A model generated the notes under the pieces. The model saw only the letters and a program-made list of their open reading frames with translations, did not search any database and had not been told where the DNA came from. From a virus, in the IMG/VR virus record IMGVR_UViG_3300006028_000002, positions 1 to 64,000 of that record: DNA of 64,000 nucleotides; one strand, 5' to 3'. Positions 1-64,000 of this stretch are shown in pieces. How positions within the stretch are numbered: position 1 is the stretch's first letter; each line of letters starts with the position of its first letter. Both the position numbers and the translations under genes were made by a program.

Positions 1-108
1 ATCACCCACCGCGGCCAGATGATCCGCCAATCGATCCCCGCAGCTGGGACACAGCAGATATCCCTCACCAGCCGGTCGGGTACACGCCACACAGGCCCTT
101 GCCGCCAT
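1..108 (-). CDS. 5' part of a Zn-finger phage protein (runs off the window)
   Basis: My translation from ATG at 108 after GAAAGG: MAARACVACTRPAGEGYLLCPSCGDRLADHL (two CxxC). Not in the ORF track because it is truncated. Confidence 0.6.
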   Translation of the reverse strand, partial: MAARACVACTRPAGEGYLLCPSCGDRLADHLAAVGD

Positions 109-375
109 GGGCAGCCTTTCCACGGTGCCGTCGCGGAAGGCGTAAGCGGGGTCCAGGCTCGCGCTGTCGTTGAGGTCTACGCCCCAGATGCAACACGTCA
201 ACACCCGGGCAAGCCGCCCAGATGCCCGCGCGTTGTCTGGCGGGCGATGGCATCGACCGCAACACAGAACCAGGTTAGGGATCTAGGGGTAGTTGGTTAG
301 CGGTTGGTAAGCTGCTACGCTGGACACCGCGTAAGGCCCGTACCTACCCCGAATTGGTAAAGCGCATACGCACCC

Positions 376-412
376 GCGGCCCCCGCTGCTACTAACCTCC
401 AGCGGGGGTCGC
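376..412. terminator. GC-rich hairpin after the replication operon
   Basis: GCGGCCCCCGCTG ... CAGCGGGGGTCGC, 13-bp stem with one non-WC pair and an 11-nt loop; no U-tract. Confidence 0.45.
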
Positions 413-469
413 ATCACATTGTGGATTTACACTCATGATCTGACTAACCCATCGAGGAGTGACAACCAA

Positions 470-712
470 TTACTCTCCGGTCATCTCATCGATTCTTTTA
501 ATCAACTCATCGGTGTCCCCCGGCGCAATCTCATCCCACGGGTATGACGCCTTCCCCGACATTCGCGCAGGCATCACATAACCTGCGTACAAGGGGTCAC
601 CGAAACAGTCCAACCAATCCTCTAAACTCGCAATAATAACGCTCAAAACAATCCGATCAGCGTCCTCGCGCGCCATGACCACCTCATCTATGCCTTGGTG
701 CTCTCCTGCCAC
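470..712 (-). CDS. hypothetical protein
   Basis: 80-aa acidic ORF overlapping the end of the endonuclease gene; low GC. Confidence 0.55.
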   Translation of the reverse strand: MAGEHQGIDEVVMAREDADRIVLSVIIASLEDWLDCFGDPLYAGYVMPARMSGKASYPWDEIAPGDTDELIKRIDEMTGE

Positions 713-1338
713 TTAACCAAATAATTCAGTAACCCTACTAATCTCGGTACGCTCTCACTCAGTAACCCTAGGGCCGTATTACAGCTTTGGCATAGTACAC
801 CACGTAGATCACCAGTATCATGTTCGTGATCTAAATGCTTACCAGCGGAATCCCCCTTGACATCAGTAATGCTTTCTCCGCATGCCTCGCATCGATCACA
901 CATATCCACCGCTGCCAATTCCTTAAATCCCAAACCATAACGCAGCGAACGGCTATAGTGTGACCTACATAAACCTTTCGCCTGAGCCGTCTGCACACAG
1001 CCCTCCACAGCACATGCGAATTCATCTAAATCAAAACGCACACCAGCATGACGAACTTTAGGCGGTAGTGTCCCATCCCGAGTATGCCGTTGGTAGTGCA
1101 ACGAACATAAGTTACGCGCCACCACAGCAGCACCACAACCATCCTCAGCACACTCGCTCGCTGCCCATAGACGTTTTTGTCGATGTACCCTCACACGAGT
1201 ACCATTTAGATCAACTAGTTTAGGCGGAAGCGTACCAGCCATTCTATGATGATAGTAATGAGAGGAGCACAGGTTACGCGAATGAGGTATACGATCACAG
1301 CCATCTTCGATACATACCGCTAGCTGCATAGTTTTCAT
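688..1338 (-). CDS. endonuclease VII-family (His-Me) nuclease with three N-terminal CCCH repeats
   Basis: C-terminal CEAC...HLDHEHDTGDLRGVLCQSCNTALG; three C-x4-C-x9-LC-x2-HY repeats; AT-richer than flanks. Confidence 0.85.
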   Translation of the reverse strand: MKTMQLAVCIEDGCDRIPHSRNLCSSHYYHHRMAGTLPPKLVDLNGTRVRVHRQKRLWAASECAEDGCGAAVVARNLCSLHYQRHTRDGTLPPKVRHAGVRFDLDEFACAVEGCVQTAQAKGLCRSHYSRSLRYGLGFKELAAVDMCDRCEACGESITDVKGDSAGKHLDHEHDTGDLRGVLCQSCNTALGLLSESVPRLVGLLNYLVKWQESTKA

Positions 1339-1343
1339 ATCCG

Positions 1344-4300
1344 CTATCCCTTCGACAACTCATGGTCATTACTCAACCATCGATTACTCGGAACTTTCCA
1401 TTTCGGTTCAGCCTTAATCTTCACGCCGTACAACTCACCCGACATGCACTCTATCAAAGTGTTCATCGCCTCTGGTGCCTCAGCGGCCGGCACATTCGCT
1501 AAGATTTCATCATGAACAGGAACTAGAATACCTCCACGCCGGCCCCACTTAGTGTCGTAACGCCATCGTAAGAGGCCGTCTACCAGGGTCTCTCTGGCGG
1601 TTCCCTGTACCAGATAGTTGACGATTTTGTGCGGGAATTCGCGGGGTAGCCGCAGCACCCGACCCGAGTACAGGGTGATCGAATCCATGCCGTCTTTCAC
1701 CCGATCACGCATCTGATAACCCCAGCGCTTGACACCCGGGGCCAGCTCATCGAGCGCGTCCACCATGCGTTGGGCCTCGGCCTCGCTGCATCCCACCGTG
1801 TTGGCAATGCGCCAGATGCCCGCGCCATAGAGTTTCGCGAACACCCCGTTTTTCACGTATCCGTACTGGCGGGTGGTGTGATCCGGTCCATACACCTGGA
1901 CAGCAATGATCTTATGCAGTTTGCGGCCGGAGGCGACCAGATCCAAAAGCACCTGGTCCTGGGACAGCGCGGCCAGCACCGCCACCTCGATACCAAACAA
2001 GTCGGCATCGATGAATAGCTCCCCCGGATCGGCGATAAAGCATTCCCGAATACCGCCATGGCTCGGGATGTTCTGTAAGTTTTCATGAACACAGGACATT
2101 CTGCCAGTGTCGGCTTGCAATGTGTACACGGTAGACCGCATTCGCCCGTCCCCGTGCGTGCACAACAAATGATAAGGCCCCAGATAAGCGGTCAACAATC
2201 GATTGTGTTTGCGGAAATCCAGCACCGTATCGATCACGGGTGCCAGCGCATCGGTGCGCGGTAGCCGGGCCAGCACGTCGGCGGCCACACTCGGCTTGCC
2301 GGATTTTTCGCCGAGCGGCAGCTGGCCGGGGTGCGGGCCCACCGTGACCCCGCGGGCCAGCAGGGCTGCGGCGATCTGGTCGTTTGAGCCAGGGTTGTCG
2401 ATGCCCAGACCGGTCAGTGCCCGCCGGGCGGCGTCGCGGGCCGGGGTGTGCTCGGCGATTTTGGCCTCGATGTGCTCGCGATCCAGGCGCAGCCCGAGGA
2501 AGGAAACCGCGCCCACTGCCGCCTGTACGGCCCTCTCGCGGTCGTAGACGCCCTGGGCAGGCATGGGGAGGGTCTCGCCTAGGGCAGCGCAGTCCAGGAC
2601 GTCTGAGACCGCGTAGTCGGCCTGTGTGCGGCATCGAGGGTTGACCTGTGCCCAGCCGGAGCGTTCCCAGGCCACCCAGCCGCCGGTCTCCTCGATGCCG
2701 GAGTTTCTGACCTTGGTGTCGGTGGTCCAGCCGGCCTTGCGGAACAGCTGGGCGCGCCGGGCCTCGGCACCCGGGCTGACCGGATCGCTCAAATGCAGCT
2801 CGGACTGTGGCTTGAGCCCGGCATCCGAGCTCAAGGTGCCCACCGGGTTGTGCAGCTGAGCTTTGATCACCACATCGTGCGCACGAGCCCAGCCGTCCCG
2901 GTAATCGATCATCCCCAGCGCAGCCAGGTGCGAGATCTCCACCGCGGCTGAGTACGCCTCCAGCTCGCGCGCTTGGGCCAGCAACACCACACAGGTGGCG
3001 AACTGAACCGGATCGGCCACGTCGAACACCACGGCGTCATCCCGGTTGCCCAGCTGCACGGTGCGCACCGCGTGATCCGGGTGACCGATCGGATAGCCGG
3101 TGGATTCGATGTCCACGGTGAGCCGGCCAGGTGCAACCCGGTTGGTCATCGCTGCGCGCACGATCTGCCCGGCCACCTCGATCGAGACGCTGTGCGTGGC
3201 ACCGTGGCGCGTCTTGTGCGCGGGCAGCTCCAGAAGATCACCGCCCAGCTCGGCGATGGTGGCCGTTTTCGCGAGGGCCGAACGGATCCCGCGCAGTCGT
3301 TTGTCGATTTCCTTGACCGTGGCGACCAGTTGATCTTTCGCGTAGGCGTAGATGGCGTGCAGCGGATCCTCCGGCGGCGTTTTCTTGATCAGCTTGGTGA
3401 GTTGGTTGCGCTGATCCCGTGCCTGCGCGAGCTGGGCTGCTGTTTCCGCCTCCTGTACCTCTAATGGAGTATCCGTAACAGTGTTTTTATTGCTCGGTGC
3501 CGGCATGATCGCCGAGTCGTACGCGGCACCGCCCTCTTTTGCCTGCTCAAGTGGGGTAGTAAGATCATCGGTGCCGTGTTCCGGGTTTGCTTCCGGTTTA
3601 CGCCCTATAGCGCTTATACGATCTTGATGGGTAGTAAGATCATTATCCCCTATAAGGGTTATAAGGGGTGAGTAACCCGGCACACCCGGCACAATATCAA
3701 ATACACTACTAATAATAGCAGGTCCCGATACATCTTGATCTTGTGCCGGGTTTGCGTTCCGGGTTGTTCCGGTGCCGGGTTGGTTTTCGCTCGAACCTGG
3801 CACCGATATATCGTGACCGTTACTCAAATTGATCGTTATTAGGGTACCCTCATCTACTGTTTGCGGTGTCGCAACAGTTGCGCCCTGAGCTAGTGGATCA
3901 ATTTGGATCATGCTCGACGTCTGTTCGGGTGACGCTGGTGCACAATCCGTGCTCGTTTCCTGGTATTCGATACCCAACGCCGCATTTGCGTGGTCATCCG
4001 TGGAGCCGCTCTGGTTTTGCGGAGCGACATTCCCCGTAGCTGAACGACCATCCGCATCTGCGGAACCCTGTCGATCTTCCGTGGTGACCAGTGGGGGCAT
4101 GTCGGGCTGCTGCGCCGGGTTGGCCGGTCGGTATGGCGGGGGCACCGGGGGCCCGTAGTGGGTGGCACGCTTGCGCAGCGGTCGGACGCGCCCGTGCTCG
4201 CGGGTTTTGCTCTGCGGGTAGCCCAGGTCGGTAAGCCGGCGACCAAACAGGGTGGATGTCATGACCGGGGCCCGTGGTTCGATCCGGCGAAACCATTCCA

Positions 4301-6638
4301 CGAACCACTGGCGCAGCGTGGTGGCGTTGGTGCCCTGCTCGCAGCGCTCCATCTCGGCCTCGATCCACTGGCGTACCGGGTCTTCCTCGGCTGCGATGTC
4401 CTCGGCCCGCCAGCGGATCGGCTCGGGCGCCCGGTACTGCGCGGCGGTATCCGGCTCGGCCAGCCATTCGGCGCTGTAGTGCATGAGCTTGGCCAGCACG
4501 CCCGGGGCCTCGGCATGCCAGACGGCAGGGGTGATCACGCGCCGGGTGCGGGCCACCTCGGTCATGTCGCCTTCGCACGGAATCAGCCGCACCCGGCGGC
4601 GCAGCGCCGGATCCTGAAAGTTGGGGGACTCTTCCTCATTGCAGGTGAGCACCAGGGTGTGGGTGGGCTCGAAGGTTACCGGGTTGCCCCGCATCGGGTT
4701 GCCGGTGAGCGCCGCGCCCCCGGTGAGCTGTTTGAGCCGCGCGGTGGCTAGCTCGCCGCGTCGCGGGGCCTCATCGATGAACGCCAGCCGGATGCCTTTG
4801 AGCGCGAACACGATGGAGGCATGTGCGTTGTCGGCGGAGACCAGTAGCCGGGGGTCGGCCGCCATGCCGTAGGTGCCGAGCAGCGACATGATCAGGTTGA
4901 TGATCGAGGTCTTACCAGCCCCAGTAGGCCCGATGAGTAGCGGCAGCACCGCATCCGCATAGCCGGTCAAGGCCACCGAGAGCACCCGCAGCGCCCACTC
5001 CCGGATGGCGGGGTCTGGCCAGATGGCCGCGGTGTAGGCGTCCCAGTGCGGCGTAGGTGCCCGGGTACCGGCACCGGAGGGTGCGACCCCGGCGGTATGC
5101 AGGTGCGGGGTGTCGGAGGGCACCAGGGCCATCGCCGGGCGTTCCCGGGACCGACGCAGATCCCAGGCCAGCTGGCCAGCCCACAGTATCTCCGGGTCGG
5201 CGTCCAGCTCGGCGGTGGTGGTGGTGGCGGGGTGTCCATCGGTGCGGACCATGGCCCTCATCTTCTGTGCGATGCGGGAGGATTTACCGGCCTCCCCGAA
5301 GGCGGATTTGCGCTTGGCGCGGTTCTTGGACTCGTCACTCTCGGAGTCGGGATCACCATCGGGCATCAGCTCGTAGAGCTCGGTGATCGCCCAGTCGGTC
5401 AGGTCGCCGGGGCTGATCCGCCAGTTGTGCGCGCCCCGCACCAGCCAGGCGCCGGTATCGGAGAGGTAGCGCATCACCGGGCCCATCCGCACCAGCGCGG
5501 CAGCGGCCAGCTTGTGATCGATGAGTCCGCGCGGGTCGAAAGCCTCGGTGCCGATCAGTGCCCGACGTGACCAGAGCGTGGGGGCAGCCGGAGCGAGGAT
5601 CTCCTCACCGGGGGCCTCGGTGGCGTCATCCGGGCCGCTGGCCGCCGGTCGGGGGGCTGCGACCACCTGCATCATCAGGCACGGGTCGTAGTGCGCACGG
5701 GCGGTTAGACCGGTGCCGGTGAGCTCCGAGAGGGCCTTGCGCGCGGCGGACAGGGCCATCGCGTCGAACTCGTGCCCGCGGTTTTCCCCGGCGGTGAGGG
5801 TTTCCCACTGCTCGCGCAACGCGGCCAGTGCCGGGCCGGTGCCGGTGTGCCCGAACGCGCCGGCCCGGACCAGGGCGTACACCCGCCGGGTGGTGGTGTC
5901 GTGGCGCGAGCCGGCGGCAGCGGCCTCCATGTCCTCGGTGGCGGTGAGCCGGATATTGGTGATGTCGGCGCACTCGGGCCGGTCATCGGCCAGTAGTTGG
6001 GTGAGCAGCACCGCACCCTCGGCAACCGGCGCGGCCAGCGCACTGGGACGGGTGGCACCCTCGGCCAGGGCCACCACCCACGCCACTGGTAGCTCGGGCA
6101 GATCCCCCGGCGTCGGGATGCGCTCGGCGGGCGAGCCATCGGGGCCATACCAGCGATAGGGCGCGCCCACCTCATGATGGATTGACGGTGCCACGACGCA
6201 GTAACGATGGTGGCGTTGGAGGATCTCGATGGCGGACTCGGGCCCCAGGTTGGCCGCGTAGCGCCCCGGTGGCACCCGGTAGAACAACGTGCGCGACGGG
6301 CCGGGCGCATCCTCGGTGCCACGTGCGGTGGATGCCCAGGTGGACGGGAGTGATCCCAGCCGGGCCTCCCACTCGGCGAGCACCTCTGCGCCGCGTTTGT
6401 CGACGGAGCCTTTCTGGTAGTGATCGATATCGATTCCGATGACGTTAGCGGGCATGCGCAGCGCAATTGAGTGATAGGCCCTGGTGCGTTCCCATTCTTG
6501 GAGAATGGCTAAGTCAGTGTTTGATCCGTTGTCCCCTGTGTAGCCAGCTGGAGGTGGTGTTTTGGTTTGGGCAGGAACAGGCAGTATGCAATTCCATCCA
6601 GCATCGTAGTATTGGCGCCATGCTGTGCTGAACACCAT
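1344..6638 (-). CDS. fused replicase: prim-pol (AEP) + SF3/D5-like helicase + 3'-5' exonuclease + family A DNA polymerase
   Basis: IGIDID and VVAPSIH (prim-pol); GPTGAGKTS, AFIDE, LVLTCN (SF3 A/B/C); VDIESTG and YAVSD (Exo I/III); TGRMS..NLQNIP, DADLFGIE, KNGVFAKLYG, VQGTA, VHDEI (PolA); one continuous 1764-aa frame. Confidence 0.92.
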   Translation of the reverse strand: MVFSTAWRQYYDAGWNCILPVPAQTKTPPPAGYTGDNGSNTDLAILQEWERTRAYHSIALRMPANVIGIDIDHYQKGSVDKRGAEVLAEWEARLGSLPSTWASTARGTEDAPGPSRTLFYRVPPGRYAANLGPESAIEILQRHHRYCVVAPSIHHEVGAPYRWYGPDGSPAERIPTPGDLPELPVAWVVALAEGATRPSALAAPVAEGAVLLTQLLADDRPECADITNIRLTATEDMEAAAAGSRHDTTTRRVYALVRAGAFGHTGTGPALAALREQWETLTAGENRGHEFDAMALSAARKALSELTGTGLTARAHYDPCLMMQVVAAPRPAASGPDDATEAPGEEILAPAAPTLWSRRALIGTEAFDPRGLIDHKLAAAALVRMGPVMRYLSDTGAWLVRGAHNWRISPGDLTDWAITELYELMPDGDPDSESDESKNRAKRKSAFGEAGKSSRIAQKMRAMVRTDGHPATTTTAELDADPEILWAGQLAWDLRRSRERPAMALVPSDTPHLHTAGVAPSGAGTRAPTPHWDAYTAAIWPDPAIREWALRVLSVALTGYADAVLPLLIGPTGAGKTSIINLIMSLLGTYGMAADPRLLVSADNAHASIVFALKGIRLAFIDEAPRRGELATARLKQLTGGAALTGNPMRGNPVTFEPTHTLVLTCNEEESPNFQDPALRRRVRLIPCEGDMTEVARTRRVITPAVWHAEAPGVLAKLMHYSAEWLAEPDTAAQYRAPEPIRWRAEDIAAEEDPVRQWIEAEMERCEQGTNATTLRQWFVEWFRRIEPRAPVMTSTLFGRRLTDLGYPQSKTREHGRVRPLRKRATHYGPPVPPPYRPANPAQQPDMPPLVTTEDRQGSADADGRSATGNVAPQNQSGSTDDHANAALGIEYQETSTDCAPASPEQTSSMIQIDPLAQGATVATPQTVDEGTLITINLSNGHDISVPGSSENQPGTGTTRNANPAQDQDVSGPAIISSVFDIVPGVPGYSPLITLIGDNDLTTHQDRISAIGRKPEANPEHGTDDLTTPLEQAKEGGAAYDSAIMPAPSNKNTVTDTPLEVQEAETAAQLAQARDQRNQLTKLIKKTPPEDPLHAIYAYAKDQLVATVKEIDKRLRGIRSALAKTATIAELGGDLLELPAHKTRHGATHSVSIEVAGQIVRAAMTNRVAPGRLTVDIESTGYPIGHPDHAVRTVQLGNRDDAVVFDVADPVQFATCVVLLAQARELEAYSAAVEISHLAALGMIDYRDGWARAHDVVIKAQLHNPVGTLSSDAGLKPQSELHLSDPVSPGAEARRAQLFRKAGWTTDTKVRNSGIEETGGWVAWERSGWAQVNPRCRTQADYAVSDVLDCAALGETLPMPAQGVYDRERAVQAAVGAVSFLGLRLDREHIEAKIAEHTPARDAARRALTGLGIDNPGSNDQIAAALLARGVTVGPHPGQLPLGEKSGKPSVAADVLARLPRTDALAPVIDTVLDFRKHNRLLTAYLGPYHLLCTHGDGRMRSTVYTLQADTGRMSCVHENLQNIPSHGGIRECFIADPGELFIDADLFGIEVAVLAALSQDQVLLDLVASGRKLHKIIAVQVYGPDHTTRQYGYVKNGVFAKLYGAGIWRIANTVGCSEAEAQRMVDALDELAPGVKRWGYQMRDRVKDGMDSITLYSGRVLRLPREFPHKIVNYLVQGTARETLVDGLLRWRYDTKWGRRGGILVPVHDEILANVPAAEAPEAMNTLIECMSGELYGVKIKAEPKWKVPSNRWLSNDHELSKG
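3554..3783. repeat. candidate replication origin inside the replicase linker
   Basis: GGGTAGTAAGATCAT x2 (3554, 3629); TATAAGGG x2; tandem ACCCGGCAC; inverted ACCCGGCACAA (3684)/TTGTGCCGGGT (3741) around an AT-rich core; CCGGGTT at 3581, 3746, 3759, 3775. Confidence 0.65.
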
Positions 6639-6639
6639 T

Positions 6640-7128
6640 TCATTTCACCACCCTGTACGTATTCAGCACGGCAAATTCACCCCATGCGGCTAGTGCTGCT
6701 ATGTTGTAAGCTTGCGCTGCATCCCAGGGATTGTCAAAGTAACCAAGGCTCTTATGAGTGTAGTTTACAGTTATCTGTGCTTGCCACTTATTGCGCGATG
6801 GAATCCAGGTTATGCCTTTATAGGGAGATTTGTTACCTCGTTTTTGGCTGTTTGCCTCATTGGTTGATTTAGTGGCTATACGTAAGTTCAACCTTATGTT
6901 GTTCAGGCCGTTATTGTCTCTATGGTCAATCAGTTGGTGCGGTTGAGCATTCATAATTTGCCTATGCAGATATACGAAACGCCGTGGACCGCCCTCTATA
7001 ATACGAGTATAACGAGCTACGTATAGCTTTCCATTTGGTTTGACTACACGCCATTTGTGCGGTGTTATAAGTGGCCAGTCGTCATCGTCAAATACTGTGA
7101 CGTGTCCGGAGGGTAGTAATAGCTGCAT
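6640..7128 (-). CDS. HNH endonuclease with AP2 domain
   Basis: YLHRQIM...IDHRDNNGLNNIRLNLR + YKGITW...WQAQI...LGYF..AAQAYN. Start refined to MQLLLPSG (TGATG overlap with upstream stop). Low GC. Confidence 0.9.
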   Translation of the reverse strand: MQLLLPSGHVTVFDDDDWPLITPHKWRVVKPNGKLYVARYTRIIEGGPRRFVYLHRQIMNAQPHQLIDHRDNNGLNNIRLNLRIATKSTNEANSQKRGNKSPYKGITWIPSRNKWQAQITVNYTHKSLGYFDNPWDAAQAYNIAALAAWGEFAVLNTYRVVK

Positions 7129-7484
7129 CAGCCCACCTGCTCTAATTGTTGCCAGTCGATGCCCGCACCAGTCCCTAGGCAGATGGGGCACAGCCGAGCC
7201 CGGCTGCCGCGGTTTTTGAGCTTGCGCTCGGTGCGACGATCCACGCCCGCCCACACCCGGGCCAGCTGCCACGTGCTGCCGGCGGCCATGGCGACTCGCA
7301 CCAGATTGGCGCAATCCCCGTTGCCGCGAGCATGCGCGGCCAGCCGGGTCGCCAGATCCTCGCTCCATCCGAGGTAATGCGAAGCCCACTGCAATTTGCG
7401 CCCAGGTAATTGCACAGCCACGTAGGGCTTATCAAAATGCAGGAGATATACTGTACCTATGACGTTGGTTCGCACGATACCCAC
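7128..7484 (-). CDS. GIY-YIG-like nuclease
   Basis: VYLLHF...HYLGWSEDLATRLAAH...ERKLK, C-terminal CPIC. Confidence 0.7.
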   Translation of the reverse strand: MGIVRTNVIGTVYLLHFDKPYVAVQLPGRKLQWASHYLGWSEDLATRLAAHARGNGDCANLVRVAMAAGSTWQLARVWAGVDRRTERKLKNRGSRARLCPICLGTGAGIDWQQLEQVG

Positions 7485-7513
7485 CTACCCCGGTTTGTTT
7501 GCTTTATACTATT

Positions 7514-7633
7514 CTATCGACGGTACGTGCCTCTAATCTTGTGATAGAGCATGTTGATGGGCCCGGCTATCAGCGAATAGAATGACATGAGGGTGAACAT
7601 GACATTTTCTGCGAATCGCTGGAGTTTTTTCAT
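7514..7633 (-). CDS. small hypothetical protein (39 aa)
   Basis: GAGGTG RBS, MKKLQRFAENVMFTLMSFYSLIAGPINMLYHKIRGTYRR; fills the operon gap. Confidence 0.4.
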   Translation of the reverse strand: MKKLQRFAENVMFTLMSFYSLIAGPINMLYHKIRGTYRR

Positions 7634-7642
7634 GTCATCACC

Positions 7643-8101
7643 TCACGGTAGGGTGTGCCAGTTGGCGACAGGTGCTCTGCGTCCGATGGTGGGGGTTGCA
7701 AACGCCTGATCGGAGAGAGTCTGCTGCACATAACCTGCCACGTGGATACTAAAATAGGCTTTCTTGACGAGAGCTGGTGGTAGTTCTATGAGCCCACCGT
7801 CCGCGAGCACATGCTCTATCTCGTAGACCGGCATCTGGAGATCGGTAGCCAGATTGGCCTCCAGTGTGGCGCCTTTCGAGCGTTCCCAGCCGGGCAGCAC
7901 GATGACTGCGTTACACCATAACAGCGCGTGGGTGTCGCGTTTCATGCATTCCTGCCAGCCGCGTACCATATTGCCGTATTCGGCCGGGTTGATAATGACA
8001 TACCCACGGCTCCGTAGTTGGGTCGCCGCAGCATGGAAAGCCGGATGATTATGTTCGTCATCAACTCCGGCCATGGGTCCACACAGATAGTAGACGGTCA
8101 T
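7643..8101 (-). CDS. DUF4406 / nucleoside 2-deoxyribosyltransferase-like protein
   Basis: YYLCGPMAG...NHPAF...NPAE...LPGWERSKGATLE; GAAAGGA RBS before ATG 8101. Confidence 0.8.
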   Translation of the reverse strand: MTVYYLCGPMAGVDDEHNHPAFHAAATQLRSRGYVIINPAEYGNMVRGWQECMKRDTHALLWCNAVIVLPGWERSKGATLEANLATDLQMPVYEIEHVLADGGLIELPPALVKKAYFSIHVAGYVQQTLSDQAFATPTIGRRAPVANWHTLP

Positions 8102-8121
8102 GCTGCCATTCCTTTCGGTGC

Positions 8122-8349
8122 TCATAGCTGGGTGTCCATATACTGCGCCCACAATGCCGCGTAGGCAGCGAGTTGCAGAAGCTCTTTAACGGTGTGCTGC
8201 TGATCTTTCACGCCGTGCACGACGGCCAGCAACGGCCCCGCCAGCTCGTACAGGTGAGCTGCGCCGTCCCGGTCGTAGAAAGCATCGGTGTGGAATGGCA
8301 GGGCGGATGCCTGGATAGCATCCACGGTGATCGGGGTGAGCGGTATCAT
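8122..8349 (-). CDS. small helical protein, possibly degenerate MazG-like
   Basis: C-terminal KELLQLAAYAALW; ATGA overlap with the upstream gene. Confidence 0.5.
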   Translation of the reverse strand: MIPLTPITVDAIQASALPFHTDAFYDRDGAAHLYELAGPLLAVVHGVKDQQHTVKELLQLAAYAALWAQYMDTQL

Positions 8350-8747
8350 AATCGCTTGCCTCCATGCCGGTACGCGCGGGTGTAGTTGTACTTTGTTTTG
8401 CGGTCATACTCGGCCTGGAGATCGATCTTATGGACATAGCAGTAATGCAACAGTCGAATAAAAAGATCCGCGAATTCGGAGGCCACACCCTCTGGTTTGC
8501 CGTCCGGGCCTTCCCAGGAGTCGAATCCTCGGCGACGAAAAGCCTCGAAAGCCTCCGAAATCTCGCTGTGCAACAGGGTGCACTCATCTCCGAAAGTGCG
8601 GGCCTTGGCGTCTTCCTCCCAACCTTTCGACACCGCGATAGCGTAGGATTCCTGCGCCAGATCCTTGAGCAGCTGTGCTCGGGTTTGGGCAACCGCAGTG
8701 GTAATGCCCTGGGCGACGCTGATATCGGTATACCCTAAATCAGTCAT
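8346..8747 (-). CDS. MazG-like nucleotide pyrophosphohydrolase
   Basis: LLHSEISEAFEAFR...SEFADLFIRLL...KTKYNYTRAYRHGGK; start refined by ATGA overlap. Confidence 0.85.
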   Translation of the reverse strand: MTDLGYTDISVAQGITTAVAQTRAQLLKDLAQESYAIAVSKGWEEDAKARTFGDECTLLHSEISEAFEAFRRRGFDSWEGPDGKPEGVASEFADLFIRLLHYCYVHKIDLQAEYDRKTKYNYTRAYRHGGKRL

Positions 8748-9274
8748 GCTGGCACCTCGGCCATCTTGTGTCGTTTTGAGAGTGGATCCGGTACGCCCGC
8801 GTCGTGCACCGCGGTGAACAGGCAGTGTTTCGCGGCGGATCGGGCATGGGTCAGCTTGGCGACCAGTTTGGCGATGCCGGCCCGCTCCAGCCGGTCCACT
8901 GAGGCCCACGGCATGACCTGCGCGGCGGTGTGGCGTTTGATGGCGATGCGGGGATCGTGACCGGCCAGACCTTGGATCTGCCCACACATGCGCATGGTGG
9001 TGGCGTTGTCGCCGGGTGTGGAGACTTTCGCCGAGCGGTTGCCCACGACGTAGAGCTCATAGGTGATGATGACGAGCCTGACGTCACTGGGTAGGATTGC
9101 CTGGATGAACAACAGCAGGGCATCCGGGTTGCACTCGAAATAGATAGGCATCGTAGTGCGGATCTTGGATCCGTCTTTTTGCGGGGGTGAGTAGCGATCG
9201 GCGAAAACGCCGGGCTGCGGCCCCGGGTCCACGCCAATGATGGCGATGTCGTCTCGGGAGGTGTTTGTTCTCAT
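8744..9274 (-). CDS. RuvC-like Holliday junction resolvase
   Basis: IIGVDPG, ITYE and C-terminal HARSAAKH; replication operon context. Confidence 0.7.
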   Translation of the reverse strand: MRTNTSRDDIAIIGVDPGPQPGVFADRYSPPQKDGSKIRTTMPIYFECNPDALLLFIQAILPSDVRLVIITYELYVVGNRSAKVSTPGDNATTMRMCGQIQGLAGHDPRIAIKRHTAAQVMPWASVDRLERAGIAKLVAKLTHARSAAKHCLFTAVHDAGVPDPLSKRHKMAEVPA

Positions 9275-9456
9275 GGTGTGGGGTGCTTCCTTTCACAGTC
9301 GGGGCAGGCCCGGGGTCCGATGACCTGTTCCTGGGTGAGTGTGCCGGGGCAGGAGGTCCAGCGGTGGCATAGGGAGGGGCCGTCATCGAAAAAATGCTGC
9401 ATGCGGGCATCAATGGGCCAACCCCATCCGCGGGTGAGTCGTGTTTTGGTGGTCAT
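9271..9456 (-). CDS. small Cys/His zinc-binding protein
   Basis: HFF..SLCHRW...CPDC; ATGA overlaps at both ends. Confidence 0.6.
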   Translation of the reverse strand: MTTKTRLTRGWGWPIDARMQHFFDDGPSLCHRWTSCPGTLTQEQVIGPRACPDCERKHPTP

Positions 9457-10109
9457 GAGGGACTGTCCGTGAGTTGGTGGCGGGGAAGGTAGGCCAGTGC
9501 TCGCTGATAAAGTCTGTCCAGTTCGAGTAGTGCCTCCGGACCTTCTTTTTCGGCGACCTCGCGCAGCAGCGGCAGACCAGAGTCGATGGAGTCCAGCACC
9601 TCGGCCCGGGTGGCGTCCCGACCGTGCGCGAACCATTCCACGGTGACCGCTGAACCGATGTACCAGAGCACGCCGTTGTCCACCGTGAACGGATGCCAGT
9701 CCCGCGAGGTCCACACGAGTGCCACACCCGGATTACGCGTGATCATGACACCGCCGGAGACCTGATAGTCGGCGGGCAGATTGCGCTCGCGGCGATGCAT
9801 GGTGGGGGTCGCCAGAAACGGGCACACCCGCGCTGCGTAGACCGCGCACTCGTGATGACTGGGTGGCTCGGCGGAGGTTTGGTTGACCGCGCACATGGGT
9901 CCGATGACGAAAGAGCCATACACTCCGCGACGCTTACCGCAGATCCAGCACAACTTAAATCGAATAGCGTCGCGCAACTTGGCCGCGTCCATCACCCGGA
10001 AATCGGGTTTTCCGTCAATCCACTCCACAAACCACGGGATGGGATAGTTTGCCTGGTTACGTGGCAGCCGCTGGATCGCGGCCGGCTCGGCGATGTCTGT
10101 TTTACTCAT
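9453..10109 (-). CDS. Cys/His-containing hypothetical phage protein
   Basis: PIPWFV, LCWICG, GPMC, EPPSHHECA, CPFL; translationally coupled. Confidence 0.75.
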   Translation of the reverse strand: MSKTDIAEPAAIQRLPRNQANYPIPWFVEWIDGKPDFRVMDAAKLRDAIRFKLCWICGKRRGVYGSFVIGPMCAVNQTSAEPPSHHECAVYAARVCPFLATPTMHRRERNLPADYQVSGGVMITRNPGVALVWTSRDWHPFTVDNGVLWYIGSAVTVEWFAHGRDATRAEVLDSIDSGLPLLREVAEKEGPEALLELDRLYQRALAYLPRHQLTDSPS

Positions 10110-10708
10110 GAACTATTGCCTCCGTACTCCTCGGGCCGTTTAGGCAGCCAGGGTGGGCGCAGCGAGGTGTATCCGCGCTTGATGCTGGCCCGTGCGTATC
10201 CGACCTCGATGACCCCGGCCAGAGCCAGCGCGCGCAGCAGGGCCACATAGCGCTCCCACTCAATATCGACATCGATGTAGAGGTGCCAGTGTCCGGGCTG
10301 GCTGGACGGGATGGCCACCAGCGGCAGATCTATATCGATCATGAATTTATGGATGCCTGGTCGTCCCTGGGCTTCCGAGGTGAGGATGTTGGCCTCCGGA
10401 AGCCCACACGGCTCGGCGCCGTTGATACAGGCATCCCACTCCGGATCCGGGCCGTCCAGGGACAGCGGCGCACGATCAGAGCGATTCAGCGTGGGCGCCC
10501 ACCGTGGCGTCACATCGGGGATGGGTGGCTTGTGAACTAGTGTTGATGGTGGGGGGAAGGGTGCCCCGGGCGGTGGCAGAGGAAATGGCTCGGGTGTTGC
10601 GCTCAGCCAGGGTGCGGAGTTTGCCCACGGCGGCAGTGCTGCGGGTAGCGGTATTTCAATTGGCTTGGCGGTAAGAGGTTCCCAGTGGAATGGTGCGGCA
10701 TCAGTCAT
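10106..10708 (-). CDS. hypothetical protein with Pro-rich N-terminus and AEP-like DxD / SxxGxxH motifs
   Basis: MIDIDLP...PSSQPGHWHLYID; GGAG RBS. Confidence 0.65.
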   Translation of the reverse strand: MTDAAPFHWEPLTAKPIEIPLPAALPPWANSAPWLSATPEPFPLPPPGAPFPPPSTLVHKPPIPDVTPRWAPTLNRSDRAPLSLDGPDPEWDACINGAEPCGLPEANILTSEAQGRPGIHKFMIDIDLPLVAIPSSQPGHWHLYIDVDIEWERYVALLRALALAGVIEVGYARASIKRGYTSLRPPWLPKRPEEYGGNSS

Positions 10709-10908
10709 GGTGTTCTCCTAGGGTGTAGTGGGTGCAGATCCAACAGGCGCAGAACTCGCCGGCCATGAGCGTAAGATGCGCGCGAATAATCCAGTTTTGG
10801 ACCTCGCGCGCCGAGTTCTCCGTGTCGATTGCGTTGACATATGTCACTGGTGCGTGTGCTGCGGTCATGTCTACCTACCCCGTGGTGTGTGTTTTTAGGT
10901 GATGGTGC

Positions 10909-11136
10909 TTATTCTCTGGCTGTTTCTGGTGAGTAGGAGATCTCACCGCGCAGGAGAAACCAGTCTAGGCTGCGCGGATGTATGTCGTGTCCGAATACTT
11001 TTCTGCTGGATCGGCTATGGTAGAGATCTGTTTCTGGGTTGTAGTCATACATCCAGCCGCGATAGTTTATCCACGCGGGACGCCACGTGTCTTCCGTGAG
11101 TCGTACGTCGTAATATTCGGGAGCACGTTTGCTCAT
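10909..11136 (-). CDS. hypothetical protein
   Basis: 75 aa, ATGA overlap with the helicase stop. Confidence 0.6.
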   Translation of the reverse strand: MSKRAPEYYDVRLTEDTWRPAWINYRGWMYDYNPETDLYHSRSSRKVFGHDIHPRSLDWFLLRGEISYSPETARE

Positions 11137-12983
11137 GCTGCTGTCTCCAAATCTGTTCCGCCGAACAAACGGCGTACGATCCGTGGATCGGCAAAATACT
11201 CGCTGAGTTGCCCTGCCTTCTCGTGCAAAATGTCGCGAATGCGGAAATCAACGGATCCCTCAGCAAAAATGTCTACGATGTCCAGCGTGGGATACCGGTC
11301 CCCGACACCGCGATCCTCGGCCTGCAACCGGTGCACAAACGAGCAGGGCGACTGCAGGAAGATCGCGGAACCGGCTGCGTTGAGGGTGAGCCCGGTACCC
11401 CCGGCCTGAACCACGACGCACAGCAGATCCAGCTTGCCGGCCTGGAAAGCATCGATGTCCCGATCCCGCTCTTTCTGCCGCTGGCCGCCGACCACATAGC
11501 CCACCCGGGCGCCGGCTCGCGCTGCCTCCTGCCCGGCGAGCTCCATCAACGGTTTGGAGATACCGAACGCGAGAGCAGGCCATTCCAGCTCGGCCAGCAC
11601 ATCGAGCAGGGCATCGATTTTCCAGCTGGGCAGTTTCGGGTGCAGATGTTGGTGGATGACGTCCAGCCCGGTCTCCTCATCGACGGTGATAGTTTCCGAG
11701 AGATCACACGCGCTGGCCGCCAGTTGTTGCAGACGCATCATCTTGGTGAGCGTGGACATGACCGTGACCTCATCGCCGTTGTCCAGCTCGGCGATCATCC
11801 TCTTTTCCATGTCCCGATACATCTTTTTATACGGCGCCGGGATCGGGATCTCGCGGGTGCTATAGGTTTTGGCGGACAGCCAGGGCGCGACGTCCTCCCG
11901 GGTGCGCCGCACCTGCCGACCCATAAAACAGGCTCGGAACTCGTGATCCCGTTGCGGGTTGATGCCGGTAATCTTCTGGCCGTAGTCTCGCTGGTTTTCC
12001 TGATTGAGCCACCGGTTTATGATGCGTTCTTTCGATGGGTAGGCCCCCGGCTCGAACACTTCCCAGGTGGAGTGTGCATTGCTCACGTTGTGCGTAAACG
12101 GGGTACCGGACAGCGGGATGATGAGACCGCCGCGGGCGTTGACTTCCCGGGCGAGCCGTTGCGTGGCCTTGGTTTGGAACGCATCCGGGTTGGACAAAAA
12201 ATGGTACTCATCGATGATCAGGGTGTGGGCCTTGATTTTGGCCAGTGGCGCGTCCCGCATGGCGAGCCGGCGGTGATTGGCATCCCGGCGCGCGGTGGCG
12301 TAGCTGGTCACGTAGACGTCGTGCTGGCCGACCAGCTGCTCGCGGATAGTCGAGTTGCCGCCGCGCCAGGCCACCGCGCTCCAGCGCGGCGCGAACCGGG
12401 CGAACTCGCGCACCCAGTGTGTCACCACCGAGGCGGGACACACCACGATGATGGGCCGCACCGCGGGGTACTCGGGCCAGCATTCGCGTTCGCACAACCC
12501 CACGATGCTGCTGGCGGACTTTCCGAGCCTCGGCGCGTCCTCCAAAAGGCAACCCAGATGGGCGATGTTTTTCACCGCGGTGGGCTGCCATTCCCGCAGC
12601 ACCAGACCCTCCGGCAGGGTGTAGCGCAGCTCGCGATCCATCCACTGGGTGCGCCGCGCCAGCTCGGCCAAAAACCAGTCCCGCAGCCGGCCCCCGGCGG
12701 AAAACTGCGCGCCGAACGTGCATGCCAGCTGCATATAGGCGGGCCAGCTCAGTGGCACCCGGAAGGTCACACCCCCGGCCACCGGCTGATCGAGCGGGGT
12801 TAGTTCCCCGATCTCCTGCGCCGCGCGCTTGACCGGCCACGGGTCGCCGGAGACCGCGAGCACGATGTGTTTGCCATCCGGGGTCAGCTCCCCGAACACC
12901 CGGGCCGGTTGCATGCGCGGCGGGGTGAACCGGCGGATCTGCACAACCCCCGGCGGTGGTAATGGCGGGCGCATGATGGTCAT
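11133..12983 (-). CDS. SNF2-family helicase
   Basis: DAPRLGKS, IVVCPAS, IIDEYH, LSGTP, RLQQLA, AGGTGLTL, QAEDR. Confidence 0.9.
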   Translation of the reverse strand: MTIMRPPLPPPGVVQIRRFTPPRMQPARVFGELTPDGKHIVLAVSGDPWPVKRAAQEIGELTPLDQPVAGGVTFRVPLSWPAYMQLACTFGAQFSAGGRLRDWFLAELARRTQWMDRELRYTLPEGLVLREWQPTAVKNIAHLGCLLEDAPRLGKSASSIVGLCERECWPEYPAVRPIIVVCPASVVTHWVREFARFAPRWSAVAWRGGNSTIREQLVGQHDVYVTSYATARRDANHRRLAMRDAPLAKIKAHTLIIDEYHFLSNPDAFQTKATQRLAREVNARGGLIIPLSGTPFTHNVSNAHSTWEVFEPGAYPSKERIINRWLNQENQRDYGQKITGINPQRDHEFRACFMGRQVRRTREDVAPWLSAKTYSTREIPIPAPYKKMYRDMEKRMIAELDNGDEVTVMSTLTKMMRLQQLAASACDLSETITVDEETGLDVIHQHLHPKLPSWKIDALLDVLAELEWPALAFGISKPLMELAGQEAARAGARVGYVVGGQRQKERDRDIDAFQAGKLDLLCVVVQAGGTGLTLNAAGSAIFLQSPCSFVHRLQAEDRGVGDRYPTLDIVDIFAEGSVDFRIRDILHEKAGQLSEYFADPRIVRRLFGGTDLETAA

Positions 12984-13372
12984 TCGGGCGTGTGCTGGGC
13001 TTCCGGATCCAGATAAGACAGGTCTGTTTGGTCCTGCGCGGCTTGATAGAGAATGAAGGCATTGAGGTCAAAGGTGTCGATCAGCTCCAGCACCTTGTCA
13101 TTCACCTGCTCGGGGGTCACCACCTCGAAACGGTAATCAGATTCCCCGGTGTCCAGGCAGATGTTCACCATGCCCATGGAGAGCACCTCGATGGTGAACT
13201 CCATACCACCTCGTACCGGGTCGATGATCTGCTTGAGTTTATCGGCTCGTTCGGGGGTGTAGGCATTGATGATAATGAGCTGGCCAAGTTGGCTTTGCCC
13301 GTTGGGAGGGAAGTATCGCCGCATCGGCACGACCAGTGGGGCGAGAATGGGGGGGATAGTTTCATCAGGCAT
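12980..13372 (-). CDS. hypothetical protein
   Basis: 130 aa, GAGG RBS, ATGA overlap with the helicase start. Confidence 0.7.
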   Translation of the reverse strand: MPDETIPPILAPLVVPMRRYFPPNGQSQLGQLIIINAYTPERADKLKQIIDPVRGGMEFTIEVLSMGMVNICLDTGESDYRFEVVTPEQVNDKVLELIDTFDLNAFILYQAAQDQTDLSYLDPEAQHTPE

Positions 13373-13392
13373 GGCGAGTCCTCAGTGATAGG

Positions 13393-13422
13393 GCCGGGGG
13401 TCAGGAAAACCCAACCCCCGGC
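13393..13422. terminator. intergenic hairpin
   Basis: GCCGGGGGT...ACCCCCGGC 9-bp stem between two co-oriented genes. Confidence 0.45.
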
Positions 13423-13433
13423 GGAGGGGATGA

Positions 13434-14732
13434 TTACTGCCCGGCGTACTGCGGCGAGGACGGATCCAGGTCAGCCGGAATAGGTACGCCGGTCTGCTGA
13501 CTCACCACCGGCCGTACCGGAGCGGCCATCGCAAGCCATTGCTCATAGGTGATGGTGGCGGGTGCAGTCGGAGCTGGAGCCGGAGCTGGTGTTGCCGCAG
13601 CTGGAGCTGGAGCCGGAGCAGCTGGTGCCGGTGTTGGCGCAGGGGTTGCCGGCGGGGGAATCGTTGGTGCCGGTGCCGGCGCGGGCATCGTGGCCGCCGG
13701 TAGCCCAGCATCCGCGGTGACCACTGCTGCGGCGGCTTGCTGAACCTGCTGAGCAGCTGGAGCGGGGACAGGAGGTGCAGCCGGAGCGGGGACAGGAGGT
13801 GCAGCCGCAGGGGCCGGGAGGGGGGGCGCTGCGGCCGGTTGCGCTGCCGCCGGGGTAACGGTGGGGGCAGCGCCGTTGCTGGCGCCCATGGCCGCCTGAA
13901 GCTGTGCCTGGTACGCCGCGAGGGCATTGGCGTACTCGATATACGCCTGCGGTGTTGCTCCGGCGGCCGGCTGCTCCGGCGGTGCACCAATCTCTGCCAG
14001 AGCCGTGTGTGCGGCCTCGATCCCGGCGCGCCGCTGGATGGTGTAGGGATCATCGGGACAGCGATACACCACGTCATAGATAAACCGGGTGAAACTACCT
14101 TTTGGTGAGCTGCCTTTCTGTTCCTCAACTTTGGTCATCTTGATGTAGGCGCCCTCTTGTGGAACGTACCCGACATGCTCAACGCCATCCTCCACCGTCG
14201 TGGTCAAGGGAGCGCCTGCGTAGGCCATGGCAGCGGAGAGCTTGTCTCGGGAATCCCCCACTTTGAAGACTGCGACGCCGTGGCCGTCCATGTGGTTACC
14301 GCCGGGCATCATCAGCATAGGCACGAGCAACTGGGCCTTATACTGCCCATTCTGCATAACGGGATTACCCTGTTTGTCGGTCTGGGCTTGAGAATCCTCC
14401 CTCCGGATAGCACGGGCCACAATACCCTCGTACCAGGTGCCCACCGGCATTTCATTGAACTTCCAGAATTTGCCCTCACCGCCAGTGGAGGCTTTCTGTG
14501 TGAGGTACTGACTCAAGGGGACGTAGACGGTGGGTGGCCGCTCCTGTTTTTGCTCGCCGGCCTGACCATTGGTGCCGGGCGCCGGGAGTGGCGGGACCGC
14601 GGGTGCGGCGGCTGCCGGTACCGGATCCCATTGCCCCGTACCGACATTAAACGTGAACCACTGCTCACCGTTCCATGCGGCGTCTGCGGGGACGTGTGCC
14701 GGTCGGGCCGGCTGGGTTGCTGTCGTAGTCAT
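13434..14732 (-). CDS. putative ssDNA-binding protein with long Ala/Pro tail
   Basis: Beta-rich core (FWKF..GTWYEGIV...QTD...GAYIKMT) next to a Cas4-like exonuclease; PAAPPVPA tandem repeats in the tail. Function inferred from context. Confidence 0.6.
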   Translation of the reverse strand: MTTTATQPARPAHVPADAAWNGEQWFTFNVGTGQWDPVPAAAAPAVPPLPAPGTNGQAGEQKQERPPTVYVPLSQYLTQKASTGGEGKFWKFNEMPVGTWYEGIVARAIRREDSQAQTDKQGNPVMQNGQYKAQLLVPMLMMPGGNHMDGHGVAVFKVGDSRDKLSAAMAYAGAPLTTTVEDGVEHVGYVPQEGAYIKMTKVEEQKGSSPKGSFTRFIYDVVYRCPDDPYTIQRRAGIEAAHTALAEIGAPPEQPAAGATPQAYIEYANALAAYQAQLQAAMGASNGAAPTVTPAAAQPAAAPPLPAPAAAPPVPAPAAPPVPAPAAQQVQQAAAAVVTADAGLPAATMPAPAPAPTIPPPATPAPTPAPAAPAPAPAAATPAPAPAPTAPATITYEQWLAMAAPVRPVVSQQTGVPIPADLDPSSPQYAGQ

Positions 14733-14784
14733 CGTGCGTGTGTTCCTTTCCTACCCTCTATTGGTGACCTATGGAGTTATCGTT

Positions 14785-15273
14785 TCATCCGCTAGGGATG
14801 TCATTAACCCGCGCAAACTCGCCCCACTGCTCTAAGGCGGCTTTGTTATAAGCCCGGGCTGCATCGTCTTTATTAGTGAATAGTCCTAATGATCTGCGGC
14901 CACCTTTGCCATCACCGACACGTGCCCGCCATTTACCATAGAGGCAATAAACTCCCTTGTACCCGGAAGTATTGTTGCGGTGAATCCTTTTATTTCCAAG
15001 ATTCTGAGAGTCAGTGCAGAGACGTAGGTTAGCTCGTCTGTTGTTTAGCTCATCTCTATCTTTATGGTCAATATCCAAGTTACGCGGTGGATTGAGCAGG
15101 AATCGGTGTAAGTAAACCTCTTTACCATTTATCTTTGCTCGTGCGTATTTTAAGTGTTGACCTGTTCTAGGAACAAATAGGTACCAGCCATATTTAGCGA
15201 TCAAGGGATAATCGGCTGCATCCACTAACGTTACGTCTCCGCTACTGAGCACGATTTCCCGATGATCAGTCAT
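14785..15273 (-). CDS. HNH endonuclease with AP2 domain
   Basis: YLHRFLL..IDHKDRDELNNRRANLR, NNTSGYKGV, LGLF..AARAYN; low GC. Confidence 0.92.
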   Translation of the reverse strand: MTDHREIVLSSGDVTLVDAADYPLIAKYGWYLFVPRTGQHLKYARAKINGKEVYLHRFLLNPPRNLDIDHKDRDELNNRRANLRLCTDSQNLGNKRIHRNNTSGYKGVYCLYGKWRARVGDGKGGRRSLGLFTNKDDAARAYNKAALEQWGEFARVNDIPSG

Positions 15274-16127
15274 TTGTTTAACCTTCCGGGTAGTAAATGA
15301 TGGCCTGCGCAGCCGGTAGCGGACGGGTCGTGTAGTACGTCACTTCTGAACACAGGGCAGAAGTAGCACGTGGAATCTGAGGGGGTCGGGGTGATGTCGT
15401 TGAGGCTGATCTGGCCCGTGCGCACGCCAGCAGCCATGGCCTTGCGGATTCGCATCTCCTGGAAAACCTGTTCGAGCAGCGCGTCATCCGCCGGGGTGAG
15501 CTCGTGCTCCCAGACGTACATATTGTCCAATGTGGACTTGGTACGGGGCATGGCCGCGATGACGATTCTGCGCACCGGGAGGCCCATGATTCTAAAACCC
15601 CGGGCGTAGGCCAGGAGTTGCACGTAGTAGTGCCGGGCCGGTCCCTTGGTGCGCAGTTCGGTCAGCGTGGTGTCACCGAGGTTTTTCCAGTCGAGACAGC
15701 ACGCCTCGAAAAAGTCATAAGCGTCGCCGGTTCCTGGGTGATCCTCATGGGGCTGTACGCGGAACTCGGCCAGCCAGCGCACGTAGCTGTATCGGTCGTT
15801 GTCCCCTTTGAGCGCCTCGGCCAGCCACATATGCAGCGCGGTGCCCACAATCGACGCCCAGGGATCAACGATATGATTTGTTCGCTCAATGCCCGCCAGC
15901 TTGGCCACCACTTGCCTATGGCACTCGTGTCCTATTTCCGAGGGACCGAGCTCCTCCTGCAATGTGCGGGGGGAGTTGGCCGCGTGCTCGTAAACAATCC
16001 TGCGCAGTGTGGCGGCATAGCGGGATCCCCACTCGGTGTTCGAGTTGGGCGGTTTCACGGCGCGTGCCATGAATGCCACGGGTGACGGTGCGACCACTGG
16101 GCGAGTCAACTGGGTTACCATGATCAT
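15270..16127 (-). CDS. Cas4/RecB-like PD-(D/E)xK exonuclease
   Basis: GPSEIGHEC, GTALH, GTGD, DWK, QLLAY, CYFC...C (four-Cys cluster pattern). Confidence 0.85.
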   Translation of the reverse strand: MIMVTQLTRPVVAPSPVAFMARAVKPPNSNTEWGSRYAATLRRIVYEHAANSPRTLQEELGPSEIGHECHRQVVAKLAGIERTNHIVDPWASIVGTALHMWLAEALKGDNDRYSYVRWLAEFRVQPHEDHPGTGDAYDFFEACCLDWKNLGDTTLTELRTKGPARHYYVQLLAYARGFRIMGLPVRRIVIAAMPRTKSTLDNMYVWEHELTPADDALLEQVFQEMRIRKAMAAGVRTGQISLNDITPTPSDSTCYFCPVFRSDVLHDPSATGCAGHHLLPGRLNK

Positions 16128-16351
16128 ACGCTAGCAGGCCGGTCTGACAGTCTCGGATCGGCGTTGATCACAGTGTATCGGCGGATATTGCACCAAGGAT
16201 AGGCGTGCTGGATTCCCTCATTCTCGGTGACAATAAGATCCCTGTGCGTAGGTTCCCATCCGCCCACGCCGTTGACAAATTCATACTCAGTTGTGCGGCC
16301 ATCCATGAATTCGATAGCGAGCTGTGGCCACCTACCCCGAATGTGCGTCAT
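16124..16351 (-). CDS. hypothetical protein
   Basis: 75 aa, ATGA overlap with the exonuclease start. Confidence 0.6.
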   Translation of the reverse strand: MTHIRGRWPQLAIEFMDGRTTEYEFVNGVGGWEPTHRDLIVTENEGIQHAYPWCNIRRYTVINADPRLSDRPASV

Positions 16352-16393
16352 CGCACCATACCTACCCCGTTTGTGTGTCGTTACACCGCTAAA

Positions 16394-16909
16394 TCAGCCT
16401 TTGATGGGATACAGACTCCACTGGTCGGACTCATACGTGCACGCTGCATAGGCTTCCGGAAACTCGGCCTTGAGCTTTTTCATGTCGCACAGTGTTTTTG
16501 GTACGTTGCGCAGCTCGTACCCGTGTTTGCGTCCGGTGCGATAGAGCTGGATTTTGGGACTGCGTGGATCGAGCTGGCGCAGCATCGCCTTGATGCGATC
16601 TTTGAGGCTTTTCACCAGTGGTTCCAGCTCGTCCAGCGTGGGCTTGAGCGTGTCCAGCTCATCAAACAGGGTGGCGATCACCTCGCCGGGGGAGGTCACG
16701 AACTGGCTGACCGCCTTGCCCTTGGACTCGATGCGGGCCCGGTTGGTGGCCGCCGCGATGACGGCCGGGTCGTTGTGGTCGACGGGCGCCAGTCGCGGCG
16801 TGTAGGCGGCTGCCGGCGGGATCCCGTACTGGGCGAGCAGTTGATCGATTTCCTCCTGCGACAGTGGCGTGATGTCAGGCGTGGTGTCGGTGTCGCTCGG
16901 TGTGGTCAT
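16394..16909 (-). CDS. coiled-coil hypothetical protein
   Basis: Start refined to MTTPSD after GGAGGGG; LKDRIKAML...DMKKLKAEFPEAY. Confidence 0.7.
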   Translation of the reverse strand: MTTPSDTDTTPDITPLSQEEIDQLLAQYGIPPAAAYTPRLAPVDHNDPAVIAAATNRARIESKGKAVSQFVTSPGEVIATLFDELDTLKPTLDELEPLVKSLKDRIKAMLRQLDPRSPKIQLYRTGRKHGYELRNVPKTLCDMKKLKAEFPEAYAACTYESDQWSLYPIKG

Positions 16910-17022
16910 AAAACACCCCTCCGTAGCTGGCAAAATGGCAGTCTGATGGCGAGTCAGGGTGCGCGGAAACCGCGCGGACCACCAGCCTAAGTCCTGCTCT
17001 CCGCGAAACGCAAGAGGCCAGG

Positions 17023-17052
17023 GTATGTACCCCACGGGTGGGCTAGTTGTCA
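17023..17052 (-). promoter_or_regulatory. candidate leftward promoter of the replication operon
   Basis: Minus-strand TTGACA, 17-18 nt, then GTACATA (imperfect -10), in a non-coding gap. Confidence 0.4.
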
Positions 17053-17335
17053 AGATCTCGCTGGTAAGAGGATAAGTAGTGGCCGCTAATTGCGGTCCTG
17101 GATTGCGTGCGCACGCCCTTGCGGTGTGTTGCTGGCGTCGGGTGTGGTCAGGCAGTACGCTAGCGGTGCTCGGGTGCATGGGTGGCTGTGCAGAGCTGAC
17201 AGATGGCGAGTCTGTCCCTGGTCGGCCCCCTGTCCCCCCGCGCGGCCTAGTTACGCGGTGCTGCTGGCCTCGCTTGCCTGATCGGTCGGCACTTCCAACC
17301 GCGCAGCGGCAAGCGCCTGGGACGGGGGGTCACCC

Positions 17336-17956
17336 TTATGCTGGCAGTTGTAGCAGATTCTCCGATACCAGGGCCTCGATCCCGATGGCCCAGCCGATGG
17401 TGCGGGTCAGCTCGGCCACGCTGGTGGAATCGTCTGCGTCCAGCTCGGGCAGCTGCCACCGGGGTGCTCGTGCGCCGTGCTGCCGCAGCTCCAGCCAGGT
17501 GCGCCAGTCTGCGTAGGTCTTGCGAGTCCGCAGCGGTGTCCAGGGCCGGCTGCGCTCAACGGTCCAGCTCCAGCCCAGCTCGCGCGGGATCTGCTGACAG
17601 GTCCACACCACCGAGGTCTCCTCGATCCCGGCGTCCCCGTCCTCGGTGGCGATGTCCGGCAACTGGTCGTTGGCTCGGATGATGAAAGGCCCCTGCCGAG
17701 CCCGCCGTGCTTTCCGCGGGAACGGGTTGTCTCGATCGGTGATCGGATAACGCTGGTGCACCGAGGCATAAGGCGATGGTCGGGAGGTGAGCACTTTGGT
17801 CCGTAGCGCCGCGATGAGTTCCTGGCCGCGCTGGCGCGTCACGCCGAGAGCCCTGCCCAACTCGGTGGGACTGGTGGTCCCGCTCATATACAGCGCCAAT
17901 GCCTGCTGCTGGAGCGGCGTTAACGCCTGCGGTTGGAGCGAGGGCAAGGGGGCCAC
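17336..17956 (-). CDS. HTH DNA-binding protein
   Basis: SPTELGRALGVTRQRGQELI. Confidence 0.7.
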   Translation of the reverse strand: MAPLPSLQPQALTPLQQQALALYMSGTTSPTELGRALGVTRQRGQELIAALRTKVLTSRPSPYASVHQRYPITDRDNPFPRKARRARQGPFIIRANDQLPDIATEDGDAGIEETSVVWTCQQIPRELGWSWTVERSRPWTPLRTRKTYADWRTWLELRQHGARAPRWQLPELDADDSTSVAELTRTIGWAIGIEALVSENLLQLPA

Positions 17957-18213
17957 GGAGTCTCCTGAGAGATGTTTGTGCAGCTAGTTCGAGGTAGCCT
18001 ACGACTGCCGCGCGGCACCGAGCAACAACCCCCGATCGGGTCGGTGCCGCGCGGTGCTAGATCCCTGGTGGGTCATTGAGCGAGGTTGCCGCTGGGGCTG
18101 GTGGCCTCTCCCAGCTGCCGAGGCATCGTTTGTTGACTGGCCCATGTGGATGCAGACCGCCCTGTTTGGTGAGCGCGAAAGGTTTTCCGCAGACTTTGCA
18201 GGTGACTTTAGGC

Positions 18214-18405
18214 TTACCCATTGCCTACCTCGATGGTGAGTATCGCTGTGCGGTAGTTGTGCGTGAAGGCCACCGAGCGCAGATAGACCATGCCGAGCTG
18301 GGTACCCGCGTAGGTCAGCGGGATGGGTTTGTCGAGGGCATCGGTAAAACTGGTGGGTGCCCAGGTGTGACCGGTGGGTGCGCTGCGATGCAGGCGGATC
18401 CTCAT
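18214..18405 (-). CDS. hypothetical protein
   Basis: 63 aa, ATGA overlap. Confidence 0.5.
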   Translation of the reverse strand: MRIRLHRSAPTGHTWAPTSFTDALDKPIPLTYAGTQLGMVYLRSVAFTHNYRTAILTIEVGNG

Positions 18406-19013
18406 GCGCGATCACCGAAAACGGTTCGCCAAGCCTTGATGTCGGCCCGGTGCACCCGCGAGAGCAGCGCAAACGGTCCCCCAAAATCCTGTTGGGCCTC
18501 GGCCGGCAGCCAGCGGGGGCGCTCACCACGGATCCGCCGATAGACCAGGTAATCATCGCCGATAACCCCGATGATGAGGCGGGCGAATTTTGTACCGGGC
18601 ATGTCGAGAATATCCCGGCCCTTTTCGTGAGCCTGTCGATATTCCTCATCGTCAGCGTGGAAAAATATCTCACCTAGCAGCGCGTGGGCTTGCGGTGGTG
18701 AGGACTCGTCTCGGGTGTAGAGACTCATCGCGAGCGGTGCCAACGGTGACTCCAGGATCACCGCCATGGTGCGCAGATCCTTGAGGGGGTGTTCCTTAGC
18801 AAGCTCTATACCTGATATTGAGTAGTGCGCGGTGATCTCTTTCGTCCCGTCCTCATCCTCCGTAGAGAAGTTTCCCACCTCGGAGAGCCGGTAGAGGGTC
18901 ATCGGGGTTTTCCGCCAGCCCGCTCGGTGCGCTGTTGCCTCCAGCACCTCAAGAGCCATCGCGAGGTAATCGTGCGGCCCCTCGTATTCTGTGGTTCCCG
19001 GTGTGGATGCCAT
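18402..19013 (-). CDS. hypothetical protein
   Basis: 203 aa, GAGGTG RBS, normal composition. Confidence 0.7.
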   Translation of the reverse strand: MASTPGTTEYEGPHDYLAMALEVLEATAHRAGWRKTPMTLYRLSEVGNFSTEDEDGTKEITAHYSISGIELAKEHPLKDLRTMAVILESPLAPLAMSLYTRDESSPPQAHALLGEIFFHADDEEYRQAHEKGRDILDMPGTKFARLIIGVIGDDYLVYRRIRGERPRWLPAEAQQDFGGPFALLSRVHRADIKAWRTVFGDRA

Positions 19014-19014
19014 G

Positions 19015-19620
19015 TCACCTCACCCAATCTCTAATGATTTTCTGTTGTGCCTGTTCGAGTGTGAGCGCGCCGGAGCATACCTGCCGGTGCAACAGATCTT
19101 CCTCACGGTCCTTGTCCTCGGCCGATGTCAATGGCGATGCCCCGGCCCGAGCTCGGCGTTGCGGGAACAGATTGACCGGTAGCCCTTTCGACCCGATCGT
19201 ATGCCCTGTATCGCCGTCTAGTTCGAGCGGAGCAATGTGATCCTCCTCGATGTTTCTGCCCGGGTCGGGATCGGTGATGCCGTAGGCGGCCATCTCGCGT
19301 TGTTTCCAGTTGTTGGTGTATGCATCCGAGGGCCGGCGTTTCTGGATCCAGGTCTTCTGGCCAGGCGGTGGTGGGGGCGCGCAGAGGGTGTGCAGATACC
19401 TCGGTGCGTCGGCGGTTACTTCCGCATCGTGTGAGAACAGTCCGGGATTACAGCGCGCATCCGCCCGACCGTTGACAGAGGTGCACATCGCGGAAACCAC
19501 TGTGGTATGCGGCGGTTGCTGAATGGATTGCGTATAGCCCTGTGATCCGGGATGAGTTGGTGCGCACGCCGATAGCGCGAAGGCCACGGCGGCCAGCCCG
19601 ATGATGCGGTGCGGTTCCAT
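19015..19620 (-). CDS. lipoprotein with HNH-like nuclease domain
   Basis: Lipobox LSAC after a hydrophobic stretch; EEDHIAPLELDG...NLFPQ...KDREEDLLHRQVC. Confidence 0.72.
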   Translation of the reverse strand: MEPHRIIGLAAVAFALSACAPTHPGSQGYTQSIQQPPHTTVVSAMCTSVNGRADARCNPGLFSHDAEVTADAPRYLHTLCAPPPPPGQKTWIQKRRPSDAYTNNWKQREMAAYGITDPDPGRNIEEDHIAPLELDGDTGHTIGSKGLPVNLFPQRRARAGASPLTSAEDKDREEDLLHRQVCSGALTLEQAQQKIIRDWVR

Positions 19621-19764
19621 ACCTATCCCTTCAGTTTGTCGGTCAGCGATAATCCTACCCAGATCAAACCTATGACGGTCACCCAGCCCCACACACCGAG
19701 GGCAGCCGCCACAGAGAAAATCTGGGTAACGGCCGCTACGGCGCCTTGCCAGAGGCTATCCATG

Positions 19765-20208
19765 CTATGTCTTTACGAAAGGATCGATCAGATCGAGCTT
19801 AATTCCCCATCCATCCCACCACGGGCGCACCAAGTATGTGCCCGCTGACAAACCCATCTCGAATGCTATCTCTCCAAGATCTCCAGCCCAGTCGTAGGCG
19901 AAGCATCGCGCAATCGGCCGGTTTGGTTCATCCTCAATGTAACGATGAATCCCAACTGCCGACGCGGAGCACGGCCAATCTTGACTGATGAAGTCAGCAT
20001 AATCATCTAGTTCACCTACACACCCTAGCGAACACCTACAAGGCTCCCATACTGAGCAAGGCATTCCTGCGGTAGGGGGATCGTGAGGGCAAACGATGTC
20101 TATGCAGTCCCAGCATCCGAAATCTTCTCCCAGGTATTCGGATGATGGCCACGCATGCAAGATAAGAATGTGCGGCATTACAGTGTCAATACTAGCGTTG
20201 GTGCACAT
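19765..20208 (-). CDS. Cys-rich hypothetical protein
   Basis: Start refined to MCTNAS after GGAGG. Confidence 0.55.
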   Translation of the reverse strand: MCTNASIDTVMPHILILHAWPSSEYLGEDFGCWDCIDIVCPHDPPTAGMPCSVWEPCRCSLGCVGELDDYADFISQDWPCSASAVGIHRYIEDEPNRPIARCFAYDWAGDLGEIAFEMGLSAGTYLVRPWWDGWGIKLDLIDPFVKT

Positions 20209-21216
20209 AGGGTCGCCTCCGTTGCTTGCGAATGTGGCGGGCAATGAGTTCGATGATGATGGCGGCCCCGGTGAGGACACCCAGACCCCAGACGATGTAG
20301 GTCTGTACGGACATGACGAGCTCGCGGGGGAACAACCCGGGAATGAGGAAGATGCCGAGCCCGGCCATTGGTACCCAGAGACAGAGGATCTCGAACGGCC
20401 CGCCAGCCCGGAATGCCAGCCATTTAGGCAGCCGCCAGAATTGATCGAGCCATATGCCCGGTACCCCCATCTCGGTAAACGCATCCCCATAGATGTGTAG
20501 ATACATCCCGAGTGCGACGACGACACCGAGCCAGCCGCCATGCGCCACCACCCAGGGGTACTGTATCGCCAGCAGCGCCAGATCGGCCGCGACGAAAATG
20601 GTCATGAGCTTACCCACCGGCAGATCGATTTTACGCCAGTAGGTGAAGTAGATGGCATGAGTGTGCAGCTGCGGTCGTCGGGCGCGTTTTAGTGCCACCA
20701 TCCAGGGCACAAACCGGATGAGGTAATGGGCGAGCTCCATGGCCCAGCGATGCCGGATTGTGTCGGTTGACCGGGCTGCGTATTCGGGTACGGTTAGCCC
20801 GCGCAACGCGGCGGTGTAGAGCACCACCAGGGTGCCGAACAGCGCCCACTTATCGACGTAACAGAAGGCGGAGACCAGCCCCCCGGTAACCAGGGGAGCC
20901 GGCCACCAGTGGGTAACGCCGCGATGCGGCCCCGGGGGTTTGCGATGCCCGCCGCGCTTGGTGAGGTCAGCGACGAAAAAATGTACCTGGATGACGCCTT
21001 TGTGGACTTGCTTGCTCAGAATCCCCAACGATGTAGATATGGTACTGTTTTTGTAATCTATATCAGGCAGTAATGCCGCACCAGCTGTAGCGAGTGCAAG
21101 TGCTATTGAGGTAGAGAGCGCCGCTGCTGGAGTCCAGTCATGAAACAACGATAGCCAATTAATTACGATTAGCGCTGTGATCCAGCCGGAGATAACGCGT
21201 GTCCTGGCGCGTTCAT
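20192..21216 (-). pseudogene. YdjM-like membrane metal-dependent hydrolase with apparent 5' frameshift
   Basis: LLPDID, HRGVTH, HIYGD motifs and many TM segments. AAGGAGGT RBS + MNAPGHALS at 21216 is 2 nt out of frame with the body (ORF track start TTG 21148). Confidence 0.7.
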
Positions 21217-21515
21217 GTTTGCATCACCTCCTTACTCGTCAAGGAACTAGGCCAACTTGCCCAACAATTAGATACCATCACGTTGTGTCCCTAATTGCCC
21301 ACAACCATGCGGCAGCGGTGAGCACGCCTAGCCCGGCATTCACCCATTCCATCATCGCATCGGATCCTTTCTGTGCTGTCTTCCGTGTGGGCAGGTATAC
21401 CCTTGCCGCCACGCCCATGCACAGTTCGGCGAGCGTTGACAGTGATAATGCATGGCGACAGTGAAGCTGAGCCCGATAATCAGCGGACTGAACAGCAATA
21501 GCGCCTGCCAGTTCA

Positions 21516-21701
21516 TCAGTGACCCCAGATAAATGAGCCAGCTTCCTCGGCTTGTGCTCGCGTTAGATCGGTTTCGAGTCCTGCGATTGCCTCAGCCCGA
21601 TCGTGCAGAGCCTCCTCGTGGGTAACTCCGTCGAATGCGTGAACAGGCATTGTCCGAGCATTATGGAGCTGTAGTTCAATCTCCTCGGAACGGCGAGACA
21701 T
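21516..21701 (-). CDS. hypothetical protein
   Basis: 61 aa, AGAGGGA RBS. Confidence 0.6.
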   Translation of the reverse strand: MSRRSEEIELQLHNARTMPVHAFDGVTHEEALHDRAEAIAGLETDLTRAQAEEAGSFIWGH

Positions 21702-21716
21702 TGGGGTCCCTCTTTT

Positions 21717-22241
21717 CTATAGCGGGATCTTGATGGGTCCGGGGGTGGGCCCGCGGGGGCAACCTTTCACCACCGCACAGACTTCACGCCCACCCAGGAG
21801 AGCAGGAATCAGAATAGCCAGCAGGAGAACAACACCGACAGCTGTACCGATCACAAGGATATTAGCGGTCAGCCACAACACAACGGAGACCACCCAGCTG
21901 ACGACGATGGCAATGATGGCCAGGGGGCACGCCACTACCAAGAAACGGCAGAGATAGATAATAGCATCGCCATCGACAAAAGCGTCTTTGATCCGTGCTC
22001 CCAGGGTGTCCGAGTAGATGGCGCGGAGTTCAGGAGTATCGAGCTCGGTCGCATTCGGTATCGCCAGATCTTTGCCCGCGGTGGTGGTGGCTGGCGGATG
22101 GGTCAATCCTTTCGGCTGGACGTAATCAGTGAGGTGGAATGTCTCGCCCTCGATGACGAGACGCCCGTCCGCGGTGGTGTCGACGCGCCCGCCACGGATC
22201 AATGGCGTTGTCTCTGGTGCGCCGCTTTTGTTGATACGCAT
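21717..22241 (-). CDS. membrane protein (2 TM)
   Basis: Long hydrophobic C-terminal half; GGAG RBS. Confidence 0.7.
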   Translation of the reverse strand: MRINKSGAPETTPLIRGGRVDTTADGRLVIEGETFHLTDYVQPKGLTHPPATTTAGKDLAIPNATELDTPELRAIYSDTLGARIKDAFVDGDAIIYLCRFLVVACPLAIIAIVVSWVVSVVLWLTANILVIGTAVGVVLLLAILIPALLGGREVCAVVKGCPRGPTPGPIKIPL

Positions 22242-22267
22242 TGCTCTCATCTCCAGTTCACTGATCT

Positions 22268-22444
22268 TTAACGCCGATCTAGATGCTTGTCTTTACCGTA
22301 AAAGCCAGGCCCGCCATACCGCGGATTGTTGGGGCAACGATCCATTTTCTCGCCGATTTCCTGGTCTTCCGGATCATCACTTTCTCTGTAACGCCTGACA
22401 TTGTCATACCACTTGTCTGCTGAATTGCTACTGAATAAACGCAT
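22268..22444 (-). CDS. hypothetical protein
   Basis: Shares a 21-nt start region with the downstream gene. Confidence 0.55.
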   Translation of the reverse strand: MRLFSSNSADKWYDNVRRYRESDDPEDQEIGEKMDRCPNNPRYGGPGFYGKDKHLDRR

Positions 22445-22474
22445 TGTTCTCATCTCCAGCTGATTTGGGGCTAG

Positions 22475-22669
22475 TCATATCAGAGGCAGGCGTTCGCCAT
22501 TGGGGCCACGTATCTCGATACCTTTCAGTGCTTTCTTGGTGAGATCCCACTCGGAGTCGTTACGCTGCCAGGTTGTATCGCATTCGGAGCAATAGCCCGC
22601 TCGAACAGCGCTTGCATCGCAGTAGTGTCCTCGAATTATTGAGTAGGCCATTACCGCATTCCCTTTCAT
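22475..22669 (-). CDS. small hypothetical protein
   Basis: HYC...CSEC; ATGA overlap. Confidence 0.5.
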   Translation of the reverse strand: MKGNAVMAYSIIRGHYCDASAVRAGYCSECDTTWQRNDSEWDLTKKALKGIEIRGPNGERLPLI

Positions 22670-23034
22670 CCGTTGTAAATGCTGCCGATAGGAAATCTGT
22701 CGTAGACCTCTTTCGAGACGCAGTGGGTGCCGTGGATGTCGGGTCGGTCGATCTCGCGGATTACGAGAATCCAGCAGTTGTCGCCGGAGTCATAGCCATT
22801 GCGAGCCACCACGGTCTCCTGTAGCGAATGCACGACACTAGGCACGCCTGGCAGATCCCCGTCGTAATGACAGGTATAGGGAGTGCCGTCATACTGAATC
22901 ACGTCACAGGAGGGAAGTGCCGAGGCATTAACATTATGGCTGGCGCCGAGGTCAGGGAAAATCCGAAGCAACACGATGATAAAGAGCAGCCCGAGAATGG
23001 TATTGCGGACCTTGTGCTCGGATCTCCCACCCAT
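22666..23034 (-). CDS. membrane-anchored exported protein
   Basis: N-terminal TM, four Cys, AGGAG RBS. Confidence 0.65.
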   Translation of the reverse strand: MGGRSEHKVRNTILGLLFIIVLLRIFPDLGASHNVNASALPSCDVIQYDGTPYTCHYDGDLPGVPSVVHSLQETVVARNGYDSGDNCWILVIREIDRPDIHGTHCVSKEVYDRFPIGSIYNG

Positions 23035-23036
23035 GA

Positions 23037-23282
23037 CTATCTACTCCTGAAAACCAGGCGGGTCAGCCAACCCGCGATTTTGTCGGTGATGAGGTACGCT
23101 ACCGTGAAAACGATCGCAGCGATGGCCATGGCCACCAGGATCATCGGGGTACCATTCCAGTCGAATTTGTTTTCAATATCATAAGCCACGCGGACGGCAA
23201 CTAGAATCGAGAGCAGCATTACCGTTGTGTCGCACAGCTTTTCGGTGAACAGCTTGAGCATTACGAGCGCCTCCTGATCCAA
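23037..23282 (-). CDS. small membrane protein (2 TM)
   Basis: Two hydrophobic segments. Confidence 0.65.
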   Translation of the reverse strand: MDQEALVMLKLFTEKLCDTTVMLLSILVAVRVAYDIENKFDWNGTPMILVAMAIAAIVFTVAYLITDKIAGWLTRLVFRSR

Positions 23283-23416
23283 TGCTTACCGGCAAAGATG
23301 TAGTGCCGATCCCCCATCTTGTCATAGAGATAACCGAGCCAGCCAATGGTGATGACGGTAAGAATCCCTCCTACTACCGCACCCATTACAAACGCTGTGA
23401 TGATAAATATGGTCAT
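23261..23416 (-). CDS. small membrane protein
   Basis: MTIFIITAFVMGAVVGGILTVITIGWLGYLY; TAATG overlap. Confidence 0.55.
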   Translation of the reverse strand: MTIFIITAFVMGAVVGGILTVITIGWLGYLYDKMGDRHYIFAGKHWIRRRS

Positions 23417-23574
23417 TAGAGCCGGTGACCCATTCCGAACCCAAATGGTCCCGGGAATGAAATCCATACGCGATGCCACCAAGAGCGGTGATGCCGACTG
23501 TTGCGGTACCGATGGCCAGAGAATGCAAAGTGAATGATGAGATAGCAGATGACGATGATGGCTAGTGTGTGCAT
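23416..23574 (-). CDS. small membrane protein (52 aa)
   Basis: My translation MHTLAIIVICYLIIHFAFSGHRYR...; AGGA RBS; below the ORF-track cutoff. Confidence 0.5.
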   Translation of the reverse strand: MHTLAIIVICYLIIHFAFSGHRYRNSRHHRSWWHRVWISFPGPFGFGMGHRL

Positions 23575-23586
23575 GAATGCTCAGTC

Positions 23587-23772
23587 CTATCGTGAAGCGT
23601 AGAAGTGTTTAGAGAACCGTCGGTTGTTTCGTGATGTCCGCACATCCTCCCGAGTGGGTAGTAATCCTTGCTGAATAACCCGGTGCATTCCTCGCAGATT
23701 CCGTAAGTCCACTCCTCCTAATTCATCCAGCTCGCTCAGTTCCTCCCACCAGTGCACCTGTGCCGTAGTCAT
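23587..23772 (-). CDS. hypothetical protein
   Basis: 61 aa, ATGA overlap. Confidence 0.55.
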   Translation of the reverse strand: MTTAQVHWWEELSELDELGGVDLRNLRGMHRVIQQGLLPTREDVRTSRNNRRFSKHFYASR

Positions 23773-24239
23773 GATGTCCCTCTCGATGGCCGGTTAGCCG
23801 GTAGTCCGTACAGACGGGTTAATTCAGCTGTCAGTAAATCATTAACCTCTTGGATAGAAAGATCGCGATCATTCTCTTTGAGTACGTTCTCAGCGATTTC
23901 AAAGAATTTGTCCCGAGATAACCTAGGCCATAACTGCTGAGCTCCCTCACACATTGCGCCGATGATGAGAATGGGTACGCCGGGTGATCGCATTCTGTGG
24001 CTCCTTTTATGCTGACGCCGTTTGATTTCTTCTCGAATAGCAGGTAGGTAGTCTCTTGTTCTACGTACTGGTTTATTGGGATCTAATTTGCGGTTTGGTA
24101 CACCATGTTGCTGGATAAATGATAGTAGTCTTTCGTCGGTAGGCTCGGTATAGTCTGCCTTATACCGCATCCACTCGGATGCCCATACCGAGGCAATGAT
24201 GCCACGTGCGTTTTCCTCGTTTGCCTCGTGTGCAATCAT
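23769..24239 (-). CDS. hypothetical basic protein
   Basis: 156 aa, AAGGA RBS, lower GC. Confidence 0.6.
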   Translation of the reverse strand: MIAHEANEENARGIIASVWASEWMRYKADYTEPTDERLLSFIQQHGVPNRKLDPNKPVRRTRDYLPAIREEIKRRQHKRSHRMRSPGVPILIIGAMCEGAQQLWPRLSRDKFFEIAENVLKENDRDLSIQEVNDLLTAELTRLYGLPANRPSRGTS

Positions 24240-24243
24240 GTCC

Positions 24244-25437
24244 TTATCGCCTTCCTGTCAATGACTCCCAGAGACTCCGAATCCGGCTGCGCTGGCCGCC
24301 ATGGATTCGCCGGGGGTCGATGTCAATCAATGTGCTCAAATCAAAGTCATCGGTGACGCCCGTGGTATCCAATATCCGGCAATCGGTTTTCGCCCGACCG
24401 GTGCGGGGATCGATCCAAGGCTTTCCCGTCCGCGGGTCGATGCAGGGTCGCAGGCCGCGCCCGATCATCTGGGTGAGGAATCCGGGGGATTCCGTGTAAC
24501 GATCCAGCAGAATGCAGCTCACCTGCGGGCAGTCGAATCCCTCCGTGGCAACACCCACATTGACCATGACGCGGATCTCGCCGGCCGCCAGTTTCTTATA
24601 GATTACCTGCCGGTCCTCATAGGGCGTGGATCCGATGACCAATGCCACCGGTACTCCGGCATCCTGGAATGCAGCCGTGCGCATGTGAGCTAGTTTGATG
24701 CTGGAGGTGTAGACGATTGTGATGCGGTTTTCCGCTTTGCGTAGCCATTCCTGGGCGATGCGCTGGGAATCACGCTCATCGAGGCCCCGTGAGGTCAATG
24801 GCCGGAAAAACTGCCGAAACCGATCCCCGCGCCGTTCCAGTTTGATGCGCTTGGTGCTGTATTTCACCAGGAGTTGCTGACTGATCGCCCACTCCGGGGT
24901 CACCACATCCGCAACCGACTCAAACAGGTCATCGAATTGTTGCCCATCGCCGCGAGTGAGAGTAGCGGTCACGCCCAGCAGTTTGGTGCGCCGCTGGTCG
25001 AAACAGCCAGCCCAGCGAGCAATCATCAGATACGATTTGGCCAACGCGTGGTGGACCTCATCGATAACGACCAGTGTGGGCACCCAGCCGATAGCATCGA
25101 GAGCTGCCTGTCGTTTCGGCCGGCACATGGATTGCACCATGGCGATAATGAGGTCGTAGCCGATGTCATTCTGTGCGGCCTGGATGCGACCCACCGGGAT
25201 TTTTGAGTAGGCGGCGATGCGTTCGGTGAGTTGATCGAGCAGTTCCGAGCGGTGCGCCAGCACCAATACCCGGCCACCTTTCGCAACCTCATCGATACAG
25301 GCGTCGGCAATATAATCGGTTTTTCCGATACCCGTAGGCCACACGATAGCAGTACGAGTAACCCCAGATTCCCACTCAGCATCAGTTCGATCGCGTGCGA
25401 TTTGCTGATATTCGCGTAATTGGCGTGGCGTATTCAT
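24244..25437 (-). CDS. SF2 DEAD/DEAH helicase (ResIII-like)
   Basis: LREYQ, PTGIGKT, LAHRSEL, IDEVHH, TATLTRGD, TEGFDCP, QMIGRGLR. Confidence 0.92.
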   Translation of the reverse strand: MNTPRQLREYQQIARDRTDAEWESGVTRTAIVWPTGIGKTDYIADACIDEVAKGGRVLVLAHRSELLDQLTERIAAYSKIPVGRIQAAQNDIGYDLIIAMVQSMCRPKRQAALDAIGWVPTLVVIDEVHHALAKSYLMIARWAGCFDQRRTKLLGVTATLTRGDGQQFDDLFESVADVVTPEWAISQQLLVKYSTKRIKLERRGDRFRQFFRPLTSRGLDERDSQRIAQEWLRKAENRITIVYTSSIKLAHMRTAAFQDAGVPVALVIGSTPYEDRQVIYKKLAAGEIRVMVNVGVATEGFDCPQVSCILLDRYTESPGFLTQMIGRGLRPCIDPRTGKPWIDPRTGRAKTDCRILDTTGVTDDFDLSTLIDIDPRRIHGGQRSRIRSLWESLTGRR

Positions 25438-25970
25438 GATAGATGAGTCCAAGTCTGTCGCCTGACGATGAATCCGACATTTTGTCGCGTGATGCTAAAC
25501 TGTCTAGCTATCGCTGGATAAGATTGCCCAGACGCCGCCAGTAGTCTAATCATTTCAACGTCGGCATCATTGAGTTTGCGATTGCCATTACGTTCCCCAT
25601 GCTGCACTGTGTTGTGCTTAACTTTATCTAACATGTTGTCTCTATGTGTGGTCCATCTGAGGTTAGTCCACTCATTATTGTGCGTATTATTGTCCGCATG
25701 AGCAACTTCCATTCCCTCTGGTTTCGTGCCGATAAATGCGGTAGCTACAAGAACATGTATGCCGACTGAGTAGTTCGCGCCGCTTACTCTGTAAACTACA
25801 ACGAGATATTTTCTATCCTTACAGGTGGGTGTGATAAGTTTTCCAGAGCGTCCGATGATAGATCCGTAATTTCCGACTAGGAATCCGGGGTGCAGCGGGT
25901 CTGATGATCTAAATTGCTCGACATTGCCCATTTGACCTATACGAGCACAGTAGCTACATTTGCCAGTCAT
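25434..25970 (-). CDS. HNH endonuclease with C-terminal HTH
   Basis: IHVLVATAFIG...VAHADNNTHNNEWTNLRW, HGERNG..KL, IARQFSIT; low GC. Confidence 0.88.
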   Translation of the reverse strand: MTGKCSYCARIGQMGNVEQFRSSDPLHPGFLVGNYGSIIGRSGKLITPTCKDRKYLVVVYRVSGANYSVGIHVLVATAFIGTKPEGMEVAHADNNTHNNEWTNLRWTTHRDNMLDKVKHNTVQHGERNGNRKLNDADVEMIRLLAASGQSYPAIARQFSITRQNVGFIVRRQTWTHLS

Positions 25971-25976
25971 TGGACT

Positions 25977-26408
25977 TCACGACGCCTTCCTGCGAGCCGG
26001 AGCCCTGCGCGTGCGGGTGCTGGCGGTGTGGATCCGTCGAATCGGTTTCCGAACGGGAACCCATCCGAGCATGTACCAGGCCACCACGATGACTTCGATC
26101 AACGCGGCGATCAGCCGCATGTAATGGTTGCCAGTCCAGAGGGAAAACGGAACGGCCATGTTGGAAGCAATGGCGATATCGAACCAGATGGAAGGCATCG
26201 CCCGGCGCGTGGTGATCTTGCGGCGCAGCCTGTTGGCGATCTTGTTCACTGTCTTGCTCCTGACTGAGCAGGTGCCGCCCACCGCATACCCCGGGAGAGT
26301 CTGGTTGGGGCCTTGCTGGTGGGGGGCGCTACGTTGTTGCCTGACATCATCAGTATGGCCTTGCGCACGCACGTTGTCAAGAGGTACTGACGAGCTGGTC
26401 TCAGCCAT
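25977..26408 (-). CDS. membrane protein (2 TM, basic tail)
   Basis: Two hydrophobic segments; overlaps the upstream gene. Confidence 0.6.
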   Translation of the reverse strand: MAETSSSVPLDNVRAQGHTDDVRQQRSAPHQQGPNQTLPGYAVGGTCSVRSKTVNKIANRLRRKITTRRAMPSIWFDIAIASNMAVPFSLWTGNHYMRLIAALIEVIVVAWYMLGWVPVRKPIRRIHTASTRTRRAPARRKAS

Positions 26409-26727
26409 CCCTGGACCTCATCTGATCGGGAAGGTTGCGGAGCAGATGCCCTCCGCCGAGGATTCGGATCGCGAGCGCGGCTGGTCGTAGTTTCTTGCCG
26501 GTGGTGCCGCAGTACCCGCAGTGCTCACCGAAGTTCTGACGAGCCTTATCCCAGTTCCGCCCCTTGTCACAGTGCTTGCACGGGCGTAGCGGGCGCCACG
26601 TCACCTCCATAAACCAGATCATCACCACGGCCGGCACGAGCAGGATGAGATGCGCCGCCACGCCGATGCGTGCGCCCAGCGACAGCACCGCCATGAGCAC
26701 CGCACCGCTCAGTATCAGGTACCTCAC
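26401..26727 (-). CDS. membrane protein with DnaJ-like CxxC zinc finger
   Basis: 2 TM + WRPLRPCKHCDKG...CGYCGTTGKKLR; I recognise this pattern from genes next to FtsK/TraB in actinomycete conjugative elements. Confidence 0.7.
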   Translation of the reverse strand: MRYLILSGAVLMAVLSLGARIGVAAHLILLVPAVVMIWFMEVTWRPLRPCKHCDKGRNWDKARQNFGEHCGYCGTTGKKLRPAALAIRILGGGHLLRNLPDQMRSRDG

Positions 26728-26933
26728 GAGGGCCTCCTGTTACCTTGCGCGGGCCTCGAACGCAGGGGCACTCCGGGGGCACTCCGGAGATCGTTAAACC
26801 CGCTCCGGCGTAGCGCCTCCGGAGTGCCTAGAGCGCGAGGGCACTCCGGCCCGTAGCGCCCGTGACCAGCAGGTTTGTCGAGGGCACTCCGGCCGGAGTG
26901 GGGTGCGGAGTGGGGTGCGGAGCGGGGCATCAC
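26724..26933 (-). CDS. 69-aa ORF spanning the repeat array
   Basis: GTGA overlaps with both neighbours; sequence is dictated by the DNA repeats. Confidence 0.4.
   Translation of the reverse strand: MMPRSAPHSAPHSGRSALDKPAGHGRYGPECPRALGTPEALRRSGFNDLRSAPGVPLRSRPAQGNRRPS
26766..26928. repeat. clt-like array of short repeats
   Basis: GGGCACTCCGG at 26766, 26777, 26839, 26882; inverted CCGGAGTG at 26819, 26893; further CGGAG(T/C)GGGG copies and CGCTCCGG at 26801; directly 3' of the translocase gene. Confidence 0.8.
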
Positions 26934-29023
26934 GCCTCACCTCTCAAGATCGTCATGGCTTTTTCTACGTCTTCCCGGTAATAGCAGCGGCACCGTTGTT
27001 GCGGTGTGCAACTTACTCGGCAGCGACCATTGCGGGGTTTGATGATATCCCCGTCGTCATTACCCGGAATCGCCTTTCGCAGGGCCGTGGCCAGGCTTTC
27101 CGCACTCCAGTTCTCGCCATCACTGTTGGCGAACTCCAGAACCAATCCGCTGGCCAATACATCCACCTGATAATGATTGAGCGCCGCCTCTACCGTGTAT
27201 AGCGCGCCCGAGGGGGTAGGTGTGGGACCGGCGGCATCGATGACCGTGACCGGTTCCGGTGTGAGGTCGTCCTCGCGCGTGAACTCCAGTGCCGGCAGCA
27301 GCTTGTGCGGGCAGTTACCCTGGGCTTCCCATTCTTTGAGCCGGCGGAGTGCGCGTGCCTTGATGGCGAACGGTGCGTATCCGCGCACGTAATCAGAGCC
27401 GAATCCAGGTCCGTCCACCACGGCCTTGCCGGCGTCATTCGGGTTGCGTTCGTCCGCGGGTTGCAGCAAATGCGGTGCGTAGCCCTGGTCGCGGCGGTCT
27501 TTCCCCAGCAGGTCGACGGTATCCCGCTCGCTGCACGGGCCGATGATTTTAACCCCTACCTGTTTGTAGACAACCGAGGATCCCCAGTCCTCATTACCGC
27601 TGGCCTGGCAGGCGCCGATGATGGAGACCCCCAACTCCAGCCCGAGCCGCATGATGGTTTTCACCATCTCCAGCAGGTTGGGTTTCCGGCCGCGGTGGAC
27701 TTTCGTGCCGTCGTAGGAGACGATTTCCGGCAGTTCATCGAGCACCAGGACGATGGCCGGTCCCAGGTCGGGATTCCACTTGTCGACGTCATTGTCGGGA
27801 TCATCATCCGAGTTGATCTCTTTGAGGATCCGGTTGCGGTGATGGATCTGGGCAATGGCCCACCGCAACAGATCCTCGATCTCCTCAACGGTCTCCGCTT
27901 TGTTGTCCAGCACCGCCCGGTTATAGAGCACATCCCGCCAAGCGTCGAACCGGGCGGATTTGACGAGTGCACCCGCGCACACCACAACATCGCGCGTCGC
28001 CGAGAGCCGGTCGATGATATTGCTGAGGTGGACGGTTTTTCCACCTCGGGTTTTTGCCACCAGCAGGATGTGCCGCATTACCAGGATGAGTTCGAACAGA
28101 ACCTCCCGATTGGCGGAGGCACCCAGATCCAGCGGTTGCCAGCCGGACACCGACCCCGCCGGCAGCCACGGCGCCTCCGGCACGGTTTTCAGCGGATCGA
28201 GCAGCGGGATGAGGATCGTCTTGTCGGCGGCATTGGTGGGGCTGGTGATCAGTTGGCAGACCCCGTGCGGGGCCCGGATCCACTTTTCCAGCTCACGCAG
28301 CAGTTTGGCATCGATCTCCATGGTGGTGTGCACGTCCACCTGGAAAGCCCCTCGCCACGCATCCGGACGGATATCGTGCACCCGGATGGCGTGCTCTAGC
28401 GGGGGTTTGTGCTCGGCCAGGAATGTATCGATCTGACCCCAGAGGATCGAGGTGGGCATGCCCAGTTGCAGTGCCTCCGGCCGGCGCGGTGGTTTTTGTC
28501 GGGGTGCTCGGCCCCGGCGTCCGATCGCATCGAGCGCTGCCCACAACCCGAGCCCGGCAAGTGCCCCGGTGTAGGGGTGTTTGAGCCCGAGCCACAATCC
28601 GAGTATTGCGAGCGCGCCCAGCGCGGCGGCGAGCAGTATTCCGCGGGCCCGGCGGGCGTTGATGTGCCGTTCCTTGGCCCGGTACTGGTGTGGGCTGCCC
28701 AGGGCCAGGCGCACCCCTTCCTCATGGTGCAGCGCAGCGCCGAACGCATAGGCCCGATCAATGATCCGCAGGACACCCTCGATGGTGTACCCGCACTCGT
28801 ACCAACACCCCCGCACGCCCCGGCCGAGCAGGATGGCCAGTGCTTTCGGCACCCGGTACCAGGGATGCACGGCGTAATACGCCATCGCGCGCAACCGCCG
28901 CGGACTCACCGGCAGGGTGTGATGATCCGCAGCCCGTAACCAGGCCGGCATGCCCGCGGTCTCATCCGGCCACGAAATGAGGGCAGGGGGTACCCCGTGG
29001 CGGTGCTGGTTGCGCAGGGTCAT
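26930..29023 (-). CDS. FtsK/SpoIIIE-family DNA translocase, TraB-like
   Basis: TM helices; Walker A AKTRGGKT, Walker B IVLVLDE, GACQ; C-terminal WSAESLATALR...YYREDV resembling a TraB winged helix. Confidence 0.85.
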   Translation of the reverse strand: MTLRNQHRHGVPPALISWPDETAGMPAWLRAADHHTLPVSPRRLRAMAYYAVHPWYRVPKALAILLGRGVRGCWYECGYTIEGVLRIIDRAYAFGAALHHEEGVRLALGSPHQYRAKERHINARRARGILLAAALGALAILGLWLGLKHPYTGALAGLGLWAALDAIGRRGRAPRQKPPRRPEALQLGMPTSILWGQIDTFLAEHKPPLEHAIRVHDIRPDAWRGAFQVDVHTTMEIDAKLLRELEKWIRAPHGVCQLITSPTNAADKTILIPLLDPLKTVPEAPWLPAGSVSGWQPLDLGASANREVLFELILVMRHILLVAKTRGGKTVHLSNIIDRLSATRDVVVCAGALVKSARFDAWRDVLYNRAVLDNKAETVEEIEDLLRWAIAQIHHRNRILKEINSDDDPDNDVDKWNPDLGPAIVLVLDELPEIVSYDGTKVHRGRKPNLLEMVKTIMRLGLELGVSIIGACQASGNEDWGSSVVYKQVGVKIIGPCSERDTVDLLGKDRRDQGYAPHLLQPADERNPNDAGKAVVDGPGFGSDYVRGYAPFAIKARALRRLKEWEAQGNCPHKLLPALEFTREDDLTPEPVTVIDAAGPTPTPSGALYTVEAALNHYQVDVLASGLVLEFANSDGENWSAESLATALRKAIPGNDDGDIIKPRNGRCRVSCTPQQRCRCYYREDVEKAMTILRGEA

Positions 29024-29044
29024 GGCATATCCGGTGTAGTGATC

Positions 29045-29069
29045 GGGTTTAGCCGTGTAGTCTAAACCC
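29045..29069. promoter_or_regulatory. inverted-repeat operator candidate in the divergent gap
   Basis: GGGTTTAG-N9-CTAAACCC; also CCGGATC twice nearby. Confidence 0.55.
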
Positions 29070-29128
29070 CGGATCTATGACCGTGAATCCGGATCAGCAC
29101 TCAACTACTGGTTTTCTAGGAGGATTCC

Positions 29129-29605
29129 ATGCCAGGCAACCCGAGACGGCCCGGCTCACCCCCGGCGCGAGCACTACCCCCGCCACCGCAACCACCGCCC
29201 CGGACCGATCCGCCGGCACCCAGCAACGGAGGAAACGGGACCAATGGTGAGCCGCTCGGCAACACGATCCAGCCTGAGTGGATCTACACGGAGGGAATGA
29301 CCGCAGCCGAGGCCCTACAGTTCGTGCTGGGTGACGCGGTAACGGGCAACAACCTGGCAGACGGCGCGGCTGCGATGGCCAGAATCGCCGAGTGGCTGCG
29401 GTTGATTCCGGCGCTCCGGTCAGTGATCTTGCACCTGATGTTCAATGATTATGTACGCCGGGGGGATCGCCGGCCCGAGCACCAGCGCAACAACTGGGCG
29501 GAGGTAGCCCGCATGGCTAGGCTGCCCTATGCCACCGCCTATAAGTACGCCCACCGGGTGGAATGCTACGACACCATCCCCGGGGACGACGATGACCAGC
29601 AATAG
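29129..29605 (+). CDS. HTH regulator divergent from the translocase
   Basis: AGGAGG RBS; NWAEVARMARLPYATAYKYA. Confidence 0.7.
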   Translation: MPGNPRRPGSPPARALPPPPQPPPRTDPPAPSNGGNGTNGEPLGNTIQPEWIYTEGMTAAEALQFVLGDAVTGNNLADGAAAMARIAEWLRLIPALRSVILHLMFNDYVRRGDRRPEHQRNNWAEVARMARLPYATAYKYAHRVECYDTIPGDDDDQQ

Positions 29606-29775
29606 GAAGACGGGCCCCGAGGCTGCGCGCGCTCAGAGCCCGTCCCGTCACGGTAGGCGGAGATGAGGGGCTACCTACCGGGTGTCCCCAGACCGTCCAA
29701 GATGTCAGGCAAGGGAGGTTTCCAGGGACGGCCCTAGTCTAGCAGGCCCGTCAGCTCAGCGATTCTCTATGGAAT

Positions 29776-29805
29776 TTGACAACGGCTAGGCCAGGGGTCC
29801 ATTAT
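29776..29805 (+). promoter_or_regulatory. sigma-A type promoter for lsr2
   Basis: TTGACA-N18-CATTAT. Confidence 0.5.
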
Positions 29806-29863
29806 CGCGGGCGACATAGACCCGCGACATTAAATCATTTGACTCAAGGGAGGAACTACCTCG

Positions 29864-30340
29864 ATGGCAACCAAGACCTACACCATCATGCACGATGACC
29901 TGGACGGCACGGCGGAAAGCGACACCAACCCGGTGAGCACCGTGGAATTTGCGCTGGACGGGCAGGACTACGAGATCGACCTGGGTGGCGGGAATGCAGC
30001 CAACCTGCGCTCGATGCTGGCCCCCTTTGTCGCTGCCGCGCGCAAGGCCACCGCTAAGACAGCCACTACCGCCGCGAAGGCCACCCGGGGGACGGCTACC
30101 GCCAAGCCCGACCGGGAGCAAAATGCCGCGATCCGCACCTGGGCGCGCAGCCGGGGTGCCACGATTAGCGAGCGCGGCCGGATCCCGGCTGAAGTCACTG
30201 AGGCATATCACAAGGGTGGGGAGGCAGCCGAGCAGGCATTGCAGGTTTACATTGCCGGCCAACAGGCTCGCCTCAATGCCCAGCTGACGCAGGGGGCCAA
30301 TGGCCAGACCGCCCAGGTACCAGTGGCGGCCGGCGTGTGA
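29864..30340 (+). CDS. lsr2: Lsr2 nucleoid-associated protein
   Basis: [34 protein letters not shown]. Confidence 0.95.
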
Positions 30341-30360
30341 TCTTTTAACCAGGATCAGGG

Positions 30361-30399
30361 AGCCGGCCGTGGCCAGTGCGCTGCGGCCGGTTTCTTTTT
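30361..30399 (+). terminator. intrinsic terminator after lsr2
   Basis: CCGGCCG...CGGCCGG stem followed by TTTCTTTTT. Confidence 0.75.
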
Positions 30400-30423
30400 G
30401 CTCCGGTAGCTCGTCAGTACCTC

Positions 30424-30452
30424 TTGACAAGGTGCGGGGAGGTGCGTAACGT
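30424..30452 (+). promoter_or_regulatory. sigma-A type promoter
   Basis: TTGACA-N17-TAACGT just after the terminator. Confidence 0.7.
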
Positions 30453-30495
30453 CAGCAGTGTCAGGCAAGCAAGAACCGCCCAGGAGATGATTTCA

Positions 30496-30807
30496 ATGAT
30501 CACCACTAAGGTAAAGCAACTGACCGCCATGAACATCAAAGCCCTGCGCGCAATTTCTCACGACGCCGGCATGCACATCACGTTCGGCAAGACCTACGTC
30601 ATCTTCGAGGCAGCTCCCTTAGGCGCCCTCATAGCCGTCGAATCCGCCATGACCGTTGTCGCTCAAACCGAGGGCATCAACTCCACCTACAACTCGCTGC
30701 GTGCTGTGCAGCGTAAACTGGTCAGCGCCGCACCCTACCGGATCGAGGAGTTTGCCGGCGTCCGAGGCGTTACGAAGCTCACTGATTACGTCCAGATCGC
30801 CCGTTGA
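30496..30807 (+). CDS. hypothetical protein
   Basis: AGGAG RBS; first gene after the promoter. Confidence 0.65.
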   Translation: MITTKVKQLTAMNIKALRAISHDAGMHITFGKTYVIFEAAPLGALIAVESAMTVVAQTEGINSTYNSLRAVQRKLVSAAPYRIEEFAGVRGVTKLTDYVQIAR

Positions 30808-30832
30808 TCAATTGCAGAGGGAGTGATCTGAG

Positions 30833-31351
30833 ATGGCATTTAACTGGTACACCGTGCGCACGCCGGAGCAGTGGGCGATCGAGGCCGACAACTTCCGCAC
30901 CCTCGCTAAAGAATGTGCCCAGCGTTCCCGTGAATCGTTCGAGCGCTGCGATACCGATGGCTATCTATCCCAGTGGGCTGCCGACTCAATGGCCCGGCAT
31001 TACCACACCTGCGCCGAGCTCTGCGATGCCCAGGGGATGCAGGAGCGTATCGCGCTGTTTGATCTGGACGGCAAGCTGGCTGCCACGCGCATGGTTACTA
31101 CTCAGTACGGCACGGCATGGCTCACCCGGGATGGAAAATTTGTCAACCCGAGTCGCGCCAAGAAAGGCGTCACACGCTATCGCAACCTGAAGGCTAAGGG
31201 CTACACGGAGGGTACGATCCGGATTCGCTGTGGCGTGTTCTCGCGCTCGGATGGGCCTTACCAGGTGGTCGACGTTATCGAGCCGCTGCGTGACACCACC
31301 GACGTCGAGATCATCACTACGGACAACGGGATCGGGGAAAACTGGACGTGA
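30833..31351 (+). CDS. hypothetical phage protein
   Basis: 172 aa, GGGAG RBS; ESFERCDTDGYLSQWA. Confidence 0.75.
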   Translation: MAFNWYTVRTPEQWAIEADNFRTLAKECAQRSRESFERCDTDGYLSQWAADSMARHYHTCAELCDAQGMQERIALFDLDGKLAATRMVTTQYGTAWLTRDGKFVNPSRAKKGVTRYRNLKAKGYTEGTIRIRCGVFSRSDGPYQVVDVIEPLRDTTDVEIITTDNGIGENWT

Positions 31352-31466
31352 GCACAGAGCCTTTTCAGACGGACCCCTACCAGATCGAGACGCCTGTACA
31401 GGATTTGATCATCGATGTCGAGTGGCAGGGCATGGTCGACGCCGGCAATAGTGGAGAGGTTGGGAA

Positions 31467-31631
31467 ATGAGTAACCGGGTCAACGCACCGCGAAACCTCA
31501 CACCCGCCGAGCGCAACGAGTTGAATAAGAAACTCTCTGACCTTAATGCGATGTTGTCAGAGCCGGAGGACGGTCCCCAGCTGGTGGAGGCGGTAAGACA
31601 CCTGCTCAAGCAATATGGCCAGCTTCGCTAA
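31467..31631 (+). CDS. small hypothetical protein (54 aa)
   Basis: GGAGAGG RBS; my translation MSNRVNAPRNLTPAERNELNKKL... Confidence 0.45.
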   Translation: MSNRVNAPRNLTPAERNELNKKLSDLNAMLSEPEDGPQLVEAVRHLLKQYGQLR

Positions 31632-31751
31632 AAACAACTACATAGCTCGGGACTCGGGTGGGGCGCACGTGAGGCATGTGTCCGAGCGGGAGGCCGGCGC
31701 GGCGGCCGGGTTAGATTCCACCCATCACAATCAACTGGAGATGAGGACACC

Positions 31752-31949
31752 ATGTGTGAGAATACTGAGCTTGACCCAGAGGCCGAGATCTGGCTCGCCG
31801 TTTATTGCAATGCCACCGGGCATGACCGGCGAACCGCCATCGCTCGATTGACGCAAATCGGTTTGCGCAGCTGGTTGACAGAGGATCATTATCGAGGTGA
31901 GCGAACATGCGGTCGAGTGATGGCCAGTTTTCATGCAGGGACGGGGTAG
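31752..31949 (+). CDS. hypothetical protein
   Basis: GGAGATGAGG upstream. Confidence 0.5.
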   Translation: MCENTELDPEAEIWLAVYCNATGHDRRTAIARLTQIGLRSWLTEDHYRGERTCGRVMASFHAGTG

Positions 31950-31964
31950 GACAGGAGACGCATC

Positions 31965-32441
31965 ATGAAGATGCCTATTATCGATCTCAGCTCACGTGAG
32001 GGGATCGACTGGAGTCAGCCGCAACCGTTTGGTACGTGGCGCTGTGACCGAGGTTATGAGACTGACGGTTACCAATGCCTCTGCCTGCAACGGGCCACCA
32101 CCGAGGTTAATGGTGAGAACTTGTGCACCGAGCACGCGCTGATCGAGACGCTTGATCGAATCCGATGTGAACTTGCGGAATCTCGTGAAGCTGCTCAAGA
32201 GACGGCTGAGCGACTGGGTGATATCGATGCTTCGCTGGCTACGGTGTCCGACGCGCTGTGGGATATCGGGCGCACTTTGCTGCCTTTCTGGCGACGCTGG
32301 TACCGGAGTCTGCGCGCTCGACGCTGGGCGAAACGGCAAACAGATAAAACGCAGCGACGACCCTGGGGTAAGGAGATGCCGGATAGCAGCCCTGCACCGG
32401 AGATGATGCCTGAGAGTGAATTGCGAGGACTGGATCAATGA
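31965..32441 (+). CDS. hypothetical protein (Cys/His motif + coiled coil)
   Basis: AGGAG RBS; LCTEH. Confidence 0.65.
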   Translation: MKMPIIDLSSREGIDWSQPQPFGTWRCDRGYETDGYQCLCLQRATTEVNGENLCTEHALIETLDRIRCELAESREAAQETAERLGDIDASLATVSDALWDIGRTLLPFWRRWYRSLRARRWAKRQTDKTQRRPWGKEMPDSSPAPEMMPESELRGLDQ

Positions 32442-32623
32442 CTGTAGCTGAGCTGATCCAGCAACTTCAGGCGCTACCTGCCGAGCTGCCGGTGTATTTC
32501 CGGGACACTGACGGGGACTGGCTACCATGCCAATCAACGGACGTGCAGCCGCAACATTTTTATGAGATGGGGCGGTACCTTATACGGCCTGGCACTAAGT
32601 GGTTTATTACAGTCGGCGATTAA
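32438..32623 (+). CDS. hypothetical phage protein
   Basis: MTVAELIQQLQALP N-terminus; ATGA overlap. Confidence 0.7.
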   Translation: MTVAELIQQLQALPAELPVYFRDTDGDWLPCQSTDVQPQHFYEMGRYLIRPGTKWFITVGD

Positions 32624-32675
32624 TCTGATCCGCCCAACGGGGTAGGCATCGGATGAGCAGAAGGGAGGTGCCGAC

Positions 32676-32939
32676 ATGGCAGACTGGCGTGATCGTGCCG
32701 CGTGCCGCGACGAGGATCCGGAGCTTTTCTTTGCAGTCGGCACCTCCGGTCCGGCGTTGCTCCAGATTACTGAGGCCAAGGCTGTTTGCCGTCGCTGCCC
32801 TGTCAGTGCTGAGTGCTTGTCTTACGCGCTGCGCATGGGCTGCGATGACGGAGTGTTCGGCGGCATGTCTGCCGATGAAAGGCGGGCGCTCAAGCGGCGC
32901 AATGCTCGCACGGGTGCCCGCACTGGCACCAACGGATAG
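32676..32939 (+). CDS. whiB: WhiB-family Fe-S transcription factor
   Basis: WRDRAACRDEDPELFF, AKAVCRRCPV..EC, GVFGGMS..ERR. Confidence 0.95.
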   Translation: MADWRDRAACRDEDPELFFAVGTSGPALLQITEAKAVCRRCPVSAECLSYALRMGCDDGVFGGMSADERRALKRRNARTGARTGTNG

Positions 32940-33040
32940 GAGGTGATGCATGTCAGATCCCACGGGAGACCAGATAGGTGATCTCATCGATGAGGAGACC
33001 GCGCAAGCTGAGCACGATACGTTGAGCGGAGGCTAGATCG

Positions 33041-33295
33041 ATGATCGCGTTGCGCGAGCAGGCCAAAGAACTGGCGCCGCAGTTGCCTGACCCCGGTGCC
33101 TTGGTATTACGTGCCAAGCTGGCCGGGGGAACGTCGTGGCTATTGTGGCTGATTACCGCGGCGGCCTGCGGGATGATTGCTTGGCAGACCGGTCAAATCC
33201 TGGCCACCCAGCGCAGGGTGCGCGAGATCCTGGAAAGAATGGAGGATAACCAGGTGCTCTCCGGTGGTCGCTCAGTGAGAGAGTACAGCCGGTAA
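33041..33295 (+). CDS. small membrane protein
   Basis: One TM, GGAGG RBS. Confidence 0.6.
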   Translation: MIALREQAKELAPQLPDPGALVLRAKLAGGTSWLLWLITAAACGMIAWQTGQILATQRRVREILERMEDNQVLSGGRSVREYSR

Positions 33296-33356
33296 CACCA
33301 TCCCCCCGGTCACGGGATACTGATTCCCATGACCGGGGGTACCCAGTGGAGGAGAC

Positions 33357-33659
33357 ATGAATTTTAAGGATGCAGCGAAGATTGCTATTGAGGCCGCATG
33401 GGATGGCTATCGAACGCACCCGGCGGGAACCACCGTCACCCGTACCGTAGGGCCGTTGCATATGGGACTCGTGACCGAGCCCACGATGGCTGACGTTGAC
33501 CGGTGCTATTCGGTGCACGGAGTAGCGAGCGCGCGGGATCCCATGGTGCTGGTGCAATGGGGGGTCGGGCAGCGCAGCTGGGAATACACCCAGGATCTCC
33601 GGATCATCCCGGCCAACAACAACCCGCAACCCCGTGACATTCAGGCCGAGAAACCATGA
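33357..33659 (+). CDS. hypothetical protein
   Basis: GGAGGAG RBS. Confidence 0.65.
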   Translation: MNFKDAAKIAIEAAWDGYRTHPAGTTVTRTVGPLHMGLVTEPTMADVDRCYSVHGVASARDPMVLVQWGVGQRSWEYTQDLRIIPANNNPQPRDIQAEKP

Positions 33660-33994
33660 CATCCGTGATGGATCCGCACCGACCGGGGCGACTACCGCCG
33701 GGTGGGAAAACACACCGCCCGAATGAATGGCCACGCTGTCTCTCGCCTGCGCACGGCAATCCCGGACCCCGGGTACCACCCTCAGCTATTCACCCGTTTT
33801 GCGAACGCGCGGGCGAATACGGCGCGTTCTACGCCGCGGCGCACACCCATGGCCCACCGTGCTGCCCCGGCGAATGTGGCGGGTGCGGGGTGTGTCTCGA
33901 TCGGGTCGCCAGCATGTGTGATCGCTGCGCCGTGTGCGAAGGCTGCTGCCCGGGTCATGGCAAAGACGGCAAAGATGAGACCGGTGGACAATGA
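33656..33994 (+). CDS. Cys-rich metal-binding protein A
   Basis: CCPGECGGCGVCLDR..CDRCAVCEGCCPGH; ATGA overlaps. Confidence 0.7.
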   Translation: MTSVMDPHRPGRLPPGGKTHRPNEWPRCLSPAHGNPGPRVPPSAIHPFCERAGEYGAFYAAAHTHGPPCCPGECGGCGVCLDRVASMCDRCAVCEGCCPGHGKDGKDETGGQ

Positions 33995-34314
33995 TGGGCC
34001 GGCACTCGCGCAACGGCACAACGGATCGCTCGGAATGGGTACCGTGCCGTGCGCACGATTGCTGGGTACGCGTGCCGGTGGCAGCCATTCACCGTAGCCC
34101 CGGGTGTTTCCGGGCAATGGCCGGAGCAGCGCTGCTGGAGGCGGTCCGCAGACATCCGGTGCCATGCTGCCCGGGTAGCTGCCTCGGTTGCGATCGGTGC
34201 CTCGATCGGTTGGGATATCCGCAGCACTGGTGCATACGCTGTGACCGCTGCATCAATTGTTGCCCGGGACATGAGAAAGGTATGGCCAATGGAGGGACCG
34301 CAGGTAATGAATAA
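33991..34314 (+). CDS. Cys-rich metal-binding protein B (paralog of A)
   Basis: CCPGSCLGCDRCLDR...CIRCDRCINCCPGH. Confidence 0.7.
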   Translation: MMGRHSRNGTTDRSEWVPCRAHDCWVRVPVAAIHRSPGCFRAMAGAALLEAVRRHPVPCCPGSCLGCDRCLDRLGYPQHWCIRCDRCINCCPGHEKGMANGGTAGNE

Positions 34315-34690
34315 TACCGAGCTTCATTTGCTGCGGCAGACATTCCACTCCTATGTGGACGTCGCGCCAGTGGAGAAACTGATGGAGCTGGTGCGCTACC
34401 TCGCGGGTGCCCATCCCCGTTACCGGAATCAATTCGAGTGGCTGCACGTTGTGTGCCAGGCGGAGGGTGATGCGGCACCTATTCCGGCGCCCCTGGTGCT
34501 CTGTGAGGAGATCTATGACGAGCTGGAGGCCCTGGATCACATCCTGCGCTGGGTGTTGACGCAGACGGACAATAGGGCGTACCGCGCGGACATCCGCAAG
34601 CACCGCCGTGTCCTGGAACGCCTGCACAAACAGTTAGGCTTACGGCACGTGGCACCCCGACCGGTACCGGAAAGCGAGAAGATTAAATGA
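34307..34690 (+). CDS. hypothetical helical protein
   Basis: Start refined to MNNTEL. Confidence 0.65.
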   Translation: MNNTELHLLRQTFHSYVDVAPVEKLMELVRYLAGAHPRYRNQFEWLHVVCQAEGDAAPIPAPLVLCEEIYDELEALDHILRWVLTQTDNRAYRADIRKHRRVLERLHKQLGLRHVAPRPVPESEKIK

Positions 34691-35025
34691 CCGTGGCCAG
34701 CCTGACCACTCCCCAACAGCGGCCCCGCGAACTGCTGGGATTCATCTCGATTGCGGCGATGTTCGGCGTCACCCCCAACACGGTGTACGTATGGATCAGC
34801 CGGGGCAACGATCCCGACTGGCCGGGGGTGCCGCCGTTTCCCGAGCCCGACTACGTGACGCGTACAGGGAGCGGACTGGTGCTGAGCTGGGAACCCGAGC
34901 GGGAACCGGAGATCCGGGCCTGGAGAAAGAGGCTACCCGGGCGGGGCTGGCGGAAAGGCAAGCGGGGGGATCCGCGCGTTATCCAGAGGAAAGGCACAAG
35001 CCATGACCGAATCGAAACCACCTAA
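34687..35025 (+). CDS. AlpA/excisionase-like HTH protein
   Basis: IAAMFGVTPNTVYVWISR..FPEPD...W....IRAW. Confidence 0.75.
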   Translation: MTVASLTTPQQRPRELLGFISIAAMFGVTPNTVYVWISRGNDPDWPGVPPFPEPDYVTRTGSGLVLSWEPEREPEIRAWRKRLPGRGWRKGKRGDPRVIQRKGTSHDRIETT

Positions 35026-35224
35026 AGCCGCAGTAGAACGGCATCACGAGCCCTACATCATCACGGGCGCTAGCGGCGATTTCCACCAGGCACGCTGCGA
35101 CACCCCCGGATGCACATGGGAGAGCCCCGAATTCGATGGCCGCCGATACCTCGCCGAGAATGCCGCAGAGGAACACATCAGAGCATGTGCCTACTGGCCC
35201 GGGACGGCACCGCATGTCGACTGA
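35003..35224 (+). CDS. small C2H-type hypothetical protein
   Basis: ARC..PGCTW...AEEH. Confidence 0.55.
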   Translation: MTESKPPKAAVERHHEPYIITGASGDFHQARCDTPGCTWESPEFDGRRYLAENAAEEHIRACAYWPGTAPHVD

Positions 35225-35474
35225 TCCTATGACCCGTAGGCAGGAGCGTCTCATCGAGGGATACGGACGCTATGATCCGCCGCACCAGGATCACATCGGC
35301 TGCCCTCGCGCCAAAACAGATATGACGCCCTGCGTCGCCCGGGACGGCATCGCCGCGTGCGGGGATAATCACCGTTGCATCGGTTGCCAACGGCACCCAG
35401 CTGAGTTGCTCACTGAACTGGTGCGCACCGTCACGTCACTGGTGCTACTGGCCAACGAAACGGATTTGCTGTGA
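35214..35474 (+). CDS. Cys-containing hypothetical protein
   Basis: CPRAKTDMTPCVARDG..C...CIGC. Confidence 0.6.
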   Translation: MSTDPMTRRQERLIEGYGRYDPPHQDHIGCPRAKTDMTPCVARDGIAACGDNHRCIGCQRHPAELLTELVRTVTSLVLLANETDLL

Positions 35475-35635
35475 TGACATCGCGCGTATGGGTAATCCCT
35501 CTTTTTGCGGCGGTGTGCGGTAGTTGCTTAGCGATGCTCACCTACGCGTTGGGCGCACCGTTTGTGGTGGCTCTGATCATGTCTATTTCTGTGACGTTGT
35601 TCGTGGGATTCATGATGTTGCTGATCATAAGCTGA
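35474..35635 (+). CDS. small membrane protein (53 aa)
   Basis: Almost wholly hydrophobic; TGATG overlap. Confidence 0.5.
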   Translation: MTSRVWVIPLFAAVCGSCLAMLTYALGAPFVVALIMSISVTLFVGFMMLLIIS

Positions 35636-35654
35636 AATGGAGTTGCTGTGAATG

Positions 35655-36821
35655 CTAGGGCTGGTACATCCGGCCGCTGTTGATCCAACCCCGGGCCCGT
35701 GGCCAGCGCGTCGCCAGATGCAGCACGGTGCGCTGCCGCGCTCGATCCACCCGATTCTGCGGGGTCATGAAACGCATGGTGGCGGTCACGTCGCGCTGGT
35801 CACGCAGCAATGCCGGGATCCGTTGGGTGGTGTAGCTGCGCAGAATCTCGGGCGACATATCACCGGTGATCACCCGGGCCAGTCGCGGTGCCAGGCACGC
35901 TACGTCGGCAATACCTGAGTTGAGCCCGCGTGCCCCGAAAGGCGCTACCAGGTGCGCGGCGTCCCCGGCGAAAAACACACGCGGTCGGGTAGTGGGGTAG
36001 TGCAGTTGCGGGAGGAGCCGCTGGTGGAATCGGTAGACGGAGGACCACACGAGTCGGTACGGGATCGAGCCGAACAACTGATCCAGCTTGACGCGCGCCA
36101 AGGTGTCGATGACTTCCGGGTCGATACCGCGTCCCAGCTGCCAGTCAACTCGCCAGATGTTGCTGGGTTGGGGATGGATGAGCACGGTGGACCCCGGATG
36201 GCATGGGTGGTCGAAATGGAATCGCGGTTCAGCTGGCCAGTCGACTGCGGCACGCACGTCGGTGATGAGGAACTGATCGGGGTAGGAGGCCCCTGGAAAC
36301 GGCAGGCGCATTGCCTCGCGCATCGTGGAACGGCACCCATCGGCGGCCACCACGTAGCGGAAGTTACAGGTACGCAGTGAAGGATCGCCGGTATCGACGG
36401 CCAGCGTCACCGAGGCATCATCCACGCCGAGCCCGACCACCCGGCATCTCCAGCACAGCTCAATGAGTTCGGATGCCTCTGCCGCATCGAGCAGCAACGT
36501 CTCCAGCGCACTCTGCGGGTAGTTGGTCCACAGTGGCAGCTCACCCGGCGCCGGCTCGGGCAGGATCAGGGTGTGCACCTCGGCCTCGCGGTAGAAGGTG
36601 CGCCGTACCCGCCACGCAACGCCGCCCCCCACGATGAATGACGTCACCCCCAACGGTTCCCACGTCGTCAGGGCCGAGCGGTGCAGCGCGATGGCTCGGG
36701 AACCCACGCACCCCCGCTCGCCGGCATCCAGCACGGTGCTGGGCACCCCGCGGCGGGCCAGCTCCAGCGCCAGCGTCAACCCGACCGGACCTGCGCCGAC
36801 AATGCCCACGGGTGCGCTCAC
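35655..36821 (-). CDS. FAD-dependent monooxygenase (aromatic-ring hydroxylase, group A)
   Basis: GAGPVG, ADGCRS, FFAGDAAH..PFGARGLNSGIAD. Confidence 0.92.
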   Translation of the reverse strand: MSAPVGIVGAGPVGLTLALELARRGVPSTVLDAGERGCVGSRAIALHRSALTTWEPLGVTSFIVGGGVAWRVRRTFYREAEVHTLILPEPAPGELPLWTNYPQSALETLLLDAAEASELIELCWRCRVVGLGVDDASVTLAVDTGDPSLRTCNFRYVVAADGCRSTMREAMRLPFPGASYPDQFLITDVRAAVDWPAEPRFHFDHPCHPGSTVLIHPQPSNIWRVDWQLGRGIDPEVIDTLARVKLDQLFGSIPYRLVWSSVYRFHQRLLPQLHYPTTRPRVFFAGDAAHLVAPFGARGLNSGIADVACLAPRLARVITGDMSPEILRSYTTQRIPALLRDQRDVTATMRFMTPQNRVDRARQRTVLHLATRWPRARGWINSGRMYQP

Positions 36822-37008
36822 GGCGCGGGAGCATAGCGGTGCGTTTATCAGCCACTACCCGGTGTGGCGTGCGCACGTCTTAAAGTCCGGTTAGGGGGAT
36901 CTTAGTGCTGACTTAGTCCTGACCGCGTGCGCACGGCTAAGCCTCGGTTTCGTCACTTTTCCACAACCTCATCGTTAGTCGGGCACCCGGTGCTCGGGAG
37001 GGGGATTC

Positions 37009-38340
37009 ATGGCTTACCGTCGCAGCTTTCGCATCGCCGCAGCCCTGCTGGCGTGTCTGGGACTACTGTCTTGCACCCCGGCGAACGTGCGCAGCTACCG
37101 ACCGGCCGCCGCAGCGGCCCCCACATTCGATCACGTTCTGTACTGGGATTCGGTGCTGCTCGATGCCTTCCGCCGAGCCGGCGGTCCCCCCACCACGCTC
37201 ACCCGAGCCGCCGCGATCATGCATGTGGCCATGTACGATGCCGCCAATTCGATCACTCCGATCGGCACCCCGTACCTGGCCCGTTATCCGGGTGGGGGCA
37301 GTCTGGACGCCGAGATGGACCGGGCGGCCTACGACAGTTTGCGCGGCGTGTTCCCCGACCAGGACATGCTCACCCCCTATCTGCTCGCCCAGCCGGCCAA
37401 CTCGACAACCCTGCTGGCCAGTGACAGCCCGGGTGCGCGCTCGGCTGCCGCGGTGCTTGCCAACCGATTCGATGACGGCGGCAACGCGCCCATGACCTAT
37501 GCCGCGGTGCAGTCCCCCGGGCATTGGCGACCCACCGGATCCGGCGAGGCAGCCAGTCCCGAGTGGGGCAGCGTCAAACCGTGGACCATGACCGCTGCCG
37601 ACCAGTTCCGGCCACCCGATCCGCTCGGGTACAGCGATGGTGCGGCGATGCTGCGCAGCAAGGCGTACGCCGATCAGGTACGCGAGGTATCAAGTCTAGG
37701 TCGGTGGAACTCAACTACTCGAACGGCTGACCAGACCAACATCGCGCGGTTTTGGGCGGAGGATGTCGACGGCACCGAGAAGCCCCCCGGCCAGCTGTTG
37801 GCTTTTACCCAGATCATCGCGCGTAATCACGGCTTGACCGAGGCACAGAACGCCCGGCTGTTCGCGCTGACATCAATGGGCCTGGCCGATGCGGCGATCA
37901 CCGCCTGGCAGCGCAAGTACTACTCGCCGCTCAACGTATGGCGGCCCGAGACGGCGATCCAGCAGGCCGACCTTGACGACAATCCGGCCACCGTCGCCGA
38001 CCGGGACTGGCACCCGCTATCGAGCGATGCCAATGGCGTGCCGTTCACCCCACCTTTCCCCAGCTACACGTCCGGGCATTCCACCATGGGCGGTGCCTGG
38101 TCAGCGGTGATGGACGGTTTCTTTGGTACCGACCGGGATAGTTTCATCGGCACCAGCGATGACATCCACTGCATTGGCTGCACCCGGGTGTACGGAAGCT
38201 ACACGCAGGCCGGATTCGAGGACGCCATCAGCCGGGTCTTCAACGGCGTTCATTACAAAATGGATTGTATCGAGGGTTACAATTCTGGGCGCAAGGTGGG
38301 GGCGTGGACGGTCAATCGCTACCTGCTGCCAGCTCGTTAG
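37009..38340 (+). CDS. vanadium-dependent haloperoxidase / PAP2-family lipoprotein
   Basis: Lipobox LLSC; WQRKYY...WRP, PFPSYTSGH, SRVFNGVHY. Confidence 0.88.
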   Translation: MAYRRSFRIAAALLACLGLLSCTPANVRSYRPAAAAAPTFDHVLYWDSVLLDAFRRAGGPPTTLTRAAAIMHVAMYDAANSITPIGTPYLARYPGGGSLDAEMDRAAYDSLRGVFPDQDMLTPYLLAQPANSTTLLASDSPGARSAAAVLANRFDDGGNAPMTYAAVQSPGHWRPTGSGEAASPEWGSVKPWTMTAADQFRPPDPLGYSDGAAMLRSKAYADQVREVSSLGRWNSTTRTADQTNIARFWAEDVDGTEKPPGQLLAFTQIIARNHGLTEAQNARLFALTSMGLADAAITAWQRKYYSPLNVWRPETAIQQADLDDNPATVADRDWHPLSSDANGVPFTPPFPSYTSGHSTMGGAWSAVMDGFFGTDRDSFIGTSDDIHCIGCTRVYGSYTQAGFEDAISRVFNGVHYKMDCIEGYNSGRKVGAWTVNRYLLPAR

Positions 38341-38929
38341 TGCTCCCCATGATGGCCTGATAGTACCGATCTGAGATGGCTTGACGATCGTACGGGTTAC
38401 CACGTTTCTTAGCCCAGTGCACTGTGTAGCGTGTCTTCTCACATGCTAGACACTCCCGATGATTATTTTTCAGTGCTTGAGGCGATAGATTGGGCGCGCG
38501 TAATGCATGACCGTATGGGCAGTGTGTGCGCTTCTGCATATGATGCTTGCCATTACGGGACCGGTCGCGCATGTTGTCGGCACGAGTGCCCCAGTACAGG
38601 TTTGTGTCCACGTTGTTTTCTGGATCGTCGTCTCGATGGCAACTTTCGTGGTTATCGGGGCATGGGCCCACGAAGGCTGTCAACACGAGAACATGAACTA
38701 GGCAGCATGTACGTTCTCCAGCGACACACAAAGATACTCGTTGGTGTGCGGTTTGTTTGTTTGCGTACGCCTTGAGTACTCGGCCTGGGCGTAGTGATGT
38801 CTGGTCACAGTGCGGGTTGTAAACCATCCGATCCAAGCTGCGGACACGGCCGAGGTTTGATACCTCATAGAATCCCTCGAAACCGACAACAGGTAGCCAG
38901 CGCTCGATCACACTGCTAAGATCTTCCAC
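38312..38929 (-). CDS. NUMOD4-HNH homing endonuclease
   Basis: ERWLPVVGFEGFYEVSNLGRVRS; VHVLVLTAFVGP..CHRDDDPENN..NLYWGT; THCPYGH. Confidence 0.92.
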   Translation of the reverse strand: MEDLSSVIERWLPVVGFEGFYEVSNLGRVRSLDRMVYNPHCDQTSLRPGRVLKAYANKQTAHQRVSLCVAGERTCCLVHVLVLTAFVGPCPDNHESCHRDDDPENNVDTNLYWGTRADNMRDRSRNGKHHMQKRTHCPYGHALRAPNLSPQALKNNHRECLACEKTRYTVHWAKKRGNPYDRQAISDRYYQAIMGSTNELAAGSD

Positions 38930-38964
38930 GTTCGACTCCCAGAAGTCGGATCACTGCCCTGGGC

Positions 38965-39198
38965 TTGTTAGCGCAAGCGCCGGGGCACCTAACTCTGACC
39001 GTAGCAGAGGTCGGTGGTTTAGTGCTCGACTGGGATGACGCCGAGTTGGCCCGCAAGATTCGGGAGTGGGCGATGCGTGCCCGTCCCAACGCTGCCGCAC
39101 TACGCCGGGTCTGCGCCGAGTTCGAGCTGACCGAGCTGGCCGATGAGCTGCTCGCCGAGCGCGCTGCCGAGCAACCCGAGCTGGAGACCTCCGCCTGA
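38965..39198 (+). CDS. hypothetical protein
   Basis: High-GC3 helical ORF; start uncertain. Confidence 0.4.
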   Translation: MLAQAPGHLTLTVAEVGGLVLDWDDAELARKIREWAMRARPNAAALRRVCAEFELTELADELLAERAAEQPELETSA

Positions 39199-39307
39199 TT
39201 GGCGCCTTTCCTCCCGCTATATGCCCGTGGCTGAAGGCTGCGCTGCCACCAGCGCTGCTCCATTAGCGTGAATCTTGCAACGCGTAGCCCGTACCTGGTC
39301 AGAGGGC

Positions 39308-39336
39308 TTGTAAAACGTAACCAGTCGCAGTACAGT
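39308..39336 (+). promoter_or_regulatory. sigma-A type promoter
   Basis: TTGTAA-N17-TACAGT. Confidence 0.65.
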
Positions 39337-39342
39337 AAAGGT

Positions 39343-39590
39343 ACAACAGAAAATGAGAAAAGCCGAAAGGCCCCCAGTCCCTTAACAACTCAAAAGGTTC
39401 CCGATCACCGGAAGCATCGGGGGTGTGCGGGTAGCTAACGTGAACTGGACCCGCCCAGCACACCAGCTGAGATCCCGCTCCGGCTAGCCCCCCTGAACCA
39501 CACCCGCTCGAAACGCGCAACTATTAGCCCGGACAAACACGGGAAGCATCTAGACGCAGCCGAGAGCGGGTCCACCTAAACATTCAACGC
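39343..39590 (+). ncRNA. candidate structured RNA or long 5' leader
   Basis: GCC-GAAA-GGC; CCCGAT/ATCGGG; GGTGTGC/GCACACC with GCGGGT/ACCCGC; CCCGCTC-CGGCT/AGCCG-A-GAGCGGG; CCCG/CGGG; no convincing ORF. Confidence 0.5.
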
Positions 39591-39606
39591 TTAGAATCGA
39601 GACATC

Positions 39607-39780
39607 ATGACTACCGCCTATCGGGTGATAGCTAAAGCTAGGCGCGGATATGATATCCCTGACTGGTACAGCAGTAAGTCTTGTACTTGGGATCAAGCAC
39701 AGCAGCTAGTGGAAAAACTACACCAATGGTGCGATGACCCGGCAATCCTCACGATCAATATCAAAGAATGCACCGAATAG
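39607..39780 (+). CDS. small hypothetical protein (57 aa)
   Basis: My translation MTTAYRVIAKARRGYDIPDW...; starts in an 18-bp repeat. Confidence 0.55.
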   Translation: MTTAYRVIAKARRGYDIPDWYSSKSCTWDQAQQLVEKLHQWCDDPAILTINIKECTE

Positions 39781-39799
39781 TACTAAGAATCGAGACATC

Positions 39800-40006
39800 A
39801 TGAGGTCTACACAGATATATCGAATCCGCATCGATCAAATAGAACCTAGCCTAGTTCGCACCCAGGTGGAAGCCTGGCGAGTGGCTGCAAATTCTCAAGA
39901 TGAGGCATTTGCTATCGGCCAACGCTACTGGACTGAGTGGATGCATCAGCATCCGGGTACGATCAGCTCATTGAGTATCAATCAGCCAAGTCACAGTGAG
40001 ATGTAA
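39800..40006 (+). CDS. small hypothetical protein
   Basis: Starts in the second copy of the 18-bp repeat. Confidence 0.55.
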   Translation: MRSTQIYRIRIDQIEPSLVRTQVEAWRVAANSQDEAFAIGQRYWTEWMHQHPGTISSLSINQPSHSEM

Positions 40007-40034
40007 GATTGCTCGATAGGGAGATAGATCATAC

Positions 40035-40232
40035 ATGGCACATCTCGTTTTCATGGCCCTGCGATCGGAACAACACATTGATATGGGTGGTTCCTGCGGC
40101 CACACTTCACCGGACGGTTTCTTTGATGATTGTCTGTGCCGAGATGGTTGGTACATTCCGGCCGGCATCGAAGACGGGTACACCGCAGGTTACTGCGACC
40201 GTAACCACACATATGATAATGCTCCGTTTTAA
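40035..40232 (+). CDS. small Cys-containing protein
   Basis: GGGAG RBS. Confidence 0.45.
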   Translation: MAHLVFMALRSEQHIDMGGSCGHTSPDGFFDDCLCRDGWYIPAGIEDGYTAGYCDRNHTYDNAPF

Positions 40233-40426
40233 TAAGAAACCAAGAACGGAGTAATCATGAGCACGATGCCGACCGGCCAGCCCAATCCCCATCCGTCCGG
40301 GCTGGCCTGGTATCGGCTGCGCTCCGGTGAGTGGGTGCAAGCCGCTGCTGACGATCCGCGCTGGATGAAAGGCGCCACCCGCAACCATAGACGCAAGTCC
40401 CCCCGCAAAGCAAAGCGAGATGATCG

Positions 40427-40621
40427 ATGACTGATCCCACCCTGCCCCGCGTGTTCGTCAAAAGTACGGGCCGCTGGGAATACCAGAAGATCTGCGCTAA
40501 CCCGGACTGCCCGGTGCGGACGTTCACCTCATTCCGCCGGGACACCAAATACCACCACGTGAACTGCCGTATGGCCGCATCCCGGCGACGGCGCGCGGAG
40601 AATCACCCGAACAGCACGTAA
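40427..40621 (+). CDS. small zinc-finger protein
   Basis: CANPDC..F...YHHVNCR..ASRRR. Confidence 0.6.
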   Translation: MTDPTLPRVFVKSTGRWEYQKICANPDCPVRTFTSFRRDTKYHHVNCRMAASRRRRAENHPNST

Positions 40622-40748
40622 CACCCAGACCTCGCCATCCGATAAGGATCCTCCTGCGCCCCCTGGTATCGGCGTGCGCACGGCTACATAGTCTTGTCGG
40701 TGGCAGCGCTCGTCAGGCAGCGCCCCCAACCCCCTCGGAGATGACCCC

Positions 40749-41414
40749 ATGACCAGCACCGACACCCTCACCCGCGAGCGTTGGCTAGAGCTCGCGATCG
40801 ACACCTACTGGCGCCCCCGGTTCGCCGAGCTCGGCTACCCCCTGCCCGAGCGCTTTCACGTCTCGGTGGGTTTCGGCCACGGCGCCAAGCGGGAATCCGC
40901 GAACATCGAGGCGCAGTGCTGGTCCCGCACGGCCAGCGCCGATGCCGTCAACCACATTTTCATCTGCCCCACCGTGGCCAGCACCACACACGTACTCGCC
41001 CTGCTGGGCCATGAGCTGGCGCACGCCGCGCTCGATTCGGATGCCGGGATCCAGGACGGCCACGTAAAGCGGTTCGCCGCGATCATGACGCAGCTCGGTT
41101 TCGAGGGTCCGATGACCTCAACGCAGACCACCGCGGAGCTGGAGGTAGACCTGGTGATCGTGGCCACCGAGCTGGGCGACTACCCGCACGGCGCGCTTGA
41201 TGTCACCCGGGCCCGCACCCGCACCGAGGTACCGGTGCCCCGCGGTGGTGGCGGTGGCGGTCCCAAAATCCGCACCGGTCCCCCGCCGCAGCGCTCGCGC
41301 CGCATCAAGTGCGAATGCCCGTGCTGCGGGTACGCGGTCGACACGACGCGAAAGTGGATCGCCCTCGGTGCGCCGCGCTGCCCAGGTGGCACCGAAATGT
41401 TGATCCTCAGCTGA
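40749..41414 (+). CDS. SprT-like zinc metallopeptidase with C-terminal zinc ribbon
   Basis: HELAH...GH..F; CECPCC...PRC. Confidence 0.8.
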   Translation: MTSTDTLTRERWLELAIDTYWRPRFAELGYPLPERFHVSVGFGHGAKRESANIEAQCWSRTASADAVNHIFICPTVASTTHVLALLGHELAHAALDSDAGIQDGHVKRFAAIMTQLGFEGPMTSTQTTAELEVDLVIVATELGDYPHGALDVTRARTRTEVPVPRGGGGGGPKIRTGPPPQRSRRIKCECPCCGYAVDTTRKWIALGAPRCPGGTEMLILS

Positions 41415-41562
41415 ATCAACCTCCTAAGAGATGAGAAACGCATGATCCATATCATCATCCCCCCTGTCCTTGTCCTCATCGTGGCCTACCTACTGCTCGT
41501 GCATTTTGCGCCCGGGATTCCCTGGGCCACCTTCCTTTTTAGTCACTAAGAAACCAGGAGTT

Positions 41563-41751
41563 ATGGAAGACGACAAACCCACCACTAAGCGCTACACCGC
41601 CGGATTTGTACCAGACGATTATGTGAGACCGGAAATGGGTGTCTGGGAAACCCCCGACTGGGTACAGCAGGCCACTTTTCAGCCCGATGGCGTGCGCACC
41701 GGCTCAGACGGTCGGCTGCTCACCGAGGGTTGCACCGGATTTGGAGGATGA
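41563..41751 (+). CDS. hypothetical protein
   Basis: AGGAG before MEDDKP. Confidence 0.5.
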   Translation: MEDDKPTTKRYTAGFVPDDYVRPEMGVWETPDWVQQATFQPDGVRTGSDGRLLTEGCTGFGG

Positions 41752-41755
41752 GTGA

Positions 41756-41947
41756 ATGAGTAAACCCAACAGCAACGATGAGACCGCAGTTGTGCAAGAG
41801 CGGTTTGTGATCCATGTCTGCGTCCCCCTGCCCGCGTCGGATCAGGTCATGCACGTACGCGGGAAGTTGAAAGAATTGATCGGTGACGCCGTAGCGGCTG
41901 CGGTATGGAACTCCTACGGCGAAAGGTCAGAGGTGATAGTCCGATGA
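41756..41947 (+). CDS. hypothetical protein
   Basis: GGAGG RBS. Confidence 0.55.
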   Translation: MSKPNSNDETAVVQERFVIHVCVPLPASDQVMHVRGKLKELIGDAVAAAVWNSYGERSEVIVR

Positions 41948-42276
41948 GTAATCTGATTGACGTCGATATCGAGATCGGGGAACAGTCCGTCTATGACGAG
42001 CGCCGGGTAGCACTGCGAATCAGCGGCACCGAGTCAATGCCCGCGCAGCCTAGTGGCCGTTTTCAGCCGCACGGCATCATCATCGTGTACGGCAAGCCGC
42101 GCGGTGAGCAGTGGCGCTGCATCCGGGTGGAAGTGTACGGACCCAAATTAAAGACCGGTGGTGGTTATTCTGCCACGATCGCAAAAACCGTCTGGTGCGG
42201 CCATGACGACATGCCGAACTGGGTACACGGTTTCGTGGGCAAATACTGGCCGCTGCAAGATCACGGAGGAAGATGA
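41944..42276 (+). CDS. hypothetical protein
   Basis: ATGA overlap; last gene of the rightward block. Confidence 0.6.
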   Translation: MSNLIDVDIEIGEQSVYDERRVALRISGTESMPAQPSGRFQPHGIIIVYGKPRGEQWRCIRVEVYGPKLKTGGGYSATIAKTVWCGHDDMPNWVHGFVGKYWPLQDHGGR

Positions 42277-42381
42277 CGCGCCATGCAAACCGTCCAGGAT
42301 GCGAAGACGTCCCCCGGTCAGGTTTCGGACCGACTGCTCTGACCCGACCGGGGGTCTCCCATCCACAGAGAGGCACCCATG

Positions 42382-43680
42382 CTACCCGGTGGGGGCCTTC
42401 ACCCGGGGTCGCAGTACCAGCAGGGCATCATCCCGCGGGCCCCGGGTCATGATGTAGCGGCCAGGGGGGATGGCCGGGGCCCCTGGTGGGCGAGCCCAGT
42501 CCTCAAACCGCTGGAGGGTTTGCGCCAGCACCAGCGTGCCGATCATCAACGCCATGTCTTTGCCGATGCAGGACCGCTTACCCGAGCCGAACGGCTGCCA
42601 CGTGGCCCGCTGGCCAGCGCTGAGCGAAGCGCGGAACCGGGTCGGGTCAAACGTCTCCGGATCCTGCCACGCCCGTGGATTGCGCCCGAGCGCGTGCGGC
42701 ACCAGGAAAATCTGATCCCCGGGCCGCAGCTCGAATTCACCGAGCTGGGTGGCTGCGGCGACGTTGCGGAAAAACGCCGGGAATGACGGGTGCAGTCGCA
42801 GGGTCTCAGTCAGCACCGCCGCGGTGAACTCCAGCCGGGGCAACTGCTCGACGCGCGGTGGTTCGGTGCCGCAGACCTCGGCCACCTCCCAGTACAGGTC
42901 GTTGCGCAGCCCGGGGTCGGCTGCCAGGTACAGGCACGCCCAGGCCATCGCGGACGAACTCGACTCGTACCCGCCGAGCAGCAGGATCACCACCTGGTCG
43001 TGGATCTGCTCGGCGCTCAGAGGGGGCTCGGCGGTGTACATCCGCCACAACAGATCCTCGCCCGGACCCTGCTCCCAGCGCTCGGCCAGCAGTCGCGCCA
43101 CCTCGGCATGCAGCGCAGCCGTAGCGCGTCGGTATTCCCGGGCCGCCGGCAGCCACAGGGGCAGAAACACTCGATCGGCCATGGTGCCGAACACCGGTTG
43201 CGTCAGCTCAATGAGCCGGTGCAGCCGGGCGCCGGAGCCGAACAGGTGCCGCAGCAACACCTCCAGATTGAGCGCCCGCAGCTCGGTGGCCAGCGGGATG
43301 GGTAGTGCGGTGTTCCAGGTGTCCATCCGGGCGCCCCAGAGCTCTACAGAGGACTCGACGGCGCCGCGCAGCCCCTCCCGGGTAAACGAGGGATTCATCA
43401 ACCCCCGGATGCGTCGCCATTCGCCCGGGTCGTTGGTGGTGAAGATCGCGTGTGCGCCCACCGGCTGGCGAATCGTGGCGTAGATGGGGCCGCCTTTGTC
43501 GAACGCCTCCGCGGAATACCCGGTGAGCACTTGGCGGTACAGGCCCGGGTCGGAGACCACCCACCAGGACCGCCGGCCCGGAATCGGCAGCCGGGCGATG
43601 CCGCCCCCGACGATGGCCGCCGCGGTGAGGTACTCGGTGGGATCCCGGTACCGCAGGCTTTTGGCCAGCTCGCGCAGCAT
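42382..43680 (-). CDS. cytochrome P450
   Basis: WRRIR (C-helix), GGYESS (I-helix), ETLR (ExxR), FDPTRF, FGSGKRSCIG (heme Cys). Confidence 0.96.
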   Translation of the reverse strand: MLRELAKSLRYRDPTEYLTAAAIVGGGIARLPIPGRRSWWVVSDPGLYRQVLTGYSAEAFDKGGPIYATIRQPVGAHAIFTTNDPGEWRRIRGLMNPSFTREGLRGAVESSVELWGARMDTWNTALPIPLATELRALNLEVLLRHLFGSGARLHRLIELTQPVFGTMADRVFLPLWLPAAREYRRATAALHAEVARLLAERWEQGPGEDLLWRMYTAEPPLSAEQIHDQVVILLLGGYESSSSAMAWACLYLAADPGLRNDLYWEVAEVCGTEPPRVEQLPRLEFTAAVLTETLRLHPSFPAFFRNVAAATQLGEFELRPGDQIFLVPHALGRNPRAWQDPETFDPTRFRASLSAGQRATWQPFGSGKRSCIGKDMALMIGTLVLAQTLQRFEDWARPPGAPAIPPGRYIMTRGPRDDALLVLRPRVKAPTG

Positions 43681-43703
43681 GAGCGTGAACCCTACCGGAG
43701 ACG

Positions 43704-43744
43704 CAAAAAGACCCCCATCTCCCGTGCGCAGGGAAATGGGGGCC
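43704..43744 (-). terminator. intrinsic terminator immediately upstream of the P450
   Basis: Minus strand GGCCCCCATTTCCC-loop-GGGAGATGGGGGTC followed by TTTTT. Confidence 0.7.
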
Positions 43745-43844
43745 TCGGTGGGGGTGTCTTCAGTTGTGGGAGGAGAACATTCTCGGAACCGTCGTGCTCA
43801 GCGATGGTGGCCGGCCCTGGAAGCCTGACCGGCCGAGGCAAAGC

Positions 43845-44084
43845 CTACACCAGCGCCAGCACCAGCCGGATAGCGATCGCGGTCAGTGCCGCTGCGGTCA
43901 GGCAGGCCAGGCACATCCGGGGGGCCGGCGTGCGCACGCGGTGCCGGGCGGTCTCCGGTGAGCGGGTCAGCGCCAGCGTGTAGGCCGAGCGCAACCCGGG
44001 GTCGGAGAGCATTGCCCAGGTGATGACGGTTGCGGCGGATGGGCCGGTGCCAGCACGGCGTTTGCGCGGGGTCCGGGCGCTCAC
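43845..44084 (-). CDS. small membrane-anchored protein
   Basis: Basic N-terminus, C-terminal TM. Confidence 0.45.
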   Translation of the reverse strand: MSARTPRKRRAGTGPSAATVITWAMLSDPGLRSAYTLALTRSPETARHRVRTPAPRMCLACLTAAALTAIAIRLVLALV

Positions 44085-44180
44085 GTTCAGCAGAGGTTAG
44101 TGGCCAGGTAAGTTTTCGGTAATAAGCGCAGCGTAGTGCACCCGTTAGCTGCGTGATGCACGTGCCGATGTGCTGTGCGG

Positions 44181-44687
44181 TTACTTGCGGTGCCGGCCCC
44201 CGGTGCTGGCGGGTGTCCGGGTGCGGATGCCCACGGTTGCGGTAACTCTGCCGGGTCGCTGCCCGTTCGGCCTAGTCACGGAGAGCACCAGCGCGCCCAG
44301 CAGCGCCACCAGCCCGGCGGTGCGGGCCGGGTCCAGGTATTCGCGCATCGAGGTGTGCGAGCCCACCACCACCGCGCCGAGCACCACCACTGCGGCGACC
44401 AGCCAGATTTTGGCGACCAGCCAGCGGGGGCAGCCGCGCGCCTGGTACGGCCGGGCCAACACCGCGCCCGAGCCCACGGTGGCCGCCGCGCAGGGGATCA
44501 GCACCGCCCACTGCACGGTGTGCATCAGGTTGTTGAGCGCGCCCAGCGCGGGGGCATCCACCGGCCAGGTAGCCAGTCCCAGATCGAGCGCGAGCGCGGC
44601 GGCCAACACGCCCATCCAGCCCACCATGCCGATCAGATGCACGGTGAGCCAGATGGCGCGCCGCCCCCTCCCCAGCGGACGTGTCAT
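44181..44687 (-). CDS. 4-TM membrane protein (DUF2269-like)
   Basis: WLTVHLIGMVGWMG, SG..L, WLVAK, LSVTRP. Confidence 0.7.
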   Translation of the reverse strand: MTRPLGRGRRAIWLTVHLIGMVGWMGVLAAALALDLGLATWPVDAPALGALNNLMHTVQWAVLIPCAAATVGSGAVLARPYQARGCPRWLVAKIWLVAAVVVLGAVVVGSHTSMREYLDPARTAGLVALLGALVLSVTRPNGQRPGRVTATVGIRTRTPASTGGRHRK

Positions 44688-44735
44688 GTCGAGCTAACGA
44701 AAAAACTGTCCTGGGGTTACGAGCAAGCGAGGCCA

Positions 44736-45059
44736 TCAGCGCAATCCAGCCAGCACGATAAGCGGTAACGCTGCCCATTCTTGTGCAATCGTATACTCTC
44801 TTTGCTCGGGAGAGTATTCATGCGGAGGCGAGCAACTTGACCGAACCAAACTACCGTCATTGATGTGCTTGCCAACTACGCAGATAGTTGGATACATACT
44901 GATCTTGACACCAACCCGGCCAAAAGCCATGACATACAACGGATCTACATAATCAAGCTGTTTCCACACCGAGAGCGTTACTTGCCGAGATCCAACCATG
45001 AGCACGCGTACTTCCGCAGTGAGCACCTCAACGGTGGCCGTGTTCGTCTGTGTAGGCAT
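44736..45059 (-). CDS. hypothetical phage protein
   Basis: VLMVGSRQVTLSVWKQLD; lower GC. Confidence 0.65.
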   Translation of the reverse strand: MPTQTNTATVEVLTAEVRVLMVGSRQVTLSVWKQLDYVDPLYVMAFGRVGVKISMYPTICVVGKHINDGSLVRSSCSPPHEYSPEQREYTIAQEWAALPLIVLAGLR

Positions 45060-45068
45060 GCTGTGAGG

Positions 45069-45731
45069 CTAGTGCGTCACCGGCACATTCGGCCCGAACA
45101 CGATTTGACTACCTGCGCTCGGCGGCTGGCCTGGCACCACGGGCCCGGGATTGATCGGAATCAGCGGGATGATGTTGGGATTGGTGCTGCATTGGAACAG
45201 CACGTAGGCCAGCGGCGGGATGTCGAGCTGCTGATTGTCGATCTGGAGCAGGTGGGCATCGGCCACGTAGAGATCCACACAGGTGTGCAGCCACACGGTG
45301 CGCTCGGAAGGCAACGGCAGCGGGGTGCCCGGCGGGGGCAGAATTTCCAGCGGCACGATCGGCGGCTGCTCGCGCTGCGCCGGAGCGGTGGTGGGTGGCG
45401 GGTTGTACACCGGGCCCGGTGCGGGTGCTGCGGGTGCGGGTGCTGCGGGTGCGGGTGCTGCGGGTCCAGGTGCCGGGGTCACGGGTGCCGGCCGGTTGCG
45501 CCCCAGCAGCCGATCCAGCAGGCTGCGATGCGGTGCGGGGGCAACCGGATCAGCCGGCGCGGGAGCTACCGCAGCGGCCGGGTCAGGGGTGCACAGGATG
45601 CTGCTGGGCAGCAGCTCGAACCCGGGTGCACACGGGTTGACCGGGGCCGCGTCGGCCATCCCGGGCATGGCCAGCAGCAATCCGGTAGCGGTGGCGATCG
45701 CGGCCAGTGGGGGCAATAGTCGTTTCCACAT
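45069..45731 (-). CDS. secreted Pro/Ala-rich protein
   Basis: Signal peptide ending ADA; 15-nt tandem repeat at about 45418-45465 encoding PAAPA x3; two Cys pairs. Confidence 0.7.
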   Translation of the reverse strand: MWKRLLPPLAAIATATGLLLAMPGMADAAPVNPCAPGFELLPSSILCTPDPAAAVAPAPADPVAPAPHRSLLDRLLGRNRPAPVTPAPGPAAPAPAAPAPAAPAPGPVYNPPPTTAPAQREQPPIVPLEILPPPGTPLPLPSERTVWLHTCVDLYVADAHLLQIDNQQLDIPPLAYVLFQCSTNPNIIPLIPINPGPVVPGQPPSAGSQIVFGPNVPVTH

Positions 45732-45883
45732 GCGCACTCCTGGTTGCTCGATCAGGGACTCCCTGCCCGGGATCAACGATCGAGCACCCGTCAGGATGCG
45801 CGCCAGTCTTACGGGTTGCTACAGTGTGCGGCGCCTGCGATTTCCTTGTCCCCCCTTGGCGCAGGTGATGGGTTCCCCTCAAA

Positions 45884-45934
45884 GAGTTGACCCGGCCGAG
45901 CGCACAAGACTCCACACCACGGCCGGGTCAACTC
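45884..45934. terminator. 15-bp perfect inverted repeat after the lysis genes
   Basis: GAGTTGACCCGGCCG-N21-CGGCCGGGTCAACTC. Confidence 0.6.
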
Positions 45935-45965
45935 CTGTTTCTCTACCTACCCCGGATTACATCTT

Positions 45966-46250
45966 TTAGAGCAGCCCGCCGACCAGCTTGCTGATCAGGT
46001 CGCTGGCCACCACTTGCGGAGCATTCCGCACTGGCGATACCAGTGGTGTGGCGTGGGTCGCCACTGCCTTGGCAGCGAATAGAGCAAACACCCCACCCAG
46101 TACCGGGCTGAGAATCTTGGAGATAGTCGGAGGTACCAGGCCGGAGGTCAGCACTGCCGTGGACAGCGCCGAGGCGATACCCACCACCGGGCCGATGATG
46201 TTTGCCACGTCATGGACAACCTGGGGAACGGGCGCAATGGGACTAGCCAT
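45966..46250 (-). CDS. holin-like membrane protein
   Basis: 2 TM, directly after the endolysin. Confidence 0.6.
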   Translation of the reverse strand: MASPIAPVPQVVHDVANIIGPVVGIASALSTAVLTSGLVPPTISKILSPVLGGVFALFAAKAVATHATPLVSPVRNAPQVVASDLISKLVGGLL

Positions 46251-46302
46251 GGAGAAAACCACCTTATGTGGATAATTGAGAATTGCGATATACGGGAAAC
46301 GC

Positions 46303-47256
46303 TTAAACGGTGGGCCGGGTCTCTAGACACAGGGTCGCGCCATCGGGGCACGCCGTGACATCCCAGGTCACCACCAGGTGAATCGTGCCATCGCGCAACT
46401 CCTCGAAATTGTGCGGCACCAGATTGTTAGTGTTGGGGGTCAGTGCGGTTTGATCCCACGTCCAATCGTTGATGCCTCCGGCGGCACCCTGGGCGAACAC
46501 CCGGATATAGCCGGGACCGGTCATTGAACTCGTGGCGGCTGAGAACCATGCCATGCGCTTATCTGCCGAGGCGGCTCCGGTGGGGCATTCGATGACACGG
46601 CGCCCCTTACCGGTGATGAACCATTGCTGCATATTGTCATCCTCCTGATGGCGGGCGCGGGTGTAGGGATGCTGGCCGAAATCCGGCCGTATCATTGCTT
46701 CGTTGACGTCGCAGTCAACCCCGTCCACGGTCACGGTCTTGATGTGCTGATAAATGTGCGCCTGCGGATGGATCTGGCCACCCGACCAGGCTCCAGCCTG
46801 CCACGCCCAGGTCGCGGTGCCATTGGCGAGCGCGCGTTTTACCGGGTAGAAGCCGCCATAGATGCCGACCCGCTCCACGCCAATCACACTGGCCGCGCCG
46901 CGCAGATAATCATCGATGACACCCTGCTGAGCTTCGCTGGCATCCCAGTCCGCGGAGAAATACACGGGTCGCTCGGCCGCCGGATACCCTATCTGATCCA
47001 ATTGATTCTGCGCCGAATGCGCGTCCATCACACCCGCGTTGTACCCGCCGAGCATTCTATCGGCGGTAGTTTCCCAGTTGACGATAACGGCGATTCCCGC
47101 CGCGGTGAGTGCCTGGTACTCATTTTTTGTGAGCAGCTTGCCGGGTAGTCCCGGGCCGCCGGGGGTCAGGTACCGGCAAACAAAACCGAAGCCTGCGTCT
47201 TTGATGGCGGCAGCACTCGGCACACCGCCCGCGAAATCGATGCCGTAAAGAGCCAT
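46303..47256 (-). CDS. endolysin, DUF1906/GH25-like glycoside hydrolase + C-terminal domain
   Basis: GIDF, FVCRYL, VNWE, VYFSADWD, GIYG, WQAGAWSGG, DCDVNE; start refined to MALYGID. Confidence 0.9.
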   Translation of the reverse strand: MALYGIDFAGGVPSAAAIKDAGFGFVCRYLTPGGPGLPGKLLTKNEYQALTAAGIAVIVNWETTADRMLGGYNAGVMDAHSAQNQLDQIGYPAAERPVYFSADWDASEAQQGVIDDYLRGAASVIGVERVGIYGGFYPVKRALANGTATWAWQAGAWSGGQIHPQAHIYQHIKTVTVDGVDCDVNEAMIRPDFGQHPYTRARHQEDDNMQQWFITGKGRRVIECPTGAASADKRMAWFSAATSSMTGPGYIRVFAQGAAGGINDWTWDQTALTPNTNNLVPHNFEELRDGTIHLVVTWDVTACPDGATLCLETRPTV

Positions 47257-47609
47257 TAGTCCCCCGGCCGGATGATGATTTTGTCCCGGCCTGCGGGGTT
47301 GTCCCCGTTGATGCCGGCGGTGAGCAGTTTGGAGCGCTGGGCTCTGAGCTCTGCCATGTTTTTGGTCACGGCATCCTCGTATACCGCGGGTGGGAGGTGG
47401 ATGGGCATCATGAAACTCTGTTGCAATACCTGACCGAGCACGTGCAGCGCCGCGGTGTGCAGATAGCACAGCAGCACCGGAGCCGGGCCTTGCGGGGTCG
47501 GCATGATCGCCAGCGTCACCTCGAACGCCCAGTCCTCACCCAGGGCCAGCTTCTCCACGGTCTCCCGGATGATGGGGCGCACCGATTCGAGAACTTCGGT
47601 TACAGCCAC
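47256..47609 (-). CDS. hypothetical protein
   Basis: AGGAGG RBS before GTG; TAATG overlap with the endolysin. Confidence 0.7.
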   Translation of the reverse strand: MAVTEVLESVRPIIRETVEKLALGEDWAFEVTLAIMPTPQGPAPVLLCYLHTAALHVLGQVLQQSFMMPIHLPPAVYEDAVTKNMAELRAQRSKLLTAGINGDNPAGRDKIIIRPGD

Positions 47610-47628
47610 AGTGACGCGTCCTCCTGCC

Positions 47629-47997
47629 CTATGCGGTGGGTGCCGGGGGTGCTGGTGCGGGCACCGGGTTGGCCGGATCGGCACCCAGGCCGCGCAGCGT
47701 CGTTTCGGTCGCCTGGAGCTTTGAAATATCGGGGGCCAGGGTGTCCATCGCGGCGGTCACCGCAGCCTGGTTACCGGAGCTGATGGCGGCCTGAAGTGCC
47801 TCCAGCTTGGTGCGGATCGAGGCGGCGTCATCGGCGAGCGCGTTGGTCACGGCATCGAGTGCGGCAAGCGTGTTTTCGGCGGTGGCCATTCTTAACTCCA
47901 ATTGTTTCAATCGGGATTCATGATCGGTGAGTTCAGTGATGATCGTGGGCAGCGCATTGACGTTGTTCAGAACCACCACCCAATCGGACAGGTTCAT
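47629..47997 (-). CDS. coiled-coil protein of the lysis region
   Basis: Start MNLSDW by ATGA overlap. Confidence 0.65.
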   Translation of the reverse strand: MNLSDWVVVLNNVNALPTIITELTDHESRLKQLELRMATAENTLAALDAVTNALADDAASIRTKLEALQAAISSGNQAAVTAAMDTLAPDISKLQATETTLRGLGADPANPVPAPAPPAPTA

Positions 47998-48230
47998 TGG
48001 ATGCTCGACGCAGGGGGTTGCCACGGAGTACTCGGCGCGGGAGGTGGGGCAGGGGGCGCAGCAGCCGGATGCGAATTGGGAATCTGGTGCACCAGAATAC
48101 TGCCGATCACCGCGGTAACAATCGCTGAAATGCCGGCGGGTGTGGTGAATCCTTTCGCGGCGACCACGGCCTGCGCGGCGGTAGCGGCCAAAGAAACGGC
48201 AGCCCAGATAAATTTGTTGTATTTGCTCAA
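47994..48230 (-). CDS. holin
   Basis: KYNKF + 2 TM + VHQIPN. Confidence 0.7.
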   Translation of the reverse strand: MSKYNKFIWAAVSLAATAAQAVVAAKGFTTPAGISAIVTAVIGSILVHQIPNSHPAAAPPAPPPAPSTPWQPPASSIQ

Positions 48231-48242
48231 CGGGCCACACTC

Positions 48243-48878
48243 CTATTTATGGTAATTGATGTACAGCGCGACAATCGCGATAAGAATGGTGATGACAGCC
48301 CCCGCGAACGCCCAGCTGGCGTGCATGCCGCTACGGTTTCCGCTGGACAATGTTTGCGCTTTGGCGATCTCATCGACTTTGGTCATCACGATGTTGTACT
48401 GCGCCATCACCGCATCCCGGTCGATGAACCTATCCATCCGTTTGATCAGTTCCTGGATTCGCTCGGCGTTGCGGTCGATGGCGCCCATCGCCTCATCCCG
48501 GGAGATGTGAAACGACACCCGGTCGGTGAGAACCCGCACCTGCTCGGCGTAGCGCAGTCCCGTGCTGTTGATCTCATCACGGGTCATAAACGTCGCGGTC
48601 TGATCGGAGAGCTGCTGGCGGAACTCGTTGACCGACTCGAACCGCAGTTCCATGGCCCGCTCGGCTTTGTTGCTGGCCAGGGTGACCGCGGTGAGGGCAG
48701 CATCGATGGCCTTGCCTTGCGCGCTGATCGCGGCCTCCAGTGCGCGTTGCTGGGAGTCGAACCGCTGCGCCATCTGGGCCTGCAAGTCGATGTGCCGGTC
48801 TTTGTAATACTCCATCAGCGTGGTGGTGGTCCACCCGGTGCTGATTTGCGGGGGCAGATCCCTGGGTTCCAGCGGCAC
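48243..48878 (-). CDS. coiled-coil protein with C-terminal TM
   Basis: KAERAMELRFESVNEFRQQLSDQ; internal T/SRDE repeats; C-terminal TM. Confidence 0.75.
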   Translation of the reverse strand: MPLEPRDLPPQISTGWTTTTLMEYYKDRHIDLQAQMAQRFDSQQRALEAAISAQGKAIDAALTAVTLASNKAERAMELRFESVNEFRQQLSDQTATFMTRDEINSTGLRYAEQVRVLTDRVSFHISRDEAMGAIDRNAERIQELIKRMDRFIDRDAVMAQYNIVMTKVDEIAKAQTLSSGNRSGMHASWAFAGAVITILIAIVALYINYHK

Positions 48879-48882
48879 GTGA

Positions 48883-49047
48883 CTACTCCTGCCGTGTCAT
48901 CCGGGGGACCGTGCACGTGGCGCGGGGCGGCTGGGCCTCCTGCAAGGCGCGCAGAATCGCGAGTGCCCCGAGTGCGTATCCGGCATTCAGCTGGTAAATG
49001 GCGTCATCGACCAATCGTTGCTCCGAGAGATTCATACATCGGGTCAT
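48883..49047 (-). CDS. small hypothetical protein
   Basis: AGGAG RBS. Confidence 0.4.
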   Translation of the reverse strand: MTRCMNLSEQRLVDDAIYQLNAGYALGALAILRALQEAQPPRATCTVPRMTRQE

Positions 49048-49225
49048 ATCTCCTATTCGGGAGGTGCAGTGGGTAGTGGCGTGGTGCGGTCGGCCTGTTG
49101 CTCGGCGGCCAGCGTGCGCAGCAGACGCAAACCGAAATCGGCGCACCCGTGGCTGATAAACCACACCGCATCCGCCGCTACCCGACGTTCGTAAGAATCC
49201 ATGGCGCACCGATTCCTTTGGGTGG

Positions 49226-51739
49226 TTATTCGGTGAGGGTCAGCTCGCCCTGGGTGGCGTGGGTCAGCAGTGGACCGTGCGCATCGGCATCACTGCCGAC
49301 ATTCCGGGCGAGTGCGGCGGACGGGGCCCGCGCTGCGGCGGTGAGCTGGAACTCGTTTCGCTCGCGCAGCACCACGGACACCGAGTCGGGTACGTGCGCA
49401 CGCACAACCCCGACCTCGGCACTGAACTCCATGGTGCCGGCGATCAGCGACGCCACCTGAGCACCCGAGCCCGCCACGGTGGCGGTGAGAATCGCCGGAG
49501 CGTTGTCGTAGTGCAGCATCAGATCGCCGGCCGCGCCGGTAGCGCTAGACCCCAGCAGAGCCGCGTCGAGTGCTGCGGTTACCCCGGCTGCCGCGCCTGC
49601 CGCACTGGCTCCGGTCAGCGGGTAGGCGTCGTCGTGCGCCCCGGTCAGCGTGCTCGTGGTGCCGGTTGCGGTGGCCTCGATGAACACCGGGGCACCGTCG
49701 AACAGGGCCGACAGATCCCCCGCGCTGGCTACCCCGGATGCACTGACCTGGGGCGCGACGGTAGCCACCACGTCGGCAGTGACACCTGTAGCCGAGCCCG
49801 AACCAGCGGTGGCCAGCAGCGCGGACTCAATATCAGCGCTCAGATCAGCTGCGGTGCCGCTACCGGTGGCCTCAATCAGCGTGGGGGAGGCGTCGTAGGC
49901 GGTGGTGGCGTCATCGGATTCGCCTGTGCCGGTGGCCTCGGACAGCGGGGATTCAACTTCACTGAAGACGCTGAAAATCAGCCCAAACGGGTTGCCGGTG
50001 CCGGTGGCCTCGATGATCGGCTGATCGGTGTCGGTGGCGTAGCCCACGTCAGCCGCGTCGCCCTGGACCTCGGCATCGGCCAGGATGACGGTGGTGTCGA
50101 ACAGGGCACTGTGATCCTGTGCGATGCCCGAGCCGACCGCCGCGGTGGGAGCGGCCTCAATATCAGCGCTGTTATCGGCTGCGGTACCGGAACCGGTGGC
50201 TTCGCTGATCGGGCATTCGAGATCGCTGGACAGGTCGCTGGCCGAACCGGTGCCGGTGGCCTCGGTGAGTGCGGCAGTCTCGTCGTAGGCGGTGGTCAGA
50301 TCATTGGCGGTACTGGTTGCGGTGGCCGTGGTGAGGGAGGGGGCCGTGCCGGTGGCGTAGGTGACGTCGGTGGCGCTGCCCGAGCCATCGGCGTCGATGA
50401 GTGCCGAGGTGACGTCGGTGGTCAGATCGTTGGCCGTGCCGGTGCCGGTGGCCTCGATGAGCGAAAACGCCAGCTCAAACGTGAGATCGGACGCCGTGCC
50501 GGTGGCATCCGCATCGGTCAGCGTGGCGCTGGTGCCGGTGGTGCTGGTGGCGCTCAGATCATTGGCGGTGCCGGTGCCATCGGCCTCGGTGAGATAGACA
50601 TCGGCCTGGAATGCGACCACACCCGCGTTGCCGGTGCCATCGGCGTCGATGAGTGCCGAGTCGCTGGAACCGCTGACGCCTTGCCCGGCGCCCGAGCCGC
50701 TGGCTGAGCTGTAACTGGAGTCGCTGGACCCGGCTAGATCCGCAGCGGTGCCGGTGCCGGCGGCTGCCGAGGGGAAGACGCTGGCCGTGATGGTGTTATC
50801 GCCGGCCACCCCGGTACCGGCAGCATTGCCGAGCCCGGAATCGCTGGAGCCGGCCAAATCCTGCCCAGCACCGGTTGCGCTGGCGGTGGTGAGGGTGACC
50901 GCGTAGTCGTAGTTAGCGGTCAGGTCATTGGCTGCACCACTCGCGCTGGCTGAGCTGAAACTCGAGTCGCTGGAGCCGCTGACGCCTTGCGCGGTGCCAG
51001 TGGCGTCCGCATCGGTGGGGAAGACGCTGGCGGTGATGGTGAGATCGGACGCTGCGCCGGCAGCACTCGCGGTGCTGACACTCGAATCACTGGAGCCGGT
51101 CAAGTCATTCGCAGCACCACTACTGGCGGCGTTGGTAACGCCCGAATCCGAACTGCCGCCCGGGGCATTCGCGGTACCCGTACCATCGGCATCAGTCGGA
51201 AAAACGCTGGCCGTGATGGTCAGGTCATTGGCGGCTGAGGTGGCACTGGCGGAGCTGTAACTCGAATCGCTGGACCCGGCCAGGTCGCTGGCGGCACCGG
51301 TTGCGCTGGCCGAAGTAAACGACGCAGAGGTGTCATAAGTAGCGGTCAGATCGGATGCCGCGCCGATACCGTCCGCGTCGGTGAGGTTGCCAATAACATC
51401 AACAGATCCGGTCAGATCATTGGCGGTGCCCGCTGCGGTGGCCTCGCGCAGGTATCCTTCGACATAGCCGAAAGGACTGCCCGCCAGCGCGGTCTGGATC
51501 TCAAATCCACCGCCGGCATCTTGCGCGGCAGCCGTGGCATCGGCATCGATGAGGGCAGGGCTGGCGTCGCTGGTTGCGGTGAAATCATTGGCGGTACCCG
51601 TGGCGGTGGCCTCGGTGATGGCTGCCGAGACATCGGGACTAACACTGGGGAGAGTCCAGCAGGTTGGATAAAACCAGGGCCGCAGAGGATGACCTTGTTT
51701 GCGGGGGGCGCCACGGCCGGCGCGGTTTAGACTGCCCAC
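49226..51739 (-). CDS. acidic Ala/Thr/Ser/Gly repeat virion protein (about 33 repeats)
   Basis: 20-24-aa period, core hxxAx(A/G)TGxAxDL; basic N-terminal peptide. Confidence 0.85.
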   Translation of the reverse strand: MGSLNRAGRGAPRKQGHPLRPWFYPTCWTLPSVSPDVSAAITEATATGTANDFTATSDASPALIDADATAAAQDAGGGFEIQTALAGSPFGYVEGYLREATAAGTANDLTGSVDVIGNLTDADGIGAASDLTATYDTSASFTSASATGAASDLAGSSDSSYSSASATSAANDLTITASVFPTDADGTGTANAPGGSSDSGVTNAASSGAANDLTGSSDSSVSTASAAGAASDLTITASVFPTDADATGTAQGVSGSSDSSFSSASASGAANDLTANYDYAVTLTTASATGAGQDLAGSSDSGLGNAAGTGVAGDNTITASVFPSAAAGTGTAADLAGSSDSSYSSASGSGAGQGVSGSSDSALIDADGTGNAGVVAFQADVYLTEADGTGTANDLSATSTTGTSATLTDADATGTASDLTFELAFSLIEATGTGTANDLTTDVTSALIDADGSGSATDVTYATGTAPSLTTATATSTANDLTTAYDETAALTEATGTGSASDLSSDLECPISEATGSGTAADNSADIEAAPTAAVGSGIAQDHSALFDTTVILADAEVQGDAADVGYATDTDQPIIEATGTGNPFGLIFSVFSEVESPLSEATGTGESDDATTAYDASPTLIEATGSGTAADLSADIESALLATAGSGSATGVTADVVATVAPQVSASGVASAGDLSALFDGAPVFIEATATGTTSTLTGAHDDAYPLTGASAAGAAAGVTAALDAALLGSSATGAAGDLMLHYDNAPAILTATVAGSGAQVASLIAGTMEFSAEVGVVRAHVPDSVSVVLRERNEFQLTAAARAPSAALARNVGSDADAHGPLLTHATQGELTLTE

Positions 51740-51757
51740 GGCTGCACCCCGTCAGTC

Positions 51758-52531
51758 TCAGCAGATAGCGTCGTGTGGTGCCACCGCGTTTGTCAGAATC
51801 CCCGGCGATCCCTTGAACCGCCACGGCGCCGGGCCCGGATTACCTGTGTTGTTCAGCTGCCAATTGCCGTAGTACATGGTGGGCACATTCGCCACAGAGC
51901 TGTTCTGGAAACCGCAGTACCACCAGCTGGCAGTGGATGCGCCATAGTTCTGCCCCGTGACGCTGATCGTATCGGTGACCGTGGTGGTGTCGACATCGGT
52001 ACCCGCAAAAAAGTTGGCGGACGCGCTACCCACGGATCCACTGGCGGTAAAGGCGAGCTCAATTCGCGTCCATTGTCCGGTGAGTACGGTGATCGCACCC
52101 AACGATTGCGTACCGGCATTAAAGTTTTTCAGCACCCACAACACGGGTGCGCTGGAGGTGCGCAGATTGATCTGGAGCTGATCGTTGATGAGACTATTAC
52201 TGCCGATACCGAATACCGTTTGATCGGCGACCAGTCCGGTAAATGATGTCACATAGATGTAGAACCGCACATAGGTGGTCGTCTGAGTGCCCATCGAGGC
52301 ATCCCATTGGACGTAAGGATTGTCCGCCGTAGCACCCGAGGACTGCCCGTAGACAAAGGTACTGGTGGGCCGATTGAGCCCAGCTCGGTTTGCGTCAATA
52401 AATTGTTGCACCGTACTGGCTGCCGGGTTACCGGTCACATCGAAAGCGTTATCCCCGAACTGCCCGCTATTCGAGGTGGTCAGCGTCGTGGTATCCGGGC
52501 CACCGTTGAAATTATTATTAAGGACGGTCAT
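51758..52531 (-). CDS. beta-sandwich (LamG/lectin-like) receptor-binding candidate
   Basis: YVRFYIY, GQWTRIE; tail region. Confidence 0.65.
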   Translation of the reverse strand: MTVLNNNFNGGPDTTTLTTSNSGQFGDNAFDVTGNPAASTVQQFIDANRAGLNRPTSTFVYGQSSGATADNPYVQWDASMGTQTTTYVRFYIYVTSFTGLVADQTVFGIGSNSLINDQLQINLRTSSAPVLWVLKNFNAGTQSLGAITVLTGQWTRIELAFTASGSVGSASANFFAGTDVDTTTVTDTISVTGQNYGASTASWWYCGFQNSSVANVPTMYYGNWQLNNTGNPGPAPWRFKGSPGILTNAVAPHDAIC

Positions 52532-52977
52532 TGCTCAATGTAAAGATTGATGGCCGCGGTGGTGGTGATCGTCGAGGTGCCCCGCAACGCCCGCAACACC
52601 GAAATCGGTTGGTAAATCTCCCGCCCAAACGGGTACAAAATGCTGTACATGCCGGGTAGTGGCAGCAGATAGATAGGCAGCTGACCGGCCGCGAAACTCG
52701 TAGGCTCAACAGTATCCGCCACTTTGACAGTACCCAGGGTCGCCGCGAGCGATTGATCCGGCCCAATCTTCTGTGGGGTAATCGTCGTGCCGGTTCCGGT
52801 CACAGTATAGGTACCCCATTGGATCGTCAGCGCACCAGCCGACGTCGCACCGCTGGTGACTTCCATGCAATAGACGACAAACGGCAGCGAGGCCCCGGTG
52901 GGAATCTCGATCATTGTTTTCGCGGTGGCTGCGGTCAGCGACACTGAGCCCGTACTAATACAGTATTGCAGCGCCAT
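52528..52977 (-). CDS. virion beta-sandwich protein (paralog of 53987-54472)
   Basis: Shared pattern incl. EVT/SVT and YPFGRE/LPLGQE. Confidence 0.7.
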   Translation of the reverse strand: MALQYCISTGSVSLTAATAKTMIEIPTGASLPFVVYCMEVTSGATSAGALTIQWGTYTVTGTGTTITPQKIGPDQSLAATLGTVKVADTVEPTSFAAGQLPIYLLPLPGMYSILYPFGREIYQPISVLRALRGTSTITTTAAINLYIEQ

Positions 52978-53208
52978 CTATTCGCTCTTTTCACTACCGC
53001 AGACATGGACGGGGGGCGCCTCTGGGCTGGCTCGTACACACAGACCGATGACCATGCCATTCTCATCAACAGTCGGATAGAGCTGCATGCCGTGCCAGTC
53101 GCCCACCGCACCGCATCCCGTGCATTTGTAATTCGCTCCGGCGTGCTGGAGCAGCGGCAAATCATCAATTGGATGTGCCGGATTCTTGAACGGCGTGAAC
53201 TCACCCAT
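52978..53208 (-). CDS. small zinc-binding protein
   Basis: CTGC...HVC. Confidence 0.6.
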   Translation of the reverse strand: MGEFTPFKNPAHPIDDLPLLQHAGANYKCTGCGAVGDWHGMQLYPTVDENGMVIGLCVRASPEAPPVHVCGSEKSE

Positions 53209-53210
53209 GA

Positions 53211-53750
53211 TCAGTCTCCTGGCATGATTCCGGCGACGGCGCTGAACACGCTGTTGACGGTGAACATTAAATTGCTGTCCGTCTCCATCTTCTGCACAGT
53301 CCCGGTCGCCCCACCGACACCATCACCGGGCTGCGGGATCGAGAAGGTAGTGGTACTGATGACCGTGATCACCCAGCTACCATTAGCGGCAGTGTTGACG
53401 GTGTGCCCGAGAATCTCCACCACGTCGCCGCTGGTGTAGCCGTGTGCCGCTGCGGTGGTGATGACAATCGGATTCGCGTTAGTCGATGAAGTGATGGCAA
53501 TAGGGTTAAACCAACTCAACGCCGAGCCAGGATCGGAAGCCACCGCATTGGTGAATGCCGCGAGTGTCGCGGTGGGTGAAGTCAGTACACGGATCGCGAG
53601 CAAGCGCCGTTTCGACCACACGGTCGCAGTCATAGCAGCCTGCGCCTCACTGCTGACCTGGACAGCGGCCTTGACCATAGCGAGTTGGATGCGCTGCTGG
53701 AATGAGGCATCGGCAATGAGTTGCGCGCCCTGGCCCAACGTGAGTGCCAT
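53211..53750 (-). CDS. virion protein with inserted FCCH-like beta-barrel
   Basis: ITSSTNANPIVITT..HGYTSGD.V...NGSW..TV...TTFSI between two helical parts. Confidence 0.7.
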   Translation of the reverse strand: MALTLGQGAQLIADASFQQRIQLAMVKAAVQVSSEAQAAMTATVWSKRRLLAIRVLTSPTATLAAFTNAVASDPGSALSWFNPIAITSSTNANPIVITTAAAHGYTSGDVVEILGHTVNTAANGSWVITVISTTTFSIPQPGDGVGGATGTVQKMETDSNLMFTVNSVFSAVAGIMPGD

Positions 53751-53763
53751 TCAGTCTCCCCCT

Positions 53764-53952
53764 TTAGGCGACGATGATTCCGGCGTCCACGGTGCCGCCC
53801 AAGTCTTGAGCAAAACCCGTGCTATCAGCATCGGTTACCGTTGCGCTTGTATCTGCGGCGCCACGAGCCCGGGGCAGCGCTGGACCGGGAATAAGAACGG
53901 GGGACGGCGAGGGTGCCAGCCATCTCAAGCCCCCGGCACGGCGACGAGACAT
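53764..53952 (-). CDS. 62-aa protein with basic N-terminus and one copy of the acidic repeat
   Basis: GAGGTG RBS; VTDADSTGFAQDL. Confidence 0.6.
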   Translation of the reverse strand: MSRRRAGGLRWLAPSPSPVLIPGPALPRARGAADTSATVTDADSTGFAQDLGGTVDAGIIVA

Positions 53953-53986
53953 CGCGTCACCTCACCACGCAATGTGCCAACACGAG

Positions 53987-54472
53987 CTATTCAGTCCACA
54001 CGAGATAACTGGTGACCGCGACAATGGCCGGCGCTACGCACTGAACGCCCAGCCCCGCGCCTGCTGTGGCCGGAAAAGCGGGCTCCTGCCCTAGTGGTAA
54101 TTGCACGACAATCCCGGACGTGGGCGGCACATACCACGTCCGCAAAATAACGCCCACGGTGGGCGCAGTAGTGGCATAAACACCAGGTGATGCGGTGGTC
54201 GGCATATACGCGGTGCACAGACTGCCCGGCGCGGAGGAGTCCAGCGGGGTCGCCGCCTGAGTAATCGTGCCGCCGCCCACCGGGGCGACTGTGGTACGGA
54301 CCAGACGCACAATCACGGGCACCGCTGTAGCTGTGACGCCGTTAAACGTCACGGACAACTCATTAGCGACCATGCGCCGGGTGGTGCCCGTTGAGGCAAC
54401 ATCCAGCACGACGAGTGCGGCTCCTGCACCCAGGTTGATGGCCTCGGATGCCGCCACATAAAGATCAGCCAC
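53987..54472 (-). CDS. virion beta-sandwich protein
   Basis: AAGGAG RBS; paralog of 52528-52977. Confidence 0.7.
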   Translation of the reverse strand: MADLYVAASEAINLGAGAALVVLDVASTGTTRRMVANELSVTFNGVTATAVPVIVRLVRTTVAPVGGGTITQAATPLDSSAPGSLCTAYMPTTASPGVYATTAPTVGVILRTWYVPPTSGIVVQLPLGQEPAFPATAGAGLGVQCVAPAIVAVTSYLVWTE

Positions 54473-54490
54473 GGGACGGCTCCTTTTTGA

Positions 54491-55183
54491 TCACCAGAAT
54501 ACGGCGCGTTTTACGGCCTGACTGATAACGCGCGGGCGGATCGGCGTAACCGCTGACAAGGGTGTGAGCTCCAGAGCGATGCCCAACCAAGACAAGCTCG
54601 TATTGGTAGCACCTATCGTTTTGGTTCCCACCGCACCCGCGTTGAGGTAGTACCCGCCATAAAATGTGCCGAAGAATGTATCGTTTTGTAGCGTGGCCTG
54701 GGTGTAAGAGCCCGCAGTGGCCGTACTGTATGTCAAGACAGTGTTAGCGCCATTGGCATCGGTCATCAGCATGACGATCGCGCTATTAGCCACGGTGGTG
54801 GCGATGGTAAACGTCGCTGCGGCGACTGCGCTAGAACTGGCGCTAGCGGTAGCCCCGATACCCGCCACTCCAGTAAAACTATAAGCGGTGTATGACCATT
54901 TTGTACTGCCGGTAGACAACGCTTGTGACAGCGTGAATGTCTGGCCAGAGCCGATGGGGGCCGACCACATCTCAGCCGCGAGGATAGCGTTGGAGTCTAC
55001 TATGGATATCCGCGGAGTATAGGTGTAGCTCCCACCAGAGGGGGTAGCGAAATTCAGGGCGCCGGTCTCAATCCACGAAATGACGAGCAGCATATCGCTG
55101 GCATTGACGGTCACTGATTCTGTTTTAGGCGTGGTGGTGCTGATAGCGATAGGCCCGGTCTGCACACCGAAGGCGATAGCCAC
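54491..55183 (-). CDS. virion beta-rich protein, paralog of the N-domain of 55559-57508
   Basis: GYYLNAGAVGTKTIG vs GIYLNAGAIATKSIG; QTFTL in both. Confidence 0.75.
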   Translation of the reverse strand: MAIAFGVQTGPIAISTTTPKTESVTVNASDMLLVISWIETGALNFATPSGGSYTYTPRISIVDSNAILAAEMWSAPIGSGQTFTLSQALSTGSTKWSYTAYSFTGVAGIGATASASSSAVAAATFTIATTVANSAIVMLMTDANGANTVLTYSTATAGSYTQATLQNDTFFGTFYGGYYLNAGAVGTKTIGATNTSLSWLGIALELTPLSAVTPIRPRVISQAVKRAVFW

Positions 55184-55227
55184 AGACCACACCCCCGGCC
55201 GTCATTGCTCTTGCTAGACTGACCGGC

Positions 55228-55569
55228 ATGCCCGATACGGAATTGCACTATCAACTCTACGAGCTGCGGCATGAAGTACCCTATGGGGTGACGATCAGAC
55301 TCCCCGACACCGCCATAGCCATCACCCAGTCAGGCCCCGGTCGTGGCTGGCGCGTCGACCACTATCGGGATGACGGCGTGATGCTGGAAAGCTGGATCAT
55401 TCATCCCGACTGGATACACGGCTACGTCGTCAACTTTAACGAGCACAAAAACTCCTGGCTGTATGCCTCTGTTTGGCTGGAATGGCCGAATAGCGATGCG
55501 GCGGAACCAATGGCCATTGCGGTGTACACGTCGGGTGTGCCCTATCTGCCGCCAAGCACTAATCGGTGA
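55228..55569 (+). CDS. antisense moron, hypothetical protein
   Basis: Only + gene in the structural block; TAGACT 7 nt before ATG, no SD. Confidence 0.65.
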   Translation: MPDTELHYQLYELRHEVPYGVTIRLPDTAIAITQSGPGRGWRVDHYRDDGVMLESWIIHPDWIHGYVVNFNEHKNSWLYASVWLEWPNSDAAEPMAIAVYTSGVPYLPPSTNR

Positions 55570-57508
55570 GCTGCACGTCCACCACGTAGCGCCGGGTCAT
55601 GATGCCGGGGGTATCGGGGATGTCCGCGTAGCGCAGCTGAATCACACCAGCGCGCACCGGCCACGGCCGATAGGGAATAATGCTGTAGCTCAAATCGGAT
55701 GCCTGCGCGCTAGCCTGCGCTCCGGTGGTGGACGGGCTCGTGTCCAGCTGCACCAGCAAATCCAGCGCGCTGGCGTTGACCGTGGCCAGCTGCCCGGAAA
55801 CATCGGATCCGAATCCCACGCCGGCCGCGGTGGCTGTGGTTAACGCCCCCCCGAGCGCTCCCTCCGGCCAGCCGCCCAGATCAGCTGCCGTGGCGACCGC
55901 ATTGCTGGCGCTGTACGCCACGTCCACGCTGGCGGTCAAGGTTTGGGCTGCCCCGGTAGCGCTTGCCCCGGTGAGGGTGCCAGCGTCGTCGTGGATGGCG
56001 GTGAGGTCACTGGCAGCGCCGCTGGCGTCCGCGTCGATGAGTAGGGGGCTGCCAGGGGTGTTGCTGTTGAGGGTCTGCGCTACCCCGGTGCCGGTGGCGT
56101 TGCCCAGTGAGTAGGCATCGTCGTGAGCAGCGCTGACGTCCTGCGCAGCACCTGTAACGCTCGCGGTAGTGAAAGACGGGCCGGCATCGAGGTTGACGCT
56201 CAATCCCTGCGCGGCGCCCGAGCCATCGGCATCGGTACAAGTGGCTACGACGTCGAAATTGGCCGCCATGTCGCTGGCAGCACCCGTGGCCGTGGCCGTG
56301 GTAAGGGAAGGCCCGGCGTCCAGTTTGACGCTCAGATCATTAGCCGTGCCGGTAGCTGACGCAGCGGTATCTGTAGGCGCGCCGTCATAGTTGGCCGTAA
56401 GATCACTCGACGCACCGGCTCCGGTAGCGCTACCGGGGCCGGAGTCCACCTGGCCACCCACGCCGGCTGCCGTGCCCGAGCCATCAGCATCGATGGTGCC
56501 GGCATCAATCTGGGTGGTAAGGCTTTGTGCCGCACCCGAGCCGGCCGCCTCAGCAGTTAGCGGCGAGTCACTGGATCCACCGAGGCTCTGTGCGGCCCCG
56601 GTGCCGGCCGCCTCCGCAGACAGGAACACGCTGGCCGCGAGGGTGACATCCCAGGCTGTTGAGCTCGTGCTGGCTGTACCAATACCGGCGTCAGCGCCGC
56701 CGCCCTGGTCCTGTGCGACACCAATGCCGGTGGCACTGCCAGGCGTGGCCGCGAAATCGTAGTTAGCACTCAGATCGTTGGCAGTACCGGTGCCGCTGGC
56801 CGCGGTGTAGCTCGAATCGCTGGATCCGGTGACGTCTTGCGCTGCCCCGGTGGCGGTTGCGGCGGTGAGGGTGCCGCTGGCATCCGCTGAGGCGGTGTGA
56901 ATCTCCAGGGCGCTGATATTGGAGCTGAATGATCCGGAGGGGGAGGAAACCCCGATGCTCTTGGTAGCGATCGCTCCGGCGTTCAGATAGATGCCCGGGT
57001 AATTGGAAATCGTGCCGTTGGTGGTGCCCTCGGCCGTAAACGAGCCCGCATCCGAGGTGATCCAGGTGACCGGGCCACCGCTGTCCGCGTCTTTCAAAAT
57101 GATGGCAATAGCCGAGTTGGCTGCGCCCGCCGCAATCGTGGTGTTTTCGGTACCGGTGGCAGCATCCGCATAGGCTGCGGTACCGCCGAAAGTGCCATCC
57201 GCCCCAGTGAGCCGCAACACGATGCAGCCCCAGACAACCCCGGCGGTGGATGAAACGGTGAGCGTAAACGTTTGCGTCCCCGAGCTGGGCGCCGTGATGA
57301 TGGCACTGGAGCCATAGGTGGTGTTTTTGTTGACCCGGTTCGTATAGGTCAGCGCTGGGCTGCCCCCGGAGGCGGAGAATGTATTACTTAATCCACCAGA
57401 GCAGCACAAGATGACCAGCACGTCGTTTGCGGCGACCGTGACACTGCCCGTTTTGTTTCCGGTGCCGGTCCACGTATCGATGTAGGTTGCCGCAACTGCA
57501 ATGGCCAC
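55559..57508 (-). CDS. beta-domain + acidic repeat virion protein (about 18 repeats)
   Basis: About 205-aa N-domain followed by the same repeat as 49226-51739. Confidence 0.85.
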   Translation of the reverse strand: MAIAVAATYIDTWTGTGNKTGSVTVAANDVLVILCCSGGLSNTFSASGGSPALTYTNRVNKNTTYGSSAIITAPSSGTQTFTLTVSSTAGVVWGCIVLRLTGADGTFGGTAAYADAATGTENTTIAAGAANSAIAIILKDADSGGPVTWITSDAGSFTAEGTTNGTISNYPGIYLNAGAIATKSIGVSSPSGSFSSNISALEIHTASADASGTLTAATATGAAQDVTGSSDSSYTAASGTGTANDLSANYDFAATPGSATGIGVAQDQGGGADAGIGTASTSSTAWDVTLAASVFLSAEAAGTGAAQSLGGSSDSPLTAEAAGSGAAQSLTTQIDAGTIDADGSGTAAGVGGQVDSGPGSATGAGASSDLTANYDGAPTDTAASATGTANDLSVKLDAGPSLTTATATGAASDMAANFDVVATCTDADGSGAAQGLSVNLDAGPSFTTASVTGAAQDVSAAHDDAYSLGNATGTGVAQTLNSNTPGSPLLIDADASGAASDLTAIHDDAGTLTGASATGAAQTLTASVDVAYSASNAVATAADLGGWPEGALGGALTTATAAGVGFGSDVSGQLATVNASALDLLVQLDTSPSTTGAQASAQASDLSYSIIPYRPWPVRAGVIQLRYADIPDTPGIMTRRYVVDVQLTD

Positions 57509-57569
57509 GCAGCCCACCTACCCTGTCAGATCCGGCCCCATCCCCGCATTGTGGGACACCACAAAAAAT

Positions 57570-58061
57570 TCACAGGGTAAACAGCATCATCCCGTTCGCC
57601 GGGATCACCACGGTGAGCTTACCGCTGGAAACCGCCACCGCTGACCCGAACTGGTTAAAACAGATTCCCTGTTTGGCGACCGGCGTTGCGATGGTGAAAT
57701 CGTAAATGAACACTCCCTGAATATTGCTCATTGTCGCGGCGGTGCCGCTCACCGGGTTGGTGGCCGTCGTGAATTTCACCTGGGCGGACACCGAGACATC
57801 GATGGTGGGCGTCGTGATGTTGACGCCGCCCTGCGCCCACTGGCCCGTTTGGTACACCTGGGGAGTCCCGGTCGCACCGCCGGTCGCCGACCACACTCCG
57901 GCGCTGTAGGCGAAGTTAGCGGCGGTCACATTCTGGTCAGGGGTGATGGTGTTGTCATACAACGCCATCGTAATAGTGTGCGTGTCAAGGTCAAAGGCAG
58001 CGGTCTGAGTGAAAAGATCCGCGAGAAACTGCCGGGAAACCTTACTTGCTGTCCAGGCCAT
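57570..58061 (-). CDS. virion structural protein
   Basis: FDLDTHTITMALY...GG...FG....SSG.LTV.....G...L; GGAGG RBS. Confidence 0.75.
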   Translation of the reverse strand: MAWTASKVSRQFLADLFTQTAAFDLDTHTITMALYDNTITPDQNVTAANFAYSAGVWSATGGATGTPQVYQTGQWAQGGVNITTPTIDVSVSAQVKFTTATNPVSGTAATMSNIQGVFIYDFTIATPVAKQGICFNQFGSAVAVSSGKLTVVIPANGMMLFTL

Positions 58062-58362
58062 CGCGGGCCTCCTCTATATCGTCTGCGTCCGCCACTGCGG
58101 TATCCGGGTAAGCACAGGTATCAAAAGAACCATCAGGGCGTTCGGTGTAGACGGCGCTCACCGGTCGGCCATTGTCATCGGTGTTGACCCGATTGCGCCC
58201 CACATAATCCCCGCGTTCCATCACCACGTGGCGCGTTTTGCTACCCGGGGGTACGAGGGGAACCATAAGCCCAGCCACCGAGGGACACGGATGCAGCGGC
58301 ATCGAGGCATCAACAGTGCGCGCCGTCGCCGAGCACTTCTCGCATTCCCACATATGGATCAC
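58042..58362 (-). CDS. zinc-binding hypothetical protein
   Basis: WECEKC...HPC. Confidence 0.65.
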   Translation of the reverse strand: MIHMWECEKCSATARTVDASMPLHPCPSVAGLMVPLVPPGSKTRHVVMERGDYVGRNRVNTDDNGRPVSAVYTERPDGSFDTCAYPDTAVADADDIEEARDGLDSK

Positions 58363-58380
58363 AAGAATCTCTCCCTCAAC

Positions 58381-58821
58381 TCACGCCGATGGCCGGGCCG
58401 CCTCAAAATCCACCTCGTACACTTGGTTGACGATGCGCGATTTGTAACCGGTAATCGGGTCCGTCATCTCAGCTTGCACAATGACTAGCGGGCACCGCCA
58501 AGCATTTGTCTGGGTGGGGGCCACGTGAATAGACACCCGGTTGGGGAAGTCCTGACCCCCGGCGGTGATCGTGCCCCAGCTAGGATCGGTGGGCGTGGTG
58601 TCCCACTCGGACACGATCGGCATGGTCATCCGGTAGCGCCACGTCAGATACAGCGGGCGCCCCAACACGAAACGCTGGTACAACGCGCGCGCCACCGCAT
58701 GCACGGTAAACCCGGTGACGTTGACCAGGCTGCCCGTGCGCACGTCGCGGATATTGTCGGCCTCGATCCAACAGTCGGTGCCCTGGAGAATAACCCCCTG
58801 ATTACCGGGAACGGTGGGCAT
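58381..58821 (-). CDS. BppU-like baseplate/adaptor protein
   Basis: ILQGTD...VNVTGFT; tail context. Confidence 0.55.
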   Translation of the reverse strand: MPTVPGNQGVILQGTDCWIEADNIRDVRTGSLVNVTGFTVHAVARALYQRFVLGRPLYLTWRYRMTMPIVSEWDTTPTDPSWGTITAGGQDFPNRVSIHVAPTQTNAWRCPLVIVQAEMTDPITGYKSRIVNQVYEVDFEAARPSA

Positions 58822-59333
58822 CAGTAATCCCCGATGATCGTAGAAGGCCCGAGTGCAGTGACAATCAAAGAAGTGGGGGAGACCGCGGTCAACGTGCCGG
58901 TACCAGAGCCAATCCGCACGATGCTACCTGCGAAATAATCAAGCTCAGCCGCAGTGGTTTTATAGATAACACGCAGGGTGCCGCGATTCTGTTCGGGAGT
59001 GATATAGGTACCGATAGCCGCGCACTCGCCCAAAATAGTGCCGCTCACCGAGGTCAACCTTATTTTCATGGACACATCATTACCGGCGGCTGAGGCCACA
59101 AAATACAAATTAAAATCCAACTGAAAAACGCTATTGGCGGTCAGCGCCAAAGTCTGAGTATCGATGACAATAGTCTCGATAGTTGCCACTGCGGCACCGG
59201 CTGAGGTCTGGCGTTTACCACCAATCACCCCGAGCGCATCCACTGCGGTAGCGAGCGACTGAATGTCAGCGGGAACGTTGGGCGAGGCGGACAACGCCGG
59301 ATAGGGAAGCCCATACTTGGAGGTGGTAGGCAC
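58821..59333 (-). CDS. minor tail protein
   Basis: TSKYGLPYP..S.PNVPADIQSLA.AVD. Confidence 0.75.
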   Translation of the reverse strand: MPTTSKYGLPYPALSASPNVPADIQSLATAVDALGVIGGKRQTSAGAAVATIETIVIDTQTLALTANSVFQLDFNLYFVASAAGNDVSMKIRLTSVSGTILGECAAIGTYITPEQNRGTLRVIYKTTAAELDYFAGSIVRIGSGTGTLTAVSPTSLIVTALGPSTIIGDY

Positions 59334-59348
59334 TCCGTTACCTCCAAT

Positions 59349-60602
59349 TTAGACAGCAAAGGTTACTTGGATGTACGGGGCATAGCCGGTGGTGCCGAAA
59401 CCGCGCATACCGGTTGACGAGTCGGTGAAATTAAAACTTCCGCCCAGCACCGAGTTAGCATTACTGTTCAGAATGTTGGACATCTGGCTGGTAATATCAA
59501 ATCCATTCCAACCAGGCACCACCCACAGATTTTTGACATCGAGCCCGCCAAAACCGTTGTTGGGGAATGTTGTGGCAATCGTTGAGTTGGTGCTCCATTT
59601 CCAGTTCCAGTCCGCCGGGCTGGATGATGACGCGAAACAGTAGTAGAACATCGCGGCGCTCAGTACCGTGGCGCTCGCCAAATCCGTGCGCATGGTGGCC
59701 GCATCGAACGTCCACATATTCGACTCATCGCCAAATGAGCGCCCAGACAGGGACCACGAGTAGATGTTGTTGTCGCCGTCCGGTGAGCCGATGAAATTAC
59801 CGTTGTGGTCGTACGAGCGGGAACCGGTGGCCCGGTAGATCTTGACGTGAGTCTGGGCACCACTGGCCGGCCCCAACTCGGCGATGCGCAGCCATGACCC
59901 GGATTGCAGGATGGCCGGGGTTGCATTCGCGGTGGCCTGTGAGAAACGTAATTGCAGCAACCCGCCCGTGTCCGAGGTGGAAAACCAAGCGGAGGGACGG
60001 GCGACCGCGCTGGCGCCGAAACCGAAAATAGTCTGAGTGGTGGCGTCTCCGTACGCGGTAGCCGTATTGAAAATCGGGTAGTCATCGGTGCCGGTGCTCA
60101 CATCGCCGAATGTGTTCCATTTGCAGGCCATGTTGGGCGGACCGGTCCAACCGAATTTGATATTTGAGCTGCTGGTCGCGTTGTAAAACAGCGTGCCATC
60201 GATGCCATACTGGGTATTGTCGTTGAGCAGGAAATTTAGCAGCCCGGCATCGGCCATCGTGGTGGTGTTGGTGACCGGCACATCGCTGCGTAGAGAGCGA
60301 TACCGGATCGGATCAATAAAGGTCACAGATCTGGAGGAACCCAGGTTACCCATGATGATGTAGCCGCCGGGCACCTTGGCCAGTAGTACCTCGCCCACGG
60401 TGAGCCCGTTGGGGGAGCACACCGGTACATTGATGAGCAGTACCGCACCACCCAGCAGTACGGTATTGGCAAAGCTGGTGGCGTCCCAGGTCAGTAGCTC
60501 CGCCGCACTCCAGTCCTGGGTGGAGGACGGCAGGCCCGGGATGTTGGTGGGCGCGATGAACTGCCGCGACATCGTAAATGCATCGGTGCCCGGATTGGTC
60601 AT
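59349..60602 (-). CDS. minor tail protein
   Basis: 417 aa, beta-rich, follows the tail-tip genes. Confidence 0.75.
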   Translation of the reverse strand: MTNPGTDAFTMSRQFIAPTNIPGLPSSTQDWSAAELLTWDATSFANTVLLGGAVLLINVPVCSPNGLTVGEVLLAKVPGGYIIMGNLGSSRSVTFIDPIRYRSLRSDVPVTNTTTMADAGLLNFLLNDNTQYGIDGTLFYNATSSSNIKFGWTGPPNMACKWNTFGDVSTGTDDYPIFNTATAYGDATTQTIFGFGASAVARPSAWFSTSDTGGLLQLRFSQATANATPAILQSGSWLRIAELGPASGAQTHVKIYRATGSRSYDHNGNFIGSPDGDNNIYSWSLSGRSFGDESNMWTFDAATMRTDLASATVLSAAMFYYCFASSSSPADWNWKWSTNSTIATTFPNNGFGGLDVKNLWVVPGWNGFDITSQMSNILNSNANSVLGGSFNFTDSSTGMRGFGTTGYAPYIQVTFAV

Positions 60603-60988
60603 GGCAGATCCGCCGTGAACAGTACCGCCAGCGCCCGGAAAGACATGGTGTCGCTCGCGCCGCCGGTTATTCTGCCGGCGAAACGCAGGGATTGTCCGGC
60701 GCCCACGCCGCCTACATTGGCGAGCGCGTTACCGGCCGCTGAGATCGTACTGGAGGTGCCGGGAATGTTTGTCCAGCTCGCTCCCCCATCGGCACTGGAT
60801 TGCACCGTCCACGTGAGCGTGGGGGCGCCGCTGATAGCTCCCACGTAGAGCAGCAGCTCCAGATCGGCGATCAGCCAACGGGGATACCGGGTGGCGTATG
60901 CGGGGGATGCGTAGTTGCCGACCCCTCGGACAGCGTAGGGCATCGCGACCACCCAGACCACCGAATGCACCCCCGCCGGTAGCGGCAT
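60599..60988 (-). CDS. virion beta-sandwich protein
   Basis: VQSSADGGASWT. Confidence 0.65.
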   Translation of the reverse strand: MPLPAGVHSVVWVVAMPYAVRGVGNYASPAYATRYPRWLIADLELLLYVGAISGAPTLTWTVQSSADGGASWTNIPGTSSTISAAGNALANVGGVGAGQSLRFAGRITGGASDTMSFRALAVLFTADLP

Positions 60989-61180
60989 AACACCCCCTCA
61001 TCAATCCCGGCGTGCCCAGCCGTACTCCACACAATGGTGTAGGGCCATGCTCACCTGAGTCTCGGTGGGTCGGCGCACGTACGGGACGCCGTAGGCCAGT
61101 TCCATCAGAAAACGTCCCTCCGAGGCGTAGCGCCCCAACGACGTCGGCGGTGTCTGGAGTAACGGCATTACAACCCCCTA

Positions 61181-62410
61181 TCAGGCCAACACGCCGAGAC
61201 CCAGCTGGAGACCTTCAGTAGCCAGCGGAATCCGGGTAATAACCTGCGCCGGTTTGTTCACGTTAAGAGGCAGCGTCATCGAGTCCACAATCGCACGTAC
61301 CGGGTTGGTGTTGGGCCACACGATCACATCGATCGGATCGAACGGCTGGAGCGCCGGGTTAGGGATGGTTTGCAGGGTGAACGTCAGCGGCAACGATCGA
61401 TAACGCCGCAGCAACGCCTCACCAGCCAGCACGACATCGCCGTCTGTCTGGAGTAGTGGGCTGGAATAGTAGGTGGTAGCCGGGCCGAACACGTGCGGAT
61501 AGGTGGTGGAGTTCCAGGCCAGCGGACTGGCCGAGTCGGCATTATACGAAATGATGAAATCAGTGATCGAGTTCGGGTCTGTGCCGTACGCGGTCACTAT
61601 GTTGACGACGTTTGTCCGCTTTGTTGACCGGGTGGCTGAGATGACGTTGCCACCCTTGCCGGCCGCCAGTGTGGCTTTCGGTGTGGAGTAGTCCACCAGC
61701 AGGGAGAACACTTCCATGCCGCCATCATTGTTAAATTTGATGGCCGAGTTGTAGATATGGATCAGATCAGCGAGATAGGAATACGTGCTATCCTGCACCA
61801 GCTGATCGCCCACGATGACCGTCTTATCCGGATCGTATCCGGTCCACGTGATCGGCACCCGTACGTTGTAATAAGCACCCGGACCTGCCGGCGACACCCC
61901 CGGGTATGTCTGCTGCTGCGGAATAGCAATGCCGTTGACCAGGCGCTCAAACACGTCCCGGTGCGTGTTTCTATCATTGATCGGAATTGGCATCTGGACG
62001 GAGTTCTGCTGGATCTGCGCGATCCGATCCAGCGCAATGATCTCGATGGGCCCATAGGGTGCGTTATTCTGAGTGACCTGCTCAATCCTATGATAACCGA
62101 GCGGCACCAATTCTTTGTCCCCGTTGGCGTATTCCACACCAAGTTTGACGTACAGTTCCGCGCCGTACGGCTGAAAGGCAGTCCAGGGGTCTATAAATCC
62201 AGGCACCGCGAGATTGCCGGGCACCGTGACGGTCAATGTGGATTTGACGTCGGTCAAAGAACTGATCGTTAAAGTGCCATCGACCACCGGGATATTGATA
62301 CCGGTCGGGTTGGTGCCGAATTGTGGCACTGGGTTGCACAAGGTGATCTGGTACGCGGCCCGGTAGCTTCCCTGTACGGCATTAAGGAAACGCTGGCTTA
62401 CGGGATGCAC
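61181..62410 (-). CDS. tail tip/hub protein (DUF5047-like)
   Basis: PVSQRFL.AV.GS, PYGAEL, VPLG, YYSSPLL, PNPALQP.D. Confidence 0.8.
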   Translation of the reverse strand: MHPVSQRFLNAVQGSYRAAYQITLCNPVPQFGTNPTGINIPVVDGTLTISSLTDVKSTLTVTVPGNLAVPGFIDPWTAFQPYGAELYVKLGVEYANGDKELVPLGYHRIEQVTQNNAPYGPIEIIALDRIAQIQQNSVQMPIPINDRNTHRDVFERLVNGIAIPQQQTYPGVSPAGPGAYYNVRVPITWTGYDPDKTVIVGDQLVQDSTYSYLADLIHIYNSAIKFNNDGGMEVFSLLVDYSTPKATLAAGKGGNVISATRSTKRTNVVNIVTAYGTDPNSITDFIISYNADSASPLAWNSTTYPHVFGPATTYYSSPLLQTDGDVVLAGEALLRRYRSLPLTFTLQTIPNPALQPFDPIDVIVWPNTNPVRAIVDSMTLPLNVNKPAQVITRIPLATEGLQLGLGVLA

Positions 62411-62423
62411 CCGGGGGCACCCC

Positions 62424-63845
62424 CTACATCGTCCAGAGCGCGTCAATCGGCTGGCCACGCAGATTCAGGATCGCCTGATAGGTGGCATTCGCGGCCAGTG
62501 TCGCAGCGTAGTCCGCATAGTTGGTGAGCAACGCTGCATAGGTGACCAGGTTGCCGACAATCGAGATGTCTGGCATGACCACTTCAGTCAATGGGACTTT
62601 GATCAATGCCCGGACGCTGCGGTGCGAGGGCCGCGCGTAGCTGTAGTTGCCCACTGCGCCGTACATGGGTTGAAACGCCACATTCGGCGGCGTGTGCACG
62701 AACACCACATTGCCGACCGTGAGCACCAGCTCGATGGCTTGTAGCTCGGCGACGCTATCCGCCCAGACATGCAAGGTGACGGTGCGAGGGGAAGCTACAT
62801 CCTGGTAGGCGGTGGCGTCGCGCTGGGCGTGGATCGCATAGGTGGCGGTGCGCGCAGTACGGGCGTTGTCCGACCAGTCCACCATGGTGATCGAGCGATT
62901 CAGGTAGGGGACTTCGGGCACCTTGAGCCACACCGCGACCATATAAGGCGTAATGGCGGCCACGGTGCGAGTGACATAGGCCGAGGATTGCAAGGCCACC
63001 ATGACGCCGTAGGAAATCCCTACGCTGCCGCCGGTCACCACGAACGCGCCGGAAGCCACCGGAGCAGCGGTGGGGGTCAGCAGGTAGTCCCAGACCAGCC
63101 CCGCGCCGGATCCGAGGCTCGATGAGATGTCACCCAGCTCGATAGCGCCGGCCAGGGTAGCGACTGAGGTCCAGCTGGATTGCCGCCAGCCCAGGTACAG
63201 GATCGCATCCCACGCCGCGGTGAAAGCGAACAGGCCCGGATAGGTGATGTTGGCCGCGCTCGGATTCTTTTGGTAGGCACTCGCTGCGGGCACCAGATCC
63301 AGATTCCGGAAACACGCGGTCTGCGCAATCACATCAGCGCCGGTCGCACCCGCCGTAATCGTCACAGTCGGCGCGGATTCGGAGGCACTGGCGCGTTTGC
63401 CGAACAATCCCCAGTTGTCCTGCTGCGCAATCACTGAGTAACCGGTGGGCACATTGACAGAGCCGGTGCCCGCGTTGCGGATCGCCCCCCACACGAGTAG
63501 GAGATCACCCTCGCCCCACGTGCTGCCCTGTCCTGCTGGCAGTGCGGGGGTTACCGAGGCATTGTTGGCAGTGGCTGACGTACCTGCCGCCAGAAAACTG
63601 GGTGCACTGATGTCCACCGCAGTGGCGCGATAGTAGTTGGGAACGCCAGCCGAGAACTCATAGTCTGTGACGCTGGCTGCATTCGATACTGCGGCAACCG
63701 ATGCACCGCCCCGGACCGGTGACCAGTGGACCTGATCAATGCTGCGCTCGAACGTAACGGTATCAACCGATGCTGCTAATGAGGAGACGGTAACGGTAAC
63801 TGCGGAAAACGTGTCTGAGTAGGTAAGTGTGAGAACTGGAGACAA
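62424..63845 (-). CDS. distal tail-like protein with inserted beta-domain
   Basis: First gene after the tape measure; VRGG...DYEF..GV..YY, about 210-aa insert, then VWLKVP. Confidence 0.75.
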   Translation of the reverse strand: MSPVLTLTYSDTFSAVTVTVSSLAASVDTVTFERSIDQVHWSPVRGGASVAAVSNAASVTDYEFSAGVPNYYRATAVDISAPSFLAAGTSATANNASVTPALPAGQGSTWGEGDLLLVWGAIRNAGTGSVNVPTGYSVIAQQDNWGLFGKRASASESAPTVTITAGATGADVIAQTACFRNLDLVPAASAYQKNPSAANITYPGLFAFTAAWDAILYLGWRQSSWTSVATLAGAIELGDISSSLGSGAGLVWDYLLTPTAAPVASGAFVVTGGSVGISYGVMVALQSSAYVTRTVAAITPYMVAVWLKVPEVPYLNRSITMVDWSDNARTARTATYAIHAQRDATAYQDVASPRTVTLHVWADSVAELQAIELVLTVGNVVFVHTPPNVAFQPMYGAVGNYSYARPSHRSVRALIKVPLTEVVMPDISIVGNLVTYAALLTNYADYAATLAANATYQAILNLRGQPIDALWTM

Positions 63846-63854
63846 GACTGCCTC

Positions 63855-64000
63855 CTAGTTAATGAGCCCGCGGCCCATGCGTGCGAGTACCGCCGTGGCC
63901 TGATCGCTGCGCCGAATTTCATGGCTGATGATGTCCCGCAACTCCGACTCGCCGATTTTGACCGTGACAAAGGTGTGGCCCGTGTTGATATTGGGGGTGA
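63855..64000 (-). CDS. 3' end of probable tape measure protein
   Basis: My translation ...TFVTVKIGESELRDIISHEIRRSDQATAVLARMGRGLIN*; position upstream of tail-tip genes. Confidence 0.6.
   Translation of the reverse strand, partial: TPNINTGHTFVTVKIGESELRDIISHEIRRSDQATAVLARMGRGLIN

What the first reader, a model, noticed from the sequence alone, without database searches (positions are those of the whole stretch)
1344..6638. All-in-one replicase: primase-polymerase, helicase, exonuclease and PolA in one chain
Seen: motifs of four enzymes in one 1764-aa frame with no stop. Known: prim-pol/SF3 fusions and separate PolA genes are each common in phages; a primase-helicase-PolA fusion is known from the apicoplast (Prex) but uses a T7-like primase-helicase. 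Inference: an independent AEP/SF3/PolA fusion. SF3 helicases are hexamers, so up to six polymerases could be tethered, or the linker is cleaved.
Basis: partly seen in the sequence, partly recalled or inferred. Interest (0 to 1): 0.82.

Follow-up and report, generated by a model that had tools for sequence, protein, structure and literature searches.

The report
One-chain phage replicase with translated origin
A soil phage makes its primase, helicase, origin-binding domain and proofreading DNA polymerase as one protein, and the DNA that codes for the floppy linker between helicase and polymerase looks like the phage's own replication origin.

Summary
Window 1344-6638 (minus strand) is one 1764-aa ORF: AEP Prim-Pol, D5-like SF3 helicase, winged helix, a ~230-aa predicted-disordered linker, then 3'-5' exonuclease and PolA. 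An independent assembly reproduces it with no differences.

It is not unique. At least 216 protein clusters share the architecture. One ORF holds all three modules in 31 of 68 viral loci and 14 of 35 Actinomycetota genome loci. No cultured phage or plasmid record holds it.

It is a separate fusion from Pas55 of phiAsp2 and from Prex.

New here: the linker DNA is an iteron array.
- A locus-specific 10-bp word occurs at 16.2 per kb in linkers and 0.089 per kb elsewhere.
- It lies on both strands and in all reading frames, with helical spacing in the mapped loci.
- The gene's most A+T-rich spot sits beside it.
- Two residues on the predicted wing co-vary with two iteron bases.

The window's array is at 3571-3803.

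Whether the chain stays whole is untested. This scan has noted the same phenomenon before on other DNA. I rate it a new variant of known kinds.

The parts
1344..6638 (-). Whole replicase ORF, 1764 aa plus stop
   Evidence: independent assembly
6123..6614 (-). AEP primase-polymerase domain (aa 9-172); D70xD72 and H143/H144 are invariant
   Evidence: Pfam PF09250, 73.2 bits; alignment
5136..5483 (-). D5_N-like region (aa 386-501), a weak match
   Evidence: PF08706, 19.9 bits, below the 22.4 cut-off; phrog_1156 spans aa 2-815
4611..4937 (-). SF3 NTPase core (aa 568-676) with Walker A, Walker B, motif C and Arg finger
   Evidence: PF19263; invariant residues; model pLDDT 90.7 and Foldseek match to ASFV PrimPol (TMq 0.78), SaPI5 PriRep, MPXV E5 and vaccinia D5
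4170..4379 (-). Predicted winged-helix domain (aa 754-823). K811 (4206-4208) and R817 (4188-4190) lie on the two wing strands
   Evidence: AF2 secondary structure H-E-H-H-E-E; co-variation with iteron bases
3477..4172 (-). Predicted disordered linker (aa 823-1054)
   Evidence: pLDDT 24-36; hypervariable in length and sequence among relatives
3571..3803 (.). Iteron array: 8 copies of AACCCGGCAC with at most 1 mismatch, on both strands. Positions: 3571-3580, 3578-3587, 3674-3683, 3683-3692, 3743-3752, 3756-3765, 3772-3781, 3794-3803
   Evidence: 16 in the window against 6.83+-2.54 expected; 0 of 100 shuffles reach 16; same layout as the closest relative L003
4112..4121 (-). Outlying ninth iteron copy at the start of the linker
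3693..3742 (.). A+T-rich 50-bp spacer (68% A+T) between facing iterons; candidate unwinding element
   Evidence: window 39% A+T, ORF 35%; it holds the most A+T-rich 40-mer of the gene
3243..3464 (-). Helical hairpin (aa 1059-1132) that opens the polymerase module
   Evidence: AF2 pLDDT about 97; conserved GG.L..LPA.K.R motif
2439..3221 (-). 3'-5' exonuclease domain (aa about 1140-1400); Exo I D1176/E1178, Exo II E1234, Exo III Y1342/D1346
1347..2438 (-). Family A polymerase domain (aa about 1401-1764)
   Evidence: PF00476, 146.6 bits; phmmer to Taq, Klenow and Prex structures; the only PolA in the 88-kb genome
6640..7389 (-). HNH endonuclease gene directly upstream; its stop lies 1 nt before the replicase ATG
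688..1338 (-). HNH / endonuclease VII gene directly downstream

Best explanation
The ORF is the single-chain replicase of a complete 88-kb tailed actinomycete-type phage.

Order along the chain:
- an AEP primase-polymerase;
- a D5/PriRep-like SF3 helicase that probably also acts as the initiator;
- a winged-helix origin-binding domain;
- about 230 disordered residues;
- a helical hairpin;
- a proofreading family A polymerase.

The DNA that codes for the disordered linker is most likely the phage's replication origin. It carries iterons in both orientations around an A+T-rich spacer, directly 3' of the winged-helix coding segment. This is the SaPI pri-rep-ori layout, except that the reading frame runs on through the origin into polA, much as lambda ori lies inside gene O.

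The wing of the winged helix would read the iterons. Residue 817 pairs with iteron base 6 and residue 811 with base 7.

Shown here:
- the ORF, its domains and its spread among relatives;
- the iteron arrays and their restriction to the linker;
- the A+T-rich spot;
- the co-variation;
- the open frame.

Inferred, not shown:
- DNA binding and origin firing;
- hexamer formation;
- that the protein acts uncleaved, so that each helicase ring carries up to six tethered polymerases.
For: 1. ORF and domains. The host record is an 88,063-bp virus with terminal repeats, rated 100% complete. Tail, endolysin and other phage genes are present.

2. The fusion is conserved.
- 216 clusters match at E<=0.001 among 8000 scored. 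Of the 120 listed, 116 carry PF00476 together with PF09250 and/or PF19263.
- One ORF holds all three modules in 31 of 68 viral loci and 14 of 35 genome loci.

3. The linker frame is open in 47 of 47 distinct loci. This is by selection of the set, but no locus with both modules is broken in the linker. Only 6 of 235 alternative frames of the same DNA are open.

4. Iterons.
- The top 8-mer count in the linker exceeds every same-size control window of the same gene in 40 of 47 loci.
- There are 405 matches in linkers (16.15 per kb) against 72 elsewhere in the loci (0.089 per kb). 41 of 47 loci have at least 6 copies.
- The copies lie on both strands and in all three frames, at spacings of 9, 10-11 and 21 bp in the mapped loci.
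- The minus orientation of AACCCGTCAC is never in the frame that would read TGA. Words without a stop do use that frame.

5. Window: 9 of the gene's 9 matches lie in the linker. The window holds 16 against 6.83+-2.54 expected, and 8 of them lie within 233 nt. The layout is three forward copies, 50 bp at 68% A+T, two inverted copies, 86 bp, two forward copies.

6. The most A+T-rich 40-mer of the whole gene lies in the linker in 40 of 47 loci, although the linker is about 10% of the gene.

7. Iteron type changes at least 16 times on the tree, even between near-identical proteins.

8. Co-variation in 39 usable loci of 47.
- Base 6 = G goes with K or R at 817 in 21 of 24 loci.
- Base 6 = T goes with N or H in 11 of 15.
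- Base 7 = T goes with H at 811 in 21 of 23.
- Base 7 = C or G goes with K or R in 14 of 16.
- Independent pairs: 7.6 of 9 and 6.8 of 7 go the same way, none the other way.
- Against 1124 columns each given its own best-fitted split, columns 817 and 811 rank first, and none reaches the anchored scores.

9. Both residues lie on the predicted wing strands. In SaPI5 PriRep5 the wing reads the iteron bases in the major groove (preprint passages).

10. The global minimum of cumulative GC skew of the 88-kb genome is at 1-3 kb, about 1-2 kb from the array.
Against: - There is no binding, replication, RNA or protein data. No listed sequencing run is RNA.
- Residues 811 and 817 were chosen after looking at the data. 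The cross-pairings also lean the same way (p 0.22 and 0.06), because GT-to-TC switches change both bases at once.
- 6 of 47 loci have weak arrays or none.
- In the window the exact 8-mer count (4) does not exceed the control windows (4). The signal there needs 1 mismatch allowed.
- The GC dip in the linker occurs in 54 of 54 loci and can come from amino-acid composition, so it is no evidence for an origin by itself.
- The GC-skew minimum is 1-2 kb off the array, and skew is also shaped by transcription.
- Four cultured phages with separate primase/helicase and PolA genes show no array between the two genes.
- Stand-alone PolA genes of the same clade have none nearby.
- A true split form exists, P0125 plus P0132 on one contig, so the fusion is not obligatory.
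- The O-helix Arg (Taq R659) is Tyr in the window's clade, so full polymerase activity is not certain.
Confidence: 0.7

Rival explanations
1. The iteron array binds the winged helix but is not the origin. It could be an autoregulatory operator, a copy-control or incompatibility site (handcuffing), or a partition or packaging site. The origin would lie elsewhere.
For: - Iterons serve control roles as well as initiation in iteron replicons (search-listing abstracts only).
- The GC-skew minimum lies 1-2 kb away from the array.
- Rapid switching of specificity would also suit an incompatibility determinant.
Against: - The layout, facing iterons around the gene's most A+T-rich spot directly 3' of an SF3 initiator's winged helix, is the SaPI origin layout.
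- No second cluster of the word exists in the 64-kb window. The 7 other matches are scattered and fit the chance expectation of 6.8.
Confidence: 0.12
2. The gene is translated as one frame, but the working enzymes are separate. The linker is cut by a protease, or an internal start gives a free roughly 700-aa polymerase. The fusion would then matter only for co-expression and stoichiometry.
For: - Prex is described as a polyprotein (passage).
- Database gene calls start at an internal Met just before the helical hairpin in relatives (P0124, 11 member sequences).
- Stand-alone PolA genes of this clade exist (L043, L082, L084, L088).
- A true split form exists (P0125 plus P0132).
Against: - The frame is kept open through 106-362 hypervariable codons in every locus that has both modules, while other frames of the same DNA are open in 6 of 235 cases. 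That is hard to explain without selection for read-through.
- By eye, in the bases before the window's only linker Met near the hairpin (aa 1046), I saw no good ribosome-binding site (sequence). This was not analysed systematically.
Confidence: 0.3
3. The repeats are selected at the protein level as short linear motifs that dock a partner such as a clamp or SSB. The DNA repeats would be a by-product.
For: Recurring peptides such as NPSx, VTGS, xDGL and QTRH are seen in many linkers.
Against: - These peptides are translations of one DNA word on both strands and in three frames.
- Spacings are 9, 10, 11 and 21 bp, not multiples of 3.
- All copies in a locus change together between sister phages.
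Confidence: 0.03
4. The long ORF is an assembly chimera or a decaying pseudogene.
For: The record comes from a metagenome. The only full holder among public runs is probably the source sample.
Against: - A second assembler gives the same sequence.
- Catalytic residues are invariant.
- The same architecture is found in isolate genomes of Kribbella, Nocardioides, Micromonospora and Labedaea.
Confidence: 0.01

Closest known systems
SaPI5 PriRep5 with its ori (staphylococcal pathogenicity islands)
   Same: - An AEP primase is fused to an SF3 helicase with a C-terminal winged helix.
- 6-12 short iterons in both orientations lie around an A+T-rich region, starting right after the rep coding sequence.
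- The wing beta-hairpin reads the iteron bases.
Sources: passages. The fold match to 7ola has TMq 0.57.
   Different: - In SaPIs the origin lies after the stop codon and there is no polymerase.
- Here the frame runs through the origin into an Exo-PolA module.
- The iterons here are 10 bp, not 5-7 bp.
Phage lambda O protein and ori-lambda
   Same: The origin (iterons plus an A+T-rich region) lies in the middle of the initiator's own gene. Extra iterons add residues to the protein (passages).
   Different: O is neither primase, helicase nor polymerase. The DNA-binding domain and the iterons are unrelated to those here.
Pas55 of Actinoplanes phage phiAsp2 (Kazlauskas et al. 2016)
   Same: Primase, SF3 helicase and PolA in one chain of an actinophage (passage).
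   Different: - The N-terminus is TOPRIM-like (DUF3854), not AEP.
- Only the PolA part aligns with the window protein, at 27% identity.
- No 8-mer array was seen inside the gene.
gp55 of Lactococcus phage 1706 and Rhodococcus phages
   Same: AEP primase, SF3 helicase and a polymerase in one chain (passage).
   Different: The polymerase is family B. I did not fetch or compare it here.
Prex of the apicoplast, and 'Hot Spring' cluster 8 PolAs
   Same: N-terminal primase and helicase joined to an exo-proficient PolA. About 7% of bacterial cluster 8 PolAs carry an N-terminal AEP (passages). Prex PolA structures match at E 5e-18.
   Different: Prex uses a TOPRIM primase. The AEP-PolA cases named are in Verrucomicrobia, Planctomycetota and Nitrospirae, with no SF3 helicase mentioned. 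This family is in Actinomycetota.
ASFV C962R PrimPol, vaccinia D5 and MPXV E5
   Same: Hexameric AEP-SF3 primase-helicases. They are the best structural matches of the helicase model, with TMq up to 0.78.
   Different: They belong to eukaryotic viruses, have no fused polymerase, and have no origin in the gene as far as the entry titles tell.
Phage P4 gp-alpha
   Same: Primase, SF3 helicase and a C-terminal winged helix that binds the origin (passage in Kazlauskas 2016).
   Different: The primase is of DnaG type and there is no polymerase. The position of its iterons is from recall, not from a call.

Membership tests
AEP primase-polymerase (Pfam Prim-Pol PF09250) | Profile match above the curated cut-off | tested here: met
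   73.2 bits against a cut-off of 22.8, aa 9-172
AEP primase-polymerase (Pfam Prim-Pol PF09250) | Catalytic motifs I (DxD) and II (sxH); the motif names are recalled | tested here: met
   D70, D72, H143 and H144 are invariant in 14 sequences
AEP primase-polymerase (Pfam Prim-Pol PF09250) | Third catalytic carboxylate (motif III) | tested here: inconclusive
   D247 is invariant but lies outside the Pfam match, so I did not assign it
D5/P4-like SF3 helicase | Walker A, Walker B, motif C Asn and Arg finger | tested here: met
   G575-K576, D622-E623, N667 and R680/682/684 are invariant; PF19263 scores 30.9 against a cut-off of 27.6
D5/P4-like SF3 helicase | D5_N domain | tested here: inconclusive
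   19.9 bits, below the 22.4 cut-off; some relatives carry PF08706 in precomputed hits
D5/P4-like SF3 helicase | Fold like solved hexameric AEP-SF3 helicases | tested here: met
   Model pLDDT 90.7; Foldseek: 8iqi_C at E 9e-13 and TMq 0.78, 7ola_A at E 5e-9, 8apl_A
D5/P4-like SF3 helicase | Forms hexamers and unwinds DNA | not testable with these tools
   Needs biochemistry
Family A DNA polymerase with 3'-5' exonuclease | PF00476 above the cut-off; motif A Asp/Glu, motif B Lys/Phe/Tyr, motif C HDE | tested here: met
   146.6 bits; residues invariant; aligned to Taq D610, E615, K663, F667 and Y671 (the Taq residue numbers are recalled)
Family A DNA polymerase with 3'-5' exonuclease | O-helix Arg (Taq R659 / Klenow R754) | tested here: not met
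   It aligns with Tyr in the window and its clade. It is Arg in the shorter-linker clade
Family A DNA polymerase with 3'-5' exonuclease | Exo I DxE, Exo II acidic residue, Exo III YxxxD | tested here: met
   D1176/E1178 and Y1342/D1346 are invariant. Exo II is Glu in the window's clade and Asp in the other. No PF01612 hit for the window protein itself
Iteron-type origin next to an SF3 initiator (SaPI type) | At least 6 short repeats in both orientations | tested here: met
   9 copies in the window; at least 6 copies in 41 of 47 loci
Iteron-type origin next to an SF3 initiator (SaPI type) | A+T-rich region flanked by opposed iterons | tested here: met
   50 bp at 68% A+T between forward and inverted copies; holds the gene's A+T maximum in 40 of 47 loci
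Iteron-type origin next to an SF3 initiator (SaPI type) | Directly 3' of the initiator's winged-helix coding segment | tested here: met
   The winged helix ends at aa 823 and the first iteron is at aa about 839
Iteron-type origin next to an SF3 initiator (SaPI type) | Lies outside the coding sequence | tested here: not met
   It is translated as the linker
Iteron-type origin next to an SF3 initiator (SaPI type) | The initiator binds the iterons and replication starts there | not testable with these tools
   Only indirect support: co-variation and the GC-skew minimum 1-2 kb away
Pas55-type TOPRIM/SF3/PolA fusion | TOPRIM/DnaG-type primase at the N-terminus | tested here: not met
   The window has Prim-Pol and Pas55 has DUF3854. 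There is no N-terminal similarity
Prex | TOPRIM primase plus helicase as in the apicoplast enzyme | tested here: not met
   The window has AEP plus SF3; Prex's make-up is from paper passages

The most novel reading that the evidence does not exclude
The gene is a self-contained minimal replicon. One ORF encodes every catalytic activity needed to start and copy DNA, and it contains its own origin as the translated linker.

- The winged helix leaves the ribosome just as the origin-coding DNA is being transcribed and translated, so the initiator would load in cis on the very DNA molecule that encoded it.
- Each helicase ring would carry six tethered proofreading polymerases.
- A two-residue wing code (811 and 817) would set origin specificity. 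It flips repeatedly between near-identical phages, which would isolate co-infecting replicons from each other.
Probability: 0.3. Interest if true: 0.85.

Novelty: new variant of a known kind. Interest (0 to 1): 0.66.

Why it matters
- A single polypeptide plus a roughly 250-bp DNA element may be enough to start and carry out DNA replication. That would be one of the most compact replication systems, and attractive for cell-free or synthetic-cell DNA replication.
- The family offers dozens of natural 'specificity swaps'. These turn an open question, how self-loading SF3 helicases read their origins, into a simple test: mutate two wing residues and change two bases.
- It shows how a gene fusion can arise by reading through a cis-acting site.
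- It gives annotators a rule: in these genes the 'low-complexity linker' is probably the origin.
- Prophage-bearing strains that can be grown appear among the genome records, so the predictions can be tested at the bench.

Tried and rejected
**Searches and scans that found nothing**
- Megablast of the ORF against cultured phages: no match.
- tblastn of P0001 and P0016: no phage record (0 of 50,697) and no plasmid record (0 of 72,556) covers 80% or more in one place.
- Four cultured phages with separate genes (Mabodamaca, Pumpkins, Samy, Attoomi) and phiAsp2 Pas55: no 8-mer array at the helicase-polymerase junction. So I dropped the idea that all actinophages with adjacent genes keep the origin there.
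- Stand-alone PolA loci L043, L082, L084 and L088, and loci L030, L044 and L045: no arrays.
- Unfused AEP-helicase genes: an array at the 3' end only in L055/L092, L093 and L101. The others have none there.

**Evidence I set aside**
- I rejected the GC dip of the linker as origin evidence. It occurs in 54 of 54 loci and fits composition.
- Divergence by segment in sister pairs was only suggestive.

**Names I could not confirm**
- Pfam gave no named intein family for the insertions in P0003 and P0012, so I call them intein-like only.

**Sequencing runs**
- No RNA holder was listed.
- Run X2 holds only a 235-nt conserved piece.
- The runs laid were contigs, not raw reads.

**Literature**
- I made six searches of the held library. 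None showed a paper that describes an AEP/SF3/PolA fusion in Actinomycetota phages or an origin in its linker.
The supplements of Kazlauskas 2016 may list more fusions.
- Papers, and how much of each I saw:
  - PMC4889955: passages.
  - PMC10201439: passages.
  - PMC5862659: 12 of 18 places, with no PolA fusion in them.
  - PMC9371898: passages.
  - bioRxiv 10.64898/2026.10.17.759575: passages.
  - PMC7466680: passages.
  - PMC3583192: abstract.
  - PMC4234260: start of the abstract in a listing only.

**Not done**
- The search of protein representatives, the protein-atlas search and a fold search of model 2 were not run.
- Internal translation starts were not analysed systematically.
- The polarity of the helicase and the side of the ring from which the polymerase would hang were left out of the argument, because I only recall them.
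Full report
**1. Observation**

Window 1344-6638 on the minus strand is one ATG-started ORF of 1764 codons.
- Pfam finds Prim-Pol (aa 9-172), a weak D5_N (aa 386-501, below the cut-off), the SF3 NTPase family DUF5906 (aa 568-676) and DNA_pol_A (aa 1415-1742).
- PHROGs splits the protein into a 'DNA primase' match over aa 2-815 (E 1.7e-102) and a 'DNA polymerase' match over aa 1169-1750 (E 1.9e-70). Nothing matches in between.
- In an alignment with 13 full-length relatives of 45-70% identity, the catalytic residues of all four activities are invariant.
- The exception is the O-helix Arg of PolA, which is Tyr in the window's clade.
- Logan's independent assembly of run X1, probably the source sample, holds window 1000-7000 in one 88,025-nt contig with no differences.

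**2. Context**

The window is the first 64 kb of an 88,063-bp IMG/VR virus record with terminal repeats, rated 100% complete. I measured the repeat as 50 bp.
- Neighbouring genes include HNH and endonuclease VII genes on both sides of the replicase, two further helicases, a Cas4-like exonuclease, an FtsK/TraB-like protein, an endolysin and a tail protein.
- This ORF holds the genome's only family A polymerase.

**3. Spread of the fusion**

- A length-matched search of 5.8 billion proteins gave 216 hits at E<=0.001 among 8000 scored. The 120 listed are 1507-2154 aa, and 116 of them carry PF00476 together with PF09250 and/or PF19263. Named sources include Prauserella, Labedaea, Micromonospora, Nocardioides, Jatrophihabitans and a Mycobacterium MAG.
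- I fetched 68 viral loci and 35 genome loci and classified their stop-to-stop ORFs by BLASTP against three modules of the window protein.

| Class | Viral loci (of 68) | Genome loci (of 35) |
|---|---|---|
| AEP + SF3 + PolA in one ORF | 31 | 14 |
| Broken by a frameshift inside PolA | 0 | 1 (L083) |
| SF3 + PolA with another or a cut N-terminus | 12 | 0 |
| AEP + PolA | 1 | 0 |
| PolA only | 7 | 7 |
| AEP-helicase only | 17 | 13 |

- In the viral PolA-only class, four loci are cut by a contig end, two are long ORFs with an unrecognised N-terminus, and one stands alone.
- Several viral and genome loci are the same prophage. After removing duplicates there are 47 distinct linkers, counting the window.
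- No cultured phage or plasmid record holds the fused gene. In cultured Arthrobacter, Microbacterium and Streptomyces phages the two genes are adjacent but separate, at 26-30% identity.
- Split forms also exist nearer to the family: P0125 plus P0132 on one contig.

**4. What is in print**

- Kazlauskas et al. 2016 name 'two cases' of helicase-primase-polymerase fusion. One is gp55 of Lactococcus phage 1706 (AEP, SF3, PolB). The other is Pas55 of Actinoplanes phage phiAsp2 (DnaG-type primase, SF3, PolA) (passage).
- I fetched Pas55. It has a TOPRIM-like DUF3854 domain and aligns with the window protein only in PolA, at 27% identity.
- Czernecki et al. 2023 record N-terminal AEP fusions in about 7% of bacterial 'cluster 8' PolAs of other phyla, and the TOPRIM/helicase polyprotein Prex. 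They list 'no known partners' for the actinophage D29-like cluster (passages).
- So the kind is known. This AEP/SF3/PolA family of Actinomycetota phages was not found in six searches of the held library. Supplements were closed.

**5. The linker as protein**

- Between the end of the helicase module (about aa 825) and the start of the polymerase module (about aa 1126), relatives differ in length (106-362 aa, median 152) and hardly align.
- AlphaFold2 on aa 790-1764 gives pLDDT 24-36 for aa 823-1054. It then predicts a confident helical hairpin (aa 1059-1132) and a complete Exo-Pol fold with pLDDT above 90.
- One relative has an endonuclease VII domain in frame in its linker.

**6. The linker as DNA**

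Recurring peptides in the linkers (NPSx, VTGS, xDGL, QTRH, QPVT; in the window NPAQ, QPGT, VPGV) turned out to be translations of one 10-bp DNA word on both strands and in different frames.
- The top 8-mer count in the linker (6-13 copies) exceeds every same-size control window of the same gene (at most 3-5) in 40 of 47 loci.
- With a locus-specific 10-mer and at most 1 mismatch there are 405 matches in linkers (16.15 per kb) against 72 in the rest of the loci (0.089 per kb). 41 of 47 loci have at least 6 copies. The word was chosen from the linker, so one search's like-for-like control is the fairer test.
- Spacings are 9, 10-11 and 21 bp.
- The inverted form of AACCCGTCAC never lies in the frame that would read TGA. 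Words without a stop use all frames.
- The most A+T-rich 40-mer of the whole gene lies in the linker in 40 of 47 loci.
- The coding frame is open through all 47 linkers, while only 6 of 235 alternative frames are open.

**7. The window's array**

- AACCCGGCAC with at most 1 mismatch occurs 16 times in 64 kb, against 6.83+-2.54 expected. None of 100 shuffles reaches 16.
- Eight copies lie in 3571-3803 and one at 4112-4121.
- Read on the coding strand the order is:
  - one inverted copy;
  - three forward copies;
  - 50 bp at 68% A+T (window 39%);
  - two inverted copies;
  - 86 bp at 56% A+T;
  - two forward copies.
- The closest relative, L003, has the same order with AACCCGTCAC.

**8. Who reads the iterons**

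- AlphaFold2 on aa 540-830 (43 sequences, pLDDT 90.7) predicts a winged helix after the AAA+ core: H754-762, E763-771, H772-786, H795-804, E810-812, E816-823.
- Foldseek matches hexameric AEP-SF3 helicases, among them the SaPI5 primase-helicase.
- On a tree of 47 replicases the iteron type changes at least 16 times, even between near-identical proteins.
- Column 817 has the highest mutual information with iteron type of 1464 columns.
- Co-variation with motif-anchored residues, in 39 usable loci of 47 (the 8 dropped loci are named):

| Iteron base | Residue | Count |
|---|---|---|
| Base 6 = G | K or R at 817 | 21 of 24 |
| Base 6 = T | N or H at 817 | 11 of 15 |
| Base 7 = T | H at 811 | 21 of 23 |
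| Base 7 = C or G | K or R at 811 | 14 of 16 |

- In phylogenetically independent pairs, 7.6 of 9 (base 6) and 6.8 of 7 (base 7) go the same way and none the other way. The cross-pairings are weaker (p 0.22 and 0.06).
- Because both residues were picked after the fact, I gave each of 1124 columns its own best-fitted split. Columns 817 and 811 rank first (811 tied with 393), and no column reaches the anchored scores.
- Both residues lie on the two strands of the predicted wing.
- A 2026 preprint reports that the PriRep5 wing sits in the major groove and reads the iteron bases (passages).
- The window has bases GG with K811 and R817.

**9. Comparison and model**

- SaPIs place the origin, 6-12 iterons in both orientations around an A+T-rich centre, immediately after rep. 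In SaPI5, pri and rep are fused (passages).
- In lambdoid phages the origin lies in the middle of gene O, and extra iterons add residues to O (passages).
- The family here combines both arrangements: pri-rep-WH, then the origin, then polA, all in one frame.

I infer the following; none of it is shown.
- The initiator-helicase loads at its own linker DNA.
- The AEP domain primes.
- The tethered PolA extends.

A hexameric ring would carry up to six polymerases on tethers of about 230 residues, unless the chain is cut or the polymerase is also made from an internal start.

**10. An independent but weak check**

The cumulative GC skew of the whole genome has its global minimum at 1-3 kb and its maximum near 63-64 kb. 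At 150-nt resolution the minimum is near 2.1-2.2 kb. The array is thus within about 1.5 kb of the minimum, but skew also reflects transcription.

**11. Against, and limits**

- There is no wet-lab data.
- 6 of 47 loci have weak arrays.
- In the window the exact 8-mer test alone is not significant.
- Cultured split-gene phages and stand-alone PolA genes lack arrays.
- The fusion is not obligatory.
- The Tyr-for-Arg change leaves polymerase proficiency open.

**12. Earlier notes of this scan**

- A first-stage note on this same window had flagged the iteron array (e1-6113243), and another the PolA pocket (e1-6113244).
- Follow-up reports on other genomes reached the same reading for an 82-kb phage with an 1839-aa AEP version (e1-5870900) and for TOPRIM versions. 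A first-stage note on a 1562-aa version had seen that the peptide repeats are reverse complements of each other (e1-5700465).
- These are leads, not evidence. What I tested here is given above.

**13. Verdict**

This is a real, conserved, single-chain AEP/SF3/Exo-PolA replicase. The fusion as such is a new family of a described kind. The origin translated as its linker, with a two-residue wing code, is the part that deserves experiments.

Noticed in passing
window 688-1338 and 6640-7389 (both minus strand): The replicase is bracketed by two HNH / endonuclease VII genes of much lower GC (0.43-0.53, against about 0.7 in the replicase). They are packed within 1 nt and 5 nt of its start and stop, and look like free-standing homing endonucleases.
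   Followed up: partly
window about 1850-1870 (aa 1590-1596): The O-helix Arg of family A polymerases (Taq R659) aligns with Tyr in the window and its clade, with an Arg two residues earlier in most of them. The shorter-linker clade keeps Arg.
   Followed up: partly
proteins P0003 and P0012 (relatives): Insertions of about 370-390 aa split DNA_pol_A into two stretches. One sits inside motif B (P0003) and one just before the SCVHENLQ segment (P0012). Both have Cys at the N-side junction and Asn followed by Cys or Ser at the C-side junction. They are intein-like, but Pfam gave no named intein family.
   Followed up: partly
protein P0006 aa 907-956: An endonuclease VII domain (PF02945, E 3.7e-9) lies in frame inside the linker of a relative.
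   Followed up: partly
window 3554-3568 and 3629-3643: An exact 15-nt direct repeat, 75 nt apart. One copy lies in the 86-bp spacer of the iteron array and the other just outside it. Its role is unknown.
   Followed up: no
window 45395-45479 and 61297-61360: Two pairs of one-mismatch copies of the iteron word lie within 85 nt and 64 nt of each other. The total count outside the linker fits chance.
   Followed up: no
L079 and L080: One 101,680-nt contig of a Nocardioides MAG holds two identical copies of the fused gene about 47 kb apart. This could be a tandem prophage or an assembly repeat.
   Followed up: no
L083 (Actinophytocola sp. chromosome): The fused gene is broken by a frameshift inside the PolA domain, while its linker and iterons (9 copies) are intact. 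This may be a decaying prophage or a sequencing error.
   Followed up: no
protein P0125 C-terminal tail: In the split form, the helicase protein carries a second, diverged copy of the winged-helix-like segment after the first one.
   Followed up: no
L055/L092, L093, L101: Unfused AEP-helicase genes of 800-990 aa have their own 8-mer repeat arrays (5-7 copies) exactly at the 3' end of the gene or just downstream, which is the pri-rep-ori order.
   Followed up: partly
whole genome (window + L111 + L112): Cumulative GC skew rises from about 2 kb to about 63-64 kb and then falls to the end. The shape would fit bidirectional replication with unequal arms.
   Followed up: partly
L074: A contig binned as 'Polyangiales' carries a typical member of this otherwise actinobacterial family. 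It is probably mis-binned.
   Followed up: no
window 6456-6638: The database gene call for this ORF (P0002, 1703 aa) starts 61 codons downstream of the first ATG. Conservation from residue 1 favours the longer form.
   Followed up: yes

Follow-up and report, generated by a model that had tools for sequence, protein, structure and literature searches.

The window that we analysed comprises 64,000 nucleotides (positions 1 to 64,000 of virus record IMGVR_UViG_3300006028_000002) and contains, within 35655–44687, genes for a flavin (FAD) monooxygenase, a protein with the vanadium haloperoxidase fold and a cytochrome P450. The full record (88,063 bp) carries an exact 50-bp terminal repeat and is rated 100% complete by CheckV; the window belongs to a complete, circularly assembling tailed phage of 88,063 bp. 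Replicase, helicase and FtsK-like genes lie to the left of the three genes, and endolysin, tail, portal and terminase genes to their right, which places them within the phage and not in a host flank, as a preliminary description had held. Independent assembly of run X1 (possibly the source sample) with a second assembler gave the same circle as a single 88,025-bp contig, with even depth and zero differences over 32000–48000, which argues against misassembled host DNA; this contig is broken at a different place, 45436–45447. The three reading frames are uninterrupted and every catalytic motif is present, in line with the earlier statement that the enzymes are intact. The same description saw no scaffold synthase; the replicase is the sole frame above 840 aa, and the terpene synthase profile PF19086, from the one synthase family profiled, has zero matches in the phage. 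A class-V aminotransferase and a tyrosine integrase are also encoded, the latter making lysogenic conversion possible. Virus-contig scans found no close relative of the phage. The endolysin (46303–47469, minus strand; phrog_13480 endolysin, 9.2e-36; PF08924 Rv2525c-like glycoside hydrolase domain, 2.9e-20) gives a landmark for the late block's lysis end.

The monooxygenase (35655–36821, minus strand; 388 aa) is a short-form class-A FAD enzyme (PF01494 FAD_binding_3, E 8.3e-47). The motifs GAGPVG, DG and GDAAH are found, alignment identifies FAD and NAD(P)H motifs, and there is no signal peptide. The protein stops where the long forms go on, lacking in the alignment the C-terminal thioredoxin-like domain of its bacterial relatives. 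By sequence it lies nearest to the NF006002 (PRK08132) FAD-oxidoreductase subfamily, whose long-form members are 44–54% identical to it; unlike those members it is without the C-terminal domain and scores under the family cut-off (369 bits against 416, over profile positions 26–409 of 552). An AlphaFold model (pLDDT 86.8) has TM scores of 0.80–0.82 to PnpA (p-nitrophenol 4-monooxygenase, 6ain) and HspB (6-hydroxy-3-succinoylpyridine 3-monooxygenase, 7da9), which share its fold and have a similar length, at 23% identity. In the gene tree the enzyme sits on a long branch in a single clade of eight short forms (SH-aLRT 100), which may be a fast-evolving one. The wider family includes aklavinone hydroxylases, rifampin monooxygenase and angucycline oxygenases, as weak matches (69–102 bits against cut-offs of 650–800), and PgaE, CabE and Rox are among the PDB matches. 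A scan of ten neighbouring genes around two bacterial relatives showed dehydrogenases and regulators alongside housekeeping genes, and no synthase. The phage enzyme would work in the cytoplasm as a hydroxylase dependent on NAD(P)H and FAD, with a phenol-like small molecule as its likely substrate.

A 187-bp spacer (36822–37008), in which the palindrome CGTGCGCACG occurs twice (36868 and 36926), separates the monooxygenase from the divergent haloperoxidase gene (37009–38340, plus strand; 443 aa). The only Pfam match of the encoded protein is PAP2 (PF01569, 31.4 bits against a cut-off of 27.2) and it has no NCBIfam match; its best matches among solved structures by sequence are all haloperoxidases (4cit, E 1.2e-27; 1idq, 5.4e-18), and NCBI names its nearest cultured relatives vanadium-dependent haloperoxidase. 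The blocks Lys, Arg-Pro, Ser-Gly-His and Ser-Arg...His align with Curvularia chloroperoxidase. The structural model (pLDDT 79.6) matches Zobellia iodoperoxidase 4usz over its full length (TM 0.70/0.75), yet at 24% identity; 1vnc, NapH3 and 3w36 follow at TM 0.62–0.66 by query, whereas acid phosphatases align partially, over about 230–260 columns, at TM 0.22–0.28 by query. Known vanadium haloperoxidases (Zobellia iodoperoxidase, 4cit/4usz; Curvularia inaequalis chloroperoxidase, 1idq/1vnc; Streptomyces NapH type, 3w36, 8cxl) are bacterial and fungal, unlike this phage-encoded member. Its identity to actinomycete homologues is 41–51%, and it is shorter than the Micromonospora forms of roughly 560 aa. 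In the tree it falls in an all-metagenomic clade of eight short forms (support 100), sister to a clade of Streptomyces, Kitasatospora and Nocardiopsis.

Read by eye, the N-terminus of the haloperoxidase combines an Arg-Arg pair and a hydrophobic stretch with an LLSC that resembles a lipobox, which makes the protein probably an exported lipoprotein; most bacterial members have an export signal, lipoprotein-type signals included, according to the accessible part of PMC11312541. The signal and lipobox would probably anchor it to the outer side of the cell membrane where, with vanadate, H2O2 and halide, it would generate hypohalous acid or halogenate a bound substrate. From that location it would act on extracellular molecules, be they signals, antibiotics or peroxide itself. 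The same portion of PMC11312541 describes secreted bacterial haloperoxidases that brominate quinolone signals of other organisms and occupy variable genomic settings, with phage-type integrases near 5 of 13; the phage gene, which we set beside this subfamily by description, resembles them in its variable, mobile settings.

The 3′ end of the haloperoxidase gene is overlapped by an HNH/NUMOD4 homing-type endonuclease gene (38312–38929, minus strand; NUMOD4 4.4e-12, HNH_3 1e-10), with a GC3 of 0.54 against the genome mean of 0.73. Beyond it lies a gene for 77 aa (38965–39198, plus strand), without a Pfam match, that travels with the haloperoxidase.

The P450 (42382–43680, minus strand; 432 aa) is of the soluble type (PF00067, E 1.4e-50), has the motifs FGSGKRSCIG, ETLR and GGYESS, and is the only P450 in the phage genome. 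Profiles for a redox partner (Fer4_15, Fer4_13 and Fer2) have zero matches across the genome; viral P450s likewise come without a ferredoxin gene in the accessible part of PMC9405906. The same text describes the Mycobacterium phage Adler P450, similarly intact and soluble, carried by a phage of an actinobacterial host and lacking a redox partner gene, to which the present enzyme is 26.6% identical. Its closest relative anywhere is at 42% identity. Members of the subfamily are seen in bacterial MAGs, where their contigs reach 264 kb, and 401 sampled Actinomycetes genomes contain zero related proteins at E 1e-50 or better. The best named families are terpenoid-oxidising: pentalenene oxygenase (153 bits, cut-off 800) and albaflavenone monooxygenase (152 bits, cut-off 700). 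CYP170A1 (3dbg) is listed among the closest known P450s; a point of difference is that the phage has no terpene synthase match. The enzyme would be cytoplasmic and use ferredoxin and reductase of the host. Run X2, soil from another study, contains a relative that does carry the P450, at roughly 95% identity, with 5 of the 6 listed differences synonymous; among the X2 pieces listed, none lies over the monooxygenase or haloperoxidase.

All three genes are very rare among phages. Searches covering 50,697 phage records matched the P450 in three (all at ≤31% identity), the haloperoxidase in one (25%) and the monooxygenase in two (25.5%), and we found no report of an exported vanadium haloperoxidase in the phage literature. 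That three such genes and a class-V aminotransferase stand in one genome is hard to ascribe to chance, and a shared purpose could explain it. A related phage, L005, carries a haloperoxidase at about 82% identity (dS 0.94), while the tail proteins common to both phages are 32–48% identical. The gene is under purifying selection, as the dN/dS of 0.146 between the two copies demonstrates. In L005 it occupies a different genome position, among late genes, and is followed within 25 bp by a homologue of the 77-aa gene (71% over 48 aa), with the HNH endonuclease absent at the junction. The haloperoxidase may thus be a long-standing, selected gene that passes between phages as a small cassette with the 77-aa gene. 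No monooxygenase or P450 occurs within 10 kb of the L005 haloperoxidase, and neither of them, nor the HNH gene, is present in the 21,338 of 48,458 contig bases seen; the rest of that contig could still encode a monooxygenase or P450.

Composition and start signals divide the three genes. The GC3 values of the monooxygenase (0.79) and haloperoxidase (0.77) lie no more than about 1 sd from the genome mean, and that of the P450 is 0.86, rank 2 of 73 genes. Ranks 1 and 3 belong to genes close by: a 168-aa protein with four predicted membrane helices, encoded on the P450 strand and upstream of that gene (44181–44687, minus strand; GC3 0.90, the highest of the genome), and a 221-aa protein (40749–41414, plus strand; GC3 0.85), the left edge of this high-GC3 island. 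The P450 may be a later arrival inside it. The monooxygenase starts at a GTG with the hexamer TATGCT 8 nt upstream and the P450 at an ATG with TAGGGT at the same distance, both without a Shine-Dalgarno sequence; among 129 crude gene starts this TAnnnT pattern precedes 8, where the background is 2.3%. The haloperoxidase ATG differs in being preceded by a strong ribosome-binding site, GGGAGGGGG. The palindrome CGTGCGCACG has 16 copies in the genome, compared with 0.43 on average, and never more than 3, across 100 Markov-1 shuffles. Besides the two copies between monooxygenase and haloperoxidase, one lies upstream of the P450, at 43929, within a possible 79-aa gene or non-coding spacer (43845–44084, minus strand; GC3 0.88; no Pfam match), and two lie near the integrase. 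Its occurrence near all three genes and the integrase could mean that one regulator ties them together.

The preliminary description presented the three enzymes as one oxidative tailoring set. The monooxygenase lies antisense to the early block, which runs rightward, and points away from the haloperoxidase, and the P450, 4 kb away, ends the leftward late block in its separate island; the three genes occupy two transcription units at the least, and probably three. At 80 bacterial haloperoxidase loci (10 kb on each side), a related P450 occurs in none and a monooxygenase in one, a distant protein at 31% identity. Gene trees and homologue neighbourhoods, the check that had been proposed, thus give different nearest relatives and no shared neighbourhood, either in the 21 kb of L005 seen, where the haloperoxidase stands alone, or at the 80 loci; with separate transcription units and differing composition, they speak against a set. 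The wording 'typical of natural-product clusters' is too strong given the synthase-free settings of the two bacterial monooxygenase relatives.

We consider it reasonably probable, taking both statements together, that this phage is temperate and infects a soil bacterium of the actinomycete type and that the three are working cargo genes ('morons' or auxiliary genes), separately acquired and transcribed, and not a co-inherited pathway. Like the morons and auxiliary metabolic genes that temperate phages carry, they are single genes of cellular origin between phage modules, often antisense to their neighbours with start signals of their own, and present in some relatives and absent from others; they are unlike the usual morons in that phages seldom encode enzymes of these types. 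Outside the cell the haloperoxidase would act, and in the cytoplasm the monooxygenase and P450, using host cofactors. The time at which each gene is expressed and any benefit to the phage, like the export of the haloperoxidase and the chemistry of each enzyme, are features that we infer.

An unlikely alternative is that the genes form a coordinated kit for chemical counter-defence or conversion, co-regulated through the palindrome, with an extracellular haloperoxidase and two intracellular oxygenases that inactivate or alter small molecules with antiphage or antibiotic action (anthracyclines, angucyclines or rifamycin-like compounds) from the host or its neighbours. The palindrome copies ahead of each of the genes and close to the integrase would suit such a kit, although many unrelated genes contain the palindrome as well (at most 6 of the 16 copies are intergenic, by crude gene calls) and L005 lacks the enrichment. 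The joint presence of three phage-rare genes points the same way, as do the aklavinone, rifampin and angucycline oxygenases of the wider monooxygenase family, weak as those matches are, the PDB matches, and the natural-product-type oxidative enzymes of L005 (an MNIO and DUF2063 pair); however, none of the three enzymes reaches the cut-off of any known-substrate family, and orientation, start signals and composition all differ among the genes, which do not co-occur in the L005 sequence seen or at the 80 bacterial loci. Anthracyclines are known antiphage molecules (PMC13250531), and the accessible part of that source names no phage enzyme countering them.

It is similarly improbable that the 'haloperoxidase' is an exported acid phosphatase of the same superfamily, scavenging phosphate or dephosphorylating envelope components without halogenation. 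PAP2 as sole Pfam match, the missing NCBIfam match and active-site blocks common to both enzyme types would allow this, as would structure 3bb0, titled as an apo-chloroperoxidase catalysing dephosphorylation; the whole-length fold, the best structure-bank matches and the naming of the nearest cultured relatives all indicate a haloperoxidase instead. Far less probable still is that the three are neutral passengers or an artefact, whether host DNA carried along or misjoined, or genes decaying without benefit. The aberrant composition of the P450 island and the lack of a close phage relative in the virus-contig scans are compatible with such an origin, but the same circle assembled from X1 argues against misjoining. 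Decay, which would have undermined the earlier proposal, is contradicted by the intact frames and motifs, by the selection on the haloperoxidase across a dS of 0.94 and by the recurrence of the P450, with its mostly synonymous differences, in X2.

The 221-aa protein at the left edge of the high-GC3 island has a weak SprT-like metalloprotease match (PF10263, E 0.0012; 19.1 bits, under the 25.6 cut-off), and a palindrome copy lies 76 bp upstream of its gene. The 168-aa membrane protein has neither a Pfam nor an NCBIfam match; as leads only, the Atlas relates it to DUF2269-like clusters by features (0.88–0.89) and to CopD/CtaG-like models by structure (TM 0.69).

The three enzymes named in the preliminary description, a flavin monooxygenase (35655-36821, minus strand), a haloperoxidase (37009-38340, plus strand) and a cytochrome P450 (42382-43680, minus strand), are confirmed as intact, with motifs, folds and Pfam matches all present, and they lie inside a phage and not in misassembled host DNA. 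The 88,063-bp virus record, of which the window is bases 1-64000, has direct terminal repeats, with an exact 50-bp repeat at both ends, and a CheckV completeness of 100%. An independent Logan assembly of the rhizosphere metagenome X1, possibly the source sample, was compared with the record; a single 88,025-bp contig spans 32000-48000 with zero differences and an even depth of ~26. This contig breaks at 45436-45447, inside a 15-bp tandem repeat and not at the record ends, as expected of a genome that is circular or circularly permuted, with the three genes well inside. The repeat (45418-45477) falls within a gene (45069-45776, minus strand) whose product is a secreted Pro/Ala-rich protein, and contigs of both X1 and X2, a soil run from another study, carry 3-base insertions and raised depth there. 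Small contigs of X2 are ~90-96% identical to several parts of the window, including part of the P450 (42428-42956), a gene with a weak SprT-like match (40749-41414, plus strand) and the endolysin; some bins, that of an HNH gene among them, are without cover, and no piece over the monooxygenase or the haloperoxidase is found among the matches listed.

PHROG and Pfam scans reveal the layout of a normal tailed phage. The left part encodes a primase-polymerase of 1764 aa, a helicase and an FtsK-like protein (PHROG/Pfam); a rightward block of small genes extends from ~29 kb to 42 kb; and a long late block, read leftward, opens with the terminase (75433-76929), the portal and the head protease, continues with the tape measure and tail genes and reaches the endolysin (46303-47469). 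A tyrosine integrase (83263-84591; 64.8 bits, cut-off 27.1) makes a temperate lifestyle probable. An actinomycete-type host is likely, since the terminase shares 33-36% identity with terminases from phages of Rhodococcus, Mycobacterium, Gordonia and Arthrobacter, and since those nearest relatives of the cargo genes that have names are from actinomycetes. No phage record matched 35000-45000 in megablast, and tRNA searches found no tRNA genes. The consensus scan for promoters and terminators returned four promoter-like and six terminator-like sites, no excess over shuffled sequence (3.2 and 6.6), and the single Rfam match on 33000-47000 lies under its gathering score.

The haloperoxidase is the most solid and the newest element among the three. 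Vanadium-dependent haloperoxidases bind vanadate through a Lys, an Arg, a Ser-Gly-His group, a second Arg and a His. The corresponding blocks of the phage protein (K303...R312-P313, S355-G356-H357 and S408-R409...H415) align to those of 1idq, the Curvularia enzyme, and 4cit, and the K/R-P/S-G-H/S-R...H pattern is invariant in 11/11 aligned homologues. PAP2 is the sole Pfam match, whilst every match in the structure bank is a vanadium haloperoxidase. The predicted model (pLDDT 79.6, pTM 0.82) superposes over its whole length on the Zobellia iodoperoxidase 4usz (TM 0.70/0.75, E 4.9e-17), and acid phosphatases cover it in part only (TM 0.22-0.28 by query). Two features of the vanadium-dependent family are thus present, the residue blocks and a helical fold that extends over the full length and exceeds the PAP2 acid phosphatases in size; the predicted activity would be an oxidation of halide that depends on vanadate and H2O2. 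When read by eye, the N-terminus (MAYRRSF..., with an Arg-Arg pair, then a hydrophobic stretch (KD15 2.25) and LLSC) looks like a lipoprotein signal; the Cys at the lipobox position is present in the two closest homologues and not in the next five.

In a tree of 63 rows from a quick search, the window haloperoxidase pairs (support 100) with that of L005, a metagenome contig of a diverged related phage. The pair falls within an all-metagenomic clade of eight short forms (support 100), which is sister (93) to a group from Streptomyces, Kitasatospora and Nocardiopsis. L005, the return of a single metagenome scan and covered for 21,338 bases of its 48,458-bp contig, carries an enzyme that is 82.6% identical to that of the window in protein and 77% in DNA (dS 0.94, dN 0.137, dN/dS 0.146). 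The next gene on L005 is a 71% homologue of the 77-aa gene at 38965-39198 (plus strand) of the window, with no HNH gene between the two, and the pair stands amid homologues, 32-48% identical, of the window late genes 47629-48878 and 55559-57517. Selection clearly maintains the haloperoxidase gene, which also passes from phage to phage; the L005 comparison indicates that it and the 77-aa gene behave as a small, well-conserved mobile cassette whose position differs between phages, as judged from these two sequences. In the window an HNH/NUMOD4 endonuclease gene (38312-38929) lies between the two cassette genes, in overlap with the stop of the haloperoxidase gene, and resembles an inserted homing endonuclease of the free-standing type. 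L005 also carries, ~8 kb away from its haloperoxidase, a RiPP-type oxidative pair (L005:1-2082), in which a DUF2063 protein (E 2e-14) comes after an MbnB/TglH/ChrH-family enzyme (PF05114, E 6.5e-95). A Cys-rich open frame with no Pfam match stands before the pair, and PF05114 has no match in the window's own genome.

Among the titles listed in the literature searches, no paper dealt with a phage-encoded vanadium haloperoxidase. A passage of one review states that phage TM4 makes haloperoxidase-similar proteins (PMC9317374). That protein is probably of another enzyme type, since a tblastn search with the window haloperoxidase gave no match in mycobacteriophages.

The monooxygenase displays the features of a class-A flavoprotein, namely a GxGxxG motif (GAGPVG), a DG motif (ADGCRS), a GD(AAH) motif (GDAAH) and a PHBH-type fold. 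It matches PF01494 at 160.5 bits (E 8.3e-47), and its model (pLDDT 86.8) resembles PnpA (6ain) and HspB (7da9) with TM 0.80-0.82. The closest subfamily by sequence is the bacterial FAD-dependent oxidoreductase NF006002 (PRK08132), of which it is not a member: the score of 369.1 bits is below the cut-off of 416, and the match covers positions 26-409 of 552 only. The phage protein ends where the 520-630-aa NF006002 proteins continue and is without their C-terminal domain. It also falls short of the equivalog cut-offs for rifampin monooxygenase and the aklavinone hydroxylases DnrF and RdmE (102.2 vs 800, 73.4 vs 650 and 69.1 vs 700 bits for the group). An assignment as a flavin-dependent halogenase was rejected, the match being to the hydroxylases of PF01494. 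In a tree of 66 rows, eight short forms (377-393 aa) make up one long-branched clade (support 100), separate from the 57 long forms; the one other short row, a ninth, stems from a 1.6-kb contig, groups with the long forms and probably represents a fragment. DUF2783 has no match in the phage, and this family likewise matched none of the control genomes.

Two bacterial settings of monooxygenase relatives were examined. On a Saccharothrix locus (L104, ~4817-13096), a 44%-identical long form adjoins a P450, an aldehyde dehydrogenase, a short-chain dehydrogenase and a GMC oxidoreductase; this neighbourhood is a small oxidative cluster, and its P450 is 32% identical to that of the phage. In a Hamadaea genome, a 52%-identical monooxygenase adjoins regulators and a pirin. 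No synthase was found among the ten neighbours scanned in these two settings, and neither of them is a homogentisate operon, the setting that would be expected if the long forms were MhaAB-like hydroxylases.

The third enzyme is recognisable as a cytochrome P450 by its heme-thiolate loop (FGSGKRSCIG, for FxxGxRxCxG), the ExxR motif (ETLR) and the I-helix motif GGYESS, in which the acid-alcohol pair is Glu-Ser rather than Glu-Thr. It scores 172.9 bits against PF00067 (cut-off 22.8) and is the sole P450 of the genome; ferredoxin families have no match anywhere in the phage. The cut-offs for pentalenene oxygenase and albaflavenone monooxygenase are missed (153.5 vs 800 and 152.4 vs 700 bits). An exhaustive HMMER search gave a best relative of 42% identity and approximately fifteen cluster representatives at E below 1e-55. 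The named ones are bacterial MAGs (Actinocatenispora, Ktedonobacteraceae, Polyangiales and Saccharimonadales) with contigs of up to 264 kb; no match at E 1e-50 or better occurs in 401 sampled Actinomycetes genomes. Within the closest subfamily, 8 of 12 aligned members are missing the Arg of ExxR (...VLH or similar), and ETLR or EALR is retained in the phage protein and three others. Five of the six differences listed for the P450 in X2 are synonymous, a small sample in which 40 of 130 differences are listed.

The composition of the genes differs along the region. For 73 genes of 100 aa or more the mean GC3 is 0.732 (sd 0.055). The monooxygenase (0.79) and the haloperoxidase (0.77) are ordinary in this respect, the HNH gene stands at 0.54, and the top three of the 73 lie together: a four-helix membrane protein of 168 aa (44181-44687, minus strand; 0.90), the P450 (0.86) and the SprT-like gene (0.85). 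With a possible 79-aa gene these three form a high-GC3 island (40749-44687; GC3 0.85-0.90), which suggests that the four came in together, and recently, from a donor of higher GC. The GC3 differences as a whole point to at least three separate arrivals. The membrane protein has three weak matches (E ~1e-6) in the 401 Actinomycetes genomes and Atlas scores <0.9; with matches so few and weak, the idea of a conserved membrane-partner module for the P450 was dropped.

The preliminary description had taken the three enzymes as an oxidative 'set' of the kind found in natural-product clusters, a reading which the layout, the composition and the comparative data do not support. The monooxygenase is antisense to the rightward block and divergent from the haloperoxidase, with a spacer of 187 bp, and the P450 lies 4 kb beyond the haloperoxidase, closing the leftward late block behind the lysis genes, the secreted Pro/Ala-rich protein and the four-helix membrane protein. 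The neighbourhoods of homologues, a check named in that description, did not show conserved co-occurrence in the loci covered. Neither a monooxygenase nor a P450 is found within 10 kb on either side of the L005 haloperoxidase. We also inspected 80 bacterial loci, mostly from Micromonospora, Streptomyces and Saccharothrix, that carry a 41-51% identical haloperoxidase, taking up to 10 kb on each side. A P450 related to that of the phage (E 1e-5 or better) is present in 0/80, a monooxygenase (31% identical) in 1/80, and the 77-aa gene, the membrane protein, the HNH gene and the SprT-like gene in 0/80. The conserved co-occurrence expected of a biosynthetic tailoring set is hence missing from both the 21 kb of L005 and the bacterial loci. 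Nor was a scaffold synthase found in the phage by frame length, the replicase being the only frame >840 aa, or by PF19086 (terpene synthase), which has no match. What the genes do have are the marks of phage morons or cargo: trees place them among or beside cellular sequences, and their presence is patchy, the haloperoxidase being elsewhere in L005 and the monooxygenase and P450 missing from the part of L005 seen; a -10-like hexamer ahead of the latter two in the window is a putative expression signal of their own.

The start signals of the three genes also differ. A TAnnnT hexamer stands 8 nt ahead of the start codon in both the monooxygenase and the P450 gene, neither of which has a ribosome-binding site. 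The hexamer pattern is found at 8/129 crude gene starts vs 2.3% of all positions; the haloperoxidase has the ribosome-binding site GGGAGGGGG. This pattern, a putative -10-like hexamer, suggests that the monooxygenase and the P450 are on separate leaderless transcripts. One observation speaks for linkage: a 10-bp palindrome, CGTGCGCACG, occurs in 16 copies in the 88-kb genome (mean 0.43 and maximum 3 in 100 Markov-1 shuffles). Its copies in the window are at 2876, 15417, 17106, 30853, 34048, 36868, 36926, 40673, 43929, 49393 and 58735, with further copies beyond it at genome positions 68963, 72564, 75113, 83466 and 84761. Two are in the monooxygenase-haloperoxidase spacer, one is 76 bp before the SprT-like gene, one is in the spacer upstream of the P450 and two are near the integrase; ten, however, are inside genes according to crude gene calls. 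The palindrome may be an operator or another recognition site and, on its placement, could be a putative operator common to the monooxygenase, the haloperoxidase, the SprT-like gene, the P450 and the integrase region. L005 holds a single unenriched copy, equalled in 12/100 shuffles, and CGTGCGCACG is therefore specific to the window phage. The copies at 34048 and 72564 overlap GTG start codons, and a longer form, GGCGTGCGCACGG, is common to several of the intergenic copies.

Relatives of the three enzymes are scarce in viruses. Among 50,697 phage records, the P450 is matched in three (two for Adler, at 26.6%, and one for a Pseudomonas phage, with 39% of the length covered), the haloperoxidase in one (25% identity) and the monooxygenase in two Acinetobacter 'phage' records (25.5%); PHROG families gave no match for the monooxygenase or the haloperoxidase. 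Pattern scans of IMG/VR returned no P450, monooxygenase or terminase relative, and since they used few peptide patterns and may leave out records close to the window's own, they indicate rarity at most and not absence. Their sole match is a 31% identical haloperoxidase-like sequence on a 7-kb contig labelled as a giant-virus MAG (L002:964-2163).

In the reading that we favour, the three enzymes would be cargo genes independent of one another. Export and lipid anchoring are probable for the haloperoxidase, which would use H2O2 and a halide on the outside of the cell; the other two enzymes, the monooxygenase and the P450, would work in the cytoplasm and draw on NAD(P)H and ferredoxin systems of the host. 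None of the three reaches a curated family of known substrate. The nearest parallel to the haloperoxidase, in the portions of PMC11312541 consulted, is with secreted bacterial haloperoxidases that brominate the quinolone signals of other bacteria; their settings are described there as variable, with 5/13 near phage-type integrases. The window P450 is like the published viral P450s, which, in the excerpts of PMC9405906 consulted, are without partner genes, in having no partner gene itself.

Counter-defence against antiphage metabolites, as the preliminary description proposed, is possible, although no more than family-level resemblance speaks for it here, and an extract of PMC13250531 describes anthracyclines as real antiphage agents. 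A far more specific version holds that a temperate soil actinophage lineage keeps an exported, lipid-anchored haloperoxidase (82% identical between phages with tail proteins at 32-48%) that would halogenate or oxidise extracellular antiphage metabolites or signals, wired by a palindromic operator to the flavin hydroxylase and the P450, as the first phage enzymatic counter to chemical defence; we regard this as improbable. Were the haloperoxidase to act on outside molecules, soil phages would be placed directly in the chemical warfare and signalling of antibiotic producers, and phages might answer the small-molecule antiphage defences of actinomycetes. Read plainly as cargo, the region still adds a clade of vanadium haloperoxidases borne by phages, one of short-form flavin hydroxylases and a P450 that stands at the margin of known families, its best relative being 42% identical. 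Phage cargo genes reveal limits on the success of a phage or lysogen in nature. Sequenced phages very rarely encode enzymes for the oxidation of small molecules, and here three occur in one complete rhizosphere genome, all amenable to cloning and testing. Beyond the window, at genome 77887-79281 (L004:2888-4282), lies a fourth cellular-type enzyme gene, class-V aminotransferase- or cysteine-desulfurase-like (PF00266, E 1.4e-46), which also has a PHROG match, to a family of unknown function.
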